Origin: Thermodesulfobacteriota bacterium
GTDB taxonomy: Bacteria; Desulfobacterota_D; UBA1144; Nemesobacterales; JAJCZQ01
Length of the DNA: 64,000 nucleotides
Direction of reading: 5' to 3'
Assembly: GCA_965215275.1 (NCBI GenBank)
Contig: OZ244044.1
Location: 179,679 to 243,678 of the forward strand
How positions within the stretch are numbered: the stretch's first letter is position 1; each line of letters begins with the position of its first letter. The position numbers were made by a program, and so were the translations under genes. The notes beneath the pieces were generated by a model. The model was not told the DNA's origin. It worked only from the letters and a program-made list of their open reading frames with translations, and made no database searches. This document shows, one piece after another, positions 1-64,000 of the stretch.

Positions 1-997
1 TGCTTTTGAGTTCCATCCTGACAGGAATCCCGGTGATGCTTCTGCTTTGGAAAAGTTCAAAGAGATAAATGAAGCCTATCAAATATTGAGCGATGAGAAC
101 AAACGTGCTCAATATGACAGTTTCGGTCACATCGGTTCTGATTTTGGGTCTAATATCAATGACCTGTTTGGAAACCTGTTTGATGAAGTTTTCAATGGTG
201 GTTTTGGTTCCGACGGTCGTCAGAAAGGCAGTAATTTACAGTACGAGCTTAAAATAGGGTTTGAGGAAGCTGCATTTGGAGTTCAGAAAGAGATTGAGAT
301 CTCCAAAAACGTCATATGTTCCCATTGCAGTGGTAGGGGAGCATCACCCAGAGGCGAAGACAGATGTAAGGCCTGTAGGGGTAGTGGTTCGGTTGATTAC
401 ACAAATGGTTTATTTTCTGTCAGAAGGACCTGTGGTCAATGTAAGGGTAGGGGATATGTAATTACAGAGTATTGTAATGAGTGCAGCGGAAATGGGGTCC
501 TAAAAACTCAACATAAGGTAAAAGTTAATGTTCCGGCAGGGATTTCCAGTGAATCAAGGTTAAGGATCAGAAATGAAGGAGGACATGGAATTAACGGGGG
601 ACCGAACGGAGATCTTTTCGTTGTTATATTGGTAGAGGAACATCCGATATTTATAAGGGAAGGTAACGATATATGCTGTGAAGTGCCGATAAATTTTATC
701 CAGGCAATGTTAGGTGATAAGATTACCATTCCGACCCTGCTGGGAAAGGATAACTTAAAAATTCCACCAGGTACTCTGCACGGTCAGCTTTTCAGATTAA
801 AAGGAAAAGGAGTGGTTGATTTACAGACGAACAGGATTGGTGATCTGATTGTAGTAATTAGCGTTGAAATTCCTAAAAAGGTAACATCGAAACAGAAAAA
901 GCTATTAGAGGAGCTTGCCAAGGATATTGTCCCCGAGCAGTTTAAAAACGTTAATAGTTTTAAAGAGAACTTGGAGAGACATATTTCAAAAAATTAG
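1..997 (+). CDS. dnaJ: Molecular chaperone DnaJ, 5' partial; the reading frame runs to the window start
   Basis: The in-frame upstream sequence reads AFEFHPDRNPGD, which is the J-domain HPD motif. There are four CxxCxGxG zinc-finger repeats (CSHCSGRG, CKACRGSG, CGQCKGRG, CNECSGNG) and a DnaJ C-terminal domain. Confidence 0.9.
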   Translation, partial: AFEFHPDRNPGDASALEKFKEINEAYQILSDENKRAQYDSFGHIGSDFGSNINDLFGNLFDEVFNGGFGSDGRQKGSNLQYELKIGFEEAAFGVQKEIEISKNVICSHCSGRGASPRGEDRCKACRGSGSVDYTNGLFSVRRTCGQCKGRGYVITEYCNECSGNGVLKTQHKVKVNVPAGISSESRLRIRNEGGHGINGGPNGDLFVVILVEEHPIFIREGNDICCEVPINFIQAMLGDKITIPTLLGKDNLKIPPGTLHGQLFRLKGKGVVDLQTNRIGDLIVVISVEIPKKVTSKQKKLLEELAKDIVPEQFKNVNSFKENLERHISKN

Positions 998-1171
998 GGG
1001 ATTACATACTTAATTGCCAAAAAGCTCAGACTACTTCCTGCACTGACTTTAAAGTTTTGGACAGGTCCTGTCAGTATGAGATATTATTTATCCACTTGAC
1101 ATTCGTTCATAATACTTGGTAAAATATAAATGTTATGAAAAATTCAAACATAAAAACACATAGTTCCATTA

Positions 1172-1182
1172 CCCCCCCCCCC
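1172..1182 (+). repeat. Homopolymeric C11 tract about 9 bp upstream of the -35 element of subtilase paralog 1
   Basis: Counted directly in the sequence. The position is homologous to the C10 tract upstream of paralog 2 (G10 at 26808-26817 on the plus strand). Confidence 0.85.
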
Positions 1183-1190
1183 ATATAAAC

Positions 1191-1219
1191 CTGACCTTTC
1201 AGTCTGGTATAAGTATTTT
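1191..1219 (+). promoter_or_regulatory. Putative sigma70-type promoter of paralog 1: cTGACC, a 17-bp spacer, then TATTTT
   Basis: Spacing and spacer sequence (tttcagtctggtataag) are conserved with the paralog 2 promoter (tttcagctggacataag). The ATG at 1229 lies only 9 nt after the -10 element, so the transcript may be leaderless or have a very short leader. Confidence 0.5.
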
Positions 1220-1242
1220 TTAAGAACAATGTTTAAGATAAT

Positions 1243-1252
1243 CCCCCCCCCC
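1243..1252 (+). repeat. Homopolymeric C10 tract inside the 5' coding region, between ATG 1229 and the signal peptide; candidate translational phase-variation switch
   Basis: ATG(1229)-TTT-AAG-ATA-ATC-C10 runs into TAA at 1256. With C9 or C12 the ATG frame reads MFKIIPPPSKSLLTLVLFILFIMVIAAKG, which continues into the 1296 ORF. Confidence 0.8.
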
Positions 1253-1295
1253 ATCTAAGTCATTACTTACGTTAGTTTTATTTATTCTGTTTATA

Positions 1296-4200
1296 ATGGT
1301 AATAGCTGCAAAAGGGCAGAGCAGCCTGGAAGAAACATTATCTGAATGCAGAGGTATGAGTGCAGACACGGAAGATCCGTTATACGGATGTCAGTGGCAT
1401 CTGAAAAATACAGGACAGTTTAGTATTTCCGGAAATAGAATAACTGCAGGAGAAGATATAAACATAGAGGGAGTGTGGAACGAATACGTATACGGTACCG
1501 GAATTAACGTAGCAGTTGTAAGTGACGGTATCGACCTTTCACATGAGGACCTTTCTGCAAACGTACGTTCCGAACTGAACTATAGTTTTTCTGAGAAAGA
1601 TAATTCTGACAGTTCATCCTTTACCGGAACACGAGCAGCAGGTGTTATTGCAGCGGCTGGATATAACGGACTGGGAGTAAGAGGAACAGCACCTGGTGCG
1701 AGTATATACAGTTACAGGTTATCCGGTGATCTCAGGGAAGCGGACGCGGTGGTCCGTAATAAAGAAATAACAGCAGTATCGGTTAACGGCCTGGGATCTG
1801 AGGACGGAGCTTTTTTTCAGGAGGCTTTATCTTCCTGGGAAGAAGGAGTGGAACTTGGTATAAGTAAAGGGTTTTATGGTAAAGGAGTGTTTTACGTCCG
1901 GGGAGCAGGGGACGGGCATGAGAATAACGATCAGGCTAATTTTTCTGAATATTCTAATTACTACGGCGTAACAGCCGTGTGTTCAACTGACGGTTATGGA
2001 AAAAAGAGTATTTTTTCAGAAGAGGGAGTAAATCTCTGGGTATGTGCACCTGGTTCTGATATTGTAACCACAGATAACAACAACGATTACGTTGTAACTT
2101 CCGGAACATTTCTATCAGCTTCACAGGTCGGAGGAGTGGCTGCACTGCTGAGAGAGATAAACGGGAATCTGAGCTGGAGGGATATAAAGCTTATACTTGC
2201 GGGTTCAGCACGTCAGAACGATTTTTCTGATATTAGCTGGGAGACAGGAGCTGTTAAATACGGCTCTGACACGGAAAGATATAATTATAATCCTAAGTAT
2301 GGTTTTGGCGTGGTAGACGCAGAAGCAGCTGCAGAACTTGCAGGAAGCTGGAAAGGCGTTGGAGAGATGAGGACCGTTACCGCCTTTTCAGATAATGAAA
2401 TAACAATTCCTGATGGAGAAGGAGAAGCGGATGGAATACTTACCTCCACACTTATGATCCCGGACCTGGAGGAAATATTTACGGAATTCGTGGAGGTAGA
2501 ACTTGTTTTCTCTCATGACCGCTTACAGGACCTTAATATACAGATAACCTCTCCTTCCGGGACAGTATCTGAACTTGTGCGGGAGGTTGTAAGGGGATCT
2601 TCGAATGAAGAAGAAAACTGCGTCAGTTACCTGAGAAGAACACATCGTTTCGGGTCGGCTAAGCACCTCGGAGAAGACCCTTCCGGAGAATGGATCCTTA
2701 ATATATCTGATACTGCTTCCGGAGATGCAGAAAACACTGTTACCTTACACTCATGGAGCATTAAGGTATACGGGCATTTTTATCAGGGAACTGGCAATGA
2801 GATAAATCCTAAACATCACAGACTGAATTTTGGCGGTCAGACAATTCAGGATCAGGAGTATCAAGTAGAAGTTCAGATAGCACCATTAGTGCTGCCTAGG
2901 GCAACTGGAGATACTGGAATACAATATAATTTGACTGATGATCCAAACACAGATGGATTTGCCACTAATGTACCAATTGATGGATTGAGTTTTAACCGTG
3001 GAACCAGAACTCTAAGTGGCACACCCACTAATACTGGGTCTTTTGATCTCATATACAGCGCTGTTGGTAGAACAGACGGTACTGCTGCTCAACTTGAGTT
3101 CAACGTTACGGTGGTAAACGTCCCTACCTTCGGAGGTCAGACCATACCAGATCATACGTATGCAAGACTTCAGACAATAAGAAATCCGTTAACTTTTCCT
3201 AAAGCAACGGGAGGGAATGCTCCCTTGACTTACAGTATAACTCCTAAGGTACAGACTGGACTTGCTTTCAGCAGTTCCACTCGGAGGATAACCGGGTCAC
3301 CTGGGACTGTAAGGAGCAGAACTGAGCATACGTATACGGTAACGGACAATGAGGGAGATACGGCTGAGATAACGTTCGGTATAACCGTAGAAGGAAATGA
3401 CAGGAGGCCGCGTTTCAGAGCAGGTGAGAATATCTCTGATAAGTTTTATTTTACAGGTGTTCCGATAACGCCGGTAACGCTGCCCAGGGCAACTAACGGG
3501 AACAGTCCGATAAAATACAGTTTAAATCCTTCTTTACCAACTGGATTGAGCTTTAACGCAAATACCCGGGAGATAAGCGGGACACCGACTGCTGCAAGCA
3601 GTAACACAGAGTATACATACAGAGCATCAGACCTTGATGGAGACAGGCGTGATCTGAAGTTCAGTATCACGGTAAGGGATGCAACTGACGTACCGACCTT
3701 CGGCAGTGAGACGATAGATGATCAGGAGCATACAGCAGGGAGTCAGATAACACCAGTAACGCTGCCTGAGGCAACATCAGGAGATGCTCCGTTAATATAC
3801 CGTTTAACCCCTGCCTTGCCTGATGGATTGATCTATAACAATATCACCGGAGTTATAAGCGGAACACCGACTGCTGCAATGTCTGAGACTATGTATACAT
3901 ATACAGTAACGGATAATGATGGAGATACGGATGAGCTGACGTTTAATATTGAGGTAGCAGCAAGCTTCAGCAACGTAACGATAGAAGATAAGGTGTATAT
4001 AGCAGGTACAGCAGTAACGGAAATGCTGCCTGAGGCAACTGGACATAATGGAACGGTAACCTACAGTTTAACCCCATCATTACCAACTGGACTGGACTTT
4101 AACACAGCTACCCGGGAGATAAGTGGAACACCTTCTGCTGCATCGTCTCAGACTGCTTATACATATACCGTTACTACTGGTGCAGGAGGACCTGCACGAA

Positions 4201-4688
4201 CTTTGACGTTCAGGATAACAGTAGAAGAAGACAGCATGCCGGACTTCAGCGGTACAGCAATACCTGATCGGGTGTACACGGGGAGAGCAATAACGCTGCC
4301 GGAGGCAACGGGAGGGAATCCACCAGTTACTTACAGTATAACACCTGATCTGCCAGCTGGATTGAGATTTAACGAAGTAACGCGGGAAATAAGTGGGACA
4401 CCCAGGAGTGCATCAACAAGAACTTACACGTATACGGTAACGGACAGCAATGGAGATACGGATGATGCGACTTTCATGCTCAGTGTAGAGGTTACTTCTA
4501 CTCCAGGACCAACACCACCACGAGGACCAAGAACGTCAGGTACTGATTCAGGCGGAGGTGGAGGAGGATGTGCCGTCTCAGATCAGATCAGCGTTGTTTA
4601 TGATATTCTCGGAGCAGTGGCATGTCTGATACTTATACCTGTATCAGTAGTTATCAGAAGGAAGAGAAGAGCTCAGATAAAGACGTAG
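1296..4688 (+). CDS. Kexin-like (S8B) subtilase-family surface protein with P-domain, six He_PIG/cadherin-like repeats and a C-terminal Gly/Cys-TM-RRKRR sorting-type signal. The ORF as sequenced begins at 1296; the full-length form would start at ATG 1229 if the C-tract length changed.
   Basis: Asp motif VVSDGIDLSHEDL. The His region is TGTRAAG, where kexins have HGTRCAG. The Ser region is GTFLSAS, where GTS is expected. The P-domain ends in the GEW...HSWSIKVYG pattern. The repeats follow the pattern LPxATGGNxPLTYSxxPxLPxGLxFN..ISGTP..YTYTVTD.GDTD. The C-terminus is GGGGGGCAVS-hydrophobic helix-RRKRRAQIKT. Confidence 0.75.
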   Translation: MVIAAKGQSSLEETLSECRGMSADTEDPLYGCQWHLKNTGQFSISGNRITAGEDINIEGVWNEYVYGTGINVAVVSDGIDLSHEDLSANVRSELNYSFSEKDNSDSSSFTGTRAAGVIAAAGYNGLGVRGTAPGASIYSYRLSGDLREADAVVRNKEITAVSVNGLGSEDGAFFQEALSSWEEGVELGISKGFYGKGVFYVRGAGDGHENNDQANFSEYSNYYGVTAVCSTDGYGKKSIFSEEGVNLWVCAPGSDIVTTDNNNDYVVTSGTFLSASQVGGVAALLREINGNLSWRDIKLILAGSARQNDFSDISWETGAVKYGSDTERYNYNPKYGFGVVDAEAAAELAGSWKGVGEMRTVTAFSDNEITIPDGEGEADGILTSTLMIPDLEEIFTEFVEVELVFSHDRLQDLNIQITSPSGTVSELVREVVRGSSNEEENCVSYLRRTHRFGSAKHLGEDPSGEWILNISDTASGDAENTVTLHSWSIKVYGHFYQGTGNEINPKHHRLNFGGQTIQDQEYQVEVQIAPLVLPRATGDTGIQYNLTDDPNTDGFATNVPIDGLSFNRGTRTLSGTPTNTGSFDLIYSAVGRTDGTAAQLEFNVTVVNVPTFGGQTIPDHTYARLQTIRNPLTFPKATGGNAPLTYSITPKVQTGLAFSSSTRRITGSPGTVRSRTEHTYTVTDNEGDTAEITFGITVEGNDRRPRFRAGENISDKFYFTGVPITPVTLPRATNGNSPIKYSLNPSLPTGLSFNANTREISGTPTAASSNTEYTYRASDLDGDRRDLKFSITVRDATDVPTFGSETIDDQEHTAGSQITPVTLPEATSGDAPLIYRLTPALPDGLIYNNITGVISGTPTAAMSETMYTYTVTDNDGDTDELTFNIEVAASFSNVTIEDKVYIAGTAVTEMLPEATGHNGTVTYSLTPSLPTGLDFNTATREISGTPSAASSQTAYTYTVTTGAGGPARTLTFRITVEEDSMPDFSGTAIPDRVYTGRAITLPEATGGNPPVTYSITPDLPAGLRFNEVTREISGTPRSASTRTYTYTVTDSNGDTDDATFMLSVEVTSTPGPTPPRGPRTSGTDSGGGGGGCAVSDQISVVYDILGAVACLILIPVSVVIRRKRRAQIKT
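2808..4500 (+). repeat. Tandem array of six roughly 95-aa He_PIG/dystroglycan-cadherin-like repeats inside paralog 1
   Basis: The periodic motif PxATGGNAPLTYSITP...TREISGTPT...YTYTVTDNDGDTDE is visible in the translation. Confidence 0.7.
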
Positions 4689-4828
4689 TAATGCGGTCCT
4701 TTCCAAAACAATGAAGGAATTAAAATCTCTCAGTCAGAATAAAGGAATAATAACAAGTGAGAAACCAAGGATAATTCTATCGGTAGATGGTGATAATGAT
4801 TAAAATTTAAAATCTGAATTGCTTCAAA

Positions 4829-5104
4829 TCACCTGCCACCAGCTATAGCAGGAATTATAGAAATATTGTCATTTTGATTTAGTTTGGTGTTCTTCCCATC
4901 AAGAAACCGGATGTCTTCATTGTTAACGTATAAATTTATGAATCTTCTTACGTTTCCTTCTTCATCACATATTCTATCTTTAATACCGGGACATTCTTTC
5001 TCAAGTTCCTCTATCAGTTCATTAATATCCGAGGCAGTTACATTTATTTCGTCTCTATCTTTAGATAATTTTCTAAGTGGAGTTGGTATTCTTACAGATG
5101 GCAT
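4829..5104 (-). CDS. MoaD/ThiS-family ubiquitin-like sulfur-carrier protein; ends ...IIPAIAGG plus one extra Arg
   Basis: About 90 aa in a beta-grasp pattern (INLYVNNEDIRFLDG...NDNISIIPAIAGGR), with a Gly-Gly at the penultimate position. It lies 37 bp downstream of thrC on the same strand. Confidence 0.6.
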   Translation of the reverse strand: MPSVRIPTPLRKLSKDRDEINVTASDINELIEELEKECPGIKDRICDEEGNVRRFINLYVNNEDIRFLDGKNTKLNQNDNISIIPAIAGGR

Positions 5105-5141
5105 GTATATTTCTCCTGTTATAAATTCTACGTATAATTAA

Positions 5142-6377
5142 CTATTGTACTATATTTTTATACAATTCTTCAAATATTTCAATTTTAGATTCTATTATCT
5201 TTGGACTTGCTAATTTATTTACGATGGCGTCCTGAGTTTTTAAACCGTTACCGGTTATAGAAATAACGGTTGACTCATTAACGGATAGTTTTCCCTTTTC
5301 TATAAGTTTTTTAGTAACCGCTATAGTAACCCCACCGGCAGTTTCGGTATAAATTCCTTCTGTTTCTGCAAGCAGTTTTATTCCATCAATTATTTCTTGA
5401 TCAGACACATCTTCAGCCCAACCTCCGCTTTCTTTAATTACGGACATTGCATAAATTCCATCTGCGGGAGTACCAATTGCAAGTGATTTAGCAATGGTGT
5501 CGGGTTTTACTGGCTTAAACATATCCCAGTTGTTCTTAAATGCAGTGGAAATAGGTGAACATCCTGTAGCTTGAGCCCCATACATTTTTGTTCTGCCAGA
5601 CTCTACAAATCCTAATAGTTCAAATTCCTTTATAGCTTTCCATATTTTGGTCAGAAGCGAACCACTTGCCATTGGCACTATAATATTGTCAGGGACTTTC
5701 CAGCCAAGCTGCTCCATTATTTCAAAGGCATAGGATTTTGAACCTTCTGAATAATAAGGTCTGATGTTTATGTTAACAAATGCCCAGTTATATTTTCCTG
5801 CAATTTCACTGCAGAGCCTGTTTACATCATCATAAGTACCTTTGATCCCTATAAGATCAGTGCCGTACACGATACTGTTAACGACTTTTGATTGTTCAAG
5901 GTCGTGGGGAATAAAAATAAAGCTCTTTAAGCCACCTGATGCAGCAAGAGAAGATACAGAATTTGCAAGATTGCCGGTAGAGGCACAGGAAACGGTATCA
6001 AACCCAAATTCTCTGGCTTTGGATAAAGCAACTGAAACCACTCTGTCCTTAAATGACAAGGTCGGAAAACATACTGCATCATTCTTTATGTACAGATTTG
6101 AATGTCCTAGTGCCTTTGCCAGATTATCAGCTTTTATTAGAGGGGTATAACCGACTTTTTTGCCTATTTCTGGTTCATTATCAATGGGTAAAAGTTCAGC
6201 ATATCTCCAGATATTGTTCTTCCGGGATATAATATCTTCCTTTGTCAGGACTTTTTTAATCTCTTCGTAGTTGTATGATACCTCTAATGGACCAAAGCAT
6301 GTTTCGCAAACATATATTGGCTTAGCAGGATATTTTTCACCGCATTCTTTACACTTTAGACCTTTAATAAAACTCAT
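5142..6377 (-). CDS. thrC: Threonine synthase with an N-terminal Cys4 zinc ribbon
   Basis: SFKDR PLP-lysine motif. The N-terminus reads CKECGEKYPAKPIYVCETC. The ORF track gives a TTG start at 6443, but I prefer the ATG at 6377 (MSFIKGLKCKECGE). Confidence 0.8.
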   Translation of the reverse strand: MSFIKGLKCKECGEKYPAKPIYVCETCFGPLEVSYNYEEIKKVLTKEDIISRKNNIWRYAELLPIDNEPEIGKKVGYTPLIKADNLAKALGHSNLYIKNDAVCFPTLSFKDRVVSVALSKAREFGFDTVSCASTGNLANSVSSLAASGGLKSFIFIPHDLEQSKVVNSIVYGTDLIGIKGTYDDVNRLCSEIAGKYNWAFVNINIRPYYSEGSKSYAFEIMEQLGWKVPDNIIVPMASGSLLTKIWKAIKEFELLGFVESGRTKMYGAQATGCSPISTAFKNNWDMFKPVKPDTIAKSLAIGTPADGIYAMSVIKESGGWAEDVSDQEIIDGIKLLAETEGIYTETAGGVTIAVTKKLIEKGKLSVNESTVISITGNGLKTQDAIVNKLASPKIIESKIEIFEELYKNIVQ

Positions 6378-6417
6378 TTTTTCACAAGTTGAGGAGAGAT
6401 AGGATTGGAAAGAAAAA

Positions 6418-6843
6418 CTACCTTTTATTAACGGTTTTGTCAAAGCTACTTGAAGGTTTTATACCGTCTTTAGTAACTGTTACTTTAATAACCTTCTCTG
6501 ATATGATGATATTTTTGTTTTTTCTATACCTGCCTCCAACTACTACAGTGTCATTTTTATCAAATTCTGGTATTTCTGTAAGTTCCACATTTATGTTGTT
6601 TCCGTAATGATCGGCTAAAGTAAGGATTCCTTGCTTGTTTTCCAAATTCTTGATTTCTTCAACAAATCCCAGTACAACTACTTGTGCTCCATCGAACGCG
6701 ATAGGGGATATCTGAATTCTGGCGATCGAAGTTTTGATCCCTGTTATATTAAAAACAGGTTTCGGCTGTTCTTTCTTCTGACACCCGGCAAGAACGATTA
6801 ACGAGATACAAATTATAAGCAGTTTCGATATTTTAAAAGCCAT
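6418..6843 (-). CDS. Hypothetical lipoprotein
   Basis: Signal peptide with a LAGC lipobox (MAFKISKLLIICISLIVLAGCQ). Confidence 0.6.
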   Translation of the reverse strand: MAFKISKLLIICISLIVLAGCQKKEQPKPVFNITGIKTSIARIQISPIAFDGAQVVVLGFVEEIKNLENKQGILTLADHYGNNINVELTEIPEFDKNDTVVVGGRYRKNKNIIISEKVIKVTVTKDGIKPSSSFDKTVNKR

Positions 6844-6894
6844 TTTTTTAATAAATCAGGTAAATTCTATAAGTATATCTGAAGAGAGGAAAAA

Positions 6895-7686
6895 GTGTAT
6901 ATTTCAGAAGACGATAATTTAAGTATATACAGATTTAAAGTAGAAAACAGTGGTAAGAACTTTAATTACATAGTTAAATGCAATCAAACGGGAGAATGCG
7001 TTGTGATAGACCCGCTTGACCCGGTTCGATTGCTGAACTTTGTAAGAAAGAACGATATGAGAGTGTCTTATGTAATAAATACCCACGGTCACCCCGATCA
7101 CGTTGAGGGAAATAATCCCATAATTAAGGTTTTTTTGTCATCTAATATCTTAATACACGAACTTGGTATGGATTTTGTTGCACCAAGAGCGGAAGCATTA
7201 AAAGAAGGGGACGTTATAAGTTGTGGTAAACTTAAAATAGATGTTCTGCACACCCCGGGTCACTGCCCCGAACATATTTCTTTAATGATCGGCAGCAATA
7301 TATTTGTAGGAGACACTATTTTTGTCTCCGGATGTGGAAACACAAAGTTCAGAGGTAATACTGATGAACTCTATGAAACTTTCTCAAGTAAGCTGATGAA
7401 ACTGGAAGATGATCTTAATGTGTTCTGCGGGCATGATTATGCAAAAAATAATTTAGAATTTGCTTTAAGTATTGATCATAATAATCCTCATATAAACAGT
7501 AAATTAGAAGAAATTAAAAAACAAAATGAGGTTTTATCTACGATCGGAGAAGAGAAAAAATATAATCCTTTCATGAGAGTTGGTGAAAAAAGTCTGGTCA
7601 GTGCCTTAAAAGAGAAATACCCTGATATGAAGACAGATGAGAGGTCCGTGTTCATTAAATTAAGAGAGCTTAGAGATAACTGGTAA
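6895..7686 (+). CDS. MBL-fold metallo-hydrolase, glyoxalase II-like
   Basis: HxHxDH motif INTHGHPDHVEGN. Size is consistent with a hydroxyacylglutathione hydrolase-like enzyme. Confidence 0.7.
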   Translation: MYISEDDNLSIYRFKVENSGKNFNYIVKCNQTGECVVIDPLDPVRLLNFVRKNDMRVSYVINTHGHPDHVEGNNPIIKVFLSSNILIHELGMDFVAPRAEALKEGDVISCGKLKIDVLHTPGHCPEHISLMIGSNIFVGDTIFVSGCGNTKFRGNTDELYETFSSKLMKLEDDLNVFCGHDYAKNNLEFALSIDHNNPHINSKLEEIKKQNEVLSTIGEEKKYNPFMRVGEKSLVSALKEKYPDMKTDERSVFIKLRELRDNW

Positions 7687-7720
7687 AGTGGTTCTTGTTC
7701 AGGGTAGGGCAGGGGGGGGG

Positions 7721-7741
7721 GCACGTCTCAAGTGGTTTTAA
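7721..7741. repeat. G-rich tract GGGTAGGGCAG11, including an 11-G homopolymer at 7731-7741, lying between convergent 3' ends
   Basis: Seen directly in the sequence. It has G-quadruplex-forming potential. Confidence 0.8.
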
Positions 7742-7749
7742 CTGATTTT

Positions 7750-8541
7750 TTAAAACAGACCTTTACTATAACCACCATCTATCTGAATGGTGTTCCCGGT
7801 TATGTAGCTGGCTCTTTCTGAAACCAGAAAAGCCACCATCGAACTGAATTCTTTTGGGTCGCCGATCCTCCCGACTGGAATATCGGATTCCATACCCTTA
7901 ATAACCGTTGTGAGATCCTTTTTTGTTTCTTCAGCTCTTTTTTCAGCGAGTTCCCTGATCCTATCGGTCATTATCCTTCCAGGACACAGGTTATTAACCA
8001 GTATATTAAACTTTCCATACTCATTGGACAGGGTCTTGGCAAAACCAATTACTCCGGTTCTAGCTGTATTTGAAAGGATAAGACCCTCTATGGGCTGCTT
8101 TACGGCAATTGAAGTAATATTGATTATCCTTCCCCATTTTTGCTTTTTCATGTATGGAAGAACCTCTTTTGTTAAATTAATAACGCTCAGGAGGTTCAGT
8201 TCCAGTGCACTCTGCCAGTCTTTTGATCTGAAGTCTTCAAAATAACCAAAAGGCGGGCCGCCCGCGTTGTTTATAACTATGTGAACCGTTTTATATTCTT
8301 TTATGGTGGACCTAACGACGTTTTTTATATCTTTGGTACTTTTTGCATCGGCTCTTAAAGATAGGACCCTGGTTTTGTATTTTTCTCTTATTTCGTCTGC
8401 TGTTTTTCTGATATCAGCTGAATTTCTTGAAAATATAGTTAAGTTACATCCTTCGGCAGCCAATTCTTCGGCACATGCTCTGCCCAGTCCTTTGCTGGAT
8501 GCTGATATTATTGCAACTTTGTCCTTTATACCTAAATTCAT
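7750..8541 (-). CDS. SDR-family oxidoreductase
   Basis: N-terminal dinucleotide-binding motif SASSKGLG and an NNAG motif. The canonical YxxxK appears to be replaced by S...R (SNTARTGVIGFAK); this comes from a memory-based alignment. Confidence 0.65.
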   Translation of the reverse strand: MNLGIKDKVAIISASSKGLGRACAEELAAEGCNLTIFSRNSADIRKTADEIREKYKTRVLSLRADAKSTKDIKNVVRSTIKEYKTVHIVINNAGGPPFGYFEDFRSKDWQSALELNLLSVINLTKEVLPYMKKQKWGRIINITSIAVKQPIEGLILSNTARTGVIGFAKTLSNEYGKFNILVNNLCPGRIMTDRIRELAEKRAEETKKDLTTVIKGMESDIPVGRIGDPKEFSSMVAFLVSERASYITGNTIQIDGGYSKGLF

Positions 8542-8874
8542 TTAGACCTTTGAGTTTTTAGCTTTAGCAGTGTCTTTTTTTATAGAGTCAACCGTGGTTG
8601 CTGCAGCAGTAGCCGTATCTCCATCAGGTGTTCCAGACTCTACTGTTGTGGAATCGGTCTGTTTGGGTGGAGGAGCACCGGATGAAACTTTTTTTCTCCC
8701 ATAATCAGTTTCATACCAACCAGATCCCTGTAAATGGAAAGAGGATAAAGAAATGAGTTTTTTAACTTTATTCTTTTTACAAGATGGACATTTTTTTATT
8801 GGCTCATCATTGAATGCCTGCATTTCCTCAAATACATGATCACACTGTTGACATTGATATTCATATATAGGCAT
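8542..8874 (-). CDS. FmdB-family zinc-ribbon regulatory protein
   Basis: [11 protein letters not shown]...CPSC. There is an AGGAGA Shine-Dalgarno upstream of the ATG at 8874. The ORF-track start at 8940 is probably an artefactual extension. Confidence 0.65.
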
Positions 8875-9188
8875 CTTACTGTGTATCTCCTGTAATGATG
8901 TAAATAGGGTAATTATAATACTTCTGATAGTTTTCTTCAAGATAACGTATCTTTTAGACCGTTTTATATGAACGTATATGTTAGTTTACATAATATCCCT
9001 TATCAGACATAAAATATTCTTAATAAATTACATTAACAAATTAGATATAACTTGCTTTAATAACTCAATTTAATATCAGATATTACATTGAGTTATTTTT
9101 TGGATAAAATTTTTATTGAAAAAGTTGTAATAATGGATTTGCCAATGAAGAAGATTGTCAGTACGTTATTTATTAGAGGTACGGAGCA

Positions 9189-9530
9189 ATGAGCACGATA
9201 TTTGATCAGATCATAAATAGAGAAATTCCCGCGGATATAGTTTACGAAGATGATCTTTGTATAGCGTTCAAGGATATAAATCCCAAGGCACCGGTCCATA
9301 TACTCATAATACCCAAAAAAAATATCGTATCTTTAGCTACAACGGACCAGGAAGACCTGAAGGTCTTAGGACACATCATGATAAAGACGGCTGAGATAGC
9401 AAGGAACGAGGGAATTGAAGAGTCCGGCTACCGTGTAGTGACAAATATCAACGCAGATGCCGGTCAGAGCGTTTTTCACCTGCATTTTCATATTTTAGGT
9501 GGAAGGAAGATGACGTGGCCTCCAGGCTAA
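9189..9530 (+). CDS. HIT-family (histidine triad) hydrolase
   Basis: HLHFHILGG histidine-triad motif. Confidence 0.8.
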   Translation: MSTIFDQIINREIPADIVYEDDLCIAFKDINPKAPVHILIIPKKNIVSLATTDQEDLKVLGHIMIKTAEIARNEGIEESGYRVVTNINADAGQSVFHLHFHILGGRKMTWPPG

Positions 9531-9539
9531 ACGTCTTTT

Positions 9540-12398
9540 TTACTGAATTCCAAGCACTTCAGCGTCTCTGTCACAGAGCATTCCACCGTCGGTCCTTTTC
9601 TTTACGGTCTCATCACGTTTCCAGGACCTTTCACATCGTGCTTCCATCGTTAGATCATTGACTTCGACCTTCAGGTCGTTACCGTTCTTTATATTGAAAC
9701 GGCTTACTCCGCAGAGGTCGGCAAGTTCAGGTTCATAGGGTTTTATAGTATTATAGAGGTCGCTGTTTAAACTTATCTGAATACCAGCGTCCAGCGGATT
9801 GGAAATACCGTGCGATTTGGCCTCTTCAAGTCGTTTCATACATTGACTTCGTATGTTCAAGACCTCGTTCCAGGCGTTATCCAGCTTAATACTTTCAACG
9901 TCGGGGAATTCAGTAAGATGTACACTTTTTACATCATCAGCCCCGCACTGTTCATTAAGGCACCTGTATGCTTCATCAGCGGTATGTACTAATATTGGTG
10001 CCAGTAATCTTATTAAACCATCTGCTATATCGTACATAATGGTCTGGGAGCGTCTGCGGCGTCTGCTGTCCCGCCTGTCGCAGTATAACCTGTCTTTTAC
10101 AGCTGCCAGATAAACTGAACTTAAAGTTTCAGAGCAGAAACTGAATATTAACTCCCCTGCCCTTTTGTAATCAAATTCAGAATAAGCTTTTTTTGTTCTT
10201 GTGACGAATATAGAAAAATTTACATAGGCCCAGTGGTCAATGGACAGCTTATCTTCATCCGCTGTAAGGTCTGTTTTGTCTTTCTCGGGGTCAAAATCGC
10301 TTATATTGCCCAGCAGGAACCTGATCGTGTTTCTGATCTTCCTGTACTCGTCAGCTGCAACTTCAAAGTATCTCCAGTCCGTCTTTATGTCATTTGAGTA
10401 TTTTAAGTTACTGACCCACCATCTGCATACATCTGCTCCGTGTTTTTTTAATATTTCATCCACATCCAGTGCATTTCCGCCTGATTTGCTCATCTTTTTA
10501 CCGTGAACGTCGACCATAAAGCCGTGAGTGAGAATTCCCCTATATGGTGGTTCACCCGTCACTCCGAGTGCCAGGAGCAAAGACAGATGGAACCAGCCGC
10601 GATGTTGATCGGAACCTTCAAGGTAAAGGTCCGCCGGATATCCTATACTGCGTTTCTGGTGCTTTAAGACCGAGTTCCATGAAGAACCGGATTCGAACCA
10701 CACGTCAAATATATCCATTCCCTTACTGAGCTTGCCTTTGATCAGTTCCGGTTCGTTCTTTATCCAGTCCGGTGCATCAGGGTCATCTGCGGGGTCGTAA
10801 CCCTCAAGTATATGCTCGGCGTCTTCTATGAACCATACATCTGAACCTTTTTCTTTTATCTTGGAAGCAACAAGTTCCACGGTTCGTACCGTTAACAGAT
10901 GCTCTCCCCTGTCATTGGTGAAGTAAGGTATTGGAAGTCCCCAGGACCTCTGTCTTGATATACACCAGTCCGGTCGTGCTTCAAGCATGCCTCTCAGCCT
11001 GTTCCTTCCCCATTCGGGGAAGAACCTTACTTTGTTCACTACGCCGTCAATAGCTTTGTCCCGCAGTGTCTTACCGTCTTTACCATAAGGCTTGTCAACG
11101 GCTACGAACCACTGTTTGGCTGCTCTGAAGATCGTAGGGGTCTTGCTGCGCCAGTCATGGGGATAGCTGTGAAAGTACTCCTCTTCATGGAACAGGTGCC
11201 CGTTTTTCCTTAGCGCATCGATCACTAACTTATTTCCCTTCCATACGTTTACACCCTGCAGCCAGTCCGGAACGGTTTTATCAAAAGTACCGTCCTCCAG
11301 TACGGGGCAGTAAATGTCCAGTCCTTCCTTCAGTCCGGTCTGATAATCTTCGATCCCATGTCCTGGAGCAATGTGAACGATCCCTGTTCCATCTTCAAAA
11401 GTAACGTACTCTGCACCGACGACCACACCACGTCTTTGCATGAATGGATGAACATAGGTAATGCCGCTTTCGGCAAGTTCATCTCCTTTGAAACTCCCGA
11501 TCTTTTTGAAACTTCCCGTACCGGATCTGCCGAACACTTTTTCTGCAAGCAGTTCGGAAAGTATCGTGATTATTTTCTTACCCCAGTGCGTTATTTCATA
11601 TAGACCGTAATCTCCCACTGGTGAAACGGCTGCTGCCAGGTTTGCCGGAAGCGTCCATGGAGTGGTCGTCCAGATCATCAGATAGATATCTTTTCCTGAA
11701 ACTTCGACTGGTAAGGGCAAGTTATTAGTGTCGTCTATCTGAAAAAGGACAAAGATACTTTTATCCTTTCTGTCGTAGTACTCAAGTTCTGCGTCTGCAA
11801 GAGCTGTTTGATTTTCAATTGACCAGTGGATCGGCTTCAGGTCCCTGTAAACGAGCCTGTTATCTATAAGCCGTGCGAACACTTCCAGAACCCCTACTTC
11901 ATACCTGGGGACCATTGTCAGGTACGGGTTATCATAATTCCCGGTAGTTCCAAGCCGTTTCATCTGACCTGACTGGACCTTGACGAACTTACTGGCGTAA
12001 TTAAAGCATTTATTTCTGATCTTCAGCTTTGTATAGCCCCTTGCACTGTCCCCCAGGTCTTTAAGGACCTTATGTTCAATGGGAAGTCCATGACAGTCCC
12101 AGCCGGGAATAAAATCCACGTTATAGCCTTCCATGGTCTTGGACCTCACTACAAGGTCCTTGAGGACTTTATTTAAAAGATGTCCAAGGTGGATCGGTCC
12201 GTTCGCATAAGGAGGACCGTCGTGGAAAATAAATTTTTCCCTGTGTTCAGACCGCTCTCTTGTTTTTTCATAAAGCTTTTCCTCGGCCCAGGCCTTCTGG
12301 AGCGCGGGTTCACGCTGGGTTAAGTTAGCTTTCATTGGAAAGCTGGTCCTGGGAAGGTTCAGGGTGTTTTTATAATTTATCTTTTTTACAGTAGACAT
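9540..12398 (-). CDS. ileS: Isoleucine--tRNA ligase
   Basis: Class I HIGH motif (PYANGPIHLGH) and KMSKS motif; length 952 aa. Confidence 0.9.
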   Translation of the reverse strand: MSTVKKINYKNTLNLPRTSFPMKANLTQREPALQKAWAEEKLYEKTRERSEHREKFIFHDGPPYANGPIHLGHLLNKVLKDLVVRSKTMEGYNVDFIPGWDCHGLPIEHKVLKDLGDSARGYTKLKIRNKCFNYASKFVKVQSGQMKRLGTTGNYDNPYLTMVPRYEVGVLEVFARLIDNRLVYRDLKPIHWSIENQTALADAELEYYDRKDKSIFVLFQIDDTNNLPLPVEVSGKDIYLMIWTTTPWTLPANLAAAVSPVGDYGLYEITHWGKKIITILSELLAEKVFGRSGTGSFKKIGSFKGDELAESGITYVHPFMQRRGVVVGAEYVTFEDGTGIVHIAPGHGIEDYQTGLKEGLDIYCPVLEDGTFDKTVPDWLQGVNVWKGNKLVIDALRKNGHLFHEEEYFHSYPHDWRSKTPTIFRAAKQWFVAVDKPYGKDGKTLRDKAIDGVVNKVRFFPEWGRNRLRGMLEARPDWCISRQRSWGLPIPYFTNDRGEHLLTVRTVELVASKIKEKGSDVWFIEDAEHILEGYDPADDPDAPDWIKNEPELIKGKLSKGMDIFDVWFESGSSWNSVLKHQKRSIGYPADLYLEGSDQHRGWFHLSLLLALGVTGEPPYRGILTHGFMVDVHGKKMSKSGGNALDVDEILKKHGADVCRWWVSNLKYSNDIKTDWRYFEVAADEYRKIRNTIRFLLGNISDFDPEKDKTDLTADEDKLSIDHWAYVNFSIFVTRTKKAYSEFDYKRAGELIFSFCSETLSSVYLAAVKDRLYCDRRDSRRRRRSQTIMYDIADGLIRLLAPILVHTADEAYRCLNEQCGADDVKSVHLTEFPDVESIKLDNAWNEVLNIRSQCMKRLEEAKSHGISNPLDAGIQISLNSDLYNTIKPYEPELADLCGVSRFNIKNGNDLKVEVNDLTMEARCERSWKRDETVKKRTDGGMLCDRDAEVLGIQ

Positions 12399-12457
12399 TT
12401 TATGGCCGTGAACGGATCAGGCGATCATAAATCATTTTGCGGAACTGTAAACCTTCC

Positions 12458-12799
12458 TCAATTTTTTTCATTGTCAAAGAAAGTTTCAAGTCCTTCGTAC
12501 AGTTCTCTGGAGAACGTCACCCATTCCTCCCATTCTTTCATATAGTTCTTTTCACTGTCAACCCGCTTTTTCAGCTTAAAGCCGATCTCGGTATATTCTA
12601 TGGCAAAATTCCCGTTCTTATTCAGTTTCTTCAACAGAATATCTCCATATTTTTTAAGCATACTGATAGTTTCACTGTCCGAATCCCTGATCTCAGCCAC
12701 AAAATAGCCGTTTACCTGTGTTGCAGGCATATCCATCTGGAGATTGCGGAATTTCGTCCTGTTCATATCGTCCGCTTTCATAGAGATCAGTATTTCCAT
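12458..12799 (-). CDS. Hypothetical protein (113 aa) encoded immediately downstream of the PDH operon lpdA
   Basis: ORF with no recognisable motifs, placed in an operonic position. Confidence 0.4.
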   Translation of the reverse strand: MEILISMKADDMNRTKFRNLQMDMPATQVNGYFVAEIRDSDSETISMLKKYGDILLKKLNKNGNFAIEYTEIGFKLKKRVDSEKNYMKEWEEWVTFSRELYEGLETFFDNEKN

Positions 12800-12825
12800 A
12801 GAAGGTCGTCCTGTAATAAATCCTG

Positions 12826-14232
12826 CTACTTCATAAAATGTGTACTGTTGCCGTAGAACATTTCGGCAGCTTCCATAAAGGTTTCCGTAAGCGTTGGGTG
12901 CGGATGTACGGACAGTGATATATCGGACGCTAATGTTGCCATCTCTACTCCCAGAACACCTTCAGAGATAAGTTCTCCCGCCCCTGTTCCTGCTATCCCG
13001 GCGCCAAGCAGTCGCTCGGTTTTAGCATCGAAGATCATTTTTGTCAGTCCATCTGTTTTATTGAGGGTCATGGCCCTGCCTGAAGCTCCCCATGGGAACC
13101 TGGTTATTTTTACATCTATATTATTCCGTCTGGCTTCTTTCTCCGTTAACCCGCACCATGCGATCTCAGGGTCGGTAAAGACCACTGCGGGTACGGCTGC
13201 TACGTCGTATATGACGTTTTGACCGGCAATGACCTCTGCGGCCACCCTGCCCTCATGAGTGGCCTTATGGGCGAGCATGGGTTCACCTGCCACGTCCCCT
13301 ACGGCGTAAATGTTCGGTTCATACGTTCTTTTCTGTCTGTCCGTTTCAATAAATCCCATGCTGTTCACCTTTACCTTCGTGTTCTCAAGTCCGATACCTT
13401 CGGAGTTAGGTTGCCGTCCGGTTGATATCAGCACTTTGCTGAACTGACGTTCAAACTTACCGTCATCTTTGTTCTCGAACGTAACCTTTATCCCTTTATT
13501 CGTTTTTCTGACCCCGGTCACCTTTGTACCGAGCAGGATCAAGCTAAACTCCTTTTTCAGTTTTTTATAAAGAACGCTGGACAGGTCATTATCCGCCGCT
13601 TCGATTATAGAGTCGAGCATTTCCACGACCGTTACGTTCGAACCCAGGGACGCATATACCGTACCCATCTCGAGTCCTATGTATCCCCCACCGATAACCA
13701 GGAGTTCTTCTGGCACGCTTTCAAGCGCTAAGGCACCTTCTGAGTTCATTATTTTTTTATTATCCACTTTTATTCCGGGTATGTCTGCCGGTCTGGACCC
13801 CGTGGCAATGATACAGTTCTCAAAACTGACCGTCTCTTCAGAACCGTTCTCTTTCGTAACCTTCATTGTTTTTGAACTTGTAAGGGTCGCGGTTCCACTT
13901 ATATAATTGATCTTTCTTTTTTTTACCAGAAAACCGGCCCCGCTCGTCAGCCTGTTTATTATCTGCTCCTTCCACTGCACCATTTTTTTCAGATCTATGC
14001 TGGGGTCGTCGTAAGTTATGCCGATCTTTTCTGCATCTTTTGATCCGCTTAGAACGCTCGCGGCGTGAAGTAACGCCTTTGACGGGATGCATCCACGGTA
14101 AAGGCACTCACCACCTGGGTTTTTTTCACGGTCTATCAGGGTAACCCTGAGTCCCAGGTCCGCGGCCCTGAAAGCTGCTGGATATCCCCCTGGACCGGCA
14201 CCTATTATGGCTAACTGTGTGTTTATGCTCAT
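12826..14232 (-). CDS. lpdA: Dihydrolipoyl dehydrogenase (E3)
   Basis: GAGPGGY FAD motif and redox-active CLYRGCIPSK disulfide motif. Confidence 0.9.
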   Translation of the reverse strand: MSINTQLAIIGAGPGGYPAAFRAADLGLRVTLIDREKNPGGECLYRGCIPSKALLHAASVLSGSKDAEKIGITYDDPSIDLKKMVQWKEQIINRLTSGAGFLVKKRKINYISGTATLTSSKTMKVTKENGSEETVSFENCIIATGSRPADIPGIKVDNKKIMNSEGALALESVPEELLVIGGGYIGLEMGTVYASLGSNVTVVEMLDSIIEAADNDLSSVLYKKLKKEFSLILLGTKVTGVRKTNKGIKVTFENKDDGKFERQFSKVLISTGRQPNSEGIGLENTKVKVNSMGFIETDRQKRTYEPNIYAVGDVAGEPMLAHKATHEGRVAAEVIAGQNVIYDVAAVPAVVFTDPEIAWCGLTEKEARRNNIDVKITRFPWGASGRAMTLNKTDGLTKMIFDAKTERLLGAGIAGTGAGELISEGVLGVEMATLASDISLSVHPHPTLTETFMEAAEMFYGNSTHFMK

Positions 14233-15617
14233 TAATGTCCTTCAAACAGTATCTTGAACGGCTCTTCAAGAGCTCTTACTATCCATCTCAGGAACTCTGC
14301 GGCTGCCACCCCATCGATTATCCTGTGGTCATAAGATAAGGACAGAGGTATCAGGAGCCTCGGTTCGAATTTTCCATCTATATGGACCGGTTCGATCTTT
14401 GACTGGGAAACCCCGAGTATCGCAACGTCCGGATAGTAAATTATCGGTGAAAAGTACGTTCCACCCACGCCTCCAAGGTTACTGACGGTAAAAGTGCTTC
14501 CCTTCAGTTCGTCCGGGGTGATCTTTTTATTCCTTACCCGGTCCGATATCTCTGACAGTTCTGACGCGATCTCTATGATGTTCTTACGGTTAGCGTTCCT
14601 TATGTTCGGAACGAACAGCCCGCGATCAGTGTCAACGGCAAAGCCTATATTAACGAACTTCTTATAGATTATCTCATTGCGTTCCATATCTATGCTCGCG
14701 TTGAAATCCTGAAAGACCATAAGTGCCGAAGCCACGACCTTTATCAGAATAGGAGTGATGGTCAGGTTCCCACCGGCTTCCTTGGCCTTTTGTTTGTTCT
14801 TTTTCCTGAGCGCGTCCAGTTCCGTAATATCGGCCTTATCATGCTGAGTTACGTGCGGGATGGTCCAGGCCATTGCAAGGTTTTCAGCCGTAAGTCTTCT
14901 TACGGTCGTCATCTTGACCTTCTCTATTTCCCCCCATTTGGTAAAATCGGGAAGTTCTGGAAGTCTGGCCTCGTATTTTCCTCTGTGCGTGGAGGTATGT
15001 GCATCATAGGCGATTATTATGCCTTTGGCGTGGTTTATGACGTCCTCAGCCGAGATCCTGCCACCTGGACCGGTACCAGACACTTTATCTATATCAACTC
15101 CAAGCTGCCGGGCCAGCTTTCTGGTGGAAGGAGCTGCAGGGATATGGACCTTTTTGTCTGCATTGACGATCGAGAGCATATTGTCCGCCTCATTACCCGT
15201 CCCGAGGTCCTTGTCCGACTTTTTATCTGAGGGGTCTGCCTCTGCTTTCTTTGATGAAGGCTGTTTGATCTCATCTGTAATTTTTTTATTTTCTTCATCT
15301 GCTCGTTTTACCGTATCTTCCTTTGGTCTTTCCTTTTTCGTCTTTTTTTCAACAGGTGCTTTTTTACTGACCTCTGCACCTTCTCCTTCTGTGACCTTTG
15401 CTATCAGCTGTCCTATATCTATGGTGTCCCCTACGTTTACAAGCACTTCCTGGACCGTTCCGTCATAAGGGGATGGAAGCTCAATAGCGGCCTTGTCGGT
15501 TTCTATCTCGATGACCGGTTGTTCTTTCTTTATCGTGTCTCCACGTGACACGAAGACGTTTATGACCAGGGCTTTGTCTATACCTTCACCGATCTCAGGG
15601 AGCGATATGCTGTTCAT
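14232..15617 (-). CDS. aceF: Dihydrolipoamide acetyltransferase (E2)
   Basis: N-terminal lipoyl domain (IETDKAA), an Ala/Pro/Lys-rich linker, and the catalytic DHRIIDG motif. Confidence 0.85.
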   Translation of the reverse strand: MNSISLPEIGEGIDKALVINVFVSRGDTIKKEQPVIEIETDKAAIELPSPYDGTVQEVLVNVGDTIDIGQLIAKVTEGEGAEVSKKAPVEKKTKKERPKEDTVKRADEENKKITDEIKQPSSKKAEADPSDKKSDKDLGTGNEADNMLSIVNADKKVHIPAAPSTRKLARQLGVDIDKVSGTGPGGRISAEDVINHAKGIIIAYDAHTSTHRGKYEARLPELPDFTKWGEIEKVKMTTVRRLTAENLAMAWTIPHVTQHDKADITELDALRKKNKQKAKEAGGNLTITPILIKVVASALMVFQDFNASIDMERNEIIYKKFVNIGFAVDTDRGLFVPNIRNANRKNIIEIASELSEISDRVRNKKITPDELKGSTFTVSNLGGVGGTYFSPIIYYPDVAILGVSQSKIEPVHIDGKFEPRLLIPLSLSYDHRIIDGVAAAEFLRWIVRALEEPFKILFEGH

Positions 15618-15626
15618 TAAAGTTCC

Positions 15627-18314
15627 TCATACGAACAATGGATTTGATTTATTAACATCTATTTTAAACTGCTTCTTGGCTTTATTCAGTAATTTCTTAT
15701 CGATAATTCCCTTTTTATAGAGCTCTGCCAGGCTCGAGTACGCTATATGTTCCGCATTTACCTCAAAATGGTACCTGAGCATTTCTCTGTTGTCGCTTCT
15801 GCCAAAACCGTCCGTGCCAAGCGTTACGAGCGGCTTGGGAAACCACTTTGAGACGGTATAGGGCACTGCTTTTATATAATCACACACTGCAACGTATATA
15901 CCGCTGTCGTTATTATCGAAACATCTTTCGATGTAGTTCTTTTTACGCTTTTTCCCCGCGTTCAGGATGTTCCATCTGTCCGTGTCCTGCGCATCTTTAT
16001 AGAGTTCCTTGTAGCTCGTGACGCTCCAGACGTCCGTGGTGATCCCGTATTGCGTCTCCAGTATTTTAGAAGCCCTTATCACTTCATTTAAAACGCCGCC
16101 ACTTCCCAGAAGGTTTACGTGCCTTTCAGGGTCTCTTTCCGGACTTTCTTTAAAGCGGTACATACCTTTGATGATCCCTTCCTCTACGCCTTCCGGCATT
16201 GCCGGCTGTTCATATATTTCATTCAGCAGCGTTACGTAATAGAAAACGTCTTCATACTCCATGTACATACGCCTGATACCGTCCTTGATGATAACCGCAA
16301 GTTCGTAAGCGTAAGCAGGATCATACGCTATTATCGTAGGATAGGAAAAAGCGTAATGATGGCTGTTGCCATCCTGATGCTGCAGTCCCTCGCCGGCAAA
16401 CGAACTCCTGCCGGAAGTGCATCCGATAAAGAACCCTTTACATTTCATATCCGACCCCGCCCAGATAAGGTCCCCTACCCTCTGAAAGCCGAACATCGAA
16501 TAGAACGTGAAAAAAGGGATGGTATTTACACCATGGGTCGCATAGGCGGTGCCGGCAGCTATGAACGATGAGAATGCCCCTGCTTCGGTTATTCCTTCTT
16601 CCAGTATCTGTCCATCCGTTGCTTCTTTGTAATAAAGGAAAGTATCAGAATCCACTGGCTCGTAAACCTGTCCCACATGGGAATATATACCTGCCTGTCT
16701 GAAAAGGGATTCCATACCGAACGACCTTGCTTCATCAGGGATGATAGGTACTATCAGCTTTCCGATCTCCTTGTCCCTCAGGAGTTTTGAAAGCAGTCTT
16801 ACATAAGCCATGGTGGTTGCTGCACCTCTGCCACCGGAACCTTTGTAGAATTCGTCAAATACCGTCTCATCATATCCTTTTATGGGCTGTCCCAGCACTT
16901 TTCTTGCAGGCAGATAGCCTCCGAGTTTTTCCCTTTGCTGTTTTAGATATTCGACTTCAGGACTGTCATCGTCCGGTTTGTAGAACGGTGCTCTGGCAAC
17001 GTCTTCATCTGATATTGGTATACTGAAACGCGTTCTGAACTCCTTAAGTTCCTCTTCGTTCAGTTTTTTCTGATTATGAGTAACGTTCCTGCCTTCTCCA
17101 GCCTCTCCCAGTCCATATCCCTTTATCGTTTTTGCAAGTATGACCGTTGGCTCTCCTTTATGTCCGGTGGCCTCTTTATATGCCGCATACACCTTTTCAC
17201 TGTCATGTCCGCCTCTTCTCAGCTTTTCAAGTTCGTAGTCCGAATACGTTCTCACGAGGTCTTTCAGCTTCGGATGGGTCCCGAAAAAATGTTCCCTTAT
17301 GTATGCACCGTCTTCAACTATGTACTTCTGATAGTCACCGTCCACGGCACTTTCCATCCTTTGAACGAGCAGTCCATCTTCATCTTTTTCCAAAAGAGGG
17401 TCCCAGTCGTCACCCCATATCAGCTTGATGACGTTCCACCCTGCGCCTCTGAATATCCTTTCGAGCTCCTGTATTATCTTTCCATTTCCTCTGACGGGAC
17501 CGTCCAGTCTTTGCAGATTGCAGTTCACTACGAATATCAGATTGTCAAGACTTTCTCTTGACGCAAGGGTTATTGCCCCAAGGGATTCAGGTTCATCGGT
17601 CTCACCATCTCCCATGAAAACCCAGACCTTGCTGTCTATATTCTTTTTTAATCCCCTGTCTTCAAGATATCTGTTGAACCTTGCCTGATAGATCGCCATG
17701 ATCGGAGAAAGTCCCATGGAGACGGTGGGGATCTCCCAGAAATCCGGCATAAGCCATGGATGTGGATATGAGGACAGCCCGGCACCATGGGTCAGTTCTT
17801 TTCTGTAGTTCCTGATCTGCTTGACCGTGATCCTTCCCTCAAGGAAAGCACGGGCGTATATACCCGGAGCGGCATGCCCTTGAAAATAAACTATATCTCC
17901 ATCCTGATTTTCGTTACTGGCTTTCAGGAAGTGATGGAACGCCACTTCGAACAAAGTAGCACAGGAAGCGTAAGTGGAGATATGACCTCCTATACCTTCA
18001 TCGTTCCTGTTGGCCCTCACGACCATTGCCATCGCGTTCCACCTTATGATGTTCCTGATCCTTCGCTCTATATCTGTATTCCCTGGATACTTGGGCTGTT
18101 TACTGAAGGGAATTGTATTTATATAAGGCGTGTTGGCGGTATAAGGTACTGCTATGCCCGCTTTTTGCGAGTATATCTGAAGATTTCTCAGTAACTTTTG
18201 GACCCTGGCGTGTCCAGAGGTCTTGAGAACGGCCTCCAGGGATTCTATCCACTCCCTGTCTTCTGTTTCTTCTTGATGTTCCACACTTTCGTCTTTTTGG
18301 TATGACATGGACAT
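15627..18314 (-). CDS. aceE: Pyruvate dehydrogenase E1 component, homodimeric type
   Basis: 895 aa, with E1 ThDP-binding regions, located upstream of E2 and E3. Confidence 0.85.
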   Translation of the reverse strand: MSMSYQKDESVEHQEETEDREWIESLEAVLKTSGHARVQKLLRNLQIYSQKAGIAVPYTANTPYINTIPFSKQPKYPGNTDIERRIRNIIRWNAMAMVVRANRNDEGIGGHISTYASCATLFEVAFHHFLKASNENQDGDIVYFQGHAAPGIYARAFLEGRITVKQIRNYRKELTHGAGLSSYPHPWLMPDFWEIPTVSMGLSPIMAIYQARFNRYLEDRGLKKNIDSKVWVFMGDGETDEPESLGAITLASRESLDNLIFVVNCNLQRLDGPVRGNGKIIQELERIFRGAGWNVIKLIWGDDWDPLLEKDEDGLLVQRMESAVDGDYQKYIVEDGAYIREHFFGTHPKLKDLVRTYSDYELEKLRRGGHDSEKVYAAYKEATGHKGEPTVILAKTIKGYGLGEAGEGRNVTHNQKKLNEEELKEFRTRFSIPISDEDVARAPFYKPDDDSPEVEYLKQQREKLGGYLPARKVLGQPIKGYDETVFDEFYKGSGGRGAATTMAYVRLLSKLLRDKEIGKLIVPIIPDEARSFGMESLFRQAGIYSHVGQVYEPVDSDTFLYYKEATDGQILEEGITEAGAFSSFIAAGTAYATHGVNTIPFFTFYSMFGFQRVGDLIWAGSDMKCKGFFIGCTSGRSSFAGEGLQHQDGNSHHYAFSYPTIIAYDPAYAYELAVIIKDGIRRMYMEYEDVFYYVTLLNEIYEQPAMPEGVEEGIIKGMYRFKESPERDPERHVNLLGSGGVLNEVIRASKILETQYGITTDVWSVTSYKELYKDAQDTDRWNILNAGKKRKKNYIERCFDNNDSGIYVAVCDYIKAVPYTVSKWFPKPLVTLGTDGFGRSDNREMLRYHFEVNAEHIAYSSLAELYKKGIIDKKLLNKAKKQFKIDVNKSNPLFV

Positions 18315-18383
18315 TTCTCTTCAGCAATTTTAATCAATAGTGAAAAAAGTAAAAGGTTTATAATGAACGTAATATAGTTATAT

Positions 18384-19700
18384 AAGGGAATTATAGTGAA
18401 TAGTTGACAGGAAGAAAAATTGAAAACGGGTCAGAAAATGGGTAATATTATAGCATGGTTAGAACGATCACAAGAACTGTAAAGGCAGATAGTGTTTTTC
18501 ATAAAAGGCTGGATGAATTCTTACAACAGCTTACCGACCTGTATAACGGAGCTTTATATCACAGATTAAGATCTTATGACTGGTATGAAAAAACTATCTC
18601 TAAATACGAACAGTTTAACGAACTAACTGAGGTCCGAGAGCAAGACAAGGAATTTGAAAAGTTTAATGTTGTAGCTCAAAGAAGCGTTCTGGAAAGACTG
18701 GATAATGCATATAGTCCTTATTTGAACTATTTAAAGAATAAAAAAGCAGGAAAGAAGGTGGGCAGACCAAAATACAAAGGTCCAAACAGACCTGTCAGAA
18801 GTTTTGAAACAAACAATTATAAAAACATTGAAAAGATCGGCAGAAGAACGTATTTAACGATAAAGGGACTTGGCAGATTATCTTTCAAAGGTTCTATGCC
18901 TGATGGAGTTGTTTTAAAACAACCTAAAACAACAATAAGGATAGTTAAAACTGCTATAAGGATAAAGATCCAGTTTCTATGTGAGTTTACCAGCGAAAAG
19001 AAAAGACCTATGGACAGGTCCATAGGGATCGATCTTGGAATTATAAACAGAATGGCTTTTTCAGATGGAACTAAAATACCAGGAGTTCGGTTGAACAGAA
19101 AGGAACTGAAAAGAAAGCAGAGAATTGTTTCAAGAGCGGTAAAAGGTTCTGACAGCAGAAAGAAGAAAGTTTTATCGTTAGCAAAGGAATGGGAACGAAC
19201 TACCGATCGTGAAAATAACGCTATACACAGAATGACTACCGAAATAGTAAAAAAGAACAATCATATAAAGTTGGAGGATTTAAAGATCCAAAATATGGTA
19301 AAAAATCCTTATTTAGCAAGAAGTGTAACGGAACAGCAATGGGGGAAGATTAAAACCCAACTTGACTACAAAGCCGAGATAGCTGGAGGCAAGTTAGTTT
19401 TAGTTAATTCCCATTATACAACAATGACCTGTTCTGAATGCGGAAAGGTAAATCCAAAACTGCCTTTGTCTGAAAGAGTATTTAACTGTATATATTGCGG
19501 TTATTCAGAAGACAGGGATATAAATGCAGGTAAAAATATCAATACTCTTAATGAAGGAGACTTCATATCGGGTGGGAATAAGGTAGAAATACTCCCGATG
19601 AGTGCTAAGAGTATCAGATCAAAAGAGAACAGGGATAGAGGAACTCTGCACTCAGAACAGTACGAGTAGTTGTTTGTCAACTATTCACTATAATTCCCTT
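18384..19700 (+). mobile_element. TnpB-only insertion element (IS200/IS605-family OrfB type) bounded by perfect 26-bp terminal inverted repeats
   Basis: 18384-18409 reads AAGGGAATTATAGTGAATAGTTGACA, and 19675-19700 is its exact reverse complement. Confidence 0.75.
18455..19669 (+). CDS. tnpB: TnpB (OrfB) RuvC-like RNA-guided nuclease-family transposase accessory protein
   Basis: RuvC-I motif IGIDLGI. C-terminal zinc finger CSECG...CIYCG. RuvC-III motif RDINAGKNI. Confidence 0.8.
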   Translation: MVRTITRTVKADSVFHKRLDEFLQQLTDLYNGALYHRLRSYDWYEKTISKYEQFNELTEVREQDKEFEKFNVVAQRSVLERLDNAYSPYLNYLKNKKAGKKVGRPKYKGPNRPVRSFETNNYKNIEKIGRRTYLTIKGLGRLSFKGSMPDGVVLKQPKTTIRIVKTAIRIKIQFLCEFTSEKKRPMDRSIGIDLGIINRMAFSDGTKIPGVRLNRKELKRKQRIVSRAVKGSDSRKKKVLSLAKEWERTTDRENNAIHRMTTEIVKKNNHIKLEDLKIQNMVKNPYLARSVTEQQWGKIKTQLDYKAEIAGGKLVLVNSHYTTMTCSECGKVNPKLPLSERVFNCIYCGYSEDRDINAGKNINTLNEGDFISGGNKVEILPMSAKSIRSKENRDRGTLHSEQYE

Positions 19701-19788
19701 ACATAAGTAATGCCAATGGCAGAAAAACCATGTAATATATACCTGATTCATTATTGACCAGAATAATGATACATATGATATTAATCCT

Positions 19789-21219
19789 ATGAAAAAATTC
19801 GACCTGACTATTATCGGTTCCGGACCGGGTGGGTATATAGCAGGAATTCGTGCTGCACAGCTTGGTATGAACGTTGCGGTAATTGAACGTGACAAACCTG
19901 GTGGGGTCTGTCTGAACTGGGGCTGTATACCTTCTAAAGCGATACTTAAATGTGCAGAAGTTTACAACTATATTATCAGTTCGGAAAATTACGGTATTAA
20001 AGCGGACGGGGTTTCGTACGACTACTCAAAAGTAGTAGATAAAAGCCAAAATGCATCATCGACCTTGAACAAAGGTGTTGAGTTCCTGCTTAAAAAGAAC
20101 AACGTCACCCTGTTCAAAGGGGTCGGAAAGATCGTAAAGGAAGATCAGATAGCCGTTCTTAACAAGGAAAGCACTGAGATCCATTCGGATAAGGTCCTTA
20201 TAGCTACCGGCTCGGTACCAAGAACGATCCCCGGTCTGGAAATAGACGGCAAAATAGTTATGACCAGTGATGAAGCGATCAGACACCGCGAAGTTCCCAG
20301 ATCCGTTGTAATTATAGGCGGTGGTTATATAGGAGTGGAATTTGCCTACGTTTATAACTCTTTCGGCAGTAAAGTTACGATCGTTGAAATGGAAAAGAAC
20401 ATTATTCCAGGGGCTGATGAGGAAGTCGCACAGGAACTGCGGAAGATCTTTAAAAAACAAGGGATAGAGGTACTTACTGAAACTAAATACAGGTCTGTCA
20501 AAAAGCAGAAGACATCCGCTACCGTAACGGTCGAGAACGTACGCTCAGGTGAGGAAAAAAATATAAAAGCTTCGTTGGTGTTGGTTGCAATTGGGCGGAG
20601 AGCAGTTGCAAATGCTTCCCCGTCTTCTTTCAGTTATTACGGAAAGAAGGAAAGTCTTGGGCTTGAAGAGATCGGCGTTGAGCTCAGTGATGACGGTTTT
20701 ATCAAGGTCGATAAGGATTATATGACGACTAAAAACAATATCTATGCCATTGGCGACGTCATAGGTCCCCCTCTGCTGGCACATAAAGCCTCCGAAGAAG
20801 GTGTTGCGGCGGTAGAGATCATGAACGGGATCAAAAGCAAGGTTCACTATAACAAGATACCGGGCTGCGTTTATTGTCAGCCCGAAGTAAGTACCCTCGG
20901 TCTTACCGAAAAACAGGTAAAGGAACAGGGTTTTGACTACACGGTCGGGAAATTTCCGTTCAAGGCCGCAGGAAAAGCCGTTGCCGTAGGTGATACAGAT
21001 GGATTTGTAAAGATCCTGTCTGACAAAAGGACCGGCGAGATACTCGGAGCTCATATCATAGGACATGGAGCCACGGAACTGATAGCAGAACTTGGCCTGG
21101 CGTCTTCCCTTGAAGCCACGCCCCTTGAGATCTCATACACCTCTCATGCTCACCCTACTCTTTCTGAAGCGATCATGGAAGCTGCACTGGGAGCGTTAGG
21201 AAGAACGCGCAATTTCTGA
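19789..21219 (+). CDS. lpd: Dihydrolipoyl dehydrogenase, a second copy
   Basis: GSGPGGY and CLNWGCIPSK motifs. Confidence 0.85.
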   Translation: MKKFDLTIIGSGPGGYIAGIRAAQLGMNVAVIERDKPGGVCLNWGCIPSKAILKCAEVYNYIISSENYGIKADGVSYDYSKVVDKSQNASSTLNKGVEFLLKKNNVTLFKGVGKIVKEDQIAVLNKESTEIHSDKVLIATGSVPRTIPGLEIDGKIVMTSDEAIRHREVPRSVVIIGGGYIGVEFAYVYNSFGSKVTIVEMEKNIIPGADEEVAQELRKIFKKQGIEVLTETKYRSVKKQKTSATVTVENVRSGEEKNIKASLVLVAIGRRAVANASPSSFSYYGKKESLGLEEIGVELSDDGFIKVDKDYMTTKNNIYAIGDVIGPPLLAHKASEEGVAAVEIMNGIKSKVHYNKIPGCVYCQPEVSTLGLTEKQVKEQGFDYTVGKFPFKAAGKAVAVGDTDGFVKILSDKRTGEILGAHIIGHGATELIAELGLASSLEATPLEISYTSHAHPTLSEAIMEAALGALGRTRNF

Positions 21220-21248
21220 ACATCCTGCCGTTCAAGTCGTTTACTGCC

Positions 21249-21923
21249 ATGAGCACGCTTGATATATACCACCTTGGAACGATCAGTTACAAGGATGCCA
21301 TGGATATACAGTTCAAGCTGCTCGAAAAGAGGATCAATAAAGAGATAAACGACTCTCTTTTACTGCTTGAGCATCCATCAACGATCACAATTGGCAGAAG
21401 CGGTAAAAGATCCAATCTTCTTATTTCCGACAGTTATTTAAAAAGCAGAAATATAGAATTTTTTGAAACGAACAGAGGTGGGGACATAACGTTCCATGGT
21501 CCGGGACAGATCGTATGCTACCCGATCATAGACCTGGATGATCGCACAAAGGACGTTCATAAGTATATAAGGGATTTGGAAGAAATAATTATAGAGACCC
21601 TTAAGGAATTTGACGTTGAAGGGCAGAGGATCGATGGACTGACCGGAGTATGGACGAAGGGGTGCAAGGTCGCGTCTATTGGAGTGGGTATAAGAAGATG
21701 GACCACCTATCATGGGTTTGCCATTAATGTAAATACTGACCTTGATCTTTTTGATCTTATAATCCCATGTGGAATTGCTGACGTTGAAATGACCTCTATA
21801 AAACGCTGTAATGACCTTGAAGACAAAATAGAGATGGATTCCGTCTGTAAGATCATTATTGAAAAGTTCATTAACGAGTTTAAGTATCTTGAAACAGAGG
21901 AAAAAACGTTAGTTACTGACTGA
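21249..21923 (+). CDS. lipB: Lipoyl(octanoyl) transferase
   Basis: LipB-like domain including the RGGDITFHGPGQ motif. Confidence 0.8.
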   Translation: MSTLDIYHLGTISYKDAMDIQFKLLEKRINKEINDSLLLLEHPSTITIGRSGKRSNLLISDSYLKSRNIEFFETNRGGDITFHGPGQIVCYPIIDLDDRTKDVHKYIRDLEEIIIETLKEFDVEGQRIDGLTGVWTKGCKVASIGVGIRRWTTYHGFAINVNTDLDLFDLIIPCGIADVEMTSIKRCNDLEDKIEMDSVCKIIIEKFINEFKYLETEEKTLVTD

Positions 21924-22019
21924 AACGACCCTGTCTAAGGCAAATTTCTCTTCCCTGTGCTCTCTATACTTCCTGCACAAATAATCTAACCTATACATAC
22001 TAATGAAAGCACATTGTTG

Positions 22020-22690
22020 TCACGGTATTTGTGAACCTAACTGTCCTGTGTCAGCGTCGACCGCTATGCAAGGGTTGCTCGTAGGACTGAAGAAGGACCA
22101 AACGCCGGTGCAATCAGCCATATTCAAAGCATTTAGCTGTGTTCCATCATCATCCAGTACCGGTATAGGAAGGTTTGCAGAGTCAGATGCTTCTTGTACA
22201 AGAACATAAGGACACTTAATAATGTCCGCCATTTCCGGGGCATTGGGACGACCTGACCAAAAACCACGCCATTCTTTTTCATTCATATTGTTTTGTACAA
22301 GGTTGTATATTCCGGGATTGATAAATTCACCAGGGCGGGATTCAACGCTGGTCTGGTAAAACAGCACCATGGAATTTCTTCCAGGATTTCCTTTACTATC
22401 TTGCTGATTGGAACCGATGTATCCTACTTGTCTAAAATGGTGTCGCCTGCCATTATCGTCAATGAATGTGCTTGTAGCCAGTATGTTGTTTTCGTTAAGC
22501 GTTACCTCTTCCATAACTTCAAAAGCACATATTGGCGTATTATTTGCCCCTAATGTTGTATAATATCCAACCCACTCCACTGGGGCTGGAGAACTGTCCT
22601 TACTATCACATGCGAATATAGTTGCTCCAGCAAGTAGAATTCCTGCAAATACTGAACTAATCTTTTTGTAATGTCGTAAAATAATATTTC
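22020..22690 (-). CDS. Hypothetical lipoprotein. The signal peptide lies upstream of the tracked ORF and has no in-frame canonical start codon.
   Basis: The in-frame upstream translation is KKISSVFAGILLAGATIFAC-DSKD, a lipobox. A stop lies 20 codons further upstream and no ATG, GTG or TTG is available. The IS end sits about 60 nt away. Confidence 0.5.
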
Positions 22691-22731
22691 TCCTGATAGA
22701 TTTTCTCCAAATTTATTACAGAGGATCATAT

Positions 22732-24035
22732 TTGTCAATGGGAACTATATACTTAAGTATCCAGTGGATACTAAAAGTTCTCTTTGACGAGTCATAGACC
22801 AGTTCCTGTCCCCAACCCCTCTGCAGTCTCCCCGTCCAATCACCCCTTTCCCTGAGGCTATAATTTGTTTTATTCCAGTTTCCAACTGGTTAAATGCAGC
22901 ATTTAAGTCAGCATTAACTTCATAACCGCAAGATGTACACTTAAATCTGGATTGCGATCTTCTGTTATCAGGAGATCTGTGTCCGCATTCAGAACAGGTT
23001 TGACTGGTATATGCAGCTGGAACTTCTTCAGTAGCATTACACTTGTAATCCAGCATCCTTTTCATATCAAACCAGCCAGTAGCACGAATGTTCCTGTTCA
23101 TCTTGCGAAAGTTCTTCCATTTCTTTCTGGCTGTCATCCCTTGTGTATTAAGTCTCTCAAGTACAGGAACATCATAAAGATCGGAGATCTTTCTTGTAAC
23201 CTGATGTCTCCAGTCCTTCTGTCTGTTTGCCAGCTTCCTATGAAGTTTCTGTAACCTTTCCTTAGTAATTCTCCACCTGTTACTTCTCTCTTCCTGACGT
23301 GCAAGTTTCTTTTGGTATCTGCGTATCTTTGCTTCTGTAAGTTCATCATCAGATAACTTAAAAACCTGTCCGTCAGACAGCGTAACCTGTCTTGAATTCC
23401 TGTCCATTGCTACAACTCTTACTTCTTTCTTTTCCTTTTTAGTTTCATCTATCTCATAGGTAAGGTACGCATACCACTTACCGCATTCCTTCCTTATCCT
23501 GCCAGAAAGGAACTTTCCATCAGGATATGGATTCTTACCTGCCAACCTGAACCATCCAACCTTTAAAATACGGAGCCACTTATTATCTGACAGTTTAGCT
23601 GACTGATAATTTACCGGGAATGAAGGAGTGGTTTTTAATTTACTCTTGAATTTAGGTTGTCCCGATTTTCCATCCCTGTATCTCTTACAGGCATTTGTAA
23701 GGTCCAGTAAATAATGCTGAAGTATGTAAGCAGATGCTTCTTTCAGAAAGTAGTTCTTTTCTTCTTTCTTCAATTCTCTCAAATCGTTACCTAAACTCTC
23801 ATGACCATAACCATCATTAAAATCATTATCCTTTAAATTTCCCACGAATTGATTCCAGATAAACCTGCAACAGCCAGCAGTAGAGGAAAGTTTATGAAAC
23901 TTCTCCCTGTTGTTTGATCTCAACCTCTGCCTTACCGTTCTTATTGTCTTACCTTCTTTCATATTTGTAATTTTACCTTATTCCCTTGCTTTTTTTAAGT
24001 AGTTTGGATAGTTAAGTATATAGTCCCCTTGTCAA
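22732..24035 (-). mobile_element. Second, distinct TnpB-only insertion element with imperfect terminal inverted repeats of about 30 bp
   Basis: 22732-22762 reads TTGTCAATGGGAACTATATACTTAAGTATCC. The reverse complement of 24006-24035 is TTGACAAGGGGACTATATACTTAACTATCC. Confidence 0.65.
22745..23962 (-). CDS. tnpB: TnpB (OrfB)-family protein
   Basis: C-terminal zinc finger CSECG...CTSCG and RuvC-III-like VNADLNAAFN; 405 aa. Confidence 0.8.
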   Translation of the reverse strand: MKEGKTIRTVRQRLRSNNREKFHKLSSTAGCCRFIWNQFVGNLKDNDFNDGYGHESLGNDLRELKKEEKNYFLKEASAYILQHYLLDLTNACKRYRDGKSGQPKFKSKLKTTPSFPVNYQSAKLSDNKWLRILKVGWFRLAGKNPYPDGKFLSGRIRKECGKWYAYLTYEIDETKKEKKEVRVVAMDRNSRQVTLSDGQVFKLSDDELTEAKIRRYQKKLARQEERSNRWRITKERLQKLHRKLANRQKDWRHQVTRKISDLYDVPVLERLNTQGMTARKKWKNFRKMNRNIRATGWFDMKRMLDYKCNATEEVPAAYTSQTCSECGHRSPDNRRSQSRFKCTSCGYEVNADLNAAFNQLETGIKQIIASGKGVIGRGDCRGVGDRNWSMTRQRELLVSTGYLSI

Positions 24036-24240
24036 TTAAGGGATCTGCCGTATGTTCAATATTCAATCGCAGATGTTTTAATATGAATAACTTGATAAGT
24101 TAAGTAATTGTTTTCAGGAGAAAGAGTTTTTCCGAACACGAGCCTCAAGGACATTACACGGTAACGCACCCGTTCTCCTCAACGAACTTATAAAAGAAAA
24201 CCAGGTTGTAATTCTATCTTGTGTTTTGCTGTCAATATTA

Positions 24241-26694
24241 TCAGGTCTTTATCCGAGACCTAATCTTCCTTCTTATCACAACAGATACAGGTATAAGCAT
24301 CAGCGATGCCACTGCTGTGAGCATATCAGGAACGGCTTCGCTCTGACCGGAGACCGCACATCCTCCTCCGCCTGTATCACTACCTGATGACGTTGGTCTT
24401 TGTGTCGGTGGTCTTGTTGTTGGTGGGTCTGTCGGTCCTGGCGGCGTAGTTGTTACCCTGATCGTAAATCTCAGCTCATCCGTATCTCCATCTTCGTCCG
24501 TTACCTTATATGTATAACTGCCAGAAGATACAGCAGTCGGTGTTCCGCTGATAACTCTGTCAGTTTCACTGAAAGCAAGTCCAGCAGGTAAACCAGTAGC
24601 AGGTAAAAGAGGGGACAGGCTGTAGGTCAGTTCTCCATTCCCTGCTGTTGCCTCAGGCAGTGTTTCTTTTATTGCAGTTCCCGGCACGTAATTCTTATCT
24701 GGTATGGTCCAGTTGTTAAACGTCGGCGTGTCCCCAGACATATGACCATAGACCTTTATGTTCCATGAGTGTAAGGTCCCCGTACCTGCAATTGAATTGT
24801 TAGTTATCTTCAAGGTCCACTCTCCAGCAGGGTCCGTTCCTAAGTGATTGGCTAAACCAAAACGATGTTCCCTGCCTGTGTACTTAAAGTCGTCTACAGT
24901 AAGAGATCCGTCAGATAAATGTGATAACGCTTCTGATGCATATTCCTCAGTGAGTTTTGACACGGTAGTATCGTCAGGAGAAGTTATTTCTATATCTAAA
25001 AAAGGAAAGAAAGGATGGGTAAAATTGATACCTATCTCTATAAATTCCGTAAATACCTCAGTGTCTGGTATATCTATATCAGGTACTGTCAGTGTGAAAA
25101 CAACTGAAACGTCTTCTGCGTTTTCCCCCGTTGTGAAGTCTGGTATAACCGTATTGATATTACCCGAGGAAACCGTCACGGGTTTCATTTGCGGTGGAAC
25201 GTTGGTCCAGCTTTCTGCAAGTTCCACTGCAGCTGCAGCGTCTACTGTGCCAAAAGTATCTACTGTGCCAAAACCGAACTTTGGATTGTAAAAATAATAC
25301 TCTGAATCAGAACCGTATTGAAGTGCTACTCTCTTCCATTCTTGGGTATCACCGGAACGGGAGCCCTGGCTGGCTGAACCTGCCAAGATCAGTTTCAGGT
25401 CTCGCCAGCTAAGATCACTGTTTACCTCTCTCATCAGTGCTGCAATTCCTGAAACGACCGCTGCTGAATTTGACGTTCCAGGGAACTCAAAAGTATAACC
25501 GTCGTTATTGTCGGTAGTTACAATACCGGAACCCGGTGCACATACCCATAGATTGTATCCCTCTTCTGAAAAGGAACTCTTAGTAACAGCGAGCGCATCC
25601 CTATCGATCTCTGATGAACATACGGTAGTTACTGCGTAGTAGTTGGAATACTCATCAAAATTAGCCTGGTCTGATCCTTCATGTCCGTCCCCTGCCGCCC
25701 ATACGTAAAACACCCCTTTACCACCAAATCCTTCTCTTATACCCGTTCTCACCCCTTCTTCCCACTCTGATGAAGCCTCTGTAAGAACGGGAAGGTCCTT
25801 CGGTCCCCAGTTGTTGACCGATACAGCAGTTATATCCTTATTACGGACCATGGCGTCCTTTGCATTAGCATCACTGAAGTTACCAGCTAAATTATAACTG
25901 TAGATGTTTGCCTCAGGTGCTACACCTCTTACTCCAAGGCTGTTATCACCCACTGCTGCTATAATGCCAGCTACACGTGTTCCACGACCACTGAAAGGAC
26001 TGTACAGATCACCATTCCCAGAGTAATCATGAGAAAGTGTGGTATCTACATTGTCAGCAAGGTCCTCATGGTCTGTGTCCATACCATGATCTACCACCGC
26101 TACGTTAATCCCAGCACCAAATACGGCATCATCCCAGACATCTTCTATGTTTATGTCTATATCTTGTCTGGCGGAGGTTTGGAATACCTTATCGCCACCT
26201 AATATTACATCAACCGCTGGAGATTCCAGATACCACTGACAGCCGTATAAGGGATCATTTGGAAAATTGGTAGTAATAATTGAACAGGTTTCAAAGAGTT
26301 GATTAGAATCAGCTAATTGAACTTGAACTCGATAGGATGTAGCACCACTGCTTCCTACAACGATATAGTACGTTCCCCGTCTGAGGTGAGTTTGTATAGA
26401 TATATTTCCTAGTAGCCTTTCATCACTTGGGTCCACTACTTCAGTAGTACTTGCTATCAGATCATCATTACTGTCACATACCTGTAGGCTGTATTCCTGA
26501 TCATTGGAGAAGGGGAAGGTTACCAATATATCTGCAATAAAATCTCCATTTATGTTTATCTGAAAGTAATGCGGATCAGCACCGGCAGCTAAACTTCCAT
26601 TGTGTGTTGGTCCTTGCACTCTCAACGTAGCTTCGGTCGTTGCACTGGAGTCACAGTTGTTAATGCTGGTCTTACCATATGCACTAATGGACAC
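24241..26694 (-). CDS. Kexin-like (S8B) subtilase-family surface protein, paralog 2. It has an N-terminal beta-sandwich-type pre-domain, a P-domain, one He_PIG repeat and the same C-terminal sorting-type signal. The full-length form would start at ATG 26758 if the C-tract length changed.
   Basis: Asp motif VVDHGMDTDHEDL. The His region is RGTRVAG, with no His. The Ser region is GTSNSAA. The P-domain ends in GEWTLKITNN...HSWNIKVYG. The C-terminus is GGGGCAVS-hydrophobic helix-RRKIRSRIKT. Confidence 0.75.
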   Translation of the reverse strand: MSISAYGKTSINNCDSSATTEATLRVQGPTHNGSLAAGADPHYFQININGDFIADILVTFPFSNDQEYSLQVCDSNDDLIASTTEVVDPSDERLLGNISIQTHLRRGTYYIVVGSSGATSYRVQVQLADSNQLFETCSIITTNFPNDPLYGCQWYLESPAVDVILGGDKVFQTSARQDIDINIEDVWDDAVFGAGINVAVVDHGMDTDHEDLADNVDTTLSHDYSGNGDLYSPFSGRGTRVAGIIAAVGDNSLGVRGVAPEANIYSYNLAGNFSDANAKDAMVRNKDITAVSVNNWGPKDLPVLTEASSEWEEGVRTGIREGFGGKGVFYVWAAGDGHEGSDQANFDEYSNYYAVTTVCSSEIDRDALAVTKSSFSEEGYNLWVCAPGSGIVTTDNNDGYTFEFPGTSNSAAVVSGIAALMREVNSDLSWRDLKLILAGSASQGSRSGDTQEWKRVALQYGSDSEYYFYNPKFGFGTVDTFGTVDAAAAVELAESWTNVPPQMKPVTVSSGNINTVIPDFTTGENAEDVSVVFTLTVPDIDIPDTEVFTEFIEIGINFTHPFFPFLDIEITSPDDTTVSKLTEEYASEALSHLSDGSLTVDDFKYTGREHRFGLANHLGTDPAGEWTLKITNNSIAGTGTLHSWNIKVYGHMSGDTPTFNNWTIPDKNYVPGTAIKETLPEATAGNGELTYSLSPLLPATGLPAGLAFSETDRVISGTPTAVSSGSYTYKVTDEDGDTDELRFTIRVTTTPPGPTDPPTTRPPTQRPTSSGSDTGGGGCAVSGQSEAVPDMLTAVASLMLIPVSVVIRRKIRSRIKT

Positions 26695-26732
26695 AAAGCA
26701 CAGAAGAAAGAAAAAAGGAATTAATAACTTAT

Positions 26733-26744
26733 GGGGGGGGGGGG
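26733..26744 (-). repeat. Homopolymeric C12 tract on the coding strand (G12 on the plus strand), lying between the upstream ATG and the signal peptide of paralog 2
   Basis: ATG-TTG-AAG-TTT-CTC-C12 runs into TAA. With C11 or C14 the frame reads MLKFLPPPHKLLIPFFFLLCFVSISAYG, which continues into the protease frame. Confidence 0.8.
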
Positions 26745-26767
26745 AGAAACTTCAACATTATTATATT

Positions 26768-26796
26768 ATTGTACTTATGTCCAGCTGAAAGGTCAA
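26768..26796 (-). promoter_or_regulatory. Putative sigma70 promoter of paralog 2: TTGACC, a 17-bp spacer, then TACAAT
   Basis: Near-consensus hexamers with 17-bp spacing. The ATG at 26758 is 9 nt after the -10 element. Confidence 0.6.
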
Positions 26797-26807
26797 GTAT
26801 ATATGGA

Positions 26808-26817
26808 GGGGGGGGGG
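26808..26817 (-). repeat. Homopolymeric C10 tract on the coding strand (G10 on the plus strand), 11 bp upstream of the -35 element of paralog 2
   Basis: Position is homologous to the C11 tract at 1172-1182. Confidence 0.85.
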
Positions 26818-27048
26818 TAACAGAGATACGCGTTTTTAAACTCATAATAGTGATATTCTACTTCTGTTCTGCTGTAATGTCAAGTATAACGTCTTTCTCT
26901 TTCCCTTTTTTACAGTGATAAAGATCTTCAGGATATACGGATCATTCCTAAAATAACAATGAATAATTAAGACAATGCGACAGAGTTTGATAAAATAGAT
27001 CAAAGTATTATCTGAAACTAAAACCTGTACTTTATCTGACTATATATT

Positions 27049-27660
27049 ATGAAACTAATAGAAGAGATAATAATAGCAACAGAAAACAAGGGAAAGGCAG
27101 CTGAATTTTCGTATTTGCTAGGTAGTTACTTCAGCCGAGTTAGATGTTTGCTGGATTTTGATCAAATACCCGAAATAGTGGAAGATGGGAGTTCATTTGA
27201 AGAAAATGCCGTGAAAAAAGCTCAGATCACCTCTGAATTTTTCAATAAAATGGTAATTGCTGACGACTCAGGTCTGGCAGTGACTTCTTTAAATGGCGAA
27301 CCGGGTATCTATTCTGCAAGATATGCAGGAGAGAACAGCACAGACGATCAGAACGTCAATAAACTCCTGGAGAAGATCAGATCAGTAAAGAACAGGGAAG
27401 CAAGATTTATATGCGCAGTAGTTCTTGCCTGTCCTGATGGTATGACCAGGCTGTTTAAAGGAACATGCAACGGCGTGATAATAGATGAAAAAAGAGGGAA
27501 TAACGGATTTGGTTATGACCCGGTCTTTTACCTGCCAGAAATGAAAATGACCATGGCAGAACTCGACCCTGCCGATAAGAATAAAATAAGCCATAGAGCA
27601 AAAGCCGTTAAAAAGCTGGTAGATTATTTGAATAGCTTTCTCGGTGTTGAAAGAACTTGA
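27049..27660 (+). CDS. rdgB: Non-canonical purine NTP pyrophosphatase, RdgB/HAM1 family
   Basis: IIATENKGKAAEF and GFGYDPVFY motifs. Confidence 0.85.
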   Translation: MKLIEEIIIATENKGKAAEFSYLLGSYFSRVRCLLDFDQIPEIVEDGSSFEENAVKKAQITSEFFNKMVIADDSGLAVTSLNGEPGIYSARYAGENSTDDQNVNKLLEKIRSVKNREARFICAVVLACPDGMTRLFKGTCNGVIIDEKRGNNGFGYDPVFYLPEMKMTMAELDPADKNKISHRAKAVKKLVDYLNSFLGVERT

Positions 27661-27813
27661 TCATTTAAATATACTTTACAAAAGCATATGATATAAGCAG
27701 GGAATGATAATGATCTGCTTTGTAAAGATCAACGTTCTTTAAAGGTGTGGAGGGTCTTTTCAAAGTAAATAAGGACTTGAAACTTAATGTTTTTGTTTAA
27801 AAATTTGATTTAA

Positions 27814-29427
<1,614 letters not shown>

Positions 29428-29440
29428 TTAGAACCAACTA

Positions 29441-31444
29441 ATGAACTTATCCTACTCTCCCAATGAGTTAATAGTATTCGCTAAAAGAAATAAGCCCGTG
29501 CTCGGTTCGGTATGCTCAGTTAACGATGACCTTCTGACGGTTTTATCAGAGGATGGAAAGCAGATTGACATCTGCTCTGATCAGATTGAACTGAAGACCT
29601 CAATAATAATAGATCCTGACGGAAAACTGATCCTAAGGGGCTATAGAAAACAGCTGAACGAAAGTATCAAGGAAATAGATCTGGAATTCTTATGGAAACA
29701 GGTAGCCGGGTCGGCTGAAAAAATGTCCTTTGATGACCTGATCGAGATCTACTGCGACGGCAGAGCGTTTGACCGGGATGAAGTGTTAAAGGTCTACTGG
29801 GCCGTTAACAAGGACACTGTCTATTTTAAAAAATTTGACGGGCAGTACTTTCCGTCATCCGAGTCGGAAGTGAACAGCAGGCTGTGGGAGATTGAAAAAG
29901 AGGAAAAAAGGAACCGGGAAACCTCGGCTGCGTTAGAGTATTTTAAAAGTTTTATAAACGAAGACGTCCACTTCTGCGGAAAACCAGCGTTCGATATTGA
30001 TTACTTCACCGACCTTATCAAGCATTACGTCGTTGCCGAAAGCAATAAGGAAAAATATAAGGAGGCCAGGTTCTTTGTCCATCAGCTTGGGATAAGCACT
30101 GCTGAAGATGCAGCTGAATTTTTGATAAAAACAGGTGCGTGGGAAAATGGTGCAAGCCCGGACCTGAAAAAACTTGAAGAATATGGAAAGTTTTCAAAAA
30201 GCTCTTTGAGAGAAGTTGAGAGTAAAATATCTTCGACTTTAGAAAAAGATGGTCTTGTTGATCTGACTTCCAGGGAAGTATTTACGATCGATGACGAAAA
30301 TACCGAAGACATTGACGATGCGGTATCTGTTGAGTTAAAGAGCGACGTGGTCGAACTGGGGGTCCATATCTGCAACGTTGCCCATTACATAAAAAAGGGT
30401 TCCAGTCTGGACATTGAAGCACGTGCCAATGGTCAGACCATCTATATACCCGATAAGCAGATCGGTATATTCCCTCAGAGCCTTATAAAAGAGAAGTTCA
30501 GCCTTTTTAAGGCAGATCTCAAGCCGGCGATATCCCTTCTGTTGCAACTTGATAAAAAAACCTATGAAATAAAGGATTACAGATTTATGAGATCAGTGAT
30601 CTCGGTCTCAAACAACCTTTCCTATGAACAGGCGGCAAAAGGATTTCTTAAAGAAGAAAAAGGTAAGGAACTGGCAAATATAGCAATTGCCCTCAGAAGA
30701 AAAAGGATCAGTAAGGGTGCTTTTATTCTGCATTTACCTGAACTTAAGATCAGCGTTAATGAAGACGGTCGTGCAGCCACTTATAAGAACTACATGAACT
30801 CCATTCCGCACATTATTATTGCTGAACTCATGATCCTTACCAACAACTTAGCGGCTAAGTTCATAAAAAGCTATAAGATACCCTCAATATTCAGAGTACA
30901 GGATGAAGAGGTGCCACAAGAAGGAAGGGAATTAGATACGAACGACCCTCTGTATTCCATAAAGGTGGTTAAATATCTGAGACCGTCCATAACGCGTACC
31001 AGCCCTGGTCCCCATAGGTCGCTCGGACTTGACCCGTACGTGCAGATAACTTCCCCGATAAGGAGATATTTTGACTTGGTTGCCCAGAGACAGATCATCG
31101 GTATATTAGAAGGTAATGAATGGACCTATGATGATAAAGAGCTTTCTGATATCATCTCCACTGTAACAAACGGATTTGGCAAAAGAAGGCTTCTTCAAAA
31201 AGAAAGGAAAAAATACTGGTTATACAGGTACTTACAAGACAATATTGAACAGGATATTAAAGGAATTGTCAGCTTTGTAAACGAGACGAACTTATCTGTT
31301 TACCTGACTGATCTCCTTATTGAGGTCCCGATCAGAAATAACCCTGTAAAAGATCTGAAGGAATATGACGAGGTCGTATTGAAAGTTGAACAGGTAGACC
31401 CTCTTAGAAAAAGGCTCAAATTAAAAGTAATTGATGTGAATTGA
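29441..31444 (+). CDS. RNase II/R-family 3'-5' exoribonuclease (RNB domain)
   Basis: RNB catalytic motif FTIDDENTEDIDDAVS. Confidence 0.75.
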   Translation: MNLSYSPNELIVFAKRNKPVLGSVCSVNDDLLTVLSEDGKQIDICSDQIELKTSIIIDPDGKLILRGYRKQLNESIKEIDLEFLWKQVAGSAEKMSFDDLIEIYCDGRAFDRDEVLKVYWAVNKDTVYFKKFDGQYFPSSESEVNSRLWEIEKEEKRNRETSAALEYFKSFINEDVHFCGKPAFDIDYFTDLIKHYVVAESNKEKYKEARFFVHQLGISTAEDAAEFLIKTGAWENGASPDLKKLEEYGKFSKSSLREVESKISSTLEKDGLVDLTSREVFTIDDENTEDIDDAVSVELKSDVVELGVHICNVAHYIKKGSSLDIEARANGQTIYIPDKQIGIFPQSLIKEKFSLFKADLKPAISLLLQLDKKTYEIKDYRFMRSVISVSNNLSYEQAAKGFLKEEKGKELANIAIALRRKRISKGAFILHLPELKISVNEDGRAATYKNYMNSIPHIIIAELMILTNNLAAKFIKSYKIPSIFRVQDEEVPQEGRELDTNDPLYSIKVVKYLRPSITRTSPGPHRSLGLDPYVQITSPIRRYFDLVAQRQIIGILEGNEWTYDDKELSDIISTVTNGFGKRRLLQKERKKYWLYRYLQDNIEQDIKGIVSFVNETNLSVYLTDLLIEVPIRNNPVKDLKEYDEVVLKVEQVDPLRKRLKLKVIDVN

Positions 31445-31556
31445 CTTTTAAAAAGAAACCATCTGAGTATATACTAAAAGAGTATCATAGGTTGTTTGAT
31501 CGAATTCTGATATATAGTTGTTGTAAAAAACTTAAAAAAATAAACCGGAGGTAATT

Positions 31557-32444
31557 ATGAGTAACAAAATGAACAGTCTCTTTACGGGTTTCAGTTTTAA
31601 ATACCCGATGATAATAATCATACTGTTTTTTATTATTTCCAATGTCTTTGTGGTCGTTGACAGTGGCCATGTAGGCATTGTCAGAACCCTGGGTGCCGTA
31701 CAGCTTGACGCACTGCCGGAGGGTTTCCATTTTAGAAAACCGATCATTGATAAGGTTGAGCAGATGGACGTCAGACTTACAAAAGCGAATGCAAAGGCCC
31801 AGGCTGCCTCAAAGGACCTGCAGACCGTCAGAACTCAGGTCACGGTGCAGTACTCACTGGTGGGAGAAGTCGCTCCGTTAACCTTTCAGAAAATAGGAAA
31901 TAGAGATATAGTCTCTGCCACACTTATTGAACCTGCGATCCAGGAATCCGTTAAGGCCATTACTGCACAGTATACCGCGGAGCAACTCGTAACCAAAAGA
32001 GCAGAGGTAAAACTTCAGATACAGGAAGCAATTAACAACTTTATTTATATAACTCTTAAGGAAAAAGGTGTTGATAATTCCCTGCGGATCGCAAACGTTG
32101 CCATTACGGACTTTGATTTCTCCGACGAATTCAACAGGGCAATTGAGCTGAAGGTAAAGGCAGAACAGGAAGCCCTCCAGGCAAAAAACGAAAAAACCAG
32201 AAGGGTTACGCAGGCTGAAGCCGCAGCGGCTGAAAGAGAACTGGCTGCAGATGCGGAGGCTTATGAGATCACGGTTGCCTCAAAGGCCCGGGCAGAGGCG
32301 ATCAGAAGGGAAGCTAAGGCGCTTAAGAACAATCCAGAACTTATTCAGCTCAGAGTGGCAGAGAAATGGGATGGTAAACTTCCAAAGTTTTCCGGAAGTG
32401 AAGCAGTGCCTCTTATAAATTTAGATGCAGTGCTTGGAAGATAG
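31557..32444 (+). CDS. SPFH/band-7 (HflC/prohibitin-like) membrane protein
   Basis: N-terminal TM segment, SPFH core and a coiled-coil Ala/Glu-rich C-terminus. A GGAGGT Shine-Dalgarno precedes the start. Confidence 0.75.
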   Translation: MSNKMNSLFTGFSFKYPMIIIILFFIISNVFVVVDSGHVGIVRTLGAVQLDALPEGFHFRKPIIDKVEQMDVRLTKANAKAQAASKDLQTVRTQVTVQYSLVGEVAPLTFQKIGNRDIVSATLIEPAIQESVKAITAQYTAEQLVTKRAEVKLQIQEAINNFIYITLKEKGVDNSLRIANVAITDFDFSDEFNRAIELKVKAEQEALQAKNEKTRRVTQAEAAAAERELAADAEAYEITVASKARAEAIRREAKALKNNPELIQLRVAEKWDGKLPKFSGSEAVPLINLDAVLGR

Positions 32445-32499
32445 TATTTTTACTGAACCGCTGTCCAGAAAGTACCTATAAGCCAGATAAGCTGAACCT

Positions 32500-32890
32500 C
32501 CATTCAGTATATCTTAAGAAGTTCCTTTCTGATCACTGCTCCGAGCAGATCAGGAAAGACATAGTTATGATCGGAGGTTGCACGTCCACCACCGCCAGGA
32601 CCAGCATCTTATGTTAATATCTAAAGCTGGTCCTGGTGTTGGATTCACTGCCCCTACCCTGATCATGAAGTTCAGTTCATCCGTATTTCCATCTTCGTCT
32701 TCTGCCGTAGAGGTGTAAGTACTGAAAGAGTGCTCCACTTCCTCCCGCTGCCTCAGGTAGAATTGCTGTAATTGAACTCTCTACTACGCACTGCCGATTG
32801 GAGATGGCTACTCCCCCACTCCCTTAAATGAAATTCTGTTATCCAGGTTAGAAGTATAAGTGTTTTCTACGACGGGATAGAGAGAGGTAA
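32500..32890 (-). pseudogene. Decayed 3' remnant of a third kexin-like surface-protein paralog, containing a P-domain end, a He_PIG fragment and a sorting-signal fragment
   Basis: The reverse-complement translation gives TAILPEAAGGSGAL, then ...YTSTAEDEDGNTDELNFMIRV, then ...GPGGGGRATSDHNYVFPDLLGAVIRKELLKIY*. These are homologous to LPEATAGNGELTYSL...YTYKVTDEDGDTDELRFTIRV...GGGGCAVSDQISVVYDILGAVACL...RRKRR. Nucleotide similarity to 24440-24520 is visible. There are frameshifts, internal deletions and no TM segment. Confidence 0.7.
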
Positions 32891-33113
32891 AACCTTGAAT
32901 TAATGCGGTATTGATACTTTTTATCCTGACCGAAAGGTTATTTTCATGTCCAGGTTATAGTATGTAATTCCCGGAGTTAAATAGCATTGCTTTTCAGATT
33001 TTGCTCAGAACCCATGCAATTCAGCTTTAACTGGTTTTCTTAAAAAGAACTTTACAACGAACACCTAAAAGTTCTATAATCAATGGTATATCTTTTCTAA
33101 AGAGAGGTTTTAA

Positions 33114-35204
33114 ATGTCGTTGGAAATAGACTCGGAGAGAGTACGCAACATAGCTGTAATAGGTTCCCATGGAGTTGGAAAGACCAGTTTGTCAGAAGGA
33201 TTACTTTTCATTAGCGGTGCCACAAGTACGCTGGGAAAAGTGGATGATAACAGTTCGGTCCTTGATCACACAAAAGAAGAAAAGCAGAGAAAAATGTCCT
33301 TGACTTCTCACGTTGCCTATTTTGAGCATGAAGGACATCTTATAAACATTATCGACACCCCTGGGTTCTCGAATTTCCTGTTCGATGCAGATAGTGCGAT
33401 CAAAGTAGCCGATGCGGTTATCTTTGTGGTAAATGGAGTTGAAAATTCAGGAGAACAGCTTGACAGATACTGGAGCATGGCGGCTGAAAACGACGTTCCG
33501 AGGATCTTGTTTATGAACAATATGGACAAAGAACATGCTAATTTCGAGAAATCCTTGGAATATGTAGAGAAGAGCCTCAATATCAAAACAGTTCCGATCA
33601 CAATACCTATGGGACAGGGAAATGACTTTGGAGGAGTGATAAACCTTTTTGAGATGAAAGCCTTTGTATATAAAGGTGAGAACAAGTTCGACGTTCTTGA
33701 AATCCCGGAAAATATGGTTCAGATGGCAAACGACTGCTATGATAAGGTCCTTGAGACCATAGCCGAACAGGATGACGAGACCCTGGTCAAATATCTTGAA
33801 GGTGAGGAGATCGGCCACGATACCGTTATCGATATGTACAAGAAAGGCGTAAAGGAATCAACGATCTATCCTATGCTGATAGGCTCTTCAAAAAAGCTTC
33901 TGGGCCTATACTCTCTTTTGCAGGATATCAAGAGCCTGCTGCCGTCCCCGACCGAGGGAGAAGATATGGTCTGCAAAAATCCCGATGGGGATGACGTTAC
34001 AAGGTCACCAGACAGTACAGGTCCTTCCTCTTTATATATATTTAAAACGGTATCTGACCCTTTTGCAGGCAAAATAAGTATCGGAAAGGTCCTGTCAGGT
34101 ACTGTCAAAGCTGACTCAACGCTCTACAATTCCCACACCAGTTCTAAGATAAAGATCTCTAATCTGTCTCGATTGATCGGAAAGAACGAACATAAGATAA
34201 ACGAGGCAAAAGCAGGGGATATAGTCGGATTGAGCAAGCTCAAGGACGTGAATACGGGTACGACCTTGAGCGACGTTGACCATCCGTGCGTGATCGCTCC
34301 AGTGGAATTACCGCAGGCCGTCCTTTCTTTTGCCATAGAACCTAAAACAAGGGCCGATGAGGATAAACTTACGGTTTCTCTCTCAAGGATAATGGAGGAG
34401 GACCCCACGATAAAATTTCATAAGGAACCGGAAACGAACGAATTCCTTATTTCAGGTACAGGGCAGACACACGTTGAAGTAACGGTTGAAAAACTGCGGA
34501 ACTCTTATGGAGTGAACGTTAATCTGAAAACCCCCAAGGTACCGTACAGAGAGACCATTAAGGGCAGATCTGAAGCAGAAGGTAAGTACGTCAAGCAGAC
34601 CGGGGGCAGAGGCCAGTACGGTGTTGCCAGACTGCGTATAGAACCTCTTCAGAACGGAGAAAGTTACGAATTTGTAAATGAAATAGTTGGCGGGGTTATA
34701 CCGAAAAATTTTATTCCCTCAGTTGAAAAAGGGGTACAGGACGCAATGAAGAAAGGTGTTCTTGCAGGATTTCCGGTGACGGACGTTAAAATTTCCCTGT
34801 TCGATGGTAAATATCATCCCGTGGACTCTTCCGACGTTGCTTTCCAGATAGCGGGTTCAATGGGATTTAAAAAGGCAATGGAGAACGCCAGCCCGGTACT
34901 CCTGGAACCGATCATGAAAATGAACATACACGTCCCGGAGGACAATATGGGGGATGTGATCGGCGATATAAACGCCAGAAGGGGCAAGGTGGCAGGGGTG
35001 GACTCTTCTGTGACCGGTCATCACCTTATCGACGCTCTGGTGCCAATGTCGGAAGTTATGACCTACGCACCTGAACTGAGGTCCATTACGAGCGGCAGAG
35101 GAAGTTTTACAATGGAATTTTCCCGCTATGAAGAAGTGCCGTCACAGGTATCCGCCGAAATAGTGGAACAGTTCAGGACCGCACAGGAACAAACTGATAC
35201 CTGA
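33114..35204 (+). CDS. Elongation factor G-family GTPase paralog (EF-G2-like)
   Basis: Five-domain EF-G architecture with G motifs GSHGVGKTS, DTPGFSNF and NNMDKE. The G1 and G3 motifs diverge from canonical AHVDAGKTT and DTPGHVDF. There is a GAGAGG Shine-Dalgarno. Confidence 0.7.
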   Translation: MSLEIDSERVRNIAVIGSHGVGKTSLSEGLLFISGATSTLGKVDDNSSVLDHTKEEKQRKMSLTSHVAYFEHEGHLINIIDTPGFSNFLFDADSAIKVADAVIFVVNGVENSGEQLDRYWSMAAENDVPRILFMNNMDKEHANFEKSLEYVEKSLNIKTVPITIPMGQGNDFGGVINLFEMKAFVYKGENKFDVLEIPENMVQMANDCYDKVLETIAEQDDETLVKYLEGEEIGHDTVIDMYKKGVKESTIYPMLIGSSKKLLGLYSLLQDIKSLLPSPTEGEDMVCKNPDGDDVTRSPDSTGPSSLYIFKTVSDPFAGKISIGKVLSGTVKADSTLYNSHTSSKIKISNLSRLIGKNEHKINEAKAGDIVGLSKLKDVNTGTTLSDVDHPCVIAPVELPQAVLSFAIEPKTRADEDKLTVSLSRIMEEDPTIKFHKEPETNEFLISGTGQTHVEVTVEKLRNSYGVNVNLKTPKVPYRETIKGRSEAEGKYVKQTGGRGQYGVARLRIEPLQNGESYEFVNEIVGGVIPKNFIPSVEKGVQDAMKKGVLAGFPVTDVKISLFDGKYHPVDSSDVAFQIAGSMGFKKAMENASPVLLEPIMKMNIHVPEDNMGDVIGDINARRGKVAGVDSSVTGHHLIDALVPMSEVMTYAPELRSITSGRGSFTMEFSRYEEVPSQVSAEIVEQFRTAQEQTDT

Positions 35205-35226
35205 CAGGTCCTGTCTTTTTTGCTCA
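35205..35226 (+). terminator. Possible intrinsic terminator: GACAGG-t-CCTGTC palindrome followed by T6
   Basis: Short stem plus a U-run directly after the stop of the EF-G-like gene. The same 13-mer palindrome also follows dnaJ at about 1058-1070. Confidence 0.35.
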
Positions 35227-35243
35227 ATACACTTCGTTCTGAG

Positions 35244-35873
35244 CTACGGTGCTATCCTCTCAATGACCCATTTATGGTCTTCTAACCTGTATCTGAACCT
35301 GTCGTGAAGTCTGTTCTTTCTGCCTTGCCAGAACTCAAATCCTTCCGCTGTTAACATGTAGCCCTTCCAGTGTTCCGGTCTTGGGACTTCGGTCCCTGTG
35401 AACTTTTTATCGTAATGCCGGTAAAGCCTGTCAAGTTCTTCCCTGCTTTCTAATACATTACTCTGGTCTGATGCCCAGGCACCCAGCTGACTTCCCCGTG
35501 GTCGGGTTTTAAAGTAAAGGTCGCTTTCCTCGTCCTTTAGATTTTCCACGACCCCTTCGATCCTGACCTGTCTTTCCACTTCGTTCCACCAGAAGCACAT
35601 CGAGGCCCTGTTGTTCTTTTCCAGCTCTTTTCCCTTTTTGCTGTTCATGTTCGTGTAAAACTTAAATCCGTTCCCGGTCCTGCCCTTATACAGAAGGACC
35701 CTGGAAGACGGTGCCTTATCGTCCGCCACGGTGGAAAGTACGAAAGCGTCCGCATATTTTATTCTGGAAGTTACGGCTTCTTTATACCAGATATCGAACT
35801 GCTCGAGCGGGTCAGAGGACAGATGTTCCCTTCGCAGCTGCATAAGTTCATATTGGGTATCTTTTGATGACAT
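35244..35873 (-). CDS. pdxH: Pyridoxamine 5'-phosphate oxidase
   Basis: PNPOx fold; conserved C-terminal WGGY... replaced by HWKGYML; 209 aa. Confidence 0.8.
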   Translation of the reverse strand: MSSKDTQYELMQLRREHLSSDPLEQFDIWYKEAVTSRIKYADAFVLSTVADDKAPSSRVLLYKGRTGNGFKFYTNMNSKKGKELEKNNRASMCFWWNEVERQVRIEGVVENLKDEESDLYFKTRPRGSQLGAWASDQSNVLESREELDRLYRHYDKKFTGTEVPRPEHWKGYMLTAEGFEFWQGRKNRLHDRFRYRLEDHKWVIERIAP

Positions 35874-35874
35874 T

Positions 35875-36792
35875 TTATTTCACCAGCTTGATCAGGGTTC
35901 TTTTTATATCCGTGTCGATAAACCTGTAACCGTTTTCCAGCAGTTTCCCTGGTCTTACGTTTACGCCGGAAAGTATGACCTCCTCTGCCATTTCTCCAAA
36001 GATCGATCTTATAATAAATCCAGGCAGATGAAAAAAAGCAGGTCTGTTAAGGACCTCTGCCAGTATCTTTGTAAAATGGGCATTGGTGCACGGGTTAGGA
36101 GATACAAGGTTTACCGGTCCTTCTATCTTATCATTTTTCAGAACGAACTTTATCGAGGAAACTATATCGTCAATGGATATCCAGCTCCATATCTGCTCGC
36201 CGCTGCCTATATGGCCCCCCAGTCCCAGACTGAAAGGCAGTAGCATCTTTGATAACGCTCCACCTCTTTTATCCAGCACCAGACCGATCCTCAGGTTAAC
36301 CACCCTGGCACCAAGCTCCCTTGCACGACCTGCTGCTGCTTCCCAGTCCCTGGCAAGTCCTGCAAGAAAGCCCGAACCCGATAATTCGGAACGTTCATCT
36401 GCCATGACGGACCCGGCGGGACTGTATATCCCTATTGCCGAGGCACATAGGAAATGTCCGGGAGGATCTGATACCTTTTTAAATATATCTGCAAGTAACC
36501 TTGTGGTGTCTACCCTGCTTTTAACGATCCTTCTTTTCTTTCTTTCGGTCCATCTGCTGACGATGTTCTCACCAGCTAAATGTATTACCGAATCAAACCC
36601 TTCAAAATCAGACAGTTCATAGTTTTCGTTCTCATAATCTATAAATACCGTGTCTCTGGAAGACCTTGAAGCGGACCTTGCCAGTTTTATCACCTCATGA
36701 CCTTCATCCGTAAGAGCGGTTACCAGACTTCTTCCTATCAGTCCACTGGAACCTGAAATAAGTATTCTCATTGAAAGCTGATCCTGTCCCAT
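35875..36792 (-). CDS. TIGR01777/YfcH-like NAD-dependent epimerase/dehydratase with a DUF1731 C-terminus
   Basis: N-terminus MRILISGSSGLIGRSL; about 300 aa. Confidence 0.7.
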   Translation of the reverse strand: MGQDQLSMRILISGSSGLIGRSLVTALTDEGHEVIKLARSASRSSRDTVFIDYENENYELSDFEGFDSVIHLAGENIVSRWTERKKRRIVKSRVDTTRLLADIFKKVSDPPGHFLCASAIGIYSPAGSVMADERSELSGSGFLAGLARDWEAAAGRARELGARVVNLRIGLVLDKRGGALSKMLLPFSLGLGGHIGSGEQIWSWISIDDIVSSIKFVLKNDKIEGPVNLVSPNPCTNAHFTKILAEVLNRPAFFHLPGFIIRSIFGEMAEEVILSGVNVRPGKLLENGYRFIDTDIKRTLIKLVK

Positions 36793-36810
36793 TGATACCC
36801 TCGTTAAAAC

Positions 36811-37827
36811 TTAATTTCCAAAAACACGAAGCAGTTCATATTGATATTTTTTAACGTCCTCGTAATCAATAAAATAATGCGGGACGCTCAGTATCGGCAG
36901 ATCTATTATCTTTCTGTAACCGTCTATTTTTTCTCTGCATTGGTCCTCGTTGCCGATCACTGCAAAGTTCTCGACCATATCGTCTGAAACGTTTTCGATC
37001 ATCCCTTTGATGTCCTTATTGAAGTACGCGTCCCTTATTCTTCTCGTCTGGTCGGAAAATCCTGCCATCTCAAAAGGCCGTCTGTAAGTCTTAACCACTG
37101 CATAAAACCCTATGGTCGCCTTTGCCGCTTTTTTAGCTTTTTCGGCTTCTCTGGGTTTATTCGCAACGGCACAGGTAATGATAGAAGATACCGTAAAATC
37201 ACTTCTTTGTTTATCTGCTTCTTCAAGTCCCTCATTGATCGCCGGTATTATACTGTCTTTCAAATAGCTTTTATGACAGACGACGTGACCTAAATAACCA
37301 TCTGCGATCTTAGCCGACGATCTTGCCATGTTATTCCCTATACCGGCCATATACAGGGGTATTTTATCCCTGACGGGTTTAAAGGCCCTTTTAAATCCCC
37401 TGGTGTTTATATCGTAATATTCACCACTGTACCTGTGCTCTGTATCCATGTGTGAGGATGATATATAGTGCCTGATTATCTCCACGCATTCCTCTATCCT
37501 TTTAACTGGTTTTCCGTACTTGATCCCATGGTACCTTTCGTTGGTGTTCTTTGCCCCTGTCCCAAGTCCCAGTATGAACCTTCCATCGGACATTTCATCC
37601 AGATCAAGTGCCGTCAGTGAGGTGATCAAAGGACTTCTTGTAAAAGCCAGTGCAACGGCACTTCCCAGTTTTATTCTGTTTGTCACGGAGGAGACGGCGG
37701 CCAGTTGCTGAAAAGAGGTCCTGTACAGTTCGGTCGACCAGACTGAATGGAAGTTCGAACCTTCAGCCCTTATGGCCAGTTCCTTAATATCCTCAATTGA
37801 TGCAGAATCAAGTATTAATCCCGTCAT
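36811..37827 (-). CDS. LLM-class (luciferase-like) flavin-dependent oxidoreductase
   Basis: TIM-barrel LLM pattern with overall similarity; 338 aa. Confidence 0.55.
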   Translation of the reverse strand: MTGLILDSASIEDIKELAIRAEGSNFHSVWSTELYRTSFQQLAAVSSVTNRIKLGSAVALAFTRSPLITSLTALDLDEMSDGRFILGLGTGAKNTNERYHGIKYGKPVKRIEECVEIIRHYISSSHMDTEHRYSGEYYDINTRGFKRAFKPVRDKIPLYMAGIGNNMARSSAKIADGYLGHVVCHKSYLKDSIIPAINEGLEEADKQRSDFTVSSIITCAVANKPREAEKAKKAAKATIGFYAVVKTYRRPFEMAGFSDQTRRIRDAYFNKDIKGMIENVSDDMVENFAVIGNEDQCREKIDGYRKIIDLPILSVPHYFIDYEDVKKYQYELLRVFGN

Positions 37828-37986
37828 TAAAGCCTTATACCAGTATCACAAAGGTCAGATCCTGGTTTTTACCTTTTTGTATCAGTTCTCTTGCAAGAAA
37901 TTAAATAATTTTTACTGTTAGAGTATATTATAACGAGAGATAGGACTTTTTAGAAAAACACAAAGAGGTATCATACAGGATAAAAG

Positions 37987-38667
37987 ATGGATAAACGTAC
38001 TGATCATACAGGTATCTTCAAGTTCATAATATCTTCCGTCCGGGTCCACAAGATGTTCAATTTTATGTGTTCGCTGGTGATATTACTGGTCCTGTCGGCT
38101 GCGATGGAAGATTATAAATATGGAGATCTGGTACTTGGCTGTCTAAGCGTTCTTGTGATCGCTGCAGGCGTGTACGTTGCGTCTGCGAATAAAAGGTCAG
38201 TGGTGATATTGCTTATACTGGCTCTCCCGTGGTTCCTTTCCGAATGGTTTTTTACGATCGACAAGGCCGTTTTTGTTGGGTTTTTTTTCTTTCTTTACGT
38301 GATCTGGATCTTGTTCGATATGATCCTCAAGTCAAAGGACATAACGGAAAACACTTTGTATAGTGCGGTCTGTATCTATCTTCTGATCGGACTTCTCTGG
38401 GCATCGCTTTACGGCCTGATAGATGAAATAGTACCGGGGGTGATCTTTTCGGACCAGCATGAAAAAAGTTACTTAACTCACAATGAACTCATCTATTTCA
38501 GTTACACAACACTGACGACGCTGGGATACGGGGATATAACGTCCATAACTCCCGTTGGAAGGATAATGTCTGTTATAGAGGCGATTACCGGACAGCTCTT
38601 TATCGTTTTCATGGTCGGAAGACTGCTGAGTATATACTCTTTCAAGTCCAGAAGGGACGATAGATAA
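37987..38667 (+). CDS. Small potassium-channel-family membrane protein
   Basis: Pore helix plus selectivity filter TTLGYGD, preceded by several TM helices. Confidence 0.7.
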   Translation: MDKRTDHTGIFKFIISSVRVHKMFNFMCSLVILLVLSAAMEDYKYGDLVLGCLSVLVIAAGVYVASANKRSVVILLILALPWFLSEWFFTIDKAVFVGFFFFLYVIWILFDMILKSKDITENTLYSAVCIYLLIGLLWASLYGLIDEIVPGVIFSDQHEKSYLTHNELIYFSYTTLTTLGYGDITSITPVGRIMSVIEAITGQLFIVFMVGRLLSIYSFKSRRDDR

Positions 38668-38693
38668 GCTGCTAGTCTAGGGCTTTATTACCT

Positions 38694-39530
38694 TTAACGG
38701 CCGTTATCTCTGAGCTGCTTCAGAAGCTTTATATCAGCGGCAACTTTATCAGGAGGATTTTCAACTATAACGTCCATAGGAGCTAGCCTCTTGTCACCTA
38801 TTATCGTTTTAAATCCTTCTACACCTATATTACCTTTCCCTATGAGTTCATGTCGGTCTTTTCTTTCACCCAGACCGACACCTGTATCATTACCGTGTAT
38901 CAGCTTAATACGGTCCATCCCGAACGTTCTATCAGCCTGCTCAAGCGAGAGGTTGAGCGCTTTACTGCTTCTGATATCATAACCTGCGCCGAACATATGG
39001 GCCGTATCAAGACAGACCCCCAGATCGCTTTTGTTAACGCGGTCCAGTATGAAGGCAAGTTCCTCGAACCTATGACCGATCGTATCACCCTGTCCTGCCG
39101 AGTTCTCAAGCAGCAGGGCAGCTTGTCCTTCGTACCCTTCCAGGACCTTAATGATCGAAGCAGCGACCCTGTCCAGTGCCACCTTACGGTCCATACCTTT
39201 TGAACTTCCGAGATGGGTCATTACGTACGTTACTTCAAGAAGTGATGCTCTTTCCAGGTCCTCTCTGATGATCCTTATTGAATTATCCCTGACGTCCTCG
39301 TTCACAGAGGCTAAGTTCAGAAAGTAAGGCGTGTGAACGTGGTAGCCGCTGAAGCCGTATTTTCTGCAGTCTGATAAGAACTTATCAACTACTTTATCGT
39401 CCAGCGGAGACGGCTTTCCTCCCCTTGGGGACCTTGTAAACAGCTGAAAGCATTCACACCCCAGTTCAAAGGCCCTGCCGGGTGCGTTGTCGATCCCTCC
39501 GGCGATCGATACATGAGTTCCAAAATGCAT
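38694..39530 (-). CDS. nfo: Deoxyribonuclease IV (endonuclease IV)
   Basis: AP endonuclease family 2 TIM barrel; HxGS and ...HD... metal-ligand pattern. Confidence 0.85.
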   Translation of the reverse strand: MHFGTHVSIAGGIDNAPGRAFELGCECFQLFTRSPRGGKPSPLDDKVVDKFLSDCRKYGFSGYHVHTPYFLNLASVNEDVRDNSIRIIREDLERASLLEVTYVMTHLGSSKGMDRKVALDRVAASIIKVLEGYEGQAALLLENSAGQGDTIGHRFEELAFILDRVNKSDLGVCLDTAHMFGAGYDIRSSKALNLSLEQADRTFGMDRIKLIHGNDTGVGLGERKDRHELIGKGNIGVEGFKTIIGDKRLAPMDVIVENPPDKVAADIKLLKQLRDNGR

Positions 39531-39623
39531 TAGATATATCTCCTGATCAATGTTTTAAATAAAACAGTTACAGTGCATACTTAAAGCAGTTTCTACATAA
39601 ACGTACATAGTTCCCACAGATTT

Positions 39624-41285
39624 TTAAGATGTTTCGGACAGCATCTCTTTTGCCACCTCGAGCGTTTTTGCAGTAACGTTCTTTCCTGCAAGCATCCTGC
39701 TCATCTCCTCAACTCTTTCTTTGTTACTTAACTTATCTATCTGCACGCTTGTACTGGAACCTTCAATGAACTTGGACACTCTTATATGGGACTGGGCGAA
39801 CTTTGCCACCTGAGGCAGATGAGTTATACAGATGACCTGATTATTTTCAGAGAGTCCCCTGATCTTTTTTCCTATTATTTCCGCGGTAATACCCCCAATG
39901 CCCGAATCTGCCTCATCGAATATCAATATTGCTCCCGTCTCTTTATTTGAGAGCATGTTCTTTAAAAGTAACATTATCCTTGATAATTCTCCTCCCGACG
40001 CCACTTTGCTCAAAGGCTTTGGCTTCTCACCCGGATTTGCCGTGAATAAGAACGAAACGTTATCTATACCATCGATAGAAACGGGCTTGCTCTCTATTTT
40101 TATATCGAGCATAGAGCCTTTAAGTCCCACGTCCTTAGCTTCCTTAGTGAAGGACCTCATCAGCTTTCTGGATGATTCCTTTCTTTTAAGGGAAAGTCTT
40201 TCGGCAGAGGAGCTTAGTTCATCAAGCGACCGCTTGCCGTCCTGCTTCAGTTTATCGACCGTATCGTCCAGCTTTGTCAGTTCAGAAAGTTCCTGCGATA
40301 TTGTTTCATGCTTTGTCAGTATTTCTGTAACCGTACTACCGTACTTTCTTTTTAGACCGTTTATCTCTGATATCCTGTAATTGATCTCCTCCAGTCTTTC
40401 AGGGTCTGACTGTACCTTGGACAGATAATCCATTAAACTGAAAGAAATATCTTCGATCTCGACCGTGACCGATGCCACTGCCTCACCAAGACCCGTCAAG
40501 TCAGGGTCTATTTCCTGTATTTTTTCGACCTCTTTTGAAAGGTTTTTAATAGTGTTGTACGAGGAAGACCCGGATTCATAGATATCAGCGTATACCCTGT
40601 TCAGCGTATCGACGATCTTCTCGGCATTTGACAGTATCTTTTCCTCCTGTCTGAGGTTTTCTTCCTCATCTGCCCGCAGACCTGCATCATCTAACTCTTT
40701 GAGCTGATATTTCAGAAATTCTTCTCTTTCGGTCCGGTCTTTAGCAGCTATAAGGGCCTGTTCGAGCTTTTTGCTGATACACAGGTACCTGGAATATGAA
40801 TTTTTATGCTCTTCAAGCAGGGAAAGGTTATTCGAGTAAGAATCCAGGAACCTTATATGGCCGCCGGGCTTGATCAGCGACTGATGTTCATGCTGTCCGA
40901 ATATATCGATCAAACCGGTCGTTATATCAGAAAGCGTACTCAGCGTAGCGATGCTTCCATTGATAAATATCTTACCCTTTCCCGTAAGCGGTATTATCCT
41001 TTTGATAACCAGCTGTTCATCACTTGTGCTATATCCCCTGTCTTCCAGCTTATCCGACAGTTCTTTATTATTGGTAATATCGAACAGTGCTTCCACTGTG
41101 GTCTGATTGGTTCCCGTCTTTACGATATCGGAAGATACCTTATCACCTAAAAGTATGTTGATAGCGTCTATGATTATGGATTTTCCAGTTCCGGTCTCAC
41201 CTGTGATTATATTAAGACCATCTGAGAACTCCACGGTCAGACTGTCTATTATTGCGTAATTCTTTAGAGAGATTTGAACGATCAT
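39624..41285 (-). CDS. recN: DNA repair protein RecN
   Basis: N-terminal Walker A (GETGTGKS), a long coiled coil and the C-terminal SGGE signature. Confidence 0.9.
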   Translation of the reverse strand: MIVQISLKNYAIIDSLTVEFSDGLNIITGETGTGKSIIIDAINILLGDKVSSDIVKTGTNQTTVEALFDITNNKELSDKLEDRGYSTSDEQLVIKRIIPLTGKGKIFINGSIATLSTLSDITTGLIDIFGQHEHQSLIKPGGHIRFLDSYSNNLSLLEEHKNSYSRYLCISKKLEQALIAAKDRTEREEFLKYQLKELDDAGLRADEEENLRQEEKILSNAEKIVDTLNRVYADIYESGSSSYNTIKNLSKEVEKIQEIDPDLTGLGEAVASVTVEIEDISFSLMDYLSKVQSDPERLEEINYRISEINGLKRKYGSTVTEILTKHETISQELSELTKLDDTVDKLKQDGKRSLDELSSSAERLSLKRKESSRKLMRSFTKEAKDVGLKGSMLDIKIESKPVSIDGIDNVSFLFTANPGEKPKPLSKVASGGELSRIMLLLKNMLSNKETGAILIFDEADSGIGGITAEIIGKKIRGLSENNQVICITHLPQVAKFAQSHIRVSKFIEGSSTSVQIDKLSNKERVEEMSRMLAGKNVTAKTLEVAKEMLSETS

Positions 41286-41362
41286 GGCAGCTGTTTAAAA
41301 CGTTTATCAGGATATAATACATTTTCTTTCTGCACAACAAAGGTTACTGGGGTCTTTCCACC

Positions 41363-42664
41363 CTATTCTTTTATCTGTCCTTTGCCCCAGACAACGAATT
41401 TCTTGGAAGTCAGTTCTTCAAGTCCCATGGGTCCAAAGGCGTGGAGCTTGGAGGTACTGATACCTATTTCAGCACCCAGTCCCAACTCAAATCCATCGTT
41501 AAATCTGGTAGAAGCATTTACGATCACGGCGGAAGAGTTAACACGGCTTAAAAAATATTGAGCATTATTATGACTTTCGGTAATGATAGCATCGGTATGC
41601 ATAGAACCGTACTTATGTATATGCGTGATCGCACCTTCTATATCCTCGACTACTTTTATGTTAAGTATAAGATCAAGGTACTCTTGATGATAATCCTGTT
41701 CGTCAGCCAGTTTAATACCTTTTATTATATCGTTCGTCCGTGCACATCCCCTGATCTCCACCCCGTTTTTTATTAACTCTTCTGAAACCAGCGGCAGGAA
41801 CTCCTCTGAAACGTCCTTGTGTACAAGGAGCGTCTCCATTGAGTTACAGACGCCAGGTCTTTGGACTTTGGAATTTACTGCGACTTTTACCGCACGTTCA
41901 AGGTCGGCACTCTCGTCCACAAAGACGTGACATACGCCTTTGTAGTGCTTTAAGACCGGGATCCTTGAGTTCTCAGATACAAATCTGATAAGTGCTTCAC
42001 CACCTCTGGGTATTATCAGATCGATCTGGTCTTCAAGTTTTAACATATTAAGGACCACGTCCCTGCTGGTTACAGGAACGACCTGTACGCAGTTTTCGGG
42101 TATTCCCACTTCGTTCAGGGCTTCTTTTATTACCTTTGCAATGGCGAGATTGGAATTGATCGCCTCTGATCCGCCGCGAAGTATAACGGAATTGCCAGCT
42201 TTTAAGCACAGGGAGGCGGCATCAAGCGTAACGTTAGGCCTGGATTCGTAGATTATTCCGATCACGCCAAGCGGTATCCTCATCTGTCCGACCACCAGTC
42301 CGTTGGGACGTTCCCATTTTTTTACGACCTCGCCAACGGGGTCTTTGAGAGAAGCGATCTGCTTGAGGCTTTCGACCATGGAACTTATCCTTTGTTCGTT
42401 CAACACAAGTCTGTCCACGAGTGCACTGGATAAGCCTTTTTTTTCCGCACGTTCCACGTCCAGTTTGTTCTGAGACCGTATAAGGTCTTTACTGCCTGTA
42501 ATTTTATCAGCGATCGTTAAAAGAGCCTGGTCTTTCAGTTTGGTATCTACCGTTGAAAGGACCAGAGAGGACCGCTTGGCATCAAGTGCAATATCTTTGA
42601 TCAGCTTAGCGGTATCTGAACCGACACTGCCTTCTTGTTCTCTTTTTTGCATAGAGCTGGACAT
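41363..42664 (-). CDS. proA: Gamma-glutamyl phosphate reductase
   Basis: Aldehyde-dehydrogenase-family ProA pattern; 433 aa. Confidence 0.85.
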   Translation of the reverse strand: MSSSMQKREQEGSVGSDTAKLIKDIALDAKRSSLVLSTVDTKLKDQALLTIADKITGSKDLIRSQNKLDVERAEKKGLSSALVDRLVLNEQRISSMVESLKQIASLKDPVGEVVKKWERPNGLVVGQMRIPLGVIGIIYESRPNVTLDAASLCLKAGNSVILRGGSEAINSNLAIAKVIKEALNEVGIPENCVQVVPVTSRDVVLNMLKLEDQIDLIIPRGGEALIRFVSENSRIPVLKHYKGVCHVFVDESADLERAVKVAVNSKVQRPGVCNSMETLLVHKDVSEEFLPLVSEELIKNGVEIRGCARTNDIIKGIKLADEQDYHQEYLDLILNIKVVEDIEGAITHIHKYGSMHTDAIITESHNNAQYFLSRVNSSAVIVNASTRFNDGFELGLGAEIGISTSKLHAFGPMGLEELTSKKFVVWGKGQIKE

Positions 42665-42678
42665 GGACGGTCACTTCG

Positions 42679-43275
42679 TTAACGGATAATACCTTTTTCT
42701 TTAAGATATTTAACTATAAGCTCTGTACCCTCGTCGATCCCTGATTGGTCCGTCTTTATGGTTATCTCTGGAGCAAGTGGTTCTTCGTACGGGTCATCGA
42801 TACCGGTAAAACCCTTTATGATCCCCTCACGAGCTTTTTTGTATAAGCCTTTAACGTCCCTTTTTTCACATTCTTCAACGGGACAGTCCACGAATACTTC
42901 TATAAATTCTCCGCTTTCGACTATTTCCCTTATCTTGTCCCTGTCCGCTCTGTATGGCGAAACGAATGCAGAAAGAACAATGATCCCCGCGTCCACGAAA
43001 AGCTTTGAAACTTCACCGATCCGCCTTATGTTTTCCTCTCTGTCGTCAGCTGAAAAGCCAAGGTCTTTACAAAGTCCCATCCTTACGTTGTCTCCATCCA
43101 GAATATAGGTCCGTGCCTGTTGCTCGATCAGTATTTTTTCGACTTCATTGGCTATAGTGGATTTTCCTGAGCAGGGAAGCCCGGTAAACCAGATAATTGC
43201 CGAACCATGCTTGTTCAATCTTCTTCTGTCGTCTTTGCCGATCTCATGATCATGCGGGATTACAAATCTTTCCAT
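42679..43275 (-). CDS. cysC: Adenylyl-sulfate kinase
   Basis: P-loop GLPCSGKST; 198 aa. Confidence 0.85.
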   Translation of the reverse strand: MERFVIPHDHEIGKDDRRRLNKHGSAIIWFTGLPCSGKSTIANEVEKILIEQQARTYILDGDNVRMGLCKDLGFSADDREENIRRIGEVSKLFVDAGIIVLSAFVSPYRADRDKIREIVESGEFIEVFVDCPVEECEKRDVKGLYKKAREGIIKGFTGIDDPYEEPLAPEITIKTDQSGIDEGTELIVKYLKEKGIIR

Positions 43276-43443
43276 TATTAACCTCCATACTGCTGTAAAA
43301 ATTAAAAATTTATCATATCATAACTACGGAGTTATTAAATCTATGATTTTATATTAAGGTAACAGCTGTTTTTCCATCAGTAATATTGACTTATTTTTTT
43401 TAAGTTGAAAAATTACACCCTAAATCAAGACGGAGGAAAGTAA

Positions 43444-43857
43444 TTGGAAAGAACTTTATCTATTATAAAGCCGGACGGTACGGCTAAAAACGTCATAGGG
43501 GAAGTCATTACACGCTACGAAAAAAAAGGTCTCACGGTCGCTGCACTTAAAATGATAAAAATGTCCAAAGGCCAGGCGGAAGGTTTTTACCACGTACATA
43601 GAGAAAGACCGTTCTTTGAAAGCCTGACCAGGTTCATGTCATCCGGGACTGCAGTTGTCATGGTTATAGAAGGGGAAGATGCAATATCAAAAGTGAGAGA
43701 GATTATGGGTGCGACCAACCCTGAAGACGCAGCAGAAGGAACTATCAGAAAAGATTTTGCCTCCGACATTGAGCAAAACACGGTACATGGTTCGGATTCA
43801 CCTGAGTCGGCCGAATATGAAATAAGCTACTTTTTTAACTCTCTTGAAATGTTTTAA
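43444..43857 (+). CDS. ndk: Nucleoside diphosphate kinase (TTG start)
   Basis: The N-terminal [11 protein letters not shown] region and the HGSD active-site His. A GGAGG Shine-Dalgarno sits 8 nt upstream. Confidence 0.9.
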
Positions 43858-44034
43858 GTACCGAAGTTTGTCAAACCAGCTTAGACGGTAATATGACTCT
43901 GCGTTCAGTGAAACACTTTAGATAACATTTAACTGTCATTGAAGATATCAGGGCAGGAGTTAAAAGTGCGGTTGAGTGATCAAGGGAGACCAGAGTTAAT
44001 TCAGGGATTGTAAGCAGCTGTTTTGTAAAATATA

Positions 44035-45318
44035 TTAACTTCCAACCACCTGCTCACCTGTTATACCCATGACCTTGATATTGATCTCCTTACCCGTATC
44101 ATATTTACCGTAAGGAAGTTTAACGTTAATATAGTTGTCGGTTGTTCCCCTTGATCTGCTTTCCACTAAGGTTTTTAACTCTTTTCCAATAAAACTTCTG
44201 TAAAATCCGATCTTCTTCCTTAAGCCCAGGTCCCTCAGGACCTTGCTCCTTGCTTTTTTTATCTCCGGCTCTATCTGCCCTTGCATTGAAGCGGCAGCGG
44301 TCTTTTTTCTGATCGAATATGGGAACACGTGAAAATAGGTCAGTTCTGACCCGCTGACCAAATTATAAGTGCTTTGGAAGCATTGTTCGCTTTCTCCAGG
44401 AAAGCCGACCATCACGTCAGTACCGATGGAGGCATCGGGGATCTTATCCCGTATGTAGTCCGTGCAGTTGATAAAATCCTGTGGCTTGTAGCGCCTTTTC
44501 ATTTTTTTTAAAATACTTTCATCTCCACTCTGAAGTGATATATGAAAACTTGGACAGATTATCCTGGATTCCGCACAGAGGTCTATCACATCTTCGTTCA
44601 TATCCGCAGGATCAAGTGAACTCAGTCTTATTCTCTCAATGATGGCTTCCCTGCTCAATTCGTCCAGGAGCCTTAAAAGACTGGTTCCGATGTCCCTGCC
44701 GTAACTGGCAAGGTGAATACCCGTCAGCACGACCTCTTTATATCCGTTGGATCTCAGGTTTCTGATCCTGTCCTTTATATCTTCTATGCTCAGGCTCCGG
44801 GACCTGCCCCTTGCTCTTGGAATGATACAGAAGGTGCAGGCATAGTTACATCCGTCCTGAACTTTTAAGAACGCTCTGGTCCTGTTGGGGAAATAATCTA
44901 TATCCGGCGTGTCGAACTTTCTATTCTTCTCCTTGAATATGTCCGATACATATATTTTTGGGGTGCTTTGCGGAACCGCGTCTTTTATGATCTTTAAAAG
45001 AGACGATGCCTTGTGGGAGTTCCCAATTATATAATCAACACCATCCACTTTATTGAGTTCTTCATGGGAAACCTGTGCATAACATCCGGTAACGACCACA
45101 ACGGCGTCAGGGTTGGACCTTTTTGCTCTGTATATATAGTTTCTTGCCTCTGAATCGGCTTTATGGGTTACCGTACAGGTATCTATTAAATAAATATCAG
45201 CAGGGTCGTTAAAATCACCATTTCTCTGATACTTGCTTTTTGGAAGTTCATTTAAAAGAACGGCAGTATCGTACTGGTTTACCTTACATCCGAGAGTAAC
45301 AACGGAAATTCTCTTCAT
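44035..45318 (-). CDS. MiaB-like radical SAM tRNA methylthiotransferase, MtaB/RimO type
   Basis: UPF0004 N-domain, radical SAM CxxxCxxC (CNYACTFC) and a TRAM-like C-terminus. Confidence 0.75.
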   Translation of the reverse strand: MKRISVVTLGCKVNQYDTAVLLNELPKSKYQRNGDFNDPADIYLIDTCTVTHKADSEARNYIYRAKRSNPDAVVVVTGCYAQVSHEELNKVDGVDYIIGNSHKASSLLKIIKDAVPQSTPKIYVSDIFKEKNRKFDTPDIDYFPNRTRAFLKVQDGCNYACTFCIIPRARGRSRSLSIEDIKDRIRNLRSNGYKEVVLTGIHLASYGRDIGTSLLRLLDELSREAIIERIRLSSLDPADMNEDVIDLCAESRIICPSFHISLQSGDESILKKMKRRYKPQDFINCTDYIRDKIPDASIGTDVMVGFPGESEQCFQSTYNLVSGSELTYFHVFPYSIRKKTAAASMQGQIEPEIKKARSKVLRDLGLRKKIGFYRSFIGKELKTLVESRSRGTTDNYINVKLPYGKYDTGKEINIKVMGITGEQVVGS

Positions 45319-45321
45319 ATC

Positions 45322-46392
45322 TTACAATGCCTCTTTGATCCAGCCACCGCCCAGTACTTTATTTTCCTGATAAAAGACCACCGCCTGACCTGGCGTTACC
45401 GCTTTCTGAGGGTTTTGAAACTTCACTGATGCTTTTCCTTTACGTACAGAGATCACTGCAGGTTCTTCATCATGTCTGTACCTTATCTTGGCTTTTACTT
45501 CGGTCTCTCCTTTTGGGGGTTTTGCAACCCACGACAGATCATCGGCGGTCAGAGAACTGCTGTACAGGTCGGATTCTTCACCTACGATAACCCTGTTGTT
45601 CTCCGCGTCGATCTTAACGATATACATAGGCTTTCCATTTGCAAAGCCTAACCCTCTTCTTTGACCGACCGTATAAGAATAGATCCCGTTATGCTCCCCT
45701 ACCGTTTTGCCTGCCGTATCGACCATTTCGCCCTTCTCTTTTCCTCTTTTAAGATAAGGTTCCAGGAACTCTCTGTAACTTCCGCCGGTTATAAAACACA
45801 CGCCCATACTTTCCGGCTTTTCAGCAACTTTCAGTCCCATTTTTCTTGCCAGCTTCCTGACCTCCGGCTTTGTTTTGTTTCCAAGGGGAAATCTGATCCT
45901 GCCAAGCTCTTTTTGTGTCAGAGTAAATAAAAAATACGACTGGTCCTTAAGTTTATCGGCACCTTTTTTCAGCTCGTATTCGCCACTTCTTTCATTCTGT
46001 TCAACAACTGCATAGTGACCCGTTGCCAGGAAATCCGCACCGAATTCCAGAGATCTTCTCAGTAAAAAATCAAACTTCATGAACTGATTGCATAAAATGC
46101 AGGGTATAGGAGTAAGCCCTTCTTCGTATTTATTTATAAAATCGCTTACAACGTGTTCTTTAAACGGTTCCATGTAGTTTGCAACGTAATGGGGAACGCC
46201 TGCTTCATATGCAACCCTTCTTGCATCACAGACCTCGTCAGCTGAGCAGCATCCACCTTCTGCCTCGCCGTAGTCCCAGAGCTGCATGGTCAATCCCACA
46301 ACGTCATGACCCTGGTCTTTGAGCAAAGCCGCAACGGTCCCGCTGTCAACTCCCCCGCTCATTGCCACTACTATTCTCTCTTTTTTACCCAT
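45322..46392 (-). CDS. mnmA: tRNA-specific 2-thiouridylase
   Basis: PP-loop SGGVDS with conserved Cys residues. Confidence 0.9.
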   Translation of the reverse strand: MGKKERIVVAMSGGVDSGTVAALLKDQGHDVVGLTMQLWDYGEAEGGCCSADEVCDARRVAYEAGVPHYVANYMEPFKEHVVSDFINKYEEGLTPIPCILCNQFMKFDFLLRRSLEFGADFLATGHYAVVEQNERSGEYELKKGADKLKDQSYFLFTLTQKELGRIRFPLGNKTKPEVRKLARKMGLKVAEKPESMGVCFITGGSYREFLEPYLKRGKEKGEMVDTAGKTVGEHNGIYSYTVGQRRGLGFANGKPMYIVKIDAENNRVIVGEESDLYSSSLTADDLSWVAKPPKGETEVKAKIRYRHDEEPAVISVRKGKASVKFQNPQKAVTPGQAVVFYQENKVLGGGWIKEAL

Positions 46393-46507
46393 TTTTCTAC
46401 CTGATAATACTGCCTATAAACTTAATTGATCTTTCTGATAAATAAAGAGTTTTAAACAGTTATAAATGGACTGCAAAGATAACTCTTCACAGTTATAATA
46501 TCACCCT

Positions 46508-48727
46508 ATGGAAAAAAACTCCCATTTGAAATTCGCACTGGACCACGGATTGTCCGAGCAGGAGTATGGGATCATAGTGAGCACACTGGGTCGCCGACCC
46601 AACCATACTGAGATCGGGATACTGGGTGCGATGTGGTCGGAGCACTGCTCGTATAAAAGCTCTAAAGTCCATCTGAGAAAACTTCCCACAACGGGAGATC
46701 AGGTAATACAGGGACCGGGAGAAAATGCCGGGGTCGTTGATCTTGGAGACGGACTGTGTGCAGTATTTAAAATGGAAAGCCATAACCATCCGTCCTATCT
46801 TGAACCATATCAGGGAGCTGCAACTGGAGTAGGAGGGATAATCCGTGATATCTTTACAATGGGTGCAAGACCCGTGGCATTACTGGATTCATTGAGATTT
46901 GGCGACCTTGACCTGTATAAGACGAAATACCTTGTCAATGGAGTGGTTTCCGGAATATCGGACTACGGGAACTGTATAGGTATACCAACAGTGGGAGGAG
47001 AGATATATTTTGACAGCTGCTACAACGGCAATCCACTGGTCAATGTGTTCTGTCTGGGAATAGCAGAAAAGAACAGGATATTCAAGGGCTGTGCATCTGG
47101 TACTGGTAACCCGGTCATTTACATAGGATCAAAGACCGGAAGGGACGGGATACAAGGTGCGATCATGGCGTCTGATAACTTCTCCGACGGATCAGAACAA
47201 AAACGCCCAGCCGTTCAGGTTGGAGACCCTTTTACTGAAAAGCTCCTGCTTGAAGCGTGCCTGGAACTGTTTAAGACCGACTGTGTCGTTGGCATTCAGG
47301 ATATGGGTGCCGCAGGGTTGACCTCATCATCGGCCGAAATGGCAAGCAGAGGTAAAACGGGGATCGACATATGGATGGATAAAGTACCAAGACGCGAGGA
47401 GAACATGACGCCTTACGAGTTGATGCTTTCTGAATCTCAGGAAAGGATGCTCGTGGTACTGAAGAAAAACAAGGAGCATATTGCAAAGTCCATATTTAAA
47501 AAATGGGAGCTGGATTTCTCCGTTATAGGCGTGGTCACGAATACAGAACGTTTAAGGTTATACGATGAAGATAAGCTCGTTGCCGACCTGCCTGTGGACT
47601 TAATTACGGACTCTGCCCCTGAATACAACAGGGACATTAAAGCACCTGAGGGTAATAATGAGACCGCAGACCTGAAAAATATTGAAATTCCGGATATAAA
47701 GACGGCGTTTTTAAAGGTTCTGGGTCTTCCTACCGTTGCGAACAAAAGGTATGTATATGAACAGTATGACTATATGGTCGGAACTGACACCCTGTATGAA
47801 CCTGTAAACGATTCAGCCGTGATAAGGATCAAAGGTTCGGACAAAGCCGTCGCAATGACCCTGAACTGTAATTCCATATACTGCTATCTTTCTCCTGCTG
47901 AGGGTGCAAAGATCGCCGTTGCGGAATCGGCAAGGAACATTGCCTGCTCGGGAGCCAGACCCCTTGCGGTCACGGACTGCCTGAACTTCGGAAATCCTGA
48001 AAAACCTGAGATCATGTGGCAGTTCAGTGAGGCAGTAGAAGGGATCAGGGAGGCCTGTACAGAGCTGAACACCCCGGTCGTAAGCGGCAACGTGAGCTTC
48101 TACAATCAGACGGAGGATGAACCCGTGTATCCGACCCCTACCATAGGCATGATAGGGGTTATAGATGATTACAGGAAAACGGTTACTCAGTGGTTCAGGA
48201 ACGAAGGGGACGTGATCGTTCTGATGGGAGATACCTACCACGAGATGGAAGGTTCACAATATCAGAAGATCGTATATGGTAAAGTGTTTGGAAAACCACC
48301 AAAGATAGATCTGGTACGGGAAAAAAACCTGATCTCGGCCGTGACCGGGTCCATAGATGCAGGTATAATCAGTTCTGCACACGACGTGTCTGAAGGTGGA
48401 CTGGCAGTTTCACTGGCAGAGTGCTGTTTTTCCCCGGAGGGACAGACCGGCTGCAAGGTCGACCTGCAGGACACGAACGGTCTAAGGTTGACGGATGAGT
48501 GTCTGCTTTTTTCCGAATCTCAGTCCAGGTGTATAGTATCGCTGAATAAAGTGAATATCGAAAAATTAATGGACATTGCCTCAAGGAACGATATTCCTGC
48601 CAGGCTGATAGGTATCGTTGGTGGTGACAATATAATTATTGAGGGTATTTTAACTCTGAACGTTCAACAGGTTCATAAAATATGGGATAATTCATTAGAG
48701 GCTAATATAAACGATGTCAATACTTAA
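46508..48727 (+). CDS. purL: Phosphoribosylformylglycinamidine synthase subunit II
   Basis: Duplicated AIR-synthase-like domains; 739 aa. Confidence 0.9.
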
Positions 48728-50141
48728 AGAAGAATGCGGGATATTTGGCATTTTCGGCAACCCTGAAGCGGCAAATCTTACCTATCTGGGACTGTATTCA
48801 TTACAGCACAGAGGCCAGGAAAGTGCGGGGATCGTAACTGCCGATGGATATAAACTGCACGTTCACAGAGCTATGGGACTTGTAACGGACGTATTTTCTG
48901 AAGGTGTTATAAACAAAAAGCTCAGCGGGAAAAGTGCAATTGGTCACGTCAGGTACTCTACTTCCGGATCAAGTGACAATAAAAATACCCAGCCGATAAC
49001 CGTGGTCTATGAAAAAGGAGAACTTGCGATATCTCACAACGGCAATCTCACTAACGCAAGAATGCTCAGGCAGGACCTTGAAAAGCAAGGGTCGATCTTT
49101 CAGTCCACTACGGATACGGAGGTTATAACGCATCTTATTGCCAAGTCCGAAGAGGAAGAGGTGGTCAATCGTATAATCTGTGCCTTAAATCAATGCAAAG
49201 GTGCGTATTCACTGCTGTTCCTTACCCATGATAAACTGCTTGCCGCAAGGGACCCGAGGGGGTTCAGACCCCTTGTACTCGGGAAGCTGAACAAAAACTA
49301 CGTTATTTCATCAGAAACGTGTGCATTTGAGCTGATCGGGGCTGAGTACGTAAGGGAGGTGGAACCCGGTGAAATAATAGAGATCGATGAAAGCGGACTT
49401 ACTTCCCACAAACCCTTTCCTAAAGTGGAACCTGCTCCATGTGTTTTTGAACTGATATACTTTGCACGACCCGACAGCTTTTTTAACGATAAGAACGTAT
49501 ACATGGTAAGAAAGGAACTTGGCAGGCAGCTGGCAATTGAGCATCCTGCCGATGCAGATATAGTCATTGCCGTCCCGGATTCAGGTATGCCTGCTGCGAT
49601 CGGATTTGCCGAAAAACTCAATATTCCGATAGATATGGGATTTCTGAGAAGTCACTATGTCGGACGAACCTTTATTGAACCTCAGCAGTCAATAAGGGAT
49701 TTTGGGGTAAAACTGAAACTTAATGCAATAAAGGAAGTGATAAAGGACAAAAGGGTCGTAGTGGTCGATGATTCGATCGTACGAGGGACCACCAGCAGAA
49801 AGATCGTAAAGATGATAAAGGACGCAGGTGCCACGGAGGTACATATGAGAATAAGTTCCCCTCCTATGAAGCATCCGTGTTATTATGGTATTGATACGCC
49901 TTTAAAGGACGACCTGATCGCAAATTCACTTACCATTGAAGAGACAAATCATTATATAACCTCTGATTCGCTTGGCTATCTGAGTATCGATGGAGTACAG
50001 AAAGCGGTTGACAACTATAACAGAAGCCAGAAAAAGGGATCTTACTGTAAAGCCTGCTTTACGGGTGAATACTTAGCGGAACTGACCGATATTAAAATGA
50101 ACCTGGACCAGCTCGACCTGTTTTCCAAGCGGGTCGGTTAA
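48714..50141 (+). CDS. purF: Amidophosphoribosyltransferase
   Basis: N-terminal CGIFGI Ntn-amidotransferase, a PRTase motif and a C-terminal Cys cluster. Confidence 0.9.
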
Positions 50142-52819
50142 TTGATCTTTTCAAGGTTTTCCAGGGCACTTTCGATCTTATAGATCTGAAAAGCATATTC
50201 ATCTACCTTGTTCTTTTCCTTTTCTATAACGTCTTCAGGAGCTTTTTTTAAAAACTCCCCGTTCTTCAGTTTTTTAGATGCCTTGTCAATGCTGACGTTC
50301 AGCTTTTCCAAGCTCTTTCTAAGCCTCTTTATCTCTTCCTCTACGTCTATTGAACCATCAACGGAGAGATATATCTCCGTGCCAGGTATAACTGCCCTGA
50401 TCATTCTTTTTACTTCTTCATCAGCTTTTATGAACTTATGATCGCTCACTTTGGCCTGACTGCAGATAACCTCGGCGTTGAGGCTTATTATCTCTTTTAT
50501 ACTATCGTTACCGGGATGGAACTTTATCGTTACCTGACTGGAGGGATGCAGACCTGTATTAGCTCTCATGTTCCTTATACACACGACTATGTCCTTTACG
50601 TACTCGATCTCTTCATGCTCCTTTTCAAAGACGTACTTATCCGAGTATTCAGGGTAGCTGTCAAGCAGAACGCTGTCTTTGCCGGTTGGGGTTATATTAT
50701 AGCTTTTTAATATCTGATACAGCTCTTCTGTAACAAATGGAGAGATCGGATGAAGCAGCTTGATGGAATCGTACAGGACCTTTAACAGTACCGCCTGGGT
50801 ATTTTCCTTTTTTTCCGGATCATCACCATAGAGATACTGTTTGGAGAACTCAATATACCAGTCACAGTAGTCGTTCCATATAAAATGATAGATCGTATGA
50901 GCGACCTTGTCGTACTCATGACCTGAATAATACGATCGAACTTCTTTCACGGCACCGTTAAGTCTGGACAAGATCCATTTATCTGTGGTCTTAAGTAAGG
51001 CCGGGTCTACGTTGATATCGTATGACCGCTTAACATCAAGGTTCAGCGTTACAAATCTGAAGGCGTTCCATATCTTGTTCATAAAGTTCCTGTACCCTTC
51101 TATAACTGGAAGCGCGAGATTTATATCGTTACCCTGTGAAGCCAGGGCAGTAAGGCTGAACCTGATGGAATCCGCACCGTACTTGTCTATCACCTGCAGG
51201 GGATCTATTGCGTTGCCTTTGGTCTTGCTCATCTTTTGTCCGGTCTCATCTCTAATCAGTCCATGGATGTACACGTCCCTGAAGGGGACCTTCTTCGTGA
51301 ACTTCAGACCCATCATTATCATTCTTGCCACCCAGAAGAATATGATGTCGAATCCCGTTACCAGACATGAAGTCGGGTAGTATTTTTTAAGGTCGTCCGT
51401 GCTTTCCGGCCATCCCAGCGTTGAGAACGGCCATAATCCGGAAGAAAACCACGTGTCCAGAACGTCTTCGTCCCTTTCCAGTTCAACTTTTTTACCGTAG
51501 TGAACTCTGGCTGATGCCACCGCCTCCTCTTCAGTACGTTCCACGAATATCTTTCCATCAGGTCCATACCACGCGGGTATCCTGTGTCCCCACCATAACT
51601 GTCTTGATATGCACCATGGTTCGATATTTCTCATCCATTCAAAGTAGGTATTCTCCCAGTATTTGGGATAGAACCTTATCTCGTTGTTCTCAACTGCTTT
51701 AATGGCACGTGAGGCCATTTCCTTGGTATCCACGTACCACTGATCGGTAAGCCAGGGTTCTATCGCAACTTCTGACCTGTCTCCGTACGGAACTGTATGA
51801 ACTGTATTTTCAACTTTAGCTATTAATTGTAACTTATTTAAATCCTTTACTATTTCTTCTCTGGCTTTATATCTGCTCAATCCGATGTATTTAGCAGGAA
51901 CGTTACTGTTCAATCTTGCTTCGTGATCAAGGATATTTATCATCTCCAGATCGTGCCTTTTACCCACTTCAAAGTCGTTAAAGTCATGAGCCGGAGTGAT
52001 CTTAACGGCCCCACTGCCCTTTTTCGGGTCACTGTACTCGTCTGCAATTATCGGGATCTTTCTGTTGACGATGGGCAGTATCGCCTGTTTTCCTACCAGG
52101 TCCTTGTATCTTTCGTCATCTGGATGCACGGCTACAGCGGTGTCTCCGAGCATGGTCTCAGGTCTTGTGGTGGCTACAGTCAAATAACGGTCTTTCTCAC
52201 CTTCCAGAGGGTATTTTATGTACCAGTAACTCCCCTTCTCTTCCAGTTGCTGAACTTCCAGGTCGGATATTGCCGTGCATAACTTCGGGTCCCAGTTTAC
52301 AAGCCTTTTATCCTTGTAGATAAGTCCTTCATTATACAGGTCGACGAAAGCTTTTATCACTGAACCGGACAGTCCTGCGTCAAGGGTAAACCTTTCCCTG
52401 TTCCAATCGGGTAATGCACCGAGTTTTTTCAGCTGATTTATTATCTGTCCGCCGGAATTTTCCTTCCATTGCCATACTTTTTCTACAAATCGCTCACGAC
52501 CTAAAGACCTTCTGTCTGTTTTTTCCTTACCTAACTCCCTTTCCACCACCATTTGCGTGGCAATTCCCGCGTGGTCCATGCCCGGAACCCAGAGAACGTC
52601 AAATCCAGACATTCTCTTGTATCTGACGATCATATCCTGAAGAGTATTGTTAAGTGCGTGTCCTATATGAAGTGAACCGGTTATGTTCGGGGGAGGGATT
52701 ACTATGGAAAAAGGCTCTTTATCGCCCTGGGGATCGGATCTGTAATACCCATTGTCCATCCACAGGCTATAGTTCTTATCCTCTATTGCTGCAGGATCAT
52801 AGCTTTTTTCCATTTCCAT
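50138..52819 (-). CDS. valS: Valine--tRNA ligase
   Basis: HIGH motif (GSLHIGHALN), KMSKS motif and a C-terminal coiled coil. Confidence 0.9.
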   Translation of the reverse strand: MEMEKSYDPAAIEDKNYSLWMDNGYYRSDPQGDKEPFSIVIPPPNITGSLHIGHALNNTLQDMIVRYKRMSGFDVLWVPGMDHAGIATQMVVERELGKEKTDRRSLGRERFVEKVWQWKENSGGQIINQLKKLGALPDWNRERFTLDAGLSGSVIKAFVDLYNEGLIYKDKRLVNWDPKLCTAISDLEVQQLEEKGSYWYIKYPLEGEKDRYLTVATTRPETMLGDTAVAVHPDDERYKDLVGKQAILPIVNRKIPIIADEYSDPKKGSGAVKITPAHDFNDFEVGKRHDLEMINILDHEARLNSNVPAKYIGLSRYKAREEIVKDLNKLQLIAKVENTVHTVPYGDRSEVAIEPWLTDQWYVDTKEMASRAIKAVENNEIRFYPKYWENTYFEWMRNIEPWCISRQLWWGHRIPAWYGPDGKIFVERTEEEAVASARVHYGKKVELERDEDVLDTWFSSGLWPFSTLGWPESTDDLKKYYPTSCLVTGFDIIFFWVARMIMMGLKFTKKVPFRDVYIHGLIRDETGQKMSKTKGNAIDPLQVIDKYGADSIRFSLTALASQGNDINLALPVIEGYRNFMNKIWNAFRFVTLNLDVKRSYDINVDPALLKTTDKWILSRLNGAVKEVRSYYSGHEYDKVAHTIYHFIWNDYCDWYIEFSKQYLYGDDPEKKENTQAVLLKVLYDSIKLLHPISPFVTEELYQILKSYNITPTGKDSVLLDSYPEYSDKYVFEKEHEEIEYVKDIVVCIRNMRANTGLHPSSQVTIKFHPGNDSIKEIISLNAEVICSQAKVSDHKFIKADEEVKRMIRAVIPGTEIYLSVDGSIDVEEEIKRLRKSLEKLNVSIDKASKKLKNGEFLKKAPEDVIEKEKNKVDEYAFQIYKIESALENLEKIN

Positions 52820-52876
52820 TTCTGGATATCGCTATCCCGTTATATCCACATATCTGCTGATACGGGAATATAACGA

Positions 52877-55800
52877 TCAGTCAGGTCGTTCCGTTAGTTC
52901 CTCAGTCTCTTCAACGGTTGAGGTCGGTACCATTATTGCATCAAGATTGGTCTGGACCGAAATGTTCCTGTACATCGGTAAGCCGGTTCCAGCAGGAATA
53001 AGTCTGCCCATTATAACGTTTTCCTTGAGTCCTCTAAGCTTATCTTCCTTACCTTCACAGGCGGCTTCAGTAAGGACCCTGGTGGTTTCCTGAAAGGATG
53101 AAGCAGAAAGCCAGCTGTCCGTGCTTAAAGATGCTCTTGTTATACCAAGCAGCAGAGGTTCCGCGGATGCCGGAGTACCGTTATCAGCTATTACTCTCTC
53201 GTTCTCTTCAAAGAAAACATGCTTCTCGACCGCTTCGCCCACCAGCAAAGTTGTATCGCCCGGGTTTCTGACCCTTACGCGTCTGAGCATCTGTTTAACT
53301 ATGACCTCCACGTGTTTATCGTTCAGTTTTACACCTTGAAGCCTGTATACGTCCTGGATCTCGTCCACGAGGTATCTTGCCAGTTCTTTCTCACCCTTGA
53401 TGGTTAAAATATCGTGTGGGTTAATGGACCCGTCTACGAGCTGGTCCCCTGCTTTAACGGTCTCACCTTCCCTCATGAGTATGTGTTTATGTCTGGGAAC
53501 CGCATACACTTTAGGTTCGCCAAGGTCAGGGGTTATAATAACGCGTCTTTTTCCTTTAACGTCCTCATAGGAAACCACTCCGTCTATTTCACTGACAACT
53601 GCAGGACCCTTTGGGATCCTTGCCTCGAACAGTTCCGCCACACGAGGTAATCCACCAGTTATATCTTTTGTTTTTGAAGTTGCCCCAAGTATTTTTGCTA
53701 TAACGTCACCGGCCTTGATGCGGACACCTTCTTTTTTCATTTTATCATCTTTCATCACTACTTTCTCATCAATAATCGCTCCCACGGGAAGTGAGTATTG
53801 AACGCCCTGTGAGTATTGATCTTTCTTTTGAGAGCTTTTTTTAGTGGAAGTATCGTCAGGATAAACTATTAAAGTGGGATGGAGGGCCGTGTTCTTTGAT
53901 TCACCAACTACCTTGTTGACTATACCGGTAGCTTCATCGACCTGATCCACAAGGGTTCCTAAGTCCTCATGCAGATCCTTATATTCAACTTTTCCTGATA
54001 CTTCTGCAATGAAAGGAGTTGTATAGGGGTCCCATTCCGCAAGTAACGTTTTTTCCTTGACCTTACTGCCGTCTTCAACGTTAAGCTTTGCACCAAGGGA
54101 AAGTGGATACCTTTCACGTTCATAGCCTTTCTTGTCAAAGACCGTTAAAGACCCTGTGCGATTGATCACGACCAGGTGATCATCTCTGTTCCTTACCGTT
54201 TTAACATTGTCGAATTTAATGGTCCCGGCGTGCTGGTTCTCTATTTTGCTTTCTGCAGTTCTCGCGCTTGCAGCACCTCCGATATGGAAAGTCCTCATTG
54301 TGAGCTGAGTACCCGGTTCACCAATTGACTGTGCTGCCACTATACCAACTGCTTCACCGATATTGACCAGTTTGCCCGTGGACAGGTTCCTGCCGTAGCA
54401 TAGCCTGCATACGCCGATCTTTGTTTCACACGTCAGTACTGACCTTACCTTGATCTCTATTATGCTTCCTATTTCATCGATCTTATTTGCTGCTTCTTCA
54501 TCTATTTCTTCGTTTTCCCTTACTATGATCTCACCATCTATCGGGTTTCTGATCTCTTCGAGCACGACCCTCCCCAGAACTCTCTGCCCTACCCTTTCAA
54601 TGACCTTACCACTGTCGACCAGATCATGTACGTGTATACCCTCTGATGTCCCGCAGTCGTATTCATTTATCATAACGTCCTGTGCAACGTCTATTAATCT
54701 GCGGGTCAGGTAACCTGCATTGGCGGTTTTAAGAGCGGTATCCGCAAGCCCTTTTCTTGCACCGTGAGTGGATATGAAGTACTGCAGTACCGTTAACCCT
54801 TCTCTGAAATTGGACGTAATGGGGGTTTCGATTATCTCTCCCGATGGTTTTGCCATAAGCCCTCTCATACCGGCAAGCTGTCTGACCTGGGTCTGACTGC
54901 CACGTGCACCGGAATCGATCATCATATATATGGGGTTGGAGCTTGAGCCCTTATTGATATTTCCCTTATCGTCCTTAACTTCCTCGTATGAGATCTTGTC
55001 CATCATCTTGTTTGCAATATCGTTGCTGGTCCTTGTCCATATATCTATTACTTTATTGTACCGTTCTCCGTCCGTGATTAATCCATCATAGTAATGTTCC
55101 TGTACTTTCTCTACTTCTTTGTGTGCATCTGAAAGCATTTCTTCTTTGAGTTCCGGGATCTCTATATCATGAATGGATATGGAAATGCCGGCTTTTGTCG
55201 AATACTTGAATCCGAGGGTCCTGAGCCTGTCGGTAAGGAGCACCGTTTCTTTTCCACCGGTCATCCTGAAGCAGGTATCAACGAGTTCTTCTGTGGCATG
55301 TTTTGTCATTACACGATTAACGAGCTCAAAAGGTATATTGTCCGGCGTTACCTCGTATAGGAGCACTCTGCCGACCGTTGTATCGTACAGTTTATCCTTG
55401 ATCCTGATCTTGATCTTTGCGTGAATTCCGACCTCTCCCAGTTCATAGGCTATGGAAAGCTCTTCGATACTGGAAAAGACCTTGCCATGACCTTTATCAT
55501 AGGCGGCGTCCCGTGTCATATAATATATCCCGAGCACGATATCCTGCGTGGGTAAAACTATTGGTTTACCTGAAGCGGATGAAAGGATGTTGTTGCTTGA
55601 CATTATAAGCGATCTGCACTCCGTCTGTGCTTCAACCGAAAGAGGTACATGCACTGCCATCTGGTCACCGTCAAAATCAGCGTTATACGCCGGACATACC
55701 AGTGGATGGACCTGGATCGCCTTATCTTCTATAAGTATCGGTTCAAATGCCTGTATGCTCAGCCGGTGAAGGGTTGGAGCACGGTTCAGCAGCACGGGAT

Positions 55801-57040
55801 GTTCTTTAATGACCTCATCCAGTGCGTCCCAGACTTTCGGGTCTTCCTGCTCAACGAGTTTCTTTGCTATTTTAATGGTTAACGCGTAGCCCCATTCCTC
55901 GAGTTTCTGATAGATAAATGGCTTGAACAGTTCAAGTGCCATCTGCTTCGGCAATCCGCACTGATGGAGTTTCAGTTCCGGACCGACCGTGATCACGGAC
56001 CTTCCAGAGTAATCCACCCTCTTACCTAATAGGTTCTGTCTGAACCTTCCCTGTTTTCCTTTTATTATATCGCTAAGGCTTTTTAAAGGTCTGCGGTTGT
56101 GTCCAAGTACGGGTCTGCCTCGTCTGCCGTTCTCAAGGAGTGCATCCACTGATTCCTGAAGCATTCTCTTTTCATTTCTTACGATAATGTCAGGTGCTCC
56201 TAGTTCCGTCAGTTTTTTCAGTCTGTTGTTCCTGTTTATGACCCTTCTGTACAGGTCGTTCAGGTCGGAGGTTGCAAACCTGCCTCCGTCCAGTGGTACC
56301 AGTGGTCTGAGGTCCGGCGGCAGAACGGGGATCATTGTTAAGATCATCCACTCCGGCTTGTTCTTTGACTTTCTGAACGCGTCACATACCCTCAGCCTTT
56401 TTGCTATCCTTGCTCTTTTGATCAGATCTTTCGTTCTCTTGATCTCGTCTTTCAGATCCTCGGACAGGGCGAGCATATCCCTGTTCTTAAGCATTTCCCT
56501 GATGGTTTCAGCACCCATGCCGACTTTGAAAGTCTGACCGAATTCGTCAAGCAGCTGTCTGTATTCTTCTTCGTTTATGACCTCGCCGTACTTTAATTTC
56601 GTAGGACCGGGGTCGTAAACGACGTAAGCCTCAAAATACAAGGTCTTCTCAAGGTCTTTCAGGGTCATGCCCAGAAGCATGCGGATGATCTTCAAAAACC
56701 ATATATGAACGGTCGGTGATACGAGTTTAATATGGGCCATTCTTTCGCGTCTGACCTTTGAGGATATGACTTCAACCCCGCATTTTTCACACGTTATACC
56801 TCTGTGCTTTAACCTCTTGTACTTTCCGCAGGTGCATTCGTAGTCTTTGACCGGCCCGAATATCTTGGCACAGAACAAACCGTTCCTCTCTGGTTTGAAA
56901 GTTCTGTAATTGATGGTTTCCGGTTTGGCTATCTCACCCCAAGACCACTCTTTTATCTTTTCTGGTGAAGCAATGGATATCTTTACCGTCGAATAATCGG
57001 ATGGGTTCTTCGGTTTTTCAAAAAGGGTATCTATTTCCAC
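52877..57040 (-). CDS. rpoC: DNA-directed RNA polymerase subunit beta'
   Basis: Zinc-binding Cys motifs and the NADFDGD active site. Confidence 0.95.
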
Positions 57041-60000
57041 TTATTATCTAAACCTCCATTATTATTTTCTGTTTGCTCTTCGATCAGATCAACGTTCAGC
57101 ACCAGGGATTGAAGCTCCTTCTGAAGCACTTTAAATGATTCAGGAAGCCCAGGTTCGAAGTTCAGGTCACCTTTCACTATTGAATCAAATATCCTGGTAC
57201 GTCCCACTACGTCATCGGATTTAAAAGTAAGGAATTCCTGCAGGGTATAGGAGGCACCATAAGCTTCAAGTGCCCAGACTTCCATTTCTCCAAGTCTCTG
57301 TCCGCCAAAATGTGCCTTACCGCCCAGCGGCTGCTGGGTCACGAGCGAGTAAGGTCCGATCGCCCTTGCATGTATCTTTTCTTCCACGAGATGGTGGAGT
57401 TTCAGCATATACATTATCCCGACCGTCACTTTCTGGTCAAAGGGTTCTCCTGTATGACCGTTGAACAGTATTGTCTTACCGTCCATCGGGAGGTCAGCTT
57501 CCTTGTACAGTTCTTTGATCTCGCTTTCCTTTGCTCCGTCAAATACGGGTACTTTGATCGGAATACCGTCTTTAAGGTCCTTGGCAAGTTCAACCACTTC
57601 ACTATCGCTCAGGGAATCCAGGAACTTTAAAAACTCCGCAGAACCTGAATAATAGGTTTTAAACTTCTTTCTGAGCGAATCAGCACTGAACTCTGCTTCA
57701 ATGTATTCGTTCAGCTGTCTTCCCAGTTCCTTGGCCACCCATCCCAGATGGGCTTCAAGTACCTGCCCCACGTTCATTCTGGACGGTACCCCAAGTGGAT
57801 TCAGGACCATGTCGACCGATCTTCCATCAGGCAGGTAGGGCATATCCTCTTCCGCCAGTATTTTTGACACGACCCCTTTATTGCCATGTCTGCCGGCCAT
57901 CTTATCCCCGACCTGGAGTTTCCTTTTAGCGGCTAAATAAACCTTGACTATTTTCAGGACCCCTGGCTGCAGTTCATCCGGTTTTTGCAGATTTGATATT
58001 TTCCGCTCGTATGCTTTTTTAACTATATTTATATGCTCCGATGTACTGTCAACGATCGCCTTCACCTCGTTCTCGACCTTTGATGATCCTGCAACGTTTA
58101 TATCCGGCAGTTTTTCGAACGGCACCTCGTTTAAGATATCTTCGGTTATGACCTCATCCTTTTTTAATATGGTCTTTCTGGCCAGTTTAAAACTGGATGC
58201 GGATCTTTTACCAGCTATCAGCTTGTTTACTTTACTTCTGGCGTCTTTTTCCAATCTGAGAACGTCTTCTTCCCTTTCCTGTTTTAATTTTGCGATATCA
58301 GAGGTATCTATCGCTTTGGAAATACTGTCCTTATCAACTGCCCGGGATACTAACACCTTGACGTCAATGACCGTTGCATAGGTCCCGGGGGACGCTTTTA
58401 AAGAAGTATCTTTAACGTCACCGGCCTTATCACCGAATATGGCCTTCAGAAGTTTTTCCTCGGGAGAGAGCTGGGTTTCACCTTTCGGGGATATTTTTCC
58501 TACAAGTATATCTCCCGGCTTGACCGTGGCCCCTATTCTTATAATTCCGTGTTCATCCAGGTTCCTCAGGGATTCTTCCCCTGCGTTCGGAATATCCCTT
58601 GTGATCTCCTCCTTGCCCAGCTTGGTTTCACGCGCCACGCATTCCTCTTCTTCTATGTGGATCGATGTAAAAGAATCATTTTTTAAAAGTCTTTCACTGA
58701 CAAGTATGGCGTCTTCGAAGTTATATCCTCCCCATGGCATAAAGGCCACGGTTATGTTCTTACCCAGGGCCAGTTCGCCTTCATCCGTGGACGGTCCATC
58801 AGCCACCACCTGTCCTTTTTTTACCATCTGCCCGCTCGACACTATAGGCTTCTGGTTCCAGCAGGTGCTTTGGTTCGATTTCTGGAACTTGATCAGATTG
58901 AATATATCGACACTTCCATTTGTCCCTTCGGTGCCACTTGACCTTACCACGATCTTGTTTGCATCAACGTAATCCACTATACCGTCATTCTTTGCAATGG
59001 CGGTAACACCTGAATCCTTGGCAACTGTGCTTTCCATACCCGTACCTACGATCGGAGAACTCGTTTTTATAAGCGGGACCGCCTGACGCTGCATGTTCGA
59101 TCCCATTAATGCCCTGTTAGCGTCGTCGTGCTCTAAGAACGGTATCAGCGAAGCAGATACGGAGACCAGCTGGTTAGGTGATACGTCCATCAGCTCGACC
59201 CTTTCACTTTTTTCCCTTTTGAACTCACCTTCATGACGCGCGGAGATGAACTCGGCCTTGAACACGCCTTTATCATCAACGGGAGCATTTACCTGAGCTA
59301 TAACGAATTTTTCTTCTTCATGTGCGCTTAAATGCACGATCTCATCAGTTACTAACCTGTCCTTTACAACTCTGTAAGGCGTCTGAATAAACCCATATTG
59401 ATTTACCGTTGCGTAGGTGCTCAGGCTGGATATTAACCCGATATTCGGGCCTTCAGGCGTTTCAATGGGACATATCTTTCCATAATGTGATACATGGACG
59501 TCACGCACTTCAAATCCTGCTCTTTCACGTGTTAAACCACCAGGACCCAAGGCACTGAGCCTTCTCTTATGGGTGATCTCGGACAGGGGATTGGTCTGGT
59601 CCATGAACTGTGAAAGTTGTCCGGTGTTGAAAAATTCCTTCACGACCGAAGTGACGGTCTTCGGCATTAATATCTCACTTGGCATCATATCTTCTACCGG
59701 CTGGTAGCTCATCTTTTCCTTTACTGATTTGGCAAGTCTTTTAACGCCGTGGTAGAACCTGTCCTCTATAAGTTCTCCTATTGTCTTTACTCTTCTGTTG
59801 CCAAGATGATCTATATCGTCCGTACTGCCCTTGCCTCCCTGAAGGTCGAGCAGATATTTGATCGTACGGCATATATCCTCTTTGCTTAAGTGAAGATGAT
59901 CGTCAGGAAGGTCCATTCCCAGCTTATAGTTGATCTTTATCCTGCCGACCTTTGAAAGCCTGTAGGTCTCGGGATTAAAGAACATGTTCTCAAAAAAATC

Positions 60001-61491
60001 CCTGGCCACCTTTAACGTAGGCGGGTCTGTAGGTCTGAACCTTTTGTAGATCTCCTTTATTGCATCTTCGGCCGTCTTGGTCTTATCCTTATCATCAAGG
60101 AGCGTGTTCCTGAGAGAAGCAGAAACAGTATCATCGTCTATGTAAAAGACCTTGAACTTTTCTACGCTGTTTTTCTTCAGACCATCTATTACTTCGTCTG
60201 TGATTGGTTCATTGAAATCAACAAGTATTTCACCCGTGTCCGGGTCCATTATATCCTCAGCACAAAAATATTTTTCCTTATCTGTGGTCAGACCCGTGAT
60301 CTCGTTCTTATCTATCGGAAAGACGTCAACTCCGGCTTTTTCAAGCTTTCTTAACGTTCCTTGCCCGAACCTCATATCTTTGCGGACAAGCGTGTCACCT
60401 GATTTTTTATCAACTATATCCACACTGGCCTTCTGGTATTTTATAGTTTCTTGATTGATCTCTTTTTCAAATCCTTCCTCCGTTATATGAATGACCTCAA
60501 CGGGATAATAGTAGTTCATTATCTCACGTGGACCATAACCCATGGCCTTGAGAAGTATAGTGACGTGGAATTTTTTCTTTCTGTCTATCCTTACGTGCAT
60601 CAGGTCCTTTGAGTCAAACTCAAAATCCAGCCATTTACTGCCTTCCTGGGGAATTATCCTTGCAAAGAAGGAACCTTTACCAAGCGAACTGTCCTTGCTC
60701 TTACCGAAGAACACCCCCGGCGAGCGATGTAGCTGGTTTACTATTACTCTTTCGGTTCCGTTTATAATGAAGGAACCATTACCGGTCATAATGGGAAGTT
60801 CGCCAAAGTAAACTTCCTGTTCCTTTATCTCCCGGATGTTCTTCTTATGTGATATTTCTACGGTTGCACCGGCTGCCTCTAATTTCTTCCTGACATCCTT
60901 AGCTTCTTCCTCTTCGGAGTAATGCTCCACCTGCACGCCGTCTTCAGGGTCCTTAGAGACCAGTGCGATCAGGTCCTTGGCCCCTTTAACTCCCAGACCG
61001 GCAACTTCCTTTACGGTTTCGATGACCTTATTTTTATCTTCACCGATCTGCTTCAGAGCAACCGTGTATGAAACGTCCCATACTATAAGTCTGAAAGTCA
61101 CGTGCAGAGGAGAAACGTAGGTGTATCCTTTTAACCTGCATTCCCCTTCTTCATACTTGGGGTCGTCCAGTTTGTACCTTACATACTCCAGGCTGGATCT
61201 CTTGTTACTGTCCTCAACGGGAAAGACCGTCTTAAAAGCTGCATGCAGCCCTTTTGGCTCCCTGTCTTCGTGTTTTATTTCAGCCTGTAGGAAATCTCTG
61301 TAGGACTTGGTCTGAACTTCCAGCAGATGTGGGATATTTAAAACGTTCGGTATTTTAGAAAAAACCTTTCTATACAGGTGTCTCTCGTGTTTCTGCGCTC
61401 TCAGGTCAGATACGCTGTCTTTGCCAGCAGCTGTGAGCTGTGCCGTTATATGTCTTTCGTTTTTTTGTGCTCTCAAATTAGATACCCTCAA
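57031..61491 (-). CDS. rpoB: DNA-directed RNA polymerase subunit beta, carrying an in-frame L7/L12 C-terminal-domain-like insertion of about 75 aa and a duplicated N-terminal segment
   Basis: Conserved beta-subunit regions throughout. Residues about 141-217 ([20 protein letters not shown]...[13 protein letters not shown]) resemble the RplL C-terminal domain ([22 protein letters not shown]...[13 protein letters not shown]). Confidence 0.9.
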
Positions 61492-61527
61492 AAAATGTAA
61501 TTAATAAAGATGTAATAAATGAAAAAG

Positions 61528-61917
61528 CTATGATATCTCTACGGTTGCACCGGCTGATTCCAGTTTATTCTTAATTTCCTCAGCTTCTTCTTTGTTTATA
61601 TCATCTTTAACGTTTTTTGGGGCACTTTCTACGAGTTCTTTGGCTTCTTTGAGCCCTAACGAGGTAACCTCTCTCACGGCTTTGATGACCTGGATCTTAT
61701 TTTCTCCAAAGTCCTTTAAAATAACGCTTACTTCGGTTTTTTCTTCGCCACCTGGACTTTCCTGATCCGCAGCGGCACCTGGCACAGCTGCAACTGCCAT
61801 CTGCGGTGCTGCCTGAATATCGAATTTTTCCTCTATCTCCTTGATCAGCTCTGATACCTCGAGCATGGTGGCTTTTTCCAGGTACGTAATTACATCGGAT
61901 TTACTTATATCAGCCAT
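61528..61917 (-). CDS. rplL: 50S ribosomal protein L7/L12
   Basis: Ala/Pro-rich hinge and a C-terminal domain ending ...[10 protein letters not shown]. Confidence 0.95.
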
Positions 61918-61945
61918 TATTGAATACCTCCTAATTGCTTTTGTT

Positions 61946-62461
61946 TTATTTTTTCTCTTTTAATGCTTGCAGTAAATATAAGAACTTCGTTTGCATGTTC
62001 TTTAATGAATATGCGAACCTGGACATCGGGGAATTCAACAGACTTGCGAACTGAGCGATCAGTTCGGTTTTTGTGGGAAGTTTGGATATTCGTTCGATCT
62101 CGCCTGCATCCACCTTCTTTCCTTCTACCACGCCGCCTCTGATAGTGAACTGTTCGTAGGTCTTTGCGGAATCCACGAATATCTTTGCCGATGCAGAAGA
62201 ATCACCTTTTGAAAACCCAATGGCCGTTGAACCGGTAAACAGGTCCGTCAGCTGATCGGCGACCGTATCGCTTGAAGCCCTTCTCAGCAGGGTGTTCTTG
62301 ACTATCCTGATCTCACTGTCGACCACCTTCAGGTTCTTTCTTATTTTTTCCAGCTCTTTTACGGTAAGTCCTGAATAATCAATAACGAACATAGATAAAC
62401 CGGACGTGAACTTGCCGTTCAGTTCTTCGATTATTTTTCCTTTTGCTTCTCTTGTTAACAT
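61946..62461 (-). CDS. rplJ: 50S ribosomal protein L10
   Basis: Position and similarity. Confidence 0.9.
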
Positions 62462-62505
62462 TAAAAACTCCCGATCGGCAATGACAGAGCTGTTGTCATC
62501 AGCAC

Positions 62506-63216
62506 TTACAGACCTTTCAAAGCCTCCCTTATATCCGTCAGATCTAAATTAATGCCAGGCCCCATGGTATTCGACACCGATACTTTTCTGAGAAAAATGC
62601 CTTTTGATGAAGGAGGCTTCTGCTTGTTTATCTCGCCAATGATGGCAAGCAGGTTCTCCTTTATTTTTTGCCTGCCAAAAGAAACCCTGCCTATCGGTGC
62701 ATGTATAACGCCGCTTTTATCGTTCCTGATCTCTATTCTGCCCGCTTTTGACTGTTTTACCGTCTCTGCAACGTTGTTCGTTACCGTCCCGACCTTGGGA
62801 TTTGGCATAAGCCCCCTGGGACCCAGTACCTTCCCTAACCCTCCGACCTTGCTCATAACGTCCGGGGTCGCTATGGCTATATCAAAATCAAGCCAGTTCT
62901 CTTTCTTTATCTTTTCTATATATTCGTCTAATCCGGCATGGTCAGCACCGGCATCTTTTGCCTCACTTACCTTATCATCCTTTGCAAATACCATTACCTT
63001 TACGCTTTTACCGGTGCCGTGAGGAAGGTTAACTGCCATCCTTATCTGCTGGTCGGCCTGCCTGGGGTCTATTCCAAGCTTGATCGCGATATCGACCGAT
63101 TCATCGAATTTCGCTCTTTTGGTCCTCTCAACCAGTTCCACCGACTCGTTCACGGAGTAAGACGTTGCCGGATCGACCATATTTTTAACTTTCACAAAAC
63201 TTTTTCCTACTGTCAT
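62506..63216 (-). CDS. rplA: 50S ribosomal protein L1
   Basis: Position and similarity. Confidence 0.9.
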   Translation of the reverse strand: MTVGKSFVKVKNMVDPATSYSVNESVELVERTKRAKFDESVDIAIKLGIDPRQADQQIRMAVNLPHGTGKSVKVMVFAKDDKVSEAKDAGADHAGLDEYIEKIKKENWLDFDIAIATPDVMSKVGGLGKVLGPRGLMPNPKVGTVTNNVAETVKQSKAGRIEIRNDKSGVIHAPIGRVSFGRQKIKENLLAIIGEINKQKPPSSKGIFLRKVSVSNTMGPGINLDLTDIREALKGL

Positions 63217-63238
63217 AAGATTTACCTTCAGTGGACAG

Positions 63239-63655
63239 CTATCCTATATTGATACCCATGCTCCTTGCAGTACCTTCTACGATCTTACAGGCTGCTTCCG
63301 GATCGCTGGTGTTCAGATCTTTCAATTTGATCTTTGCTATCTCCATTATCTGCTCTTTACTTACCGAACCGACCTTTACTCGCGGCACATGGCTTGAACC
63401 TTTTTCTATCTTTGCGGCTTTTTTCAGCAAATAAGAAACTGGTGGTGTTCTTATCTCAAAGGTGAACGACCTGTCGGCATATACCGTGACCACCACGGGC
63501 ATTAATCCCTGACCGTTGGAGGTCTGAGCGTTGAACGCTTTACAGAACTCCATTATGTTCACGCCCTTCTGACCCAGTGCAGGTCCGACCGGAGGTGATG
63601 GCGTTGCCTTACCCGCTTCGATCAGCAGCTTTAAATATCCTTCTATTTTTTTCAT
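63239..63655 (-). CDS. rplK: 50S ribosomal protein L11
   Basis: PPVGPALGQ motif. Confidence 0.95.
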
Positions 63656-64000
63656 TAAACTTTTTCTACCTGGCTGAAATCCAGTTCTATTGGGGTTGTT
63701 CTTCCAAAAATAGTAACGGAGACCTGAACTTTTCCCTTATCGGGGTTTATCTCCTCAATGGTCCCGGAGAAACTTGCAAACGGACCCTCTGTTACTTTTA
63801 CCGTTTCACCTCTTTCAAATGCGATCTTCGGCTTTGGTTTTAACGTCCCTTCTCTTATATGTGTCTTTATTGCTGCTATCTCAGCTTCATCTATATCGGG
63901 AACGGACCCGGAGTTGATCGTTCCATCCACCACGTCACCGCCTACGAACCCAATGACCTTTGGTATGCTCCTGATAAAGTGCCATGTTTCCTCGTCCAGC
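63655..64000 (-). CDS. nusG: Transcription termination/antitermination factor NusG, 3' portion; the N-terminus lies beyond the window end
   Basis: KOW domain; the frame continues to the window edge. Confidence 0.85.

Follow-up and report, generated by a model that had tools for sequence, protein, structure and literature searches.

Tandem duplication of a promoter, start codon and poly-C cassette in two paralogous S8-family genes of an uncultured bacterium

Introduction

Homopolymer contingency loci are textbook material for a few host-adapted pathogens. NalP of Neisseria meningitidis is a phase-variable, subtilisin-like autotransporter (PMC3723659). In Bordetella, the fim2, fim3 and fimX genes form a surface-protein gene family with a poly-C stretch of 10-15 bases in the 5' region (PMC1891110 and its references 26 and 27). 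This C-stretch lies between an activator site and the -10 element, and its length alters that spacing (PMC1891110). Bordetella bapC contains two homopolymeric tracts within one open reading frame (ORF) (PMC1891110). In Helicobacter pylori, a T-tract adjacent to the -35 element of sabA acts as a rheostat by way of DNA shape and UP-like elements (PMC4081817), and the gene carries 5' coding CT repeats besides its promoter repeat (PMC2715451).

Here we describe two paralogous genes, designated gene 1 and gene 2, in a 64,000-nt stretch of DNA from an uncultured Thermodesulfobacteriota bacterium (assembly GCA_965215275.1, contig OZ244044.1, positions 179,679 to 243,678). This whole stretch is referred to as the window, and coordinates refer to it unless a contig is named. 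Each gene carries two poly-C tracts, designated tract 1 and tract 2, and two candidate promoters, an upstream P_A followed by ATG_A and a downstream P_B followed by ATG_B. Tract 1 lies just upstream of P_B, and tract 2 lies in the coding region behind ATG_B.

NalP is a close functional counterpart of the coding-tract switch. In both cases the gene of a secreted S8-family protein has a C run just past its start codon, a one-base change switches the frame, and ON and OFF states coexist. The window proteins differ from NalP in having a kexin-like S8B domain, a P domain, He_PIG repeats and a C-terminal transmembrane (TM) anchor, with no autotransporter. They also belong to a family of approximately 20 copies in an uncultured lineage and have lost catalytic residues, and their genes have a predicted leaderless mRNA and a duplicated cassette. 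As in bapC, the 5' part of a surface-protein gene holds two consecutive C-runs, both of which must be permissive; unlike those of bapC, the runs in the window belong to two tandem promoter-ATG-tract cassettes, each with its own start codon.

An earlier note on this DNA had likened tract 1 to the C-stretch of the fim promoters, with which it shares its length class and its 5' location in genes of a surface-protein family. A fim-like role is not supported by the geometry, however: the -35 and -10 hexamers keep a constant 17-nt spacer, with the tract outside it, 8-11 nt upstream of the -35 hexamer. Judged by position, the nearest transcriptional analogue of tract 1 is the sabA T-tract. sabA likewise has two simple-sequence repeats, of which one is found in the 5' coding region and the other less than 20 nt ahead of a -35-like hexamer. 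In contrast to that of sabA, the tract in the window is poly-C, lies downstream of a stronger promoter and is located inside an ORF, and an effect on mRNA is known for sabA only. The coding poly-C frame switch is already known, and the window genes are set apart by a tandemly duplicated cassette, each copy of which has its own promoter and ATG.

Results and Discussion

Four poly-C tracts lie at two paralogous genes

The called ORFs of gene 1 (1296-4688, plus strand) and gene 2 (24241-26694, minus strand) each encode a Peptidase_S8 domain, a proprotein-convertase P domain and He_PIG repeats. Tract 1 of gene 1 is a C11 run at 1172-1182 that ends 8 nt upstream of the P_B -35 hexamer, and tract 2 is a C10 run at 1243-1252 in the coding region, 11 nt after ATG_B. 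On the minus strand, tract 1 of gene 2 is a C10 run at 26817-26808, followed by TCC, 11 nt upstream of the P_B -35 hexamer, and tract 2 is a C12 run at 26744-26733, again coding and 11 nt after ATG_B. The earlier note had placed all four tracts at these coordinates, and its count of five homopolymers of at least 10 nt in the window, four of them at the two loci, was borne out. Its estimate of approximately 40% GC was low, as the window measured 43.6%. From base and dinucleotide frequencies, 0.076 C or G runs of at least 10 nt were expected in the 64-kb window, compared to the five observed.

The fifth homopolymer is a G10 run at 7712-7721. It lies where a gloB-like gene (6895-7686, plus strand) and an SDR gene (7750-8541, minus strand) converge, in the 63 nt that separate their 3' ends, and has no obvious role.

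Tract 2 as a predicted reading-frame switch

The lengths of the tracts were varied in silico. The length series of tract 2 changed the reading frame, in agreement with the earlier claim of one coding tract per gene. Gene 1 was ON at C9 and C12, where translation from ATG_B reads MFKIIPPPSKSLLTLVLFILFIMVIAAKGQ, and gene 2 was ON at C11 and C14, where it reads MLKFLPPPHKLLIPFFFLLCFVSISAYGK. As assembled, both genes are OFF, that is, out of frame at tract 2, although the exact lengths, and with them the OFF calls, depend on homopolymer sequencing accuracy. Tract 2 has the layout of a classic slipped-strand frame switch, with the 5' position and the +/-1 frame change of a contingency locus.

Approximately 20 further called ORFs of the family are present in the 1.99-Mb source genome (P0001-P0029, P0122, P0124, P0130), most of them called as N-terminally truncated proteins. 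The database protein P0029 is identical to the product of gene 2, and P0131 is identical to the neighboring Ham1 protein. Both database proteins are encoded on a contig of 1,990,023 bp, which is therefore the source of the window. Read-through of the tract, visible as IIPPP, was found in P0007, P0008, P0017, P0122 and P0130. In P0007, P0008, P0122 and P0130 the ON-state N-terminus reads MNI[FLS]F[KR]IIPPP, which confirms ATG_B as a family-type start. Tract lengths among the paralogs range from C8 to C12 with both ON and OFF states represented, a comparison between paralogs and not between orthologous alleles. Such a mixture of ON and OFF members is the pattern expected of a contingency family.

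The two genes carry a tandem duplication of the family cassette

The comparison set consisted of seven contigs with family members, from related SPAdes metagenome assemblies of 41-44% GC. All five tract-bearing paralogs on these contigs (on L051, L053, L054, L055 and L057) have a single cassette. Its layout is TTGACA, an 18-nt spacer, TAAAAT, TAGAAT or TAGAGT, a gap of 9 or 10 nt, ATG AAC AT., 21 nt, and a C8 or C9 run, followed by the signal peptide. When the regions were aligned with MAFFT, P_A of the window genes aligned with the canonical promoter of the paralogs, and tract 1 together with P_B (approximately 90 nt) appeared as an insertion directly after the start codon. P_A of gene 1 aligned with the sole promoter of the L051, L053, L054 and L055 paralogs, and the P_A cassette of gene 2 is 79% identical to that of L055. 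Since the five paralogs have a single cassette, the window genes carry a tandem duplication of the 5' promoter-ATG-poly-C switch cassette of the family, and the upstream copy contributes tract 1 as its coding-type tract.

The duplication is also evident within each gene. In gene 2, a 46-nt direct repeat (26756-26801 versus 26843-26888) runs from the -35 hexamer to the ATG with 76% identity and a period of 87 nt. In gene 1, the tracts with their flanks form a 21-nt direct repeat that is 86% identical at a spacing of 70 nt. A repeat finder placed the tracts and flanks of both genes 70-72 nt apart; the whole cassette has a period of 95 nt in gene 1, against 87 nt in gene 2. The similarity of the spacers between the A and B copies of gene 2, and between the B copies of the two genes, was reached by 0 of 2000 shuffles in each case. 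A cassette profile searched with nhmmer recovered only the nine known copies in approximately 220 kb of sequence, with the B copy of gene 1 as the weakest match at 18 bits. No gene other than the two in the window was found to have the double cassette.

Sequence upstream of the canonical promoter is common to the window (1000-1095) and to L055 (approximately 9745-9815), L051 (approximately 9905-9960) and L054 (approximately 1735-1785). It includes ggggattayatayttaa, common to gene 1, L055, L051 and L054, and ctgactttaaagttt, common to gene 1 and L055. This shared sequence indicates that a conserved or recombining 5' cassette reaches approximately 100 nt beyond the -35 hexamer.

Candidate promoters and start codons of the four cassette copies

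P_A of gene 1 (1096-1125, plus strand) has the form TTGACA(1096)-18-TAAAAT(1125) with a TG extended -10, scored 11/12 in a promoter scan, and is followed after 9 nt by ATG_A at 1135. P_B of gene 1 (1191-1219, plus strand) consists of CTGACC (1191-1196), a 17-nt spacer and TATTTT (1214-1219). It scored 8/12 and was missed by the promoter scan. ATG_B (1229-1231) lies 9 nt after its -10 hexamer and begins the family-type N-terminus MFKIIPPP. On the minus strand, P_A of gene 2 (26883-26855) reads TTGACA(26883)-17-TAGAAT(26855) and scored 11/12, with ATG_A (26845-26843) 9 nt after the -10 hexamer. P_B of gene 2 (26796-26768), composed of TTGACC (26796-26791), 17 nt and TACAAT (26773-26768), scored 10/12. 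Its ATG_B (26758-26756), again after a 9-nt gap, begins MLKFLPPP.

The P_B hexamers, the 17-nt spacers and the 9-nt gaps to ATG are all present as the earlier note had described. The spacers it called near-identical match at 12 of 17 ungapped positions, although their similarity is significant by the shuffles given above. P_B is, however, the weaker, derived copy, and the stronger P_A (11/12) upstream of tract 1 had been overlooked. The core TGACCTTTCAG-N6-ATAAGTA occurs at exactly two places in the window, both P_B, with 0.09 matches expected by chance. A metagenome motif scan with TGACCTTTCAGN6ATAAGTA returned 12 matches, all of them unrelated chance ones.

In all nine cassette copies the gap from the -10 hexamer to ATG is 9-10 nt, with a purine at the seventh position. 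This gap is too short for a transcribed Shine-Dalgarno sequence and gives a near-leaderless geometry. The short or leaderless 5' ends proposed earlier hold as a prediction: a leaderless mRNA, or one with a leader of approximately 0-3 nt, is predicted from the gap. Among other genes on the related contigs, approximately half have a clear Shine-Dalgarno sequence, whereas TATAAT lies 5-12 nt from the start in several. From these sequence patterns, the organism appears to use both Shine-Dalgarno and leaderless modes.

Tract 1 lies within an upstream ORF

The position of the canonical promoter upstream of tract 1 suggests that tract 1 is probably transcribed, within a short ORF of 17-40 codons. In gene 1 the ORF from ATG_A (1135-1188, plus strand) runs through tract 1 and, as assembled, encodes MKNSNIKTHSSITPPPI before its stop codon. 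In gene 2 the ORF from ATG_A (26845-26729, minus strand) is in frame with ATG_B as assembled and encodes MSLKTRISVTPPPPYILDLSAGHKYNNIIMLKFLPPPP, with a stop after tract 2.

The fate of the ATG_A ORF was read in each gene across the simulated lengths of tract 1, and the same three outcomes were obtained in both. In the first, the ORF stopped early; at C11, which is the assembled length in gene 1, the stop lay 40 nt short of ATG_B in gene 1 and 34 nt short of it in gene 2. In the second, it stopped close to ATG_B, at a distance of 5 nt in gene 1 and 2 nt in gene 2 (C9 and C12 in each). In the third, it ran in frame into ATG_B, at C10 and C13 in gene 1 and at C10, the assembled length, in gene 2.

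The seven cassette copies other than the B copies each have at least one stop codon in phase with the ATG within the preceding 50 nt, and the 9-nt gap makes the TAA or TAG of the -10 hexamer (TAA-AAT, TAG-AAT) itself such a stop. In contrast, in-phase stops are absent from both B copies, in which the -10 hexamer is TAT-TTT (gene 1) or TAC-AAT (gene 2). The stop-free B copies are suggestive of selection for translation through P_B, a contrast of roughly p = 0.03-0.16 that rests on two non-independent copies and perhaps one substitution.

The leader transcribed from P_A is predicted to fold weakly (-9 to -11 kcal/mol), and the accessibility of ATG_B was constant across tract 1 lengths. Both observations make an RNA-structure mechanism unlikely, and Rfam gave no matches in the window. 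An invertible promoter was also considered and set aside, as only weak, scattered inverted repeats were found.

Tract 1 as a possible second reading-frame gate

At about even probability, we favor a reading in which the duplicated contingency cassette places tract 1 in a short, probably leaderless upstream ORF transcribed from the canonical P_A, where any effect it has would be that of a second reading-frame gate. The family cassette consists of a sigma-70-type promoter (TTGACA, 17 or 18 nt, TAnAAT), an ATG placed 9-10 nt downstream of the -10 hexamer, and a poly-C run that encodes Pro-Pro-Pro in the n-region of the signal peptide, so that slipped-strand changes would switch the frame ON and OFF. 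The upstream copy keeps the stronger, family-canonical P_A and its own ATG, and transcripts from P_A would hold tract 1 inside a short 5'-terminal ORF. The length of tract 1 would then set the fate of ribosomes that start at ATG_A, which may terminate early, 34-40 nt before ATG_B, stop near it, or read through in frame. Termination 2-5 nt before ATG_B would permit re-initiation. Tract 2 would then decide whether the frame enters the signal peptide, so that the effect of tract 1 would most likely be on the reading frame and in series with that of tract 2. P_B may also remain able to fire, in which case tract 1 would be bypassed. The earlier proposal of a two-layer switch remains plausible, but it is more likely that both layers gate the reading frame than that one is transcriptional and the other translational.

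The first alternative is that tract 1 is functionally neutral and was merely left by recent gene conversion or tandem duplication of the 5' cassette; it may slip, but tract 2 alone would control expression, whichever of the promoters is in use. The restriction of the double cassette to the two window genes, against single cassettes in five of five paralogs elsewhere, speaks for such an origin. The 5' cassettes are also approximately 75-85% alike in DNA, versus 48% for the proteins, which suggests recent homogenization. Between tract 1 and ATG_B, the differences between the peptides of gene 1 and gene 2 are nearly all nonsynonymous, a pattern of no purifying selection that fits a peptide free of sequence constraint, and the predicted N-terminal extension (the peptide from ATG_A to ATG_B) had no homologue in a database of 5.8 billion protein sequences; both findings also count against the reading-frame gate. 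Yet both genes keep at least 10 uninterrupted C residues, an ATG_A exactly 9 nt after the -10 hexamer and an open frame across P_B. Moreover, if P_A is active, ribosomes from ATG_A must somehow interact with ATG_B. We regard a neutral tract 1 as possible but doubtful.

The second alternative is that P_B is the working promoter, with tract 1 (at approximately -44 to -56) tuning transcription and tract 2 gating translation, in a manner like that of sabA. Tract 1 would then shift the phasing or distance of upstream A-rich boxes, or of an activator site, relative to the core promoter. Both genes keep TTGACC or CTGACC, the 17-nt spacer, TAnnnT, the 9-nt gap and the identical core, and A5 runs lie at approximately -70 and -84 from the predicted P_B start of gene 1. 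In the B copy of gene 1, moreover, the 9-nt gap was kept despite an indel and a relocated ATG. This is the best argument for P_B as a live promoter, and the constant distance between ATG_B and TAnnnT counts against the reading-frame gate, as it suggests that P_B is still selected as a promoter. Rheostat tracts are known within 20 nt upstream of a -35 element (PMC4081817), a position that tract 1 shares, at 8 nt from the hexamer in gene 1 and 11 nt in gene 2, and repeats in both the promoter and the coding region are known from sabA (PMC2715451). On the other hand, P_B of gene 1 matches at only 8 of 12 positions and is the weakest profile match, and a stronger promoter with its ATG lies directly upstream. 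Changes in tract 1 would move that other promoter, and no recognizable activator site, relative to P_B, and the tract does not lie within the promoter spacing as in fim. The sabA rheostat depends on intrinsically bent A/T tracts, and poly-C tracts are not known for such bending. Tract 1 is poly-C, and the upstream A5 runs lie within the ATG_A ORF. Single-cassette paralogs also do without any upstream tract. Tuning of P_B by tract 1 is, on balance, unlikely.

An origin of the tracts, or of their lengths, in sequencing or assembly error is highly improbable. Homopolymers are error-prone and one related contig (L052) ends in G-rich junk (13546-13573), but four tracts lie at matching positions in two paralogs 25 kb apart, independent SPAdes assemblies of two further samples have C8-C9 coding tracts at the equivalent codon, and it is the tract that encodes IIPPP at the N-terminus of the family. 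The end of L052 (13546-13628) contains G12 and G9 runs in G/C-rich low-complexity sequence and is artefact-like.

A fuller version of the reading-frame gate can be put forward only tentatively. Here the cassette duplication would have made a serial two-tract gate, with loading of ribosomes on the 5'-terminal AUG, tract 1 leading to abortion, re-initiation or an extended pre-protein, and tract 2 gating the signal peptide. Such a serial gate, if real, would lower the ON frequency or diversify the ON states in a surface pseudo-protease family of approximately 20 members. The duplicated cassette is a natural experiment in the evolution of a switch module and offers a testable homopolymer in a predicted leaderless upstream ORF. 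It also shows that a promoter-like match beside a repeat can be a relic copy, and that comparison with paralogs alters the mechanistic reading.

The encoded proteins and their family

From the end of tract 2, gene 1 (1253-4688, plus strand) encodes the h-region of a signal peptide, an S8 subtilase domain, a P domain, five He_PIG repeats and a C-terminal GGGGGGC...TM...RRKRR tail. Gene 2 (24241-26732, minus strand) encodes a signal peptide, an N-terminal domain, an S8 domain, a P domain, a He_PIG repeat and a C-terminal GGGGC...TM...RRK tail. The two proteins are 48% identical. Both matched the Pfam models PF00082 and PF01483, which identifies a Peptidase_S8 and a P domain in each, and their best relatives in the PDB were furin and kexin (E = 1e-31).

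In the alignment, the catalytic His of furin (RHGTR) is replaced by Arg in gene 2 (GRGTR; GRGTRVAG) and by Thr in gene 1 (FTGTR; FTGTRAAG), and Phe replaces the catalytic Ser in gene 1 (SGTFLSAS). Neither protein has the Asp-His-Ser catalytic triad of an active S8 protease. HGT and GTS are retained by some paralogs. Judging by these residues, the gene 1 and gene 2 products are probably catalytically dead kexin-like surface proteins, and members of this paralog family may serve as variable surface binders and not as proteases.

The C-terminus of every family member (4540-4688 and 24241-24390 in the window) consists of a Gly run, Cys, [AVT][VI]S, approximately 20 hydrophobic residues and RRK(I/R)R. 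By appearance, this tail looks like a sorting or anchor signal; against curated models it gave sub-threshold matches only (Synerg-CTERM and GVDTG-CTERM).

A poly-C cassette family of approximately 20 paralogous surface-protein genes in an uncultured bacterium with a genome of approximately 2 Mb is a sign of strong pressure to diversify, exerted by a host, phage or predator on a lineage for which phase variation has not been described. Family members also seem to move or turn over, as L058, which carries the closest relative of the Ham1 gene (89% identity), has an unrelated, tract-free gene of 219 aa at the position of gene 2. Two TnpB/IS605-family ORFs with a Cas12f1-like TNB domain (18455-19669 and 22745-23962) lie close to gene 2. 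A contig scan for homologues yielded matches of 31-48% identity only, nearly all from Dehalococcoidia/Chloroflexota metagenome-assembled genomes of 58-66% GC, and none of these homologues had a tract near the gene. A literature search linking phase variation with Chloroflexota returned nothing.

Other homopolymers and tract-free paralogs on the related contigs

A tract-free sub-family (L052 6570, L052 10001 and L056 10001) has the N-terminus MQVPSFYLLCF or MQFPSFYLLYF. Its upstream region differs from the cassette and is mutually conserved, and from this sequence arrangement the sub-family may be expressed constitutively.

On L052, a G10 run (12940-12949) ends 5 nt before the ATG of a paralog (start at approximately 12955, MNNCKKITLRNIISVVLLLFSFLCFMSIGAYGQ), in an 18-nt gap after the preceding gene. 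This run occupies a ribosome-binding or 5'-UTR position and is not coding. On L053, a C10 run (19371-19380) lies in the middle of a paralog, at the boundary of the S8 and P domains, where two ORFs were called (17768-19390 and 19525-22395). The mid-gene run could mark either an internal frame switch or a pseudogene.

On L055, a C9 run (9256-9264) lies approximately 60 nt into an unrelated ORF of 172 aa (9194-9712) that has a signal-peptide-like start and a strong Shine-Dalgarno sequence. Judging from this run, poly-C switching in the lineage may extend beyond the S8 family.

Follow-up and report, generated by a model that had tools for sequence, protein, structure and literature searches.

A poly-C tract between start codon and signal peptide as a probable on/off switch in a family of kexin-like genes of an uncultured bacterium

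The window, which is the whole 64-kb stretch of DNA that was analysed, carries two paralogous kexin-like genes on opposite strands, here called locus 1 and locus 2. At locus 1 (plus strand) a start codon (ATG2, 1229–1231) is followed by TTT AAG ATA ATC, an uninterrupted run of ten C (C10, 1243–1252), ATC and a TAA stop at 1256–1258, and the reading as sequenced is the truncated peptide MFKIIPPPI* (1229–1258). The main ORF (1296–4688, 1130 aa from ATG 1296) lies in another frame, which is open back to a TAA at 1239–1241, i.e. from position 1242, and comprises 1149 codons. Upstream of ATG 1296 this frame reads SPPPSKSLLTLVLFILFIMVIAAKGQSS, with no ATG, GTG or TTG in its open part, and it contains a signal-peptide-like segment, SKSLLTLVLFILFIMVIAAKG (1254–1316), whose position is kept across the family. 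Since 1296 − 1229 = 67, the frame of ATG 1229 is one base out of the main frame. The tract lies between start codon and signal peptide, and in-frame lengths of C9 or C12 would fuse the two to give MFKIIPPPSKSLL..., while both wrong frames meet a stop 1–9 codons after the tract. An earlier note had placed the ATG at 1229, the C10 tract and the TAA at 1256, and these coordinates and the codon reading are exact; its further claims of a signal-peptide frame out of register but rescued by C9 or C12, and of no in-frame start 5′ of ATG 1296, are borne out by frame arithmetic and translation.

A second set of similar elements precedes this one. A promoter-like site, P1 (TTGACA-18-TAAAAT, TG-extended, 1096–1125), had 11 of 12 matches in the promoter scan, and the element with its spacer of 17–18 nt is kept in 7/7 related 5′ regions. 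Nine nucleotides after its −10 hexamer, ATG1 opens a short ORF, MKNSNIKTHSSITPPPI* (1135–1188), which passes through an upstream tract of C11 (1172–1182) located 71 bp 5′ of the coding tract. With C10 in place of C11, ATG1 would run in frame into ATG 1229; in L018, the ortholog of locus 1 from a second assembly, the upstream tract is indeed C10 and ATG1 and ATG2 share a frame. A weaker promoter-like site, P2 (CTGACC-17-TATTTT, 1191–1219), was recognized by eye and ends 9 nt 5′ of ATG 1229; it falls under the promoter-scan threshold, and its counterpart at locus 2 has 10 of 12 matches. P2 contains the motif TGACCTTTCAG, which is common to locus 2. This motif was rejected as a general regulatory site, as exact matches occur only in the two modules, their orthologs and one unrelated place. 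A structured-RNA leader or riboswitch was also rejected, with no Rfam match reaching gathering score anywhere in the window and no fold stability (leader z-scores of −0.87 and +1.45).

Locus 2, on the minus strand, has a twin arrangement. The promoter scan found P1 (TTGACA-17-TAGAAT, 26855–26883) and P2 (TTGACC-17-TACAAT, 26768–26796), the latter ending 9 nt 5′ of ATG 26758. An upstream tract of C10 (26808–26817) lies between them, and a coding tract of C12 (26733–26744) follows. As sequenced, a short reading, MSLKTRISVTPPPPYILDLSAGHKYNNIIMLKFLPPPP* (26729–26845), extends from ATG1 at 26845 through ATG2 at 26758 to a TAA at 26731–26729, whereas C11 or C14 in the coding tract would give MLKFLPPPHKLLIPFFFLLCFVSISAYG.... 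The main ORF (24241–26694) encodes 817 aa from GTG 26694, and 830 codons are stop-free 3′ of the tract. The protein is 100% identical to P0029, a protein encoded on a 1.99-Mb contig.

Runs of this length are exceptional in the window, which has a GC content of 43.6%. Counts of C-runs (n = 10,734) drop about five-fold with each added base, to 2 at length 6, and the next runs have lengths of 10 and 11 only; G-runs are absent between length 5 and three runs of 10, 10 and 12. Five runs of at least 10 nt were thus observed, versus well under 0.01 predicted by extrapolation. G/C runs of >6 nt likewise number five in the 64 kb, and 4/5 of them are in the 5′ regions of the two kexin-like genes. The coding tract of locus 1 consists purely of CCC, a codon which makes up 19.7% of all Pro codons of the window; PPP occurs at one other site in the window, where the Pro codons are mixed. 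Selection of poly-Pro as a peptide is rejected as an explanation of the run, because CCC alone is used where the background share of this codon is 20%. In Campylobacter, genes are classed as phase-variable by the working criterion of a poly-G/C run of ≥7 nt within a promoter or reading frame (PMC6321876). The C10 at 1243–1252 exceeds this cut-off as used in PhasomeIt (PMC6321876); the sister tracts are C11, C10 and C12, and those of related loci C8–C10.

Both window genes have PF00082 and PF01483 over the Pfam cut-off, with an S8 fold followed by a P-domain, and the best solved relatives of both are furin and kexin (E about 1e-33). In the locus 1 protein this kexin/furin-like part is followed by five He_PIG Ig repeats and a tail of a Gly-rich/Cys segment, a transmembrane (TM) segment and a basic C-terminus; in the S8 domain of locus 2 Arg takes the place of His, and a P-domain, He_PIG and the same C-terminal tail are present. 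Judged from these sequence features, namely a signal-peptide-like N-terminus, He_PIG Ig-like repeats, a C-terminal TM anchor and a basic tail, the proteins may reach the cell surface. The tail was also considered as a curated sorting domain and rejected, since its matches to Synerg-CTERM, GVDTG and Heimdall-CTERM are all sub-threshold. At locus 1 the catalytic residues are all replaced (Asp by Ser, His by Thr and Ser by Phe), and the product is therefore probably not an active protease. The His position is occupied by Arg in 23 of 36 family sequences, by His in 8, by Thr in 2, by Ser in 2 and by a gap in 1; the triad replacements extend throughout the subgroup and are old rather than recent damage. 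None of the active-triad paralogs available for examination carries a 5′ tract. The earlier description of a subtilase protease thus holds for the S8 fold and P-domain but not for the protease function, and, as the Asp-His-Ser triad is required for this, neither window gene should be filed as an active protease. The C11 tract upstream, the twin layout at locus 2 and the loss of the triad had not been mentioned in the earlier note.

About 22 paralogs of this family are found on one 1,990,023-bp contig. The ON/OFF census of that genome was taken from called N-termini alone. In-frame N-termini of the form ...F[KR]IIPPP.K plus signal peptide were called for P0005, P0008 and P0015/P0122/P0123, and called in-frame proteins with exactly the predicted N-terminus read MNIFFKIIPPPSK..., MNISFRIIPPPYK... 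and ..NILFRIIPPPIK...; a few paralogs have such in-frame calls, and most are called from an internal Met within or after the signal peptide. P0125 and P0126 (696 versus 678 aa) were rejected as an ON/OFF pair, because they have no poly-C tract and differ by start-codon choice alone.

The module of promoter, ATG, poly-C and signal peptide is also present in paralog DNA from three other assemblies. In every tract-bearing paralog examined the tract has the same position, after 4–7 codons and before the signal-peptide h-region, and among the six tract-bearing loci seen as DNA the coding tracts are C8, C9, C9, C9, C10 and C12. L012 (C8+G) is in frame. L019 and L020, from two further assemblies, have C9, which is one C too few as C10 is needed; one C too many is found at locus 1 (C10), L018 (A+C9) and locus 2 (C12, with C11 needed). 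Hence 5/6 of these loci are out of frame, and homologous genes occupy all three reading registers, ON and OFF.

L018 comes from an assembly with SPAdes-style contig names. Its coding tract, A+C9, matches that of locus 1 in total length and is out of frame by the same register, and the sole difference is an A-to-C substitution which extends the run from 9 to 10. The earlier note had taken absence of the tract, or an in-frame length, in an independent assembly as evidence against a switch, and neither is seen in this second assembly. Upstream tracts do differ by 1 nt between assemblies, C11 versus C10 at locus 1 and C10 versus C9 (in the independent assembly L016) at locus 2, with flanks 93–99% identical; in both pairs the window has the longer tract. 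In the second assembly the contig end that covers the coding tract of locus 2 is riddled with errors. Contigs of L016 and L017, also with SPAdes-style names, stop at or degenerate past the tracts, indicating that these are hard to sequence. Between locus 1 and L018, both out of frame, dN/dS is 0.17 (dS 0.20), and the locus 1 gene is therefore not decaying; among paralogs dN/dS is 0.32–0.49, and no internal stops occur in 800–1149 codons.

Exact-protein look-ups with the 1130-aa ORF, Ham1, SDR and P0029 found no record. A contig scan of a genome collection returned only relatives with an identity of about 40%, from MAGs of Dehalococcoidia and Acidimicrobiales with a GC content of 59–71% and no C/G run ≥8; the tract module is therefore specific to the close family. 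In a JGI metagenome scan the pattern C7+ATAAGTTATTAATTCC had no matches, and the promoter–ATG pattern had 21, all of them chance promoters without tracts. The closest named relatives of the CTP synthase are Candidatus Dadabacteria, at 70–74% identity. A literature search by assembly accession numbers found nothing, and in a sponge genome note listing Dadabacteria MAGs we found no link to this sequence.

The occurrence of the same tract device across a big gene family points most likely to a reversible slipped-strand on/off switch. According to this model, C10 is one of many hypermutable homopolymers that serve as contingency switches for the genes of a large kexin-like family, whose products would be exported and anchored in the membrane, and we give this reading a probability of roughly three in four. 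The phase variation by slipped-strand mispairing that the earlier note had claimed gains support from the shared tract position, the occupation of three registers, the in-frame relatives, the pure CCC composition and the dN/dS of 0.17. The conserved module of each tract-bearing gene begins with a near-consensus sigma-70-type promoter and an ATG 9–10 nt after the −10 hexamer, continues with 4–7 codons and a pure CCC run of 8–12 nt coding for Pro-Pro-Pro, and ends with a Lys-containing n-region and a signal peptide of hydrophobic character. If replication adds or removes one C, the start codon would come into frame with the signal peptide and the rest of the protein, or fall out of it. As sequenced, locus 1 (C10) and locus 2 (C12) would both be OFF, each one deletion from ON, and in any one genome the ON genes would be a minority of the family, so that individual cells would display different subsets of surface proteins. 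The model supposes that the promoters and start codons described above are used, and that tract lengths would change frequently within a population. The mechanism is a known one; the lineage and the gene family are new.

Full-length protein may alternatively be made from out-of-frame DNA by recoding, constitutively or at a low, regulated level and with no change in the DNA, either because RNA polymerase stutters on the homopolymer or through a ribosomal +1 shift on CCC-C, in which the Pro-tRNA slips while poly-proline stalls the ribosome. CCC-C is a classic site for +1 shifts, and transcription slips on runs of at least nine identical bases. Recoding would fit the fact that most loci seen as DNA (5/6), although out of frame, have intact genes under purifying selection, and a +1 shift is what locus 1, the ortholog L018 and locus 2 would each require. 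However, for L019 and L020 the shift would have to go the other way (−1 or +2), and L012, P0005, P0008 and P0123 need none, so there is no single programmed direction. Programmed recoding would show one fixed shift direction and a stimulatory element, whereas homologs here have registers of 0, +1 and −1, and neither a stimulatory RNA structure (z of −0.87 and +1.45) nor an Rfam match was found. Transcriptional slippage on homopolymers has been documented for A/T runs (PMC1088944), and that survey covers A and T runs only, with no statement on G or C runs found in it. We consider recoding an unlikely explanation; leaky decoding on top of DNA switching is quite possible.

Less probable again is an error of the homopolymer consensus, the true tract being C9 (or C12) and the gene simply ON. 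Homopolymers of ≥10 nt are error-prone on all platforms, the broken contigs of L016 and L017 fit this, and the extra nucleotide in each upstream tract of the window could be platform bias; yet at locus 1 the coding tract 71 bp away is equal in length in the same pair. Because a diverged strain (dS 0.20), independently assembled, has the same out-of-frame length, A+C9, consensus error is unlikely there, and the same error would have to strike locus 2 independently too. L019 and L020 are moreover out of frame at C9 in two further assemblies and L012 is in frame at C8, while a G10 tract is identical in L013, L014 and L015, indicating that consensus calling can be reproducible at such a length. 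Decay, with pseudogenes frameshifted at a mutational hot spot of a small (~2 Mb) genome and no reversible function, seems hardly credible to us. The gene calls for many members on the 1.99-Mb contig are fragments (P0001 has 457 aa; P0002, P0004 and P0014 start deep inside), one family gene of L019 is split by an internal C10, and catalytic residues are lost. Against this stand the 1149 and 830 stop-free codons 3′ of the tracts, the low dN/dS relative to an ortholog carrying the same frameshift register, the retention of promoter, start codon, tract and signal peptide together as a module, and the age and subgroup-wide spread of the triad replacements.

An extension of the slipped-strand switch may be considered, which we regard as tentative and rather doubtful. 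Each window gene has two tandem modules of promoter, near-leaderless ATG and poly-C, and the two tracts together may form a switch with more than two levels of output. Transcription from the strong upstream promoter would make ATG1 the start, and full-length protein would then require the register to be right at both tracts; for transcripts of the weaker second promoter only the second tract would matter. At least 20 independently switching, catalytically dead kexin-like copies would then make up a system of combinatorial surface variation in an uncultured Dadabacteria-related bacterium. The lack of 5′ tracts in the active-triad paralogs examined suggests that an enzyme family may have been recruited as a variable coat. 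Host association of the organism is a guess.

The opa genes of Neisseria are a chromosome-scattered surface-protein family in which each copy has its own CTCTT repeat between start codon and leader core. Switching is independent from copy to copy, and at a given moment the majority of copies are out of frame. The present family resembles opa in being a multigene family with a repeat in each copy between start codon and hydrophobic leader core. However, opa has a pentamer repeat, encodes small beta-barrel adhesins and belongs to a cultured human pathogen in which switching has been measured, whereas here the repeat is a homopolymer and the proteins are kexin-like and of 800–1100 aa. For general Neisseria repeat biology, see PMC5320596. 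In Campylobacter and Helicobacter, poly-G/C tracts of 8–13 nt lie in frames or promoters, dozens per small genome, with a sharp run-length gap and with the ON length giving the longest product (PMC6321876, PMC2823697). Their tracts are mostly in glycosyltransferase, capsule and flagellar modification genes or single outer-membrane proteins, unlike the tracts described here, which belong to a 5′ module common to the members of a single expanded paralog family.

In promoter-tract phase variation, such as that of the Bordetella fim poly-C and of Neisseria opc, porA and nadA, a repeat in or near the promoter tunes transcription of a surface protein, and porA has a promoter tract plus a coding tract. 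Like these, the tracts at 1172–1182 and 26808–26817 vary between assemblies and lie 8–11 nt 5′ of the P2-like −35 hexamer. Unlike these, they are outside the −35/−10 spacer and within a short ORF with its own promoter-proximal ATG, so they may act translationally instead of, or besides, transcriptionally. Poly-G tracts of Treponema pallidum tpr provide a further case (PMC7864442). In inlA of Listeria monocytogenes, switching by frameshift at a 5′ homopolymer has been measured, with reversion about 1000 times the point-mutation rate (PMC2831843). As with the inlA poly(A), the homopolymer here follows the start of a large, putative surface protein by a few codons and yields a truncated peptide of few residues; inlA is, however, a single gene with an A-run of 7 and no family.

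Our results can help to understand why many database entries of this family start at an internal Met, as gene callers systematically shorten its proteins, and short-read-style contigs break at poly-C tracts. Tract counts per read in existing metagenomes could directly show population-level surface variation. Phase-variable contingency loci are textbook knowledge in a handful of cultured pathogens and have seldom been described from uncultured lineages, whether environmental or symbiotic. In the present case a candidate-phylum organism, for which little functional information exists, gives roughly twenty-plus genes of its ~2 Mb genome, each of 800–1100 codons, to one predicted-exported Ig-repeat family. 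That most of these genes are one C from expression implies that selection at the cell surface is strong and fluctuating, the source of which may be host recognition, grazing or phage.

Direct reading of the sequence agreed to the base with the codons given in the earlier note for the 5′ end of the locus 1 gene (main ORF 1296..4688, plus strand): ATG at 1229, TTT AAG ATA ATC, C10 at 1243-1252, ATC and then TAA at 1256. The frame of the main ORF is stop-free back to a TAA at 1239 and translates as SPPPSKSLLTLVLFILFIMVIAAKGQSS..., and no in-frame start was found in this long frame upstream of ATG 1296, as that note had claimed. Because the frame of ATG 1229 and the long frame are offset by one base, C9 or C12 would yield MFKIIPPPSKSLL.... 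Counts of C runs in the window fall about five-fold per extra base, with two runs at length 6 and the next lengths being 10 and 11; the longest ordinary G run is 5, followed by 10, 10 and 12. This gap in the run-length distributions indicates that the locus 1 run did not arise by chance. Moreover, CCC accounts for 19.7% of proline codons (18,835 codons in the window) and the sole other PPP is encoded by CCT CCC CCG, whereas every poly-C module is pure CCC. Given this exclusive codon use, the C run is a device rather than a peptide requirement.

The 5′ regions of locus 1 and its paralog, locus 2 (main ORF 24241..26694, minus strand), can be aligned and have one common order of elements. Each has a near-consensus promoter, P1 (TTGACA-18-TAAAAT at 1096-1125, plus strand, in locus 1; TTGACA-17-TAGAAT at 26883-26855, minus strand, in locus 2), followed by an ATG 9 nt past the -10 hexamer, 9-12 codons and poly-C tract 1 (C11 at 1172-1182, plus strand; G10 at 26808-26817 upstream of the minus-strand gene). 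A weaker promoter-like site, P2 (CTGACC-17-TATTTT and TTGACC-17-TACAAT, respectively), then precedes a second ATG, again 9 nt past its -10 hexamer, four codons, poly-C tract 2 and a signal-peptide-like segment. Tract 2 of locus 2 appears as G12 at 26733-26744, inside the 5′ end of the minus-strand gene; as sequenced (C12) it reads MLKFLPPPP*, and C11 would yield MLKFLPPPHKLLIPFFFLLCFVSISAYG.... Since a shorter tract would restore each locus, both window genes are one C too long. In both loci the upstream tract is 71-75 bp 5′ of the coding tract, within the short ORF that starts behind P1. When tract 1 is C10, as in window locus 2 and in L018, the locus 1 ortholog of another assembly, the first ATG is in frame through the second; C11 or C9 leads to an early stop. 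Tract 1 may act translationally, in transcripts from P1, or may influence the neighbouring P2-like site. This tandem-module arrangement is unusual.

Relatives were sought by querying with the N-terminal half that locus 1 would have in its hypothetical in-frame state. About 22, at 50-88% identity, were found on one 1,990,023-bp contig, and further ones on contigs of three other assemblies. Protein P0029 of the 1,990,023-bp contig is identical to locus 2, which makes it very probable that the window belongs to that genome or to one nearly identical to it. The kind of product predicted for the in-frame state exists among called N-termini: family proteins P0015, P0122 and P0123 start MNIFFKIIPPPSKLVITFFFLLCF..., P0008 starts MNISFRIIPPPYKSL..., and P0005 and P0121 contain ..NILFRIIPPPIKSV..... 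Most other called family proteins start at a Met that lies within the signal peptide or beyond it (MSIGAYGQ, MCFVSIGAYGQ, MVIAAKGQ, MRVQGAA...), which is the expected output of a gene caller if the genuine start codon and the rest of the gene are in different frames. Registers were compared at six loci, comprising four relatives retrieved as DNA and both window loci. L012 (ERZ21848999), with the single module TTGACA-18-TAAAAT-10-ATG, 7 codons and C8 then G, is in frame. L019 (GCA_964348445.1) and L020 (ERZ21849000), each a single module with C9, are out of frame and need C10. The coding tracts of the tandem modules, at window locus 1 (C10), L018 (ERZ21849000; A+C9) and window locus 2 (C12), are out of frame and need one C fewer. 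In L019, a family gene is broken into ORFs of 540 and 956 aa by an internal C10 (19371-19380) situated between its S8 and P-domains; C11 would join the two ORFs (..IIIPSPPPDHLDGK..). The family may have a second switch position here, or the gene may be a pseudogene.

These mixed registers bear on recoding, in which stuttering by RNA polymerase, or a +1 slip of the ribosome on CCC-C, could add leaky expression. Registers 0, +1 and -1 are all represented, which is the signature expected of random length change and not of a recoding signal acting in one direction; in-frame relatives exist, and a stimulatory structure was not found in the leader. These points argue against recoding as the designed mode. 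Decay of the out-of-frame genes into pseudogenes is argued against by 1149 (locus 1) and 830 (locus 2) stop-free codons 3′ of the tracts and by low dN/dS, 0.17 at dS 0.20 between locus 1 and L018 (344 codons), both in the out-of-frame register, and 0.32-0.49 between paralog pairs. Such a purifying pattern in OFF-register genes requires that they be expressed, at least part-time or through slippage.

A sequencing or consensus error at the locus 1 coding tract is unlikely. Counterpart loci were located through the neighbouring DnaJ and CTP synthase proteins, and the tract is neither absent nor in frame in L018, an independent assembly: ATA+C9 there and ATC+C10 in the window are equally long in total and share the out-of-frame register, an A-to-C substitution making the window run longer. 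Length polymorphism between assemblies was seen in upstream tracts only, C10 in L018 versus C11 at locus 1 and G9 in contig L016 versus G10 at locus 2, the latter with otherwise near-identical flanks. L016 ends at the coding tract of locus 2 in about 100 nt of error-ridden sequence (1-110), and in contig L017 a poly-G artefact of 52 nt (7251-7302) marks the end, at tract 1. These contigs, which carry SPAdes-style or MAG names, stop exactly at the tracts, so assemblies of this kind will as a rule lack or miscall the 5′ ends of family genes. Taken together, registers, in-frame relatives and other assemblies support slipped-strand phase variation at locus 1, as first proposed from the sequence.

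The window is core chromosome (DnaJ, PDH complex, RpoB/RpoC, aminoacyl-tRNA synthetases), and among named CTP synthases those nearest to its own come from Candidatus Dadabacteria (70-74% identity). The lineage seems generally rich in long G/C tracts. Of the five long G/C runs in the window, four belong to the 5′ regions of loci 1 and 2; the fifth, a G10 at 7712-7721 in the 63-bp gap between convergent genes for a metallo-beta-lactamase/glyoxalase II-like protein (6895..7686) and a short-chain dehydrogenase (7750..8541), falls outside the 5′-switch pattern because no gene start is close by. In related contigs, the ATG of a small ORF is preceded, at a distance of 5 nt, by a G10 that is identical in three assemblies (L013 3287-3296, L014 6211-6220, L015 12940-12949); C9 runs occur at around codon 21 of a 172-aa ORF (L020 9256-9264) and within a 587-aa membrane-protein gene (L012 2188-2196), and a G12+G9 cluster at a contig end (L015 13546-13573). 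Two full-length TnpB (IS605 OrfB/Cas12f-like) genes are present in the window (18455-19669, plus; 22745-23962, minus), one directly downstream of locus 2, and TnpB fragments lie directly 5′ of tract-less family genes (L014 2535-2948, L015 9264-9677). This placement suggests that insertion sequences have remodelled the 5′ ends of family genes. Between the N-terminal part of RpoB and RpoB domain 1/2, the rpoB ORF (57031-61491, minus) contains an insert at about 60853-61068 that matches Pfam PF00542 (E 1e-11), the C-terminal domain of ribosomal protein L7/L12; the insert is internal to rpoB and is not an rpoB-rplL fusion.

Both loci encode the same domain set (Peptidase_S8, proprotein-convertase P-domain and He_PIG Ig repeats), with furin and kexin as best solved relatives. 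They share a C-terminal tail (4540-4688; 24241-24390), GGGG(G)C-x15-20-hydrophobic helix-IRRK.R..IK, which is reminiscent of a protein-sorting (CTERM-type) signal and gave only sub-threshold matches to CTERM models (Synerg-CTERM, GVDTG, Heimdall-CTERM). In locus 1 the Asp, His and Ser of the triad are replaced by Ser, Thr and Phe, and in locus 2 the His is replaced by Arg. Among 36 family sequences, the catalytic His position holds Arg in 23 and His in 8; intact Asp-His-Ser is confined to one subgroup (P0011/P0125 and P0012 included), and at the P0011/P0125 and P0012 loci, the members of it seen as DNA, a 5′ poly-C tract was not found. With the triad lost, the products of the tract-bearing genes would, judging from sequence, best be described as Ig-repeat proteins that are exported and anchored and have a dead convertase as their scaffold. 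The mechanism itself belongs to a known type; what is new is the lineage and the gene family.

Follow-up and report, generated by a model that had tools for sequence, protein, structure and literature searches.

The window, the whole 64-kb stretch of DNA that was analyzed, encodes two large tail-bearing proteins, P1 and P2, together with the remnant of a third member of their family:

1296..4688, plus strand: P1 open reading frame, 1130 aa (Pfam: S8, P_proprotein, six He_PIG), in the order furin/kexin-like S8 domain with a dead active site, P domain, about six He_PIG Ig-like repeats, Pro/Thr linker, putative sorting tail
24241..26694, minus strand: P2 open reading frame, 817 aa (Pfam), in the order PPC-like domain at the N-terminus, S8 domain without the catalytic His, P domain, a single He_PIG repeat, linker, putative sorting tail
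32507..32850, minus strand: decayed third family member, a He_PIG fragment and then ...GPGGGGRATSDHNYVFPDLLGAVIRKELL, with the helix deleted (tail HMM, E = 4.9e-5)

P1 and P2 are paralogues (48% identity, E = 2e-148 over the 621 columns of the main BLASTP alignment). The two tails share 68% identity; GGGGCAVS, LIPVSVVIRRK and IKT are the same in both. The window P2 is flanked by rdgB and TnpB, unlike its orthologue in a sister genome, P0004. An intact tail beside a Band_7 gene is present in locus L002, which is syntenic with the decayed remnant. A sequence-only reading had quoted the C-termini of both proteins, and both could be located: the 62 residues of P1 are encoded by 4500..4685, and the P2 terminus belongs to the frame at 24241..26694, whose minus-strand orientation had not been given. 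The interval assigned to the P1 domain, 4489-4688, ends correctly, but its first nucleotide is 11 nt too early and not in the reading frame.

At the furin D/H/N/S positions, the alignment places S/T/D/F in P1 and D/R/D/S in P2, and the catalytic His is missing from all seven tail-bearing proteins aligned. An active furin/kexin-type S8 protease was rejected as the identity of this cargo, in which the Asp-His-Ser triad plus oxyanion-hole Asn is incomplete. The DHNS residues are kept in 69 of 74 S8+P homologues from other sponge-symbiont phyla. Many of these 74 open reading frames, recovered from 155 S8+P-core loci, terminate in a dockerin/EF-hand-like YDxNxDGxIDxxE...DYF repeat. None of the 74 carries the tail found here, which therefore does not belong to the protease family as such.

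Out-of-frame start regions containing poly-C tracts lie upstream of both genes:

1096..1182, plus strand: distal leader of P1, containing a second poly-C tract as well as a promoter-like TTGACA-18-TAAAAT (11/12, extended -10)
1172..1182, plus strand: this second poly-C tract of P1, C11
1229..1295, plus strand: out-of-frame start region of P1, ATG-TTT-AAG-ATA-AT(C)10, then signal-peptide coding sequence SKSLLTLVLFILFIMVIAAKGQS (frame analysis)
26695..26758, minus strand: out-of-frame start region of P2, ATG-TTG-AAG-TTT-CT(C)12, then HKLLIPFFFLLCFVSISAYG (frame analysis)
26808..26817, minus strand: P2 equivalent of the second poly-C tract, C10

The true start of P1 is probably the ATG at 1229, one C out of frame; the tract is C10 (1243..1252), and C9 or C12 would restore the frame. 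For P2, the ATG at 26758 is probably the true start, likewise one C out of frame, and shortening of the C12 tract (26733..26744) to C11 would restore it. P0014 represents the in-frame (ON) version, in which PPP is followed by the signal peptide. Poly-C tracts break the signal-peptide coding regions of the cargo genes, and the family is apparently phase-variable.

The C-terminal tails of P1 and P2 resolve into the following segments:

4500..4550, plus strand: P1 linker, rich in Pro, Thr and Gly, TPGPTPPRGPRTSGTDS
4551..4580, plus strand: P1 signature GGGGGG-C-A-V-S, with G-G-C..S invariant in 20/20 tails
4581..4604, plus strand: P1 spacer DQISVVYD, with Q invariant, the middle variable and the last D nearly invariant
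4605..4655, plus strand: P1 transmembrane helix of 17 residues, ILGAVACLILIPVSVVI, in which L.LIPVS is conserved
4656..4688, plus strand: P1 basic cytoplasmic tail RRKRRAQIKT and stop codon (4686..4688)
24349..24372, minus strand: P2 signature GGGG-C-A-V-S
24325..24348, minus strand: P2 spacer GQSEAVPD
24274..24324, minus strand: P2 helix MLTAVASLMLIPVSVVI
24244..24273, minus strand: P2 basic tail RRKIRSRIKT

The tripartite layout of exosortase-, rhombosortase- and myxosortase-type sorting domains, noted earlier for the two window proteins (4551..4685 in P1, 24244..24372 in P2), recurs in all 20 family members. The last two Gly, the Cys, Ser at +3, Gln at +5 and L.LI.V of the helix are invariant across these 20 tails; the helix Pro, RRK and the Asp before the helix are nearly so. 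The linker differs between the paralogues in both length and sequence. In P1, the Gly run stops abruptly at Cys1092 (nt 4569..4571), after which comes a CaaX-like aliphatic box, and by analogy with characterized systems this Cys is the predicted site of modification and cleavage. Eleven residues (AVSDQISVVYD) separate it from the helix, following the lineage pattern AVSDQxxxxxD, and lineage tails have Asp at +11 and Pro at +23 from the Cys.

None of the lineage tails reached the cut-off of any NCBIfam C-terminal sorting model, which upholds the earlier statement that the tail is distinct from the named signals. Sub-threshold matches among 18 tails were to Synerg-CTERM (14/18), JDVT-CTERM (7/18), Heimdall-CTERM (2/18), GVDTG-CTERM (1/18; a literature search on this name gave nothing relevant) and TraA, a MYXO-CTERM protein (1/18). 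These are mostly Cys-class signals, in agreement with the suggestion that the tail lies closest to the Cys-containing MYXO-CTERM class. The predicted enzymes of every Cys-containing tripartite signal are CPBP myxosortases.

Synerg-CTERM (TIGR04564), the commonest of these matches, was rejected on score, as P1 and P2 reach 13.7 and 6.6 bits against a cut-off of 22.5 and the best E among the 18 tails is 0.0079. It resembles the lineage tails in its Ser/Gly-rich cluster ending abruptly in one invariant Cys, its basic tail, and a Leu/Ile-rich membrane helix with an invariant Pro in it; the P1 Pro likewise lies in a Leu/Ile-rich stretch. In contrast, Synerg-CTERM allows no spacer between Cys and helix, a rule that the 11 intervening residues of the lineage tails break, and it is restricted to Synergistales, whereas the lineage here is Dadabacteria-like. 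JDVT-CTERM (NF033191, cut-off 27 bits; best E 0.06) was rejected as well. With its protease MrtJ (NF033192), it shares a single signature Cys and conserved residues within the helix, but in it an Asp-Pro that is almost invariant lies nine residues after the Cys, in place of Asp at +11 and Pro at +23. JDVT-CTERM also has about one client per genome, compared with at least eight on one genome in this lineage.

The MYXO-CTERM model (TIGR03901, cut-off 20 bits) matches no lineage tail, the only trace being the TraA match at 10.5 bits. This signal is confined to Myxococcota, and RpoB here falls near Dadabacteria/Thermodesulfobacteriota. The tripartite layout and the invariant Cys after Gly are shared, as is a genomic arrangement in which many clients are served by one housekeeping CPBP protease usually unlinked to them. 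MYXO-CTERM helices, however, contain neither Pro nor charged residues and in many cases include a second Cys (GCGC), whereas the lineage helix Pro is nearly invariant. Cys-dependent cleavage and surface sorting of MYXO-CTERM have been proven for MrtX/TraA in Myxococcus, the only experimental case in the class (PMC11980579). Eukaryotic CaaX/Rce1 and archaeal MmRce1 belong to the same protease superfamily (PF02517), and C-A-V-S (class C-[SA]-[IVLM]-[SG]) has the CaaX form Cys-aliphatic-aliphatic-X; the MmRce1 test substrate ends in ...SGCLVS. A CaaX box, however, is prenylated and forms the extreme terminus of a cytosolic protein, whereas the lineage box is predicted to lie outside the cytoplasmic membrane, about 37 residues before the C-terminus, with a membrane helix after it.

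A profile built from four tails was searched against 1.84 billion representative proteins and recovered only 15 further clusters, with E values of 1e-19 to 1e-31. Given these matches, conservation of the tail is far beyond chance, and the motif is not confined to the two proteins in which it was first noted. For 13 of these clusters, the match extends to the final residue or the one before it; nine residues follow it in P0010 and four in P0011. At least eight tail copies are present on one 1,990,023-bp contig of a sponge-associated, Dadabacteria-like lineage. A word-indexed protein search with the tail gave two fragments only, the remaining clusters having come from the exhaustive HMM search. 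When the tail alignment was searched against genome and metagenome DNA, pattern matches were returned, none of which tblastn confirmed, probably because a query so short and of such low complexity is hard to confirm; it also missed the tails of the JGI-metagenome loci L001 and L002. All 15 clusters belong to the same secreted modular family (PPC-like, S8, P and He_PIG modules, combined differently). Since a single modular family carries the tail within the lineage, common descent accounts for part of its conservation.

Common descent also underlies an alternative in which the tail is a plain membrane anchor: a stop-transfer helix with a positive-inside cluster that is never cut and keeps the ectodomain at the outer surface of the cytoplasmic membrane, its conservation reflecting recent ancestry and gene conversion. 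Substitution rates are consistent with this view. Tail dS was below core dS in all three comparisons: P1 against either P2 or L082 gave about one third of the core value (~0.4 vs ~1.2 in the protease core), and P2 against L082 gave 0.57 vs 0.79. These lower values point to gene conversion of paralogue 3' ends, and L083 carries two tandem genes with identical tails. Overall, tail dN/dS (0.3–0.5) is not below that of the core. By segment (only 6–22 codons each), values of ~0.15 in the signature and 0.2–0.4 in the helix suggest constraint, and a value above 1 in the variable part of the spacer (only 6 codons) suggests freedom to vary. However, a plain anchor would not require the Gly-run-Cys, Ser, Gln and intramembrane Pro to stay invariant in 20 copies whose spacer changes freely. 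Sister contigs carry a LapA-domain gene as well as ExbB/ExbD genes, which suggests a diderm lineage, and in a diderm an uncut anchor would leave adhesin-like, apparently phase-variable proteins of 800–1400 aa in the periplasm.

The absence of a cognate sorting enzyme from the window, also noted earlier, was confirmed in three ways. Reading of the open reading frame translations by eye identified no sortase, exosortase, rhomboid or CPBP gene in the 64 kb; Pfam was run on five window frames, namely P1, P2 and three that could not be identified by eye, of which one proved to be an ion channel and two had no match; and tblastn with CPBP gave no match in the window. A candidate is found in assembly GCA_964348445.1, where a 211-aa Rce1-like gene (PF02517) lies 323 bp upstream of P0004, on the same strand. 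P0004 is the P2 orthologue, with 87% DNA identity to the window gene. The neighboring CPBP protein keeps the catalytic motifs EExxxR, FxxxH and HxxxN and passes the Pfam Rce1-like model at 64 vs 22.4 bits. Adjacency of the two genes by chance has a probability of roughly 1%, a figure estimated from about 10 paralogues and an assumed ~1,900 genes and not a computed test.

This protein falls below every curated cut-off for a named myxosortase (MrtX, MrtC, MrtP, MrtS, MrtJ, MrtZ, Mrt_core), and that identity was rejected. Its best NCBIfam matches, in bits against cut-off, are MrtP (67/250), Mrt_core (64/100), MrtC (58/195) and MrtS, the Synerg-CTERM protease (NF040589; 57/130), with lower scores for MrtX (44/180) and MrtJ (35/75); other CPBP subfamilies gave 13–37 bits. 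The adjacency with P0004 is an insertion in one genome, and the CPBP locus L086 (68% identical) is without it. Orthologues of the protease are conserved across Dadabacteria-like genomes (159 matches). This spread is much wider than that of the tail, to which the CPBP protein is therefore not dedicated. In L085 and L086, CPBP and a phosphatidylinositol-phosphate-synthase gene form a conserved pair; an inositol-based anchor lipid, to which this pair might point, seems to us a long shot.

A tag of the GlyGly-CTERM kind, cleaved by a protease of the rhomboid family, with the product joined to a glycerophosphoethanolamine lipid as for VesB of Vibrio cholerae, would also fit a Gly-rich motif followed by a helix and basic residues on a secreted, protease-like surface protein of a diderm. 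Rhomboid substrates typically have a helix-breaking Pro in the membrane span, and the tail helix has one. Nevertheless, GlyGly-CTERM (presumably TIGR03501) is absent among the matches of the 18 tails at E <= 10, and that assignment was rejected; the signal also has no invariant Cys, which is the hallmark of the CPBP-processed class. It is a CPBP gene, with no rhomboid gene, that stands beside the orthologue and the related metagenomic tails, and about 180 kb of lineage DNA (~9% of a genome) contains no rhomboid gene. We regard a rhombosortase-type tag as very improbable. Still less probable, by a small step, is a tag for an exosortase or another sortase (PEP-CTERM-like or LPXTG-like) or for a completely unknown enzyme. 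The tripartite layout is common to all such systems, but no PEP, LPXTG, PGF or similar motif is present, those models match none of the 18 lineage tails, and no such gene occurs in any locus examined; PEP-CTERM, LPXTG and PGF-CTERM readings were all rejected.

When metagenomes were scanned using the CPBP alignment, 79 loci were recovered. A polyG-Cys-tailed protein is encoded immediately beside the CPBP gene in 17 of these; counting L140, which the pattern missed, gives 17–18. The paired proteins end in polyG-C-[SA]-[IVLM]-[SG], a spacer, a Pro-containing helix and a basic cluster, with the Cys invariant in 17/17 tails; the same pattern was found in none of 5,966 open reading frames from 1.58 Mb of control loci. 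Gaps between the paired genes range from -15 to 242 bp (nine pairs measured), and the loci have GC contents of 34 to 63%. Dedicated adjacent pairs of cargo and CPBP genes are exactly the arrangement of JDVT-CTERM. The cargo is unrelated from pair to pair, including an S8 subtilase with fn3, HYDIN/VesB-like Ig, InlB B-repeat, He_PIG/cadherin-like and unknown-family proteins. Against the PEP-, LPXTG-, PGF- and similar models, nine of these tails gave only weak sub-threshold matches. The polyG-Cys tails comprise two sub-types, ...LLIPL... and ...F.VPY.... Profile–profile comparison (hhalign) aligned lineage and metagenomic tails with 97.3% probability (E = 1.7e-11, 44 columns), values that low-complexity and hydrophobic composition may inflate. 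The Dadabacteria-type contig L087 is more distant; there, a gene 3.7 kb upstream of that for the CPBP orthologue encodes a secreted 547-aa protein that is unrelated and ends in ...DSGGC...FLLPLLPLAGAYALRRIRRRNIK. Unrelated cargo is thus seen only with the related metagenomic tails and this divergent one. Recurrence of one signature on unrelated cargo beside CPBP genes in 17–18 independent loci is hard to reconcile with a plain anchor, an explanation that we consider unlikely overall.

We conclude that the tail is probably an unnamed variant of the Cys-containing sorting signals processed by myxosortases. Of the enzymes proposed earlier to be encoded elsewhere in the genome (a rhomboid, an exosortase or a CPBP-type protease), the CPBP protein is favored, given its position beside the P2 orthologue and the pairing of its relatives with like tails. 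By analogy with MrtX/TraA (PMC11980579; Haft 2023), we infer cleavage, the cleavage site, Cys lipidation, dependence on type II secretion and surface exposure. A permissive poly-C length would allow export of the protein through its N-terminal Sec signal peptide. The 17-residue C-terminal helix would then hold it in the inner membrane, with RRKRR in the cytoplasm, and the Cys that ends the Gly run would be modified, probably by lipidation. A CPBP/Rce1-type glutamic intramembrane protease related to myxosortases may recognize the L.LIPVS helix together with the CaaX-like C-A-V-S and would cut just after the Cys, removing the helix and basic tail. The mature protein would be moved to the cell surface, by analogy via the type II secretion system, and stay anchored there.

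A broader proposal is plausible, and we advance it tentatively: that the polyG-Cys-[SA]-[IVLM]-[SG] tail and a CPBP protein of ~175–255 aa form a widespread unnamed sorting system, in which a myxosortase relative reads an internal CaaX-like box. The system would usually be a two-gene cassette, in bacteria of 34–63% GC. In the sponge-associated, Dadabacteria-like lineage, the system may have passed to one housekeeping CPBP protease, which would display an expanded, apparently phase-variable family of dead furin-like/Ig-repeat proteins as variable host-interaction surface molecules.

Cys-containing C-terminal tags cut by Rce1-like membrane proteases have been recognized only recently. The variant described here escapes every current NCBIfam model, and gene neighborhood ties it to a specific protease clade. 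Because tail and protease are paired again and again, with unrelated cargo, in many uncultured bacteria, the named families probably make up only a small part of the Cys-tail sorting class. Compact cassettes of two genes would be convenient systems in which to test whether recognition by the enzyme depends on the CaaX-like box, on the intramembrane Pro, or on the two together. With regard to sponge symbiosis, these findings suggest that a small-genome symbiont may show on its surface variable dead-protease, Ig-repeat proteins of the kind expected to mediate host recognition or evasion.

P1 and P2, the two large paralogous secreted-protein ORFs of the window that carry a Cys-type C-terminal tail, are 48% identical in their main alignment (E = 2e-148) and 68% identical in the tail. 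In Pfam terms, both combine an S8 (subtilase) domain and a P domain of the proprotein-convertase type with He_PIG Ig-like repeats, of which P1 has six and P2 has one. The C-termini quoted in the sequence-only reading are present in the window exactly as given for both proteins; the start that it gave, 4489, lies 11 nt upstream of the quoted P1 peptide and out of frame, the peptide itself occupying 4500..4685. The tripartite tail is conserved: in an alignment of 20 copies the final pair of Gly, the Cys, Ser(+3), Gln(+5) and the helix residues L.LI.V do not vary, and the Pro, the RRK and the Asp that precedes the helix hardly do.

Features of P1, P2 and their relatives (window coordinates unless a locus is named)
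1296..4688, plus strand: P1, ORF of 1130 aa
1296-2780, plus strand: P1 S8 domain, furin/kexin-like, catalytically dead (Asp, His, oxyanion Asn and Ser all lost)
4500..4550, plus strand: P1 Pro/Thr linker
4551..4580, plus strand: P1 signature GGGGGG-C-A-V-S
4581..4604, plus strand: P1 spacer DQISVVYD
4605..4655, plus strand: P1 helix ILGAVACLILIPVSVVI
4656..4685, plus strand: P1 basic end RRKRRAQIKT
1172-1182 and 1243-1252, plus strand: P1 poly-C tracts
24241..26694, minus strand: P2, ORF of 817 aa
about 25350-26250, minus strand: P2 S8 domain, furin/kexin-like, catalytically dead
26733-26744 and 26808-26817, minus strand: P2 poly-C tracts
L082:7250-7258 and L085:9954-9962: poly-C tracts in the sister MAG

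Eighteen tails were scored against the NCBIfam C-terminal sorting models and none reached a model's cut-off, which bears out the claim that the tail is none of the named signals. Below threshold, Synerg-CTERM matched 14 of the 18 and JDVT-CTERM seven, with minor matches to Heimdall-CTERM (two), GVDTG-CTERM (one) and the MYXO-CTERM protein TraA (one). Synerg-, JDVT- and MYXO-CTERM are among the four invariant-Cys signals assigned to CPBP/Rce1-like 'myxosortases' (Haft, bioRxiv 10.1101/2023.06.07.544157), and MrtX has been demonstrated experimentally to cleave MYXO-CTERM in a Cys-dependent manner (PMC11980579). Like the window tail, Synerg-CTERM has a Gly/Ser cluster stopping abruptly at one Cys and a Pro within a Leu/Ile-rich helix; unlike it, the window tail has an 11-residue spacer. 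The tail is best read as a new and so far unnamed form of a known sorting-signal type. The earlier reading of it as such a signal is supported, and the CPBP/myxosortase class can be singled out among the options that it gave.

As had been claimed, no sorting-enzyme candidate gene was found within the 64-kb window. A candidate is encoded in the sister MAG GCA_964348445.1. There the P2 orthologue, P0004, whose DNA is 87% identical between poly-C tract and stop codon, follows the gene for a 211-aa PF02517 Rce1-like (CPBP) protein on the same strand, at a distance of 323 bp. This CPBP has intact EExxxR, FxxxH and HxxxN motifs. Its best NCBIfam matches are to MrtP (67 bits), Mrt_core (64), MrtC (58), MrtS (57) and MrtX (44), every myxosortase-model score being below cut-off, and it scores 13-37 bits on other CPBP subfamilies. 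Orthologues are conserved across Dadabacteria-like genomes (159 matches, mostly 40-57% identity). We take the gene order in L086 (S41 protease, Gly-zipper lipoprotein, CPBP, PIP-synthase-like gene) to be ancestral, so that the tail-bearing gene was inserted beside the CPBP gene in one genome; we estimate the chance of such adjacency at ~1%, given about ten paralogues and an assumed ~1,900 genes. The gene directly downstream of CPBP in L086 (10546-11319) encodes a phosphatidylinositol-phosphate-synthase-like CDP-alcohol phosphatidyltransferase, and the same kind of gene follows the inserted P0004 (L085:12578-13270; 148 bits against an NCBIfam cut-off of 180). In L087, from a more distant relative whose CPBP is 57% identical, a secreted protein of 547 aa that is unrelated to the family and is encoded 3.7 kb upstream of CPBP ends in DDDDDDDSGGCNLAAGSVATGTAAANFLLPLLPLAGAYALRRIRRRNIK; in NCBIfam it weakly resembles a MYXO-CTERM-anchored family and nothing else. 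Two TnpB-like (IS200/IS605-type OrfB) ORFs lie in the window at 18455-19669 (plus strand) and 22745-23962 (minus strand), the second directly downstream of P2; they may be tied to rearrangement, since the P2 orthologue lies elsewhere in the sister genome, beside CPBP.

Gene neighbourhood links this kind of tail to the CPBP clade in metagenomes as well. A metagenome scan with the CPBP orthologue alignment gave 79 loci. In 17 of these, and in L140, whose pair was missed by the pattern scan and recognised on inspection, the immediate neighbour of CPBP ends in polyG-C-[SA]-[IVLM]-[SG], a short polar spacer, a Pro-containing helix and a basic cluster (for example, GGGGGGGGCSIIAGQKDRTVDIAILLIPIVAIFMALLRKKER in L097). 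Sixteen of the tail genes precede CPBP in the same orientation and two converge on it, with gaps of -15 to 242 bp in the nine pairs measured. All polyG-Cys tails in the 79 loci are beside a CPBP gene, and in control loci (1.58 Mb, 5,966 ORFs) the same pattern had no match. The paired loci span 34-63% GC and their cargo is unrelated: S8 subtilase with fn3 (four loci), HYDIN/VesB-like Ig (two), InlB B-repeat, He_PIG/Big_9/cadherin-like and unknown proteins. These tails and their CPBPs fall below all NCBIfam cut-offs. The lineage tail HMM detects the CPBP-adjacent ORFs weakly (best control-locus score, E = 4.6), and profile-profile comparison of lineage and metagenomic tails gave 97.3% probability (E = 1.7e-11, 44 columns), a figure that low-complexity composition may inflate.

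The tail is not limited to P1 and P2. A word-indexed protein search returned only two fragments, both from JGI sponge-type metagenomes; when 1.84 billion representative proteins were searched exhaustively with an HMM, 15 clusters emerged (E 1e-19 to 1e-31), in 13 of which the match ends at the last or next-to-last residue, a few extra residues following it in P0010 and P0011. All carriers are assembled from one set of modules (PPC-like repeats, S8, P domain, He_PIG), combined differently from protein to protein; PPC-like repeats are the only module of P0009, and in P0011 the P domain runs straight into the tail. At least eight carriers are encoded on one 1,990,023-bp contig and others in GCA_964348445.1. 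The window RpoB is 96% and 82% identical to two MAG proteins and shares 67-69% identity with proteins that carry the label Thermodesulfobacteriota or Candidatus Dadabacteria. An insertion in this RpoB at residues 145-217 (60841-61059, minus strand; rpoB ORF 57031-61491) is a copy of the L7/L12 C-terminal domain; it resembles the rplL gene directly upstream (61528-61917, minus strand), both ending AGATVEIS. The two closest relatives also have a Pfam PF00542 record in their RpoB, and other Dadabacteria-like RpoB proteins do not.

That the tail is a plain membrane anchor seems to us unlikely, yet this reading keeps some weight because within the lineage the tail is confined to one cargo family, CPBP is more widely spread than the tail, and gene conversion has been at work. 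Tail dS is ~0.4 against ~1.2 for the protease core in two P1 comparisons, about a third (P2 versus L082: 0.57 and 0.79), and part of the conservation is therefore gene conversion. Whole-tail dN/dS (0.3-0.5) is no lower than that of the core (0.24-0.34); only the signature (~0.15) and the helix (0.2-0.4) appear constrained, on estimates from very few codons. Two adjacent family members (L083:9854-10786 and 10985-12715) have identical 45-residue tails, AGGGGGCAVSDQSNVVPDLLGAVACLMLIPVSVVIRRKIMSQINM, and differing upstream parts, which is direct evidence of 3'-end gene conversion or recent duplication. The family is also decaying: a third member at approximately 32507-32850 (minus strand) of the window retains a He_PIG piece and then GPGGGGRATSDHNYVFPDLLGAVIRKELL, with the helix deleted, and members in L001 and L081 have in-frame stops or frameshifts. 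The decayed copy adjoins a Band_7 gene, where metagenome contig L002 has an intact tail.

By alignment to furin, the cargo itself consists of pseudoproteases. The catalytic His is missing in all seven tail-bearing proteins, most of which lack further active-site residues (furin D/H/N/S positions: S/T/D/F in P1, D/R/D/S in P2); of 74 homologues in other sponge-symbiont phyla, by contrast, 69 retain D-H-N-S. A genome contig scan found the S8+P core, with its PLYGCQW motif, at ~45% identity in 155 MAG loci (including L003-L080), mostly from Dehalococcoidia and also from Binatia, Acidimicrobiia, Holophagales and others, often in several copies per genome and in proteins of 1000-4000 aa. The tail is absent from all 74 ORFs that these loci yielded, and many homologues end instead in a dockerin/EF-hand-like repeat, YDxNxDGxIDxxEvxxAixDYF. 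Several of the MAGs bear sponge-symbiont-type names or isolate codes (Spongiisociaceae, Poriferisodalis, RHO and SB bins), by which the setting is apparently sponge-associated. This distribution suggests a family that is characteristic of sponge symbionts and has spread by horizontal transfer.

In every paralogue, a poly-C tract (C9-C12) closely follows an ATG and precedes the region that encodes the signal peptide. P1 (C10) and P2 (C12) each have one C too many for an in-frame start, leaving the Sec-type signal peptide encoded upstream of both ORFs out of frame in this assembly; P0013 and P0004 of the sister MAG (C9) are each one C short, and P0014 is in frame, with MYEKHDEFYPPPHQRR and then the signal peptide. 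In P1 and P2, a second tract lies farther upstream, behind a near-consensus promoter (TTGACA-18-TAAAAT). The tracts fit slipped-strand ON/OFF phase variation of a surface-protein family; alternatively, the frame differences may be homopolymer assembly errors. The sole long G/C homopolymer in the window outside these leaders, a G10 at 7712-7721 (C10 on the minus strand), has no associated ORF and lies between convergent genes at 6895-7686 (plus strand) and 7750-8541 (minus strand).

LapA-domain and ExbB/ExbD genes on sister contigs suggest that the lineage has a diderm envelope. By analogy, the exported protein would be kept in the inner membrane by its helix, with RRKRR inside, and its Cys would be modified; CPBP would read the helix and the CaaX-like box C-A-V-S (an MmRce1 substrate, for comparison, ended ...SGCLVS) and cut after the Cys. 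The lipidated protein would then pass to the cell surface, probably via a T2SS.

Follow-up and report, generated by a model that had tools for sequence, protein, structure and literature searches.

A probable slipped-strand switch between start codon and signal peptide in an expanded subtilase-fold gene family of a Dadabacteria-like bacterium

Among the closest described systems is NalP (AspA), a serine-protease autotransporter of Neisseria meningitidis that we take to be subtilisin-like. Its poly-C tract varies from 6 to 15 by slipped-strand mispairing, and the protein is made only at 7, 10 and 13 (PMC3723659). The genes described here, paralogs 1 and 2 of a 64 kb window (the whole stretch of DNA that was analysed, 64,000 nucleotides) and their relatives in a Dadabacteria-like bacterium, share with nalP a poly-C run within a coding sequence of the secreted serine-protease type, and the tract lengths match. 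NalP, however, is a single-copy and catalytically active autotransporter, whereas here there are at least 53 paralogs, of which the tract-bearing ones appear to be catalytically dead; the tracts lie in tandem promoter–ATG modules, and Pfam and NCBIfam scans gave no match to an autotransporter (NalP-type beta-barrel) domain, the Pfam architecture being S8, P-domain and He_PIG with a C-terminal transmembrane tail. In the Opa and PilC genes of Neisseria, a repeat follows the start codon and precedes the hydrophobic core of the leader peptide, and the paralogs switch independently to give combinatorial surface variation. The position of the repeat and the multigene character of the family are the same here. 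The Opa repeat is a CTCTT pentamer, in about 11 genes that encode beta-barrel adhesins, whereas the repeat here is a homopolymer, in about five times more genes, with an unrelated fold and in an uncultured marine lineage. The genomes of Campylobacter are small, AT-rich and about 1.7 Mb in size. Their poly-G/C tracts peak at lengths of 9 (53%) and 10 (26%), and strains across the genus carry 5–81 phase-variable genes each (PMC6321876). Our tracts show the same spectrum of lengths (8–12, with a mode of 9 in one assembly), but the Campylobacter tracts are scattered over unrelated genes, whereas ours belong mostly to one expanded paralogous family and occupy a fixed site in a conserved 5′ cassette. 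The lic1 and lic2A loci of Haemophilus influenzae carry several start codons, in different frames, upstream of one tetranucleotide repeat, and their expression is graded. More than one start codon also precedes the repeat here; the two ATGs are, however, in frame with each other, and each has its own promoter-like site and its own homopolymer. For the protein itself, the best structural relatives by sequence are the kexin/furin-type subtilases, which likewise combine S8 with a P-domain, but here paralog 2 has only part of the catalytic triad and paralog 1 none of it, and Asp takes the place of the oxyanion Asn.

Paralog 2 (P0001; a Ham1 protein is encoded nearby) has in its 5′ coding region the feature that marks a contingency locus, a homopolymeric G/C tract of about 7 or more, and we consider it likely, though far from certain, that this C12 run is a slipped-strand (contingency) switch. 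Direct reading of the minus strand gives ATG (26758–26756), TTG AAG TTT CT and then exactly 12 C (26744–26733), so that the run starts about 4–5 codons after the ATG; the peptide as assembled is MLKFLPPPP, closed by TAA at 26731–26729. The original prediction of an out-of-frame C12 between this ATG and the signal peptide, running into TAA, is thus borne out. Its coordinates hold, but its notation (ATG-TTG-AAG-TTT-CTC-C12) counts one C twice. The long frame reads stop, Cys, stop and then SFSPPPHKLLIPFFFLLCFVSISAYGKTS..., with the predicted in-frame TGA at 26754–26752, and its earliest possible start is GTG 26694, within the signal peptide. The only starts that lead into the signal peptide are ATG 26758 and, upstream, ATG 26845, and at C12 translation from either stops at TAA within a few codons. 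When tract lengths were simulated, ATG 26758 was joined to the long ORF only at C5, C8, C11 and C14, which includes the two lengths (C11 and C14) that had been predicted to restore the frame; at either of these, the ATG is fused to the HKLLIPFFF...AYG signal peptide and the 817-codon open frame. The same signal-peptide segment is found in relatives. Paralog 1 shows the common layout that had been claimed for both genes, an ATG, a few codons, poly-C and a signal peptide: from ATG 1229 it reads MFKIIPPPI and then TAA. The two tracts also differ in length, as had been noted (C12 in paralog 2 and C10, 1243–1252, in paralog 1), and both are out of frame in the assembly. The coordinates of these features are collected in Table 1.

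Table 1. Features of paralogs 1 and 2, in positions of the window
Feature	Position	Strand	Details
Paralog 1 module 1 promoter-like site	1096..1125	+	TTGACA, 18 nt, TAAAAT (TG-extended); 9 nt to ATG1; 11/12 consensus matches
Paralog 1 ATG1	1135..1137	+	
Paralog 1 poly-C tract 1	1172..1182	+	C11; out of frame by +1 (MKNSNIKTHSSITPPPI, then stop); in-frame lengths 7, 10, 13
Paralog 1 module 2 promoter-like site	1191..1219	+	CTGACC, 17 nt, TATTTT; 9 nt to ATG2
Paralog 1 ATG2	1229..1231	+	
Paralog 1 poly-C tract 2	1243..1252	+	C10; out of frame by +1; in-frame lengths 6, 9, 12, 15
Paralog 1 long open frame	1254..4688	+	Signal peptide SKSLLTLVLFILFIMVIAAKG, S8 fold, P-domain, six He_PIG repeats, C-terminal anchor
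Paralog 2 module 1 promoter-like site	26855..26883	-	TTGACA, 17 nt, TAGAAT; 9 nt to ATG1; 11/12 consensus matches
Paralog 2 ATG1, upstream candidate start	26843..26845	-	Reads MSLKTRISVTPPPPYILDLSAGHKYNNIIMLKFLPPPP, then stop; in frame with ATG2
Paralog 2 poly-C tract 1	26808..26817	-	C10, then TCC; in frame as assembled
Paralog 2 module 2 promoter-like site	26768..26796	-	TTGACC, 17 nt, TACAAT; 9 nt to ATG2; 10/12 consensus matches
Paralog 2 ATG2, start named in the original prediction	26756..26758	-	
Paralog 2 poly-C tract 2	26733..26744	-	C12; out of frame by +1; in-frame lengths 5, 8, 11, 14
TAA closing MLKFLPPPP, paralog 2	26729..26731	-	Direct read
Paralog 2 signal-peptide coding segment, long frame	26674..26733	-	HKLLIPFFFLLCFVSISAYG; A-x-G site before K/Q
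Paralog 2 long open frame	24241..26733	-	N-terminal domain, Peptidase_S8, P-domain, He_PIG, C-terminal GGGGC / transmembrane / RRK tail

The picture of a single tract behind a single start proved incomplete. The C12 and ATG 26758 are real, but each of the window genes has a second promoter–ATG–poly-C module upstream (in paralog 2, ATG 26845 and C10 at 26817–26808), which gives paralog 2 two candidate starts and two tracts. The upstream C10 of paralog 2 starts nine codons after ATG 26845, and the spacings in the two modules of paralog 1 are 4 and 12 codons. The segment between the two tracts is open and in frame; in paralog 2, ATG1 stays connected to ATG2 at C7, C10 and C13 only, and the promoter-like site of module 2 sits within this open segment. 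In both window genes the starts lie 9 nt past a strong sigma-70-like promoter and have no Shine–Dalgarno motif; none was found at ATG1 of paralog 2, which may be leaderless or have a leader of 4 nt or less. That these sites act as promoters, where transcripts would start and which ATG would be used are inferred from consensus matches only. The upstream C10/C11 runs were also considered as promoter-spacer or UP-element tracts; regex and promoter scans led us to reject this, as a complete promoter–ATG module lies upstream of them and the inter-tract segment is open only in the frame that joins both ATGs. An Rfam scan of the window gave no matches.

Comparison at the DNA level of nine family genes from three assemblies identified twelve modules of like build (L023 and L024, which are identical in sequence, were counted once). 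Each has a sigma-70-like −35 element, 17–18 nt, a −10 element, 6–10 nt, an ATG, 4–12 codons (11–35 nt) and a poly-C tract of 8–12 C, one of the tracts being decayed. The strict TTGAC[AC] form of the module pattern matches, in the whole 64 kb window, only three of the four modules of paralogs 1 and 2; the second module of paralog 1, which has CTGACC, is missed. The tract lengths among the nine genes are 8, 9, 9, 9, 9, 9, 10, 10 and 12, and as assembled only one of the genes is in frame, the other eight being out of frame. In both wrong frames a stop is reached 1–7 codons past the tract, and an in silico series showed that a change of one unit in tract length toggles between the full-length ORF and early termination. 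In the source genome, at least nine family proteins are read in frame through PPP into the signal peptide, with the form M..K/R-I-I-PPP-x-K-signal peptide (P0026, P0037, P0040, P0041, P0042, P0045, P0050, P0125 and P0255); only loci with DNA, or proteins reading through PPP, were counted. One ortholog cluster at 90% identity or more, seen at the protein level only, contains P0255 in frame in the source genome and P0052 and P0256, called 46 residues shorter, in two other assemblies. Comparison of tracts across related genomes had been named beforehand as a possible refutation of the switch; it gave lengths of 8–12, in-frame and out-of-frame alleles and a recurring layout. Together with purifying selection (below), the presence of this layout in nine genes and twelve modules supports the proposal of a conserved, selected switch rather than a random homopolymer. 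In the other assemblies, paralog 2 has no ortholog that reaches 90% identity. A scan of a genome collection found only distant S8 proteins (27–53% identity over the matched stretch), mostly in Dehalococcoidia MAGs, the closest full-length ones at about 40% identity and none with a C/G run at the gene start; a metagenome scan found five loci, at about 40% identity, none with a tract at the gene start. The truncated N-termini (MSIGAYG..., MVIAAKG...) of about 38 paralogs were dropped as a sign of an out-of-frame tract, as L022 is truncated by the gene caller despite an in-frame upstream ATG and has no tract. Further tract-bearing genes of the classic contingency type occur in the same lineage, among them an MmeI-like restriction-modification gene that is split by a G9.

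Pfam assigns PF00082 (S8, 8e-33) and PF01483 (P-domain, 2e-10) above threshold, and the best PDB matches are furin (1p8j, E = 1e-31) and kexin. The original prediction treated the product as a protease, and here we differ. Neither paralog retains the Asp-His-Ser triad: in paralog 2 the catalytic His is replaced by Arg (furin His194 aligns to the Arg of SGRGTRVAG) and the oxyanion Asn by Asp, and in paralog 1 the whole triad is replaced (Asp to Ser, His to Thr, Ser to Phe). The products are therefore probably subtilase-fold proteins that are not active proteases. Catalytic residues are lost in most family members, whereas tract-less relatives retain the triad. The C-terminus consists of GGGGC, one transmembrane helix and a basic tail, and the product of paralog 2 is probably secreted and membrane-anchored. 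The likeness to known C-terminal sorting domains (GVDTG-CTERM, Synerg-CTERM, Heimdall-CTERM and MYXO-CTERM) is architectural only, none of these scoring above its NCBIfam cut-off (the best were GVDTG_CTERM, 14.3 bits against 29, and Synerg-CTERM, 12.6 against 22.5). The family has at least 53 members in the 2 Mb source genome, many of them headed by a poly-C run and many called with truncated N-termini; a family fragment lies at 32510–32805 of the window. The out-of-frame paralogs run for 772–1312 codons without an internal stop, and dN/dS between them is 0.32–0.48; they are not dead genes and, judged by this ratio, are under purifying selection.

Chance can be excluded as the origin of the tracts: the C10 pattern occurs 8 times in the window, whereas 100 dinucleotide-preserving shuffles gave an expectation of 0.10 (an excess of about 80-fold) and none of them reached 8. 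Four of the five tracts of 10 or more in the window lie at the 5′ ends of paralogs 1 and 2. An intergenic G10 is present at 7712–7721. Codon use bears on the idea that the tract is there to encode a functional Pro-Pro-Pro in the n-region of the signal peptide, homopolymeric coding being incidental, which we find the least credible of the alternatives. The nearest in-frame allele does always encode exactly PPP or PPPP. However, CCC makes up just 22% of proline codons in the housekeeping genes of the window and 4 of the 42–55 in the mature parts of paralogs 1 and 2, whose remaining PP motifs are all of mixed codons, so the C run is a feature of the DNA and not a by-product of Pro-Pro-Pro. The run also reaches past codon boundaries, and the family members without a tract lack PPP and yet have working-looking signal peptides, so the peptide is not required. 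That the family is decaying, with frameshifts in a fragile homopolymer as the first lesions, could explain why eight of the nine tract-bearing genes with DNA are out of frame and why most members have lost catalytic residues, and the window's family fragment and the truncated N-termini called in the source genome would fit. Nevertheless, we regard decay as very improbable: the long stop-free frames and the dN/dS values speak against it, every lesion sits in the tract and is a single step away from a length that is in frame, and the promoter, ATG and tract modules are conserved.

Every sequencing platform is at its weakest on long G/C homopolymers, and the tracts may be real with lengths miscalled by one base, in which case the genes would be in frame and their expression constitutive. 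Within any one assembly the offsets are uniform: in the SPAdes assembly (ERZ21849000 / GCA_964348445.1), where contig coverage is only 12–18×, all six family tracts that are out of frame, and likewise the restriction-modification G9, would need one more base to be in frame, and three of the four window tracts are one base too long. A platform length bias would give equally uniform offsets, so the state of any single tract is unproven, and the ‘OFF state’ of paralogs 1 and 2 is a property of the assembly consensus. We think a miscall unlikely, however, because C9/G9 tracts are in frame inside intact genes of the same assemblies (L013 3256–3264, L001 1188–1196), so there is no blanket one-base error, all 34 of the window's housekeeping ORFs are intact, and an in-frame C8 allele exists (L001). 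Accurate Illumina sequencing of Campylobacter poly-G tracts of such length has been reported (PMC6321876). Even if lengths were miscalled, a C11 at the start of the gene would still be hypermutable. Programmed recoding, in which RNA polymerase slips on the C run or tRNA-Pro slips on CCC-C in a polyproline stall so that a regulated fraction is full-length, seems to us less likely again. The run is formally a perfect slippery site, CCC-C close to a start codon is prone to +1 shifts, PPP stalls ribosomes unless EF-P acts, and most alleles are exactly one base off the in-frame length. Against this, the direction of the shift differs among homologs (the window would need +1, six other genes −1 and the in-frame alleles 0), folding of four genes found no stimulatory RNA structure after the tract (z-scores −0.78, +1.23, −1.22 and −0.81), and efficient transcriptional slippage is classically a property of A/T runs rather than C runs.

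We therefore favour the slipped-strand switch. Replication slippage would shift the C run by plus or minus one at high frequency, and each cell lineage could then switch paralog 2 reversibly and independently of the other paralogs in the genome, so that the population would hold many combinations of surface variants. The upstream C10 would be a second switch, for an ATG1-initiated form that needs both tracts in frame, whereas the ATG2 form would need only C11 or C14 at tract 2; the two tracts would permit off, partial and full expression. The reading that suits the poly-C-headed family best is a set of on/off switches that act independently of one another to vary the surface coat. At a little under an even chance, we place the wider picture of an uncultured 2 Mb bacterium of the Dadabacteria lineage whose many subtilase-fold surface genes mostly encode catalytically dead proteins that switch independently by poly-C, the few active proteases being unswitched and some tandem cassettes of promoter, near-leaderless ATG and poly-C acting as two-bit or graded controls; this would be antigenic or receptor variation in the style of Neisseria and Campylobacter, but larger in scale and in a marine lineage that is non-pathogenic, probably lives with a host and has had nothing alike described in it. 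Literature searches on the family, and on phase variation in Dadabacteria, turned up no relevant work.

Contingency loci built on homopolymers are textbook examples from a few human pathogens. The same contingency logic seems to rule a single, greatly expanded family here, in a lineage that is uncultured and either environmental or symbiotic. Based on the 48 proteins listed and their lengths, we estimate that the family occupies several per cent of the genome, which points to strong and fluctuating selection on the cell surface (for example, by host recognition, phage or grazers). As these genes come out of gene callers truncated or split, the signal peptides of the family and its true expression potential will escape annotation pipelines. 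The tandem start/tract cassettes are a testable case of multi-level stochastic control, and the way in which dead, switchable enzymes are set cleanly apart from live ones that have no switch suggests a route by which an enzyme family may be recruited as a variable coat.

Read directly on the minus strand, the sequence around the C12 tract of paralog 2 is TAATG TTG AAG TTT CT, followed by twelve C and ATAAGTTATTAATTCC. The frame of the ATG nearest this tract (ATG2) gives MLKFLPPPP and then TAA, and the same bases in the long frame read stop-C-stop-SFSPPPHKLLIPFFFLLCFVSISAYGKTS..., with an in-frame TGA ahead of the tract. When the tract was varied in silico, ATG2 was joined to the long ORF only at C5, C8, C11 and C14; the premature TAA, the TGA and the restoring lengths C11 and C14 of the original prediction are all borne out. 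Paralog 1 has the common layout, ATG followed by poly-C, that had been claimed for both genes, reads MFKIIPPPI then TAA, and is in frame at C6, C9, C12 and C15 in silico; the tract lengths differ and both genes are out of frame as assembled. Runs of ten C or G gave eight pattern matches in the window against 0.10 expected, and these make up five tracts, four of them at the heads of the two paralogs. The fifth stands at no gene start, in the 63-nt gap that separates the 3' end of a glyoxalase-II-like gene (7686) from that of a convergent short-chain dehydrogenase gene (7750). CCC accounts for 22% of Pro codons in housekeeping genes and for 4 of the 42-55 in the mature parts of paralogs 1 and 2, where PP motifs outside the tracts all use mixed codons; since CCC is a minority codon, the run is under selection as DNA.

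The picture of a single ATG and tract needs revision: the C12 tract is confirmed, but a second promoter-ATG-poly-C module upstream (with ATG1) had been missed. In paralog 2 the ORF from ATG1 passes the first tract and stays open for 20 codons, in frame with ATG2, and the second promoter-like site sits inside those 20 codons. Paralog 1 shows the same arrangement, and in both paralogs the other two frames of the between-tract segment contain two to four stops each. The segment is also open and in frame in the family protein P0037 and, with the frame read by eye, in a third gene with two modules (L023, a locus from another assembly), where the first tract has decayed to CCCTCCCCCACC. Because of this open segment, we think that the long form begun at ATG1 is real. 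The gene would then carry two nested switches: the form begun at ATG1 requires tract 1 (at 7, 10 or 13) and tract 2 in frame together, the form begun at ATG2 only tract 2. At C12, paralog 2 is out of frame from either start.

Two more assemblies, ERZ21848999 and ERZ21849000, supplied family-gene DNA (the latter is the same organism as GCA_964348445.1, because loci L023 and L024 are identical). Over the three assemblies, nine tract-bearing genes hold twelve modules of one design: a -35 hexamer (TTGACA, TTGACC or CTGACC), a 17-18 nt spacer, a -10 hexamer TAnnnT, 6-10 nt without a Shine-Dalgarno motif, ATG, 11-35 nt and poly-C. The strict pattern TTGAC[AC] finds three of the four modules of paralogs 1 and 2 and has no other match in the whole window; the second module of paralog 1 has CTGACC and was found with a relaxed pattern. 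The window's promoter-like sites score 10-11 of 12 in a consensus scan. As around two thirds of the other window genes have a Shine-Dalgarno-like motif, leaderless or very short-leader transcripts can reasonably be expected for the family. In all twelve modules the sense strand carries poly-C, never poly-G, whichever genome strand holds the gene; AT comes next in almost all, and the wrong frames meet a stop (mostly TAA) within 1-7 codons past the tract.

Modules, tracts and other features of the family genes and their surroundings (window coordinates unless a locus, L, from another assembly or relative is named; frame as assembled)
Feature	Position	Tract	Remark
Paralog 2, upstream promoter-like site	26883-26855		TTGACA, 17 nt, TAGAAT; 9 nt to ATG
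Paralog 2, ATG1	26845		nine codons to tract
Paralog 2, tract 1	26817-26808	C10	
Paralog 2, second promoter-like site	26796-26768		
Paralog 2, ATG2	26758		
Paralog 2, TGA in long frame	26754-26752		
Paralog 2, tract 2	26744-26733	C12	out of frame, +1
Paralog 2, TAA in ATG2 frame	26731-26729		
Paralog 2, GTG	26694		earliest possible long-frame start; within signal peptide
Paralog 1, upstream promoter-like site	1096-1125		
Paralog 1, ATG1	1135		
Paralog 1, tract 1	1172-1182	C11	one base too long
Paralog 1, ATG2	1229		
Paralog 1, tract 2	1243-1252	C10	out of frame, +1
Intergenic tract	7712-7721 (+)	G10	
L001		C8	in frame
L012		C9	out of frame, -1
L013		C9	out of frame, -1
L021		C9	out of frame, -1
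L015		C10	out of frame, -1
L023, first gene		C9	out of frame, -1
L023, second gene		C9	out of frame, -1
L013, small secreted protein	3256-3264	C9	in frame
L023, restriction-modification gene	15233-15241	G9	
P0027 gene start	L022 9948-10003		no tract; in frame
C-terminal tails	24244-24400 (-); 4401-4685 (+); L012 3043-3678		
Family-member fragment	32510-32805 (-)		
TnpB genes	18455-19669 (+); 22745-23962 (-)		second immediately 3' of paralog 2
TnpB fragment	L014 580-993		between two family genes

The comparison with related assemblies proposed alongside the original prediction came out in its favour: the layout is kept in nine genes, lengths vary and both frame states occur. At least nine source-genome proteins (P0026, P0037, P0040, P0041, P0042, P0045, P0050, P0125 and P0255) have PPP or PPPP in frame with the signal peptide that follows. 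Within one ortholog cluster (at least 90% identity), P0255 is in frame in the source genome (MKQVMNILFRIIPPPFPSKS...), and P0052 and P0256, from two other assemblies, are called 46 residues shorter. A normal signal peptide with neither tract nor PPP is found in P0018 and P0035 (L014) and in P0027 (L022), whose called start is 18 codons late and falls within the signal peptide. N-termini predicted for this family cannot be relied on, and its secretion signals will be under-represented in public annotations.

We suggest that slipped-strand phase variation is the likely explanation. Dead, decaying genes do not fit, as the out-of-frame copies have no internal stop across 772-1312 codons and pairwise dN/dS of 0.32-0.48, values that fit genes whose translation is frequent enough to keep them under purifying selection. 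Recoding is disfavoured: the shift needed is +1 in the window and -1 in six genes elsewhere, in-frame alleles need none, and no RNA structure was found after the tract. With the run excess, the shared modules, both frame states and dN/dS, the view of the tract as a conserved, selected switch and not a random homopolymer is supported, with corrections.

For any single tract, an artefact of length calling could still be the cause. Offsets are uniform within each assembly, as platform bias would also give: in ERZ21849000/GCA_964348445.1 the six family tracts that are out of frame, and the G9 of the restriction-modification gene too, are all one base short, and three of the four window tracts are one base long. 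Either such a bias or a mutational equilibrium near 9-10 would produce this, the latter as in Campylobacter, where 53% of tracts have length 9 and 26% length 10 (PMC6321876). Against an artefact stand the in-frame C9 and G9 tracts in the same assemblies and the accuracy reported for Illumina on poly-G tracts of such length (PMC6321876). The rest of the window is housekeeping (DnaJ, IleRS, ValRS, pyruvate dehydrogenase complex, EF-G, purL/purF, rpoB/rpoC) with all ORFs intact, so the assembly has no general frameshift problem. The lineage carries further tract-bearing genes of the kind typical of contingency loci. In L023 (sequence also part of GCA_964348445.1), a G9 run separates an MmeI-like type IIG restriction-modification gene from its Type_ISP_C part, and G10 would reunite the two; this looks like a phase-variable enzyme. 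The in-frame C9 of L013 lies at the signal-peptide end of a 172-aa protein (MNTLSYRFFIVITCFVSSLLYPPPHAFAEQ...) with no Pfam match; leader poly-C tracts are therefore not confined to the subtilase-like family.

Paralogs 1 and 2 combine Peptidase_S8, a proprotein-convertase P-domain and He_PIG repeats, but their description as proteases is not borne out. In an alignment with furin, the catalytic Asp and Ser are still present in paralog 2, His194 is matched by Arg (SGRGTRVAG) and the oxyanion Asn by Asp; in paralog 1 the triad Asp, His and Ser are replaced by Ser, Thr and Phe. Both are probably not proteases. Among 64 family proteins, Asp-His-Ser is kept only in P0013, P0016, P0017, P0018, P0021, P0027, P0029, P0035 and P0047 (four of the 48 source-genome members listed); in P0061 Asp and His are retained and the Ser position falls in an alignment gap. 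Most of the family has lost the triad. None of the triad-keeping members has PPP, the three with DNA have no tract, and one or more catalytic residues are missing from each member in which a tract is known. From these residues, pseudo-enzymes appear to make up the switchable part of the family, and the members with no switch are likely to be true proteases.

At the C-terminus both paralogs have GGGGC followed by a single hydrophobic helix and a basic tail, and the tail common to all members runs G(4-6)-C-[AV]-[SI], about 20 hydrophobic residues, RRKIRSRIK. With these three parts it resembles a C-terminal sorting signal; known sorting-domain models gave only weak, sub-threshold matches (GVDTG-, Synerg- and Heimdall-CTERM). 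Immediately upstream of the L012 member is a gene for an Rce1-like CAAX protease. The source genome, a single contig of 1,990,023 bp, holds at least 53 members by protein search (48 among the best 120 matches listed and at least five more inside 90% clusters). For its RNA polymerase beta' subunit, identity is 81% with MAGs labelled Thermodesulfobacteriota and 73% with Candidatus Dadabacteria, which places the organism, by sequence, in a Dadabacteria-like lineage. The nearest S8 relatives outside the clade (about 40-45% identity, mostly Dehalococcoidia MAGs) have no tract at the gene start. Between a Band_7 gene and EF-G, tblastn found a piece of a third family member (He_PIG and C-terminal anchor, about 40-53% identity) that looks like the relic of a lost paralog. 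The window also holds two IS605-type TnpB (OrfB/Cas12f-like TNB) genes; TnpB may be linked to the family's spread.

A literature search on this family and on phase variation in Dadabacteria found no description of any such feature. By analogy, the mechanism would be the known one of homopolymer contingency loci. Among gene families, Opa comes closest, its repeats lying in the stretch that encodes the leader peptide; among single systems, it is the subtilisin-like NalP. In meningococci, this secreted serine protease has a poly-C tract of 6-15 and is expressed at 7, 10 or 13 (PMC3723659). The present case differs in scale, with at least 53 paralogs in a 2 Mb genome; in the fixed 5' cassette, which has a promoter-like site and an apparently near-leaderless start of its own; in the two-tract tandem cassettes; in being tied to loss of catalysis; and in the lineage, that of an uncultured Dadabacteria-like bacterium.
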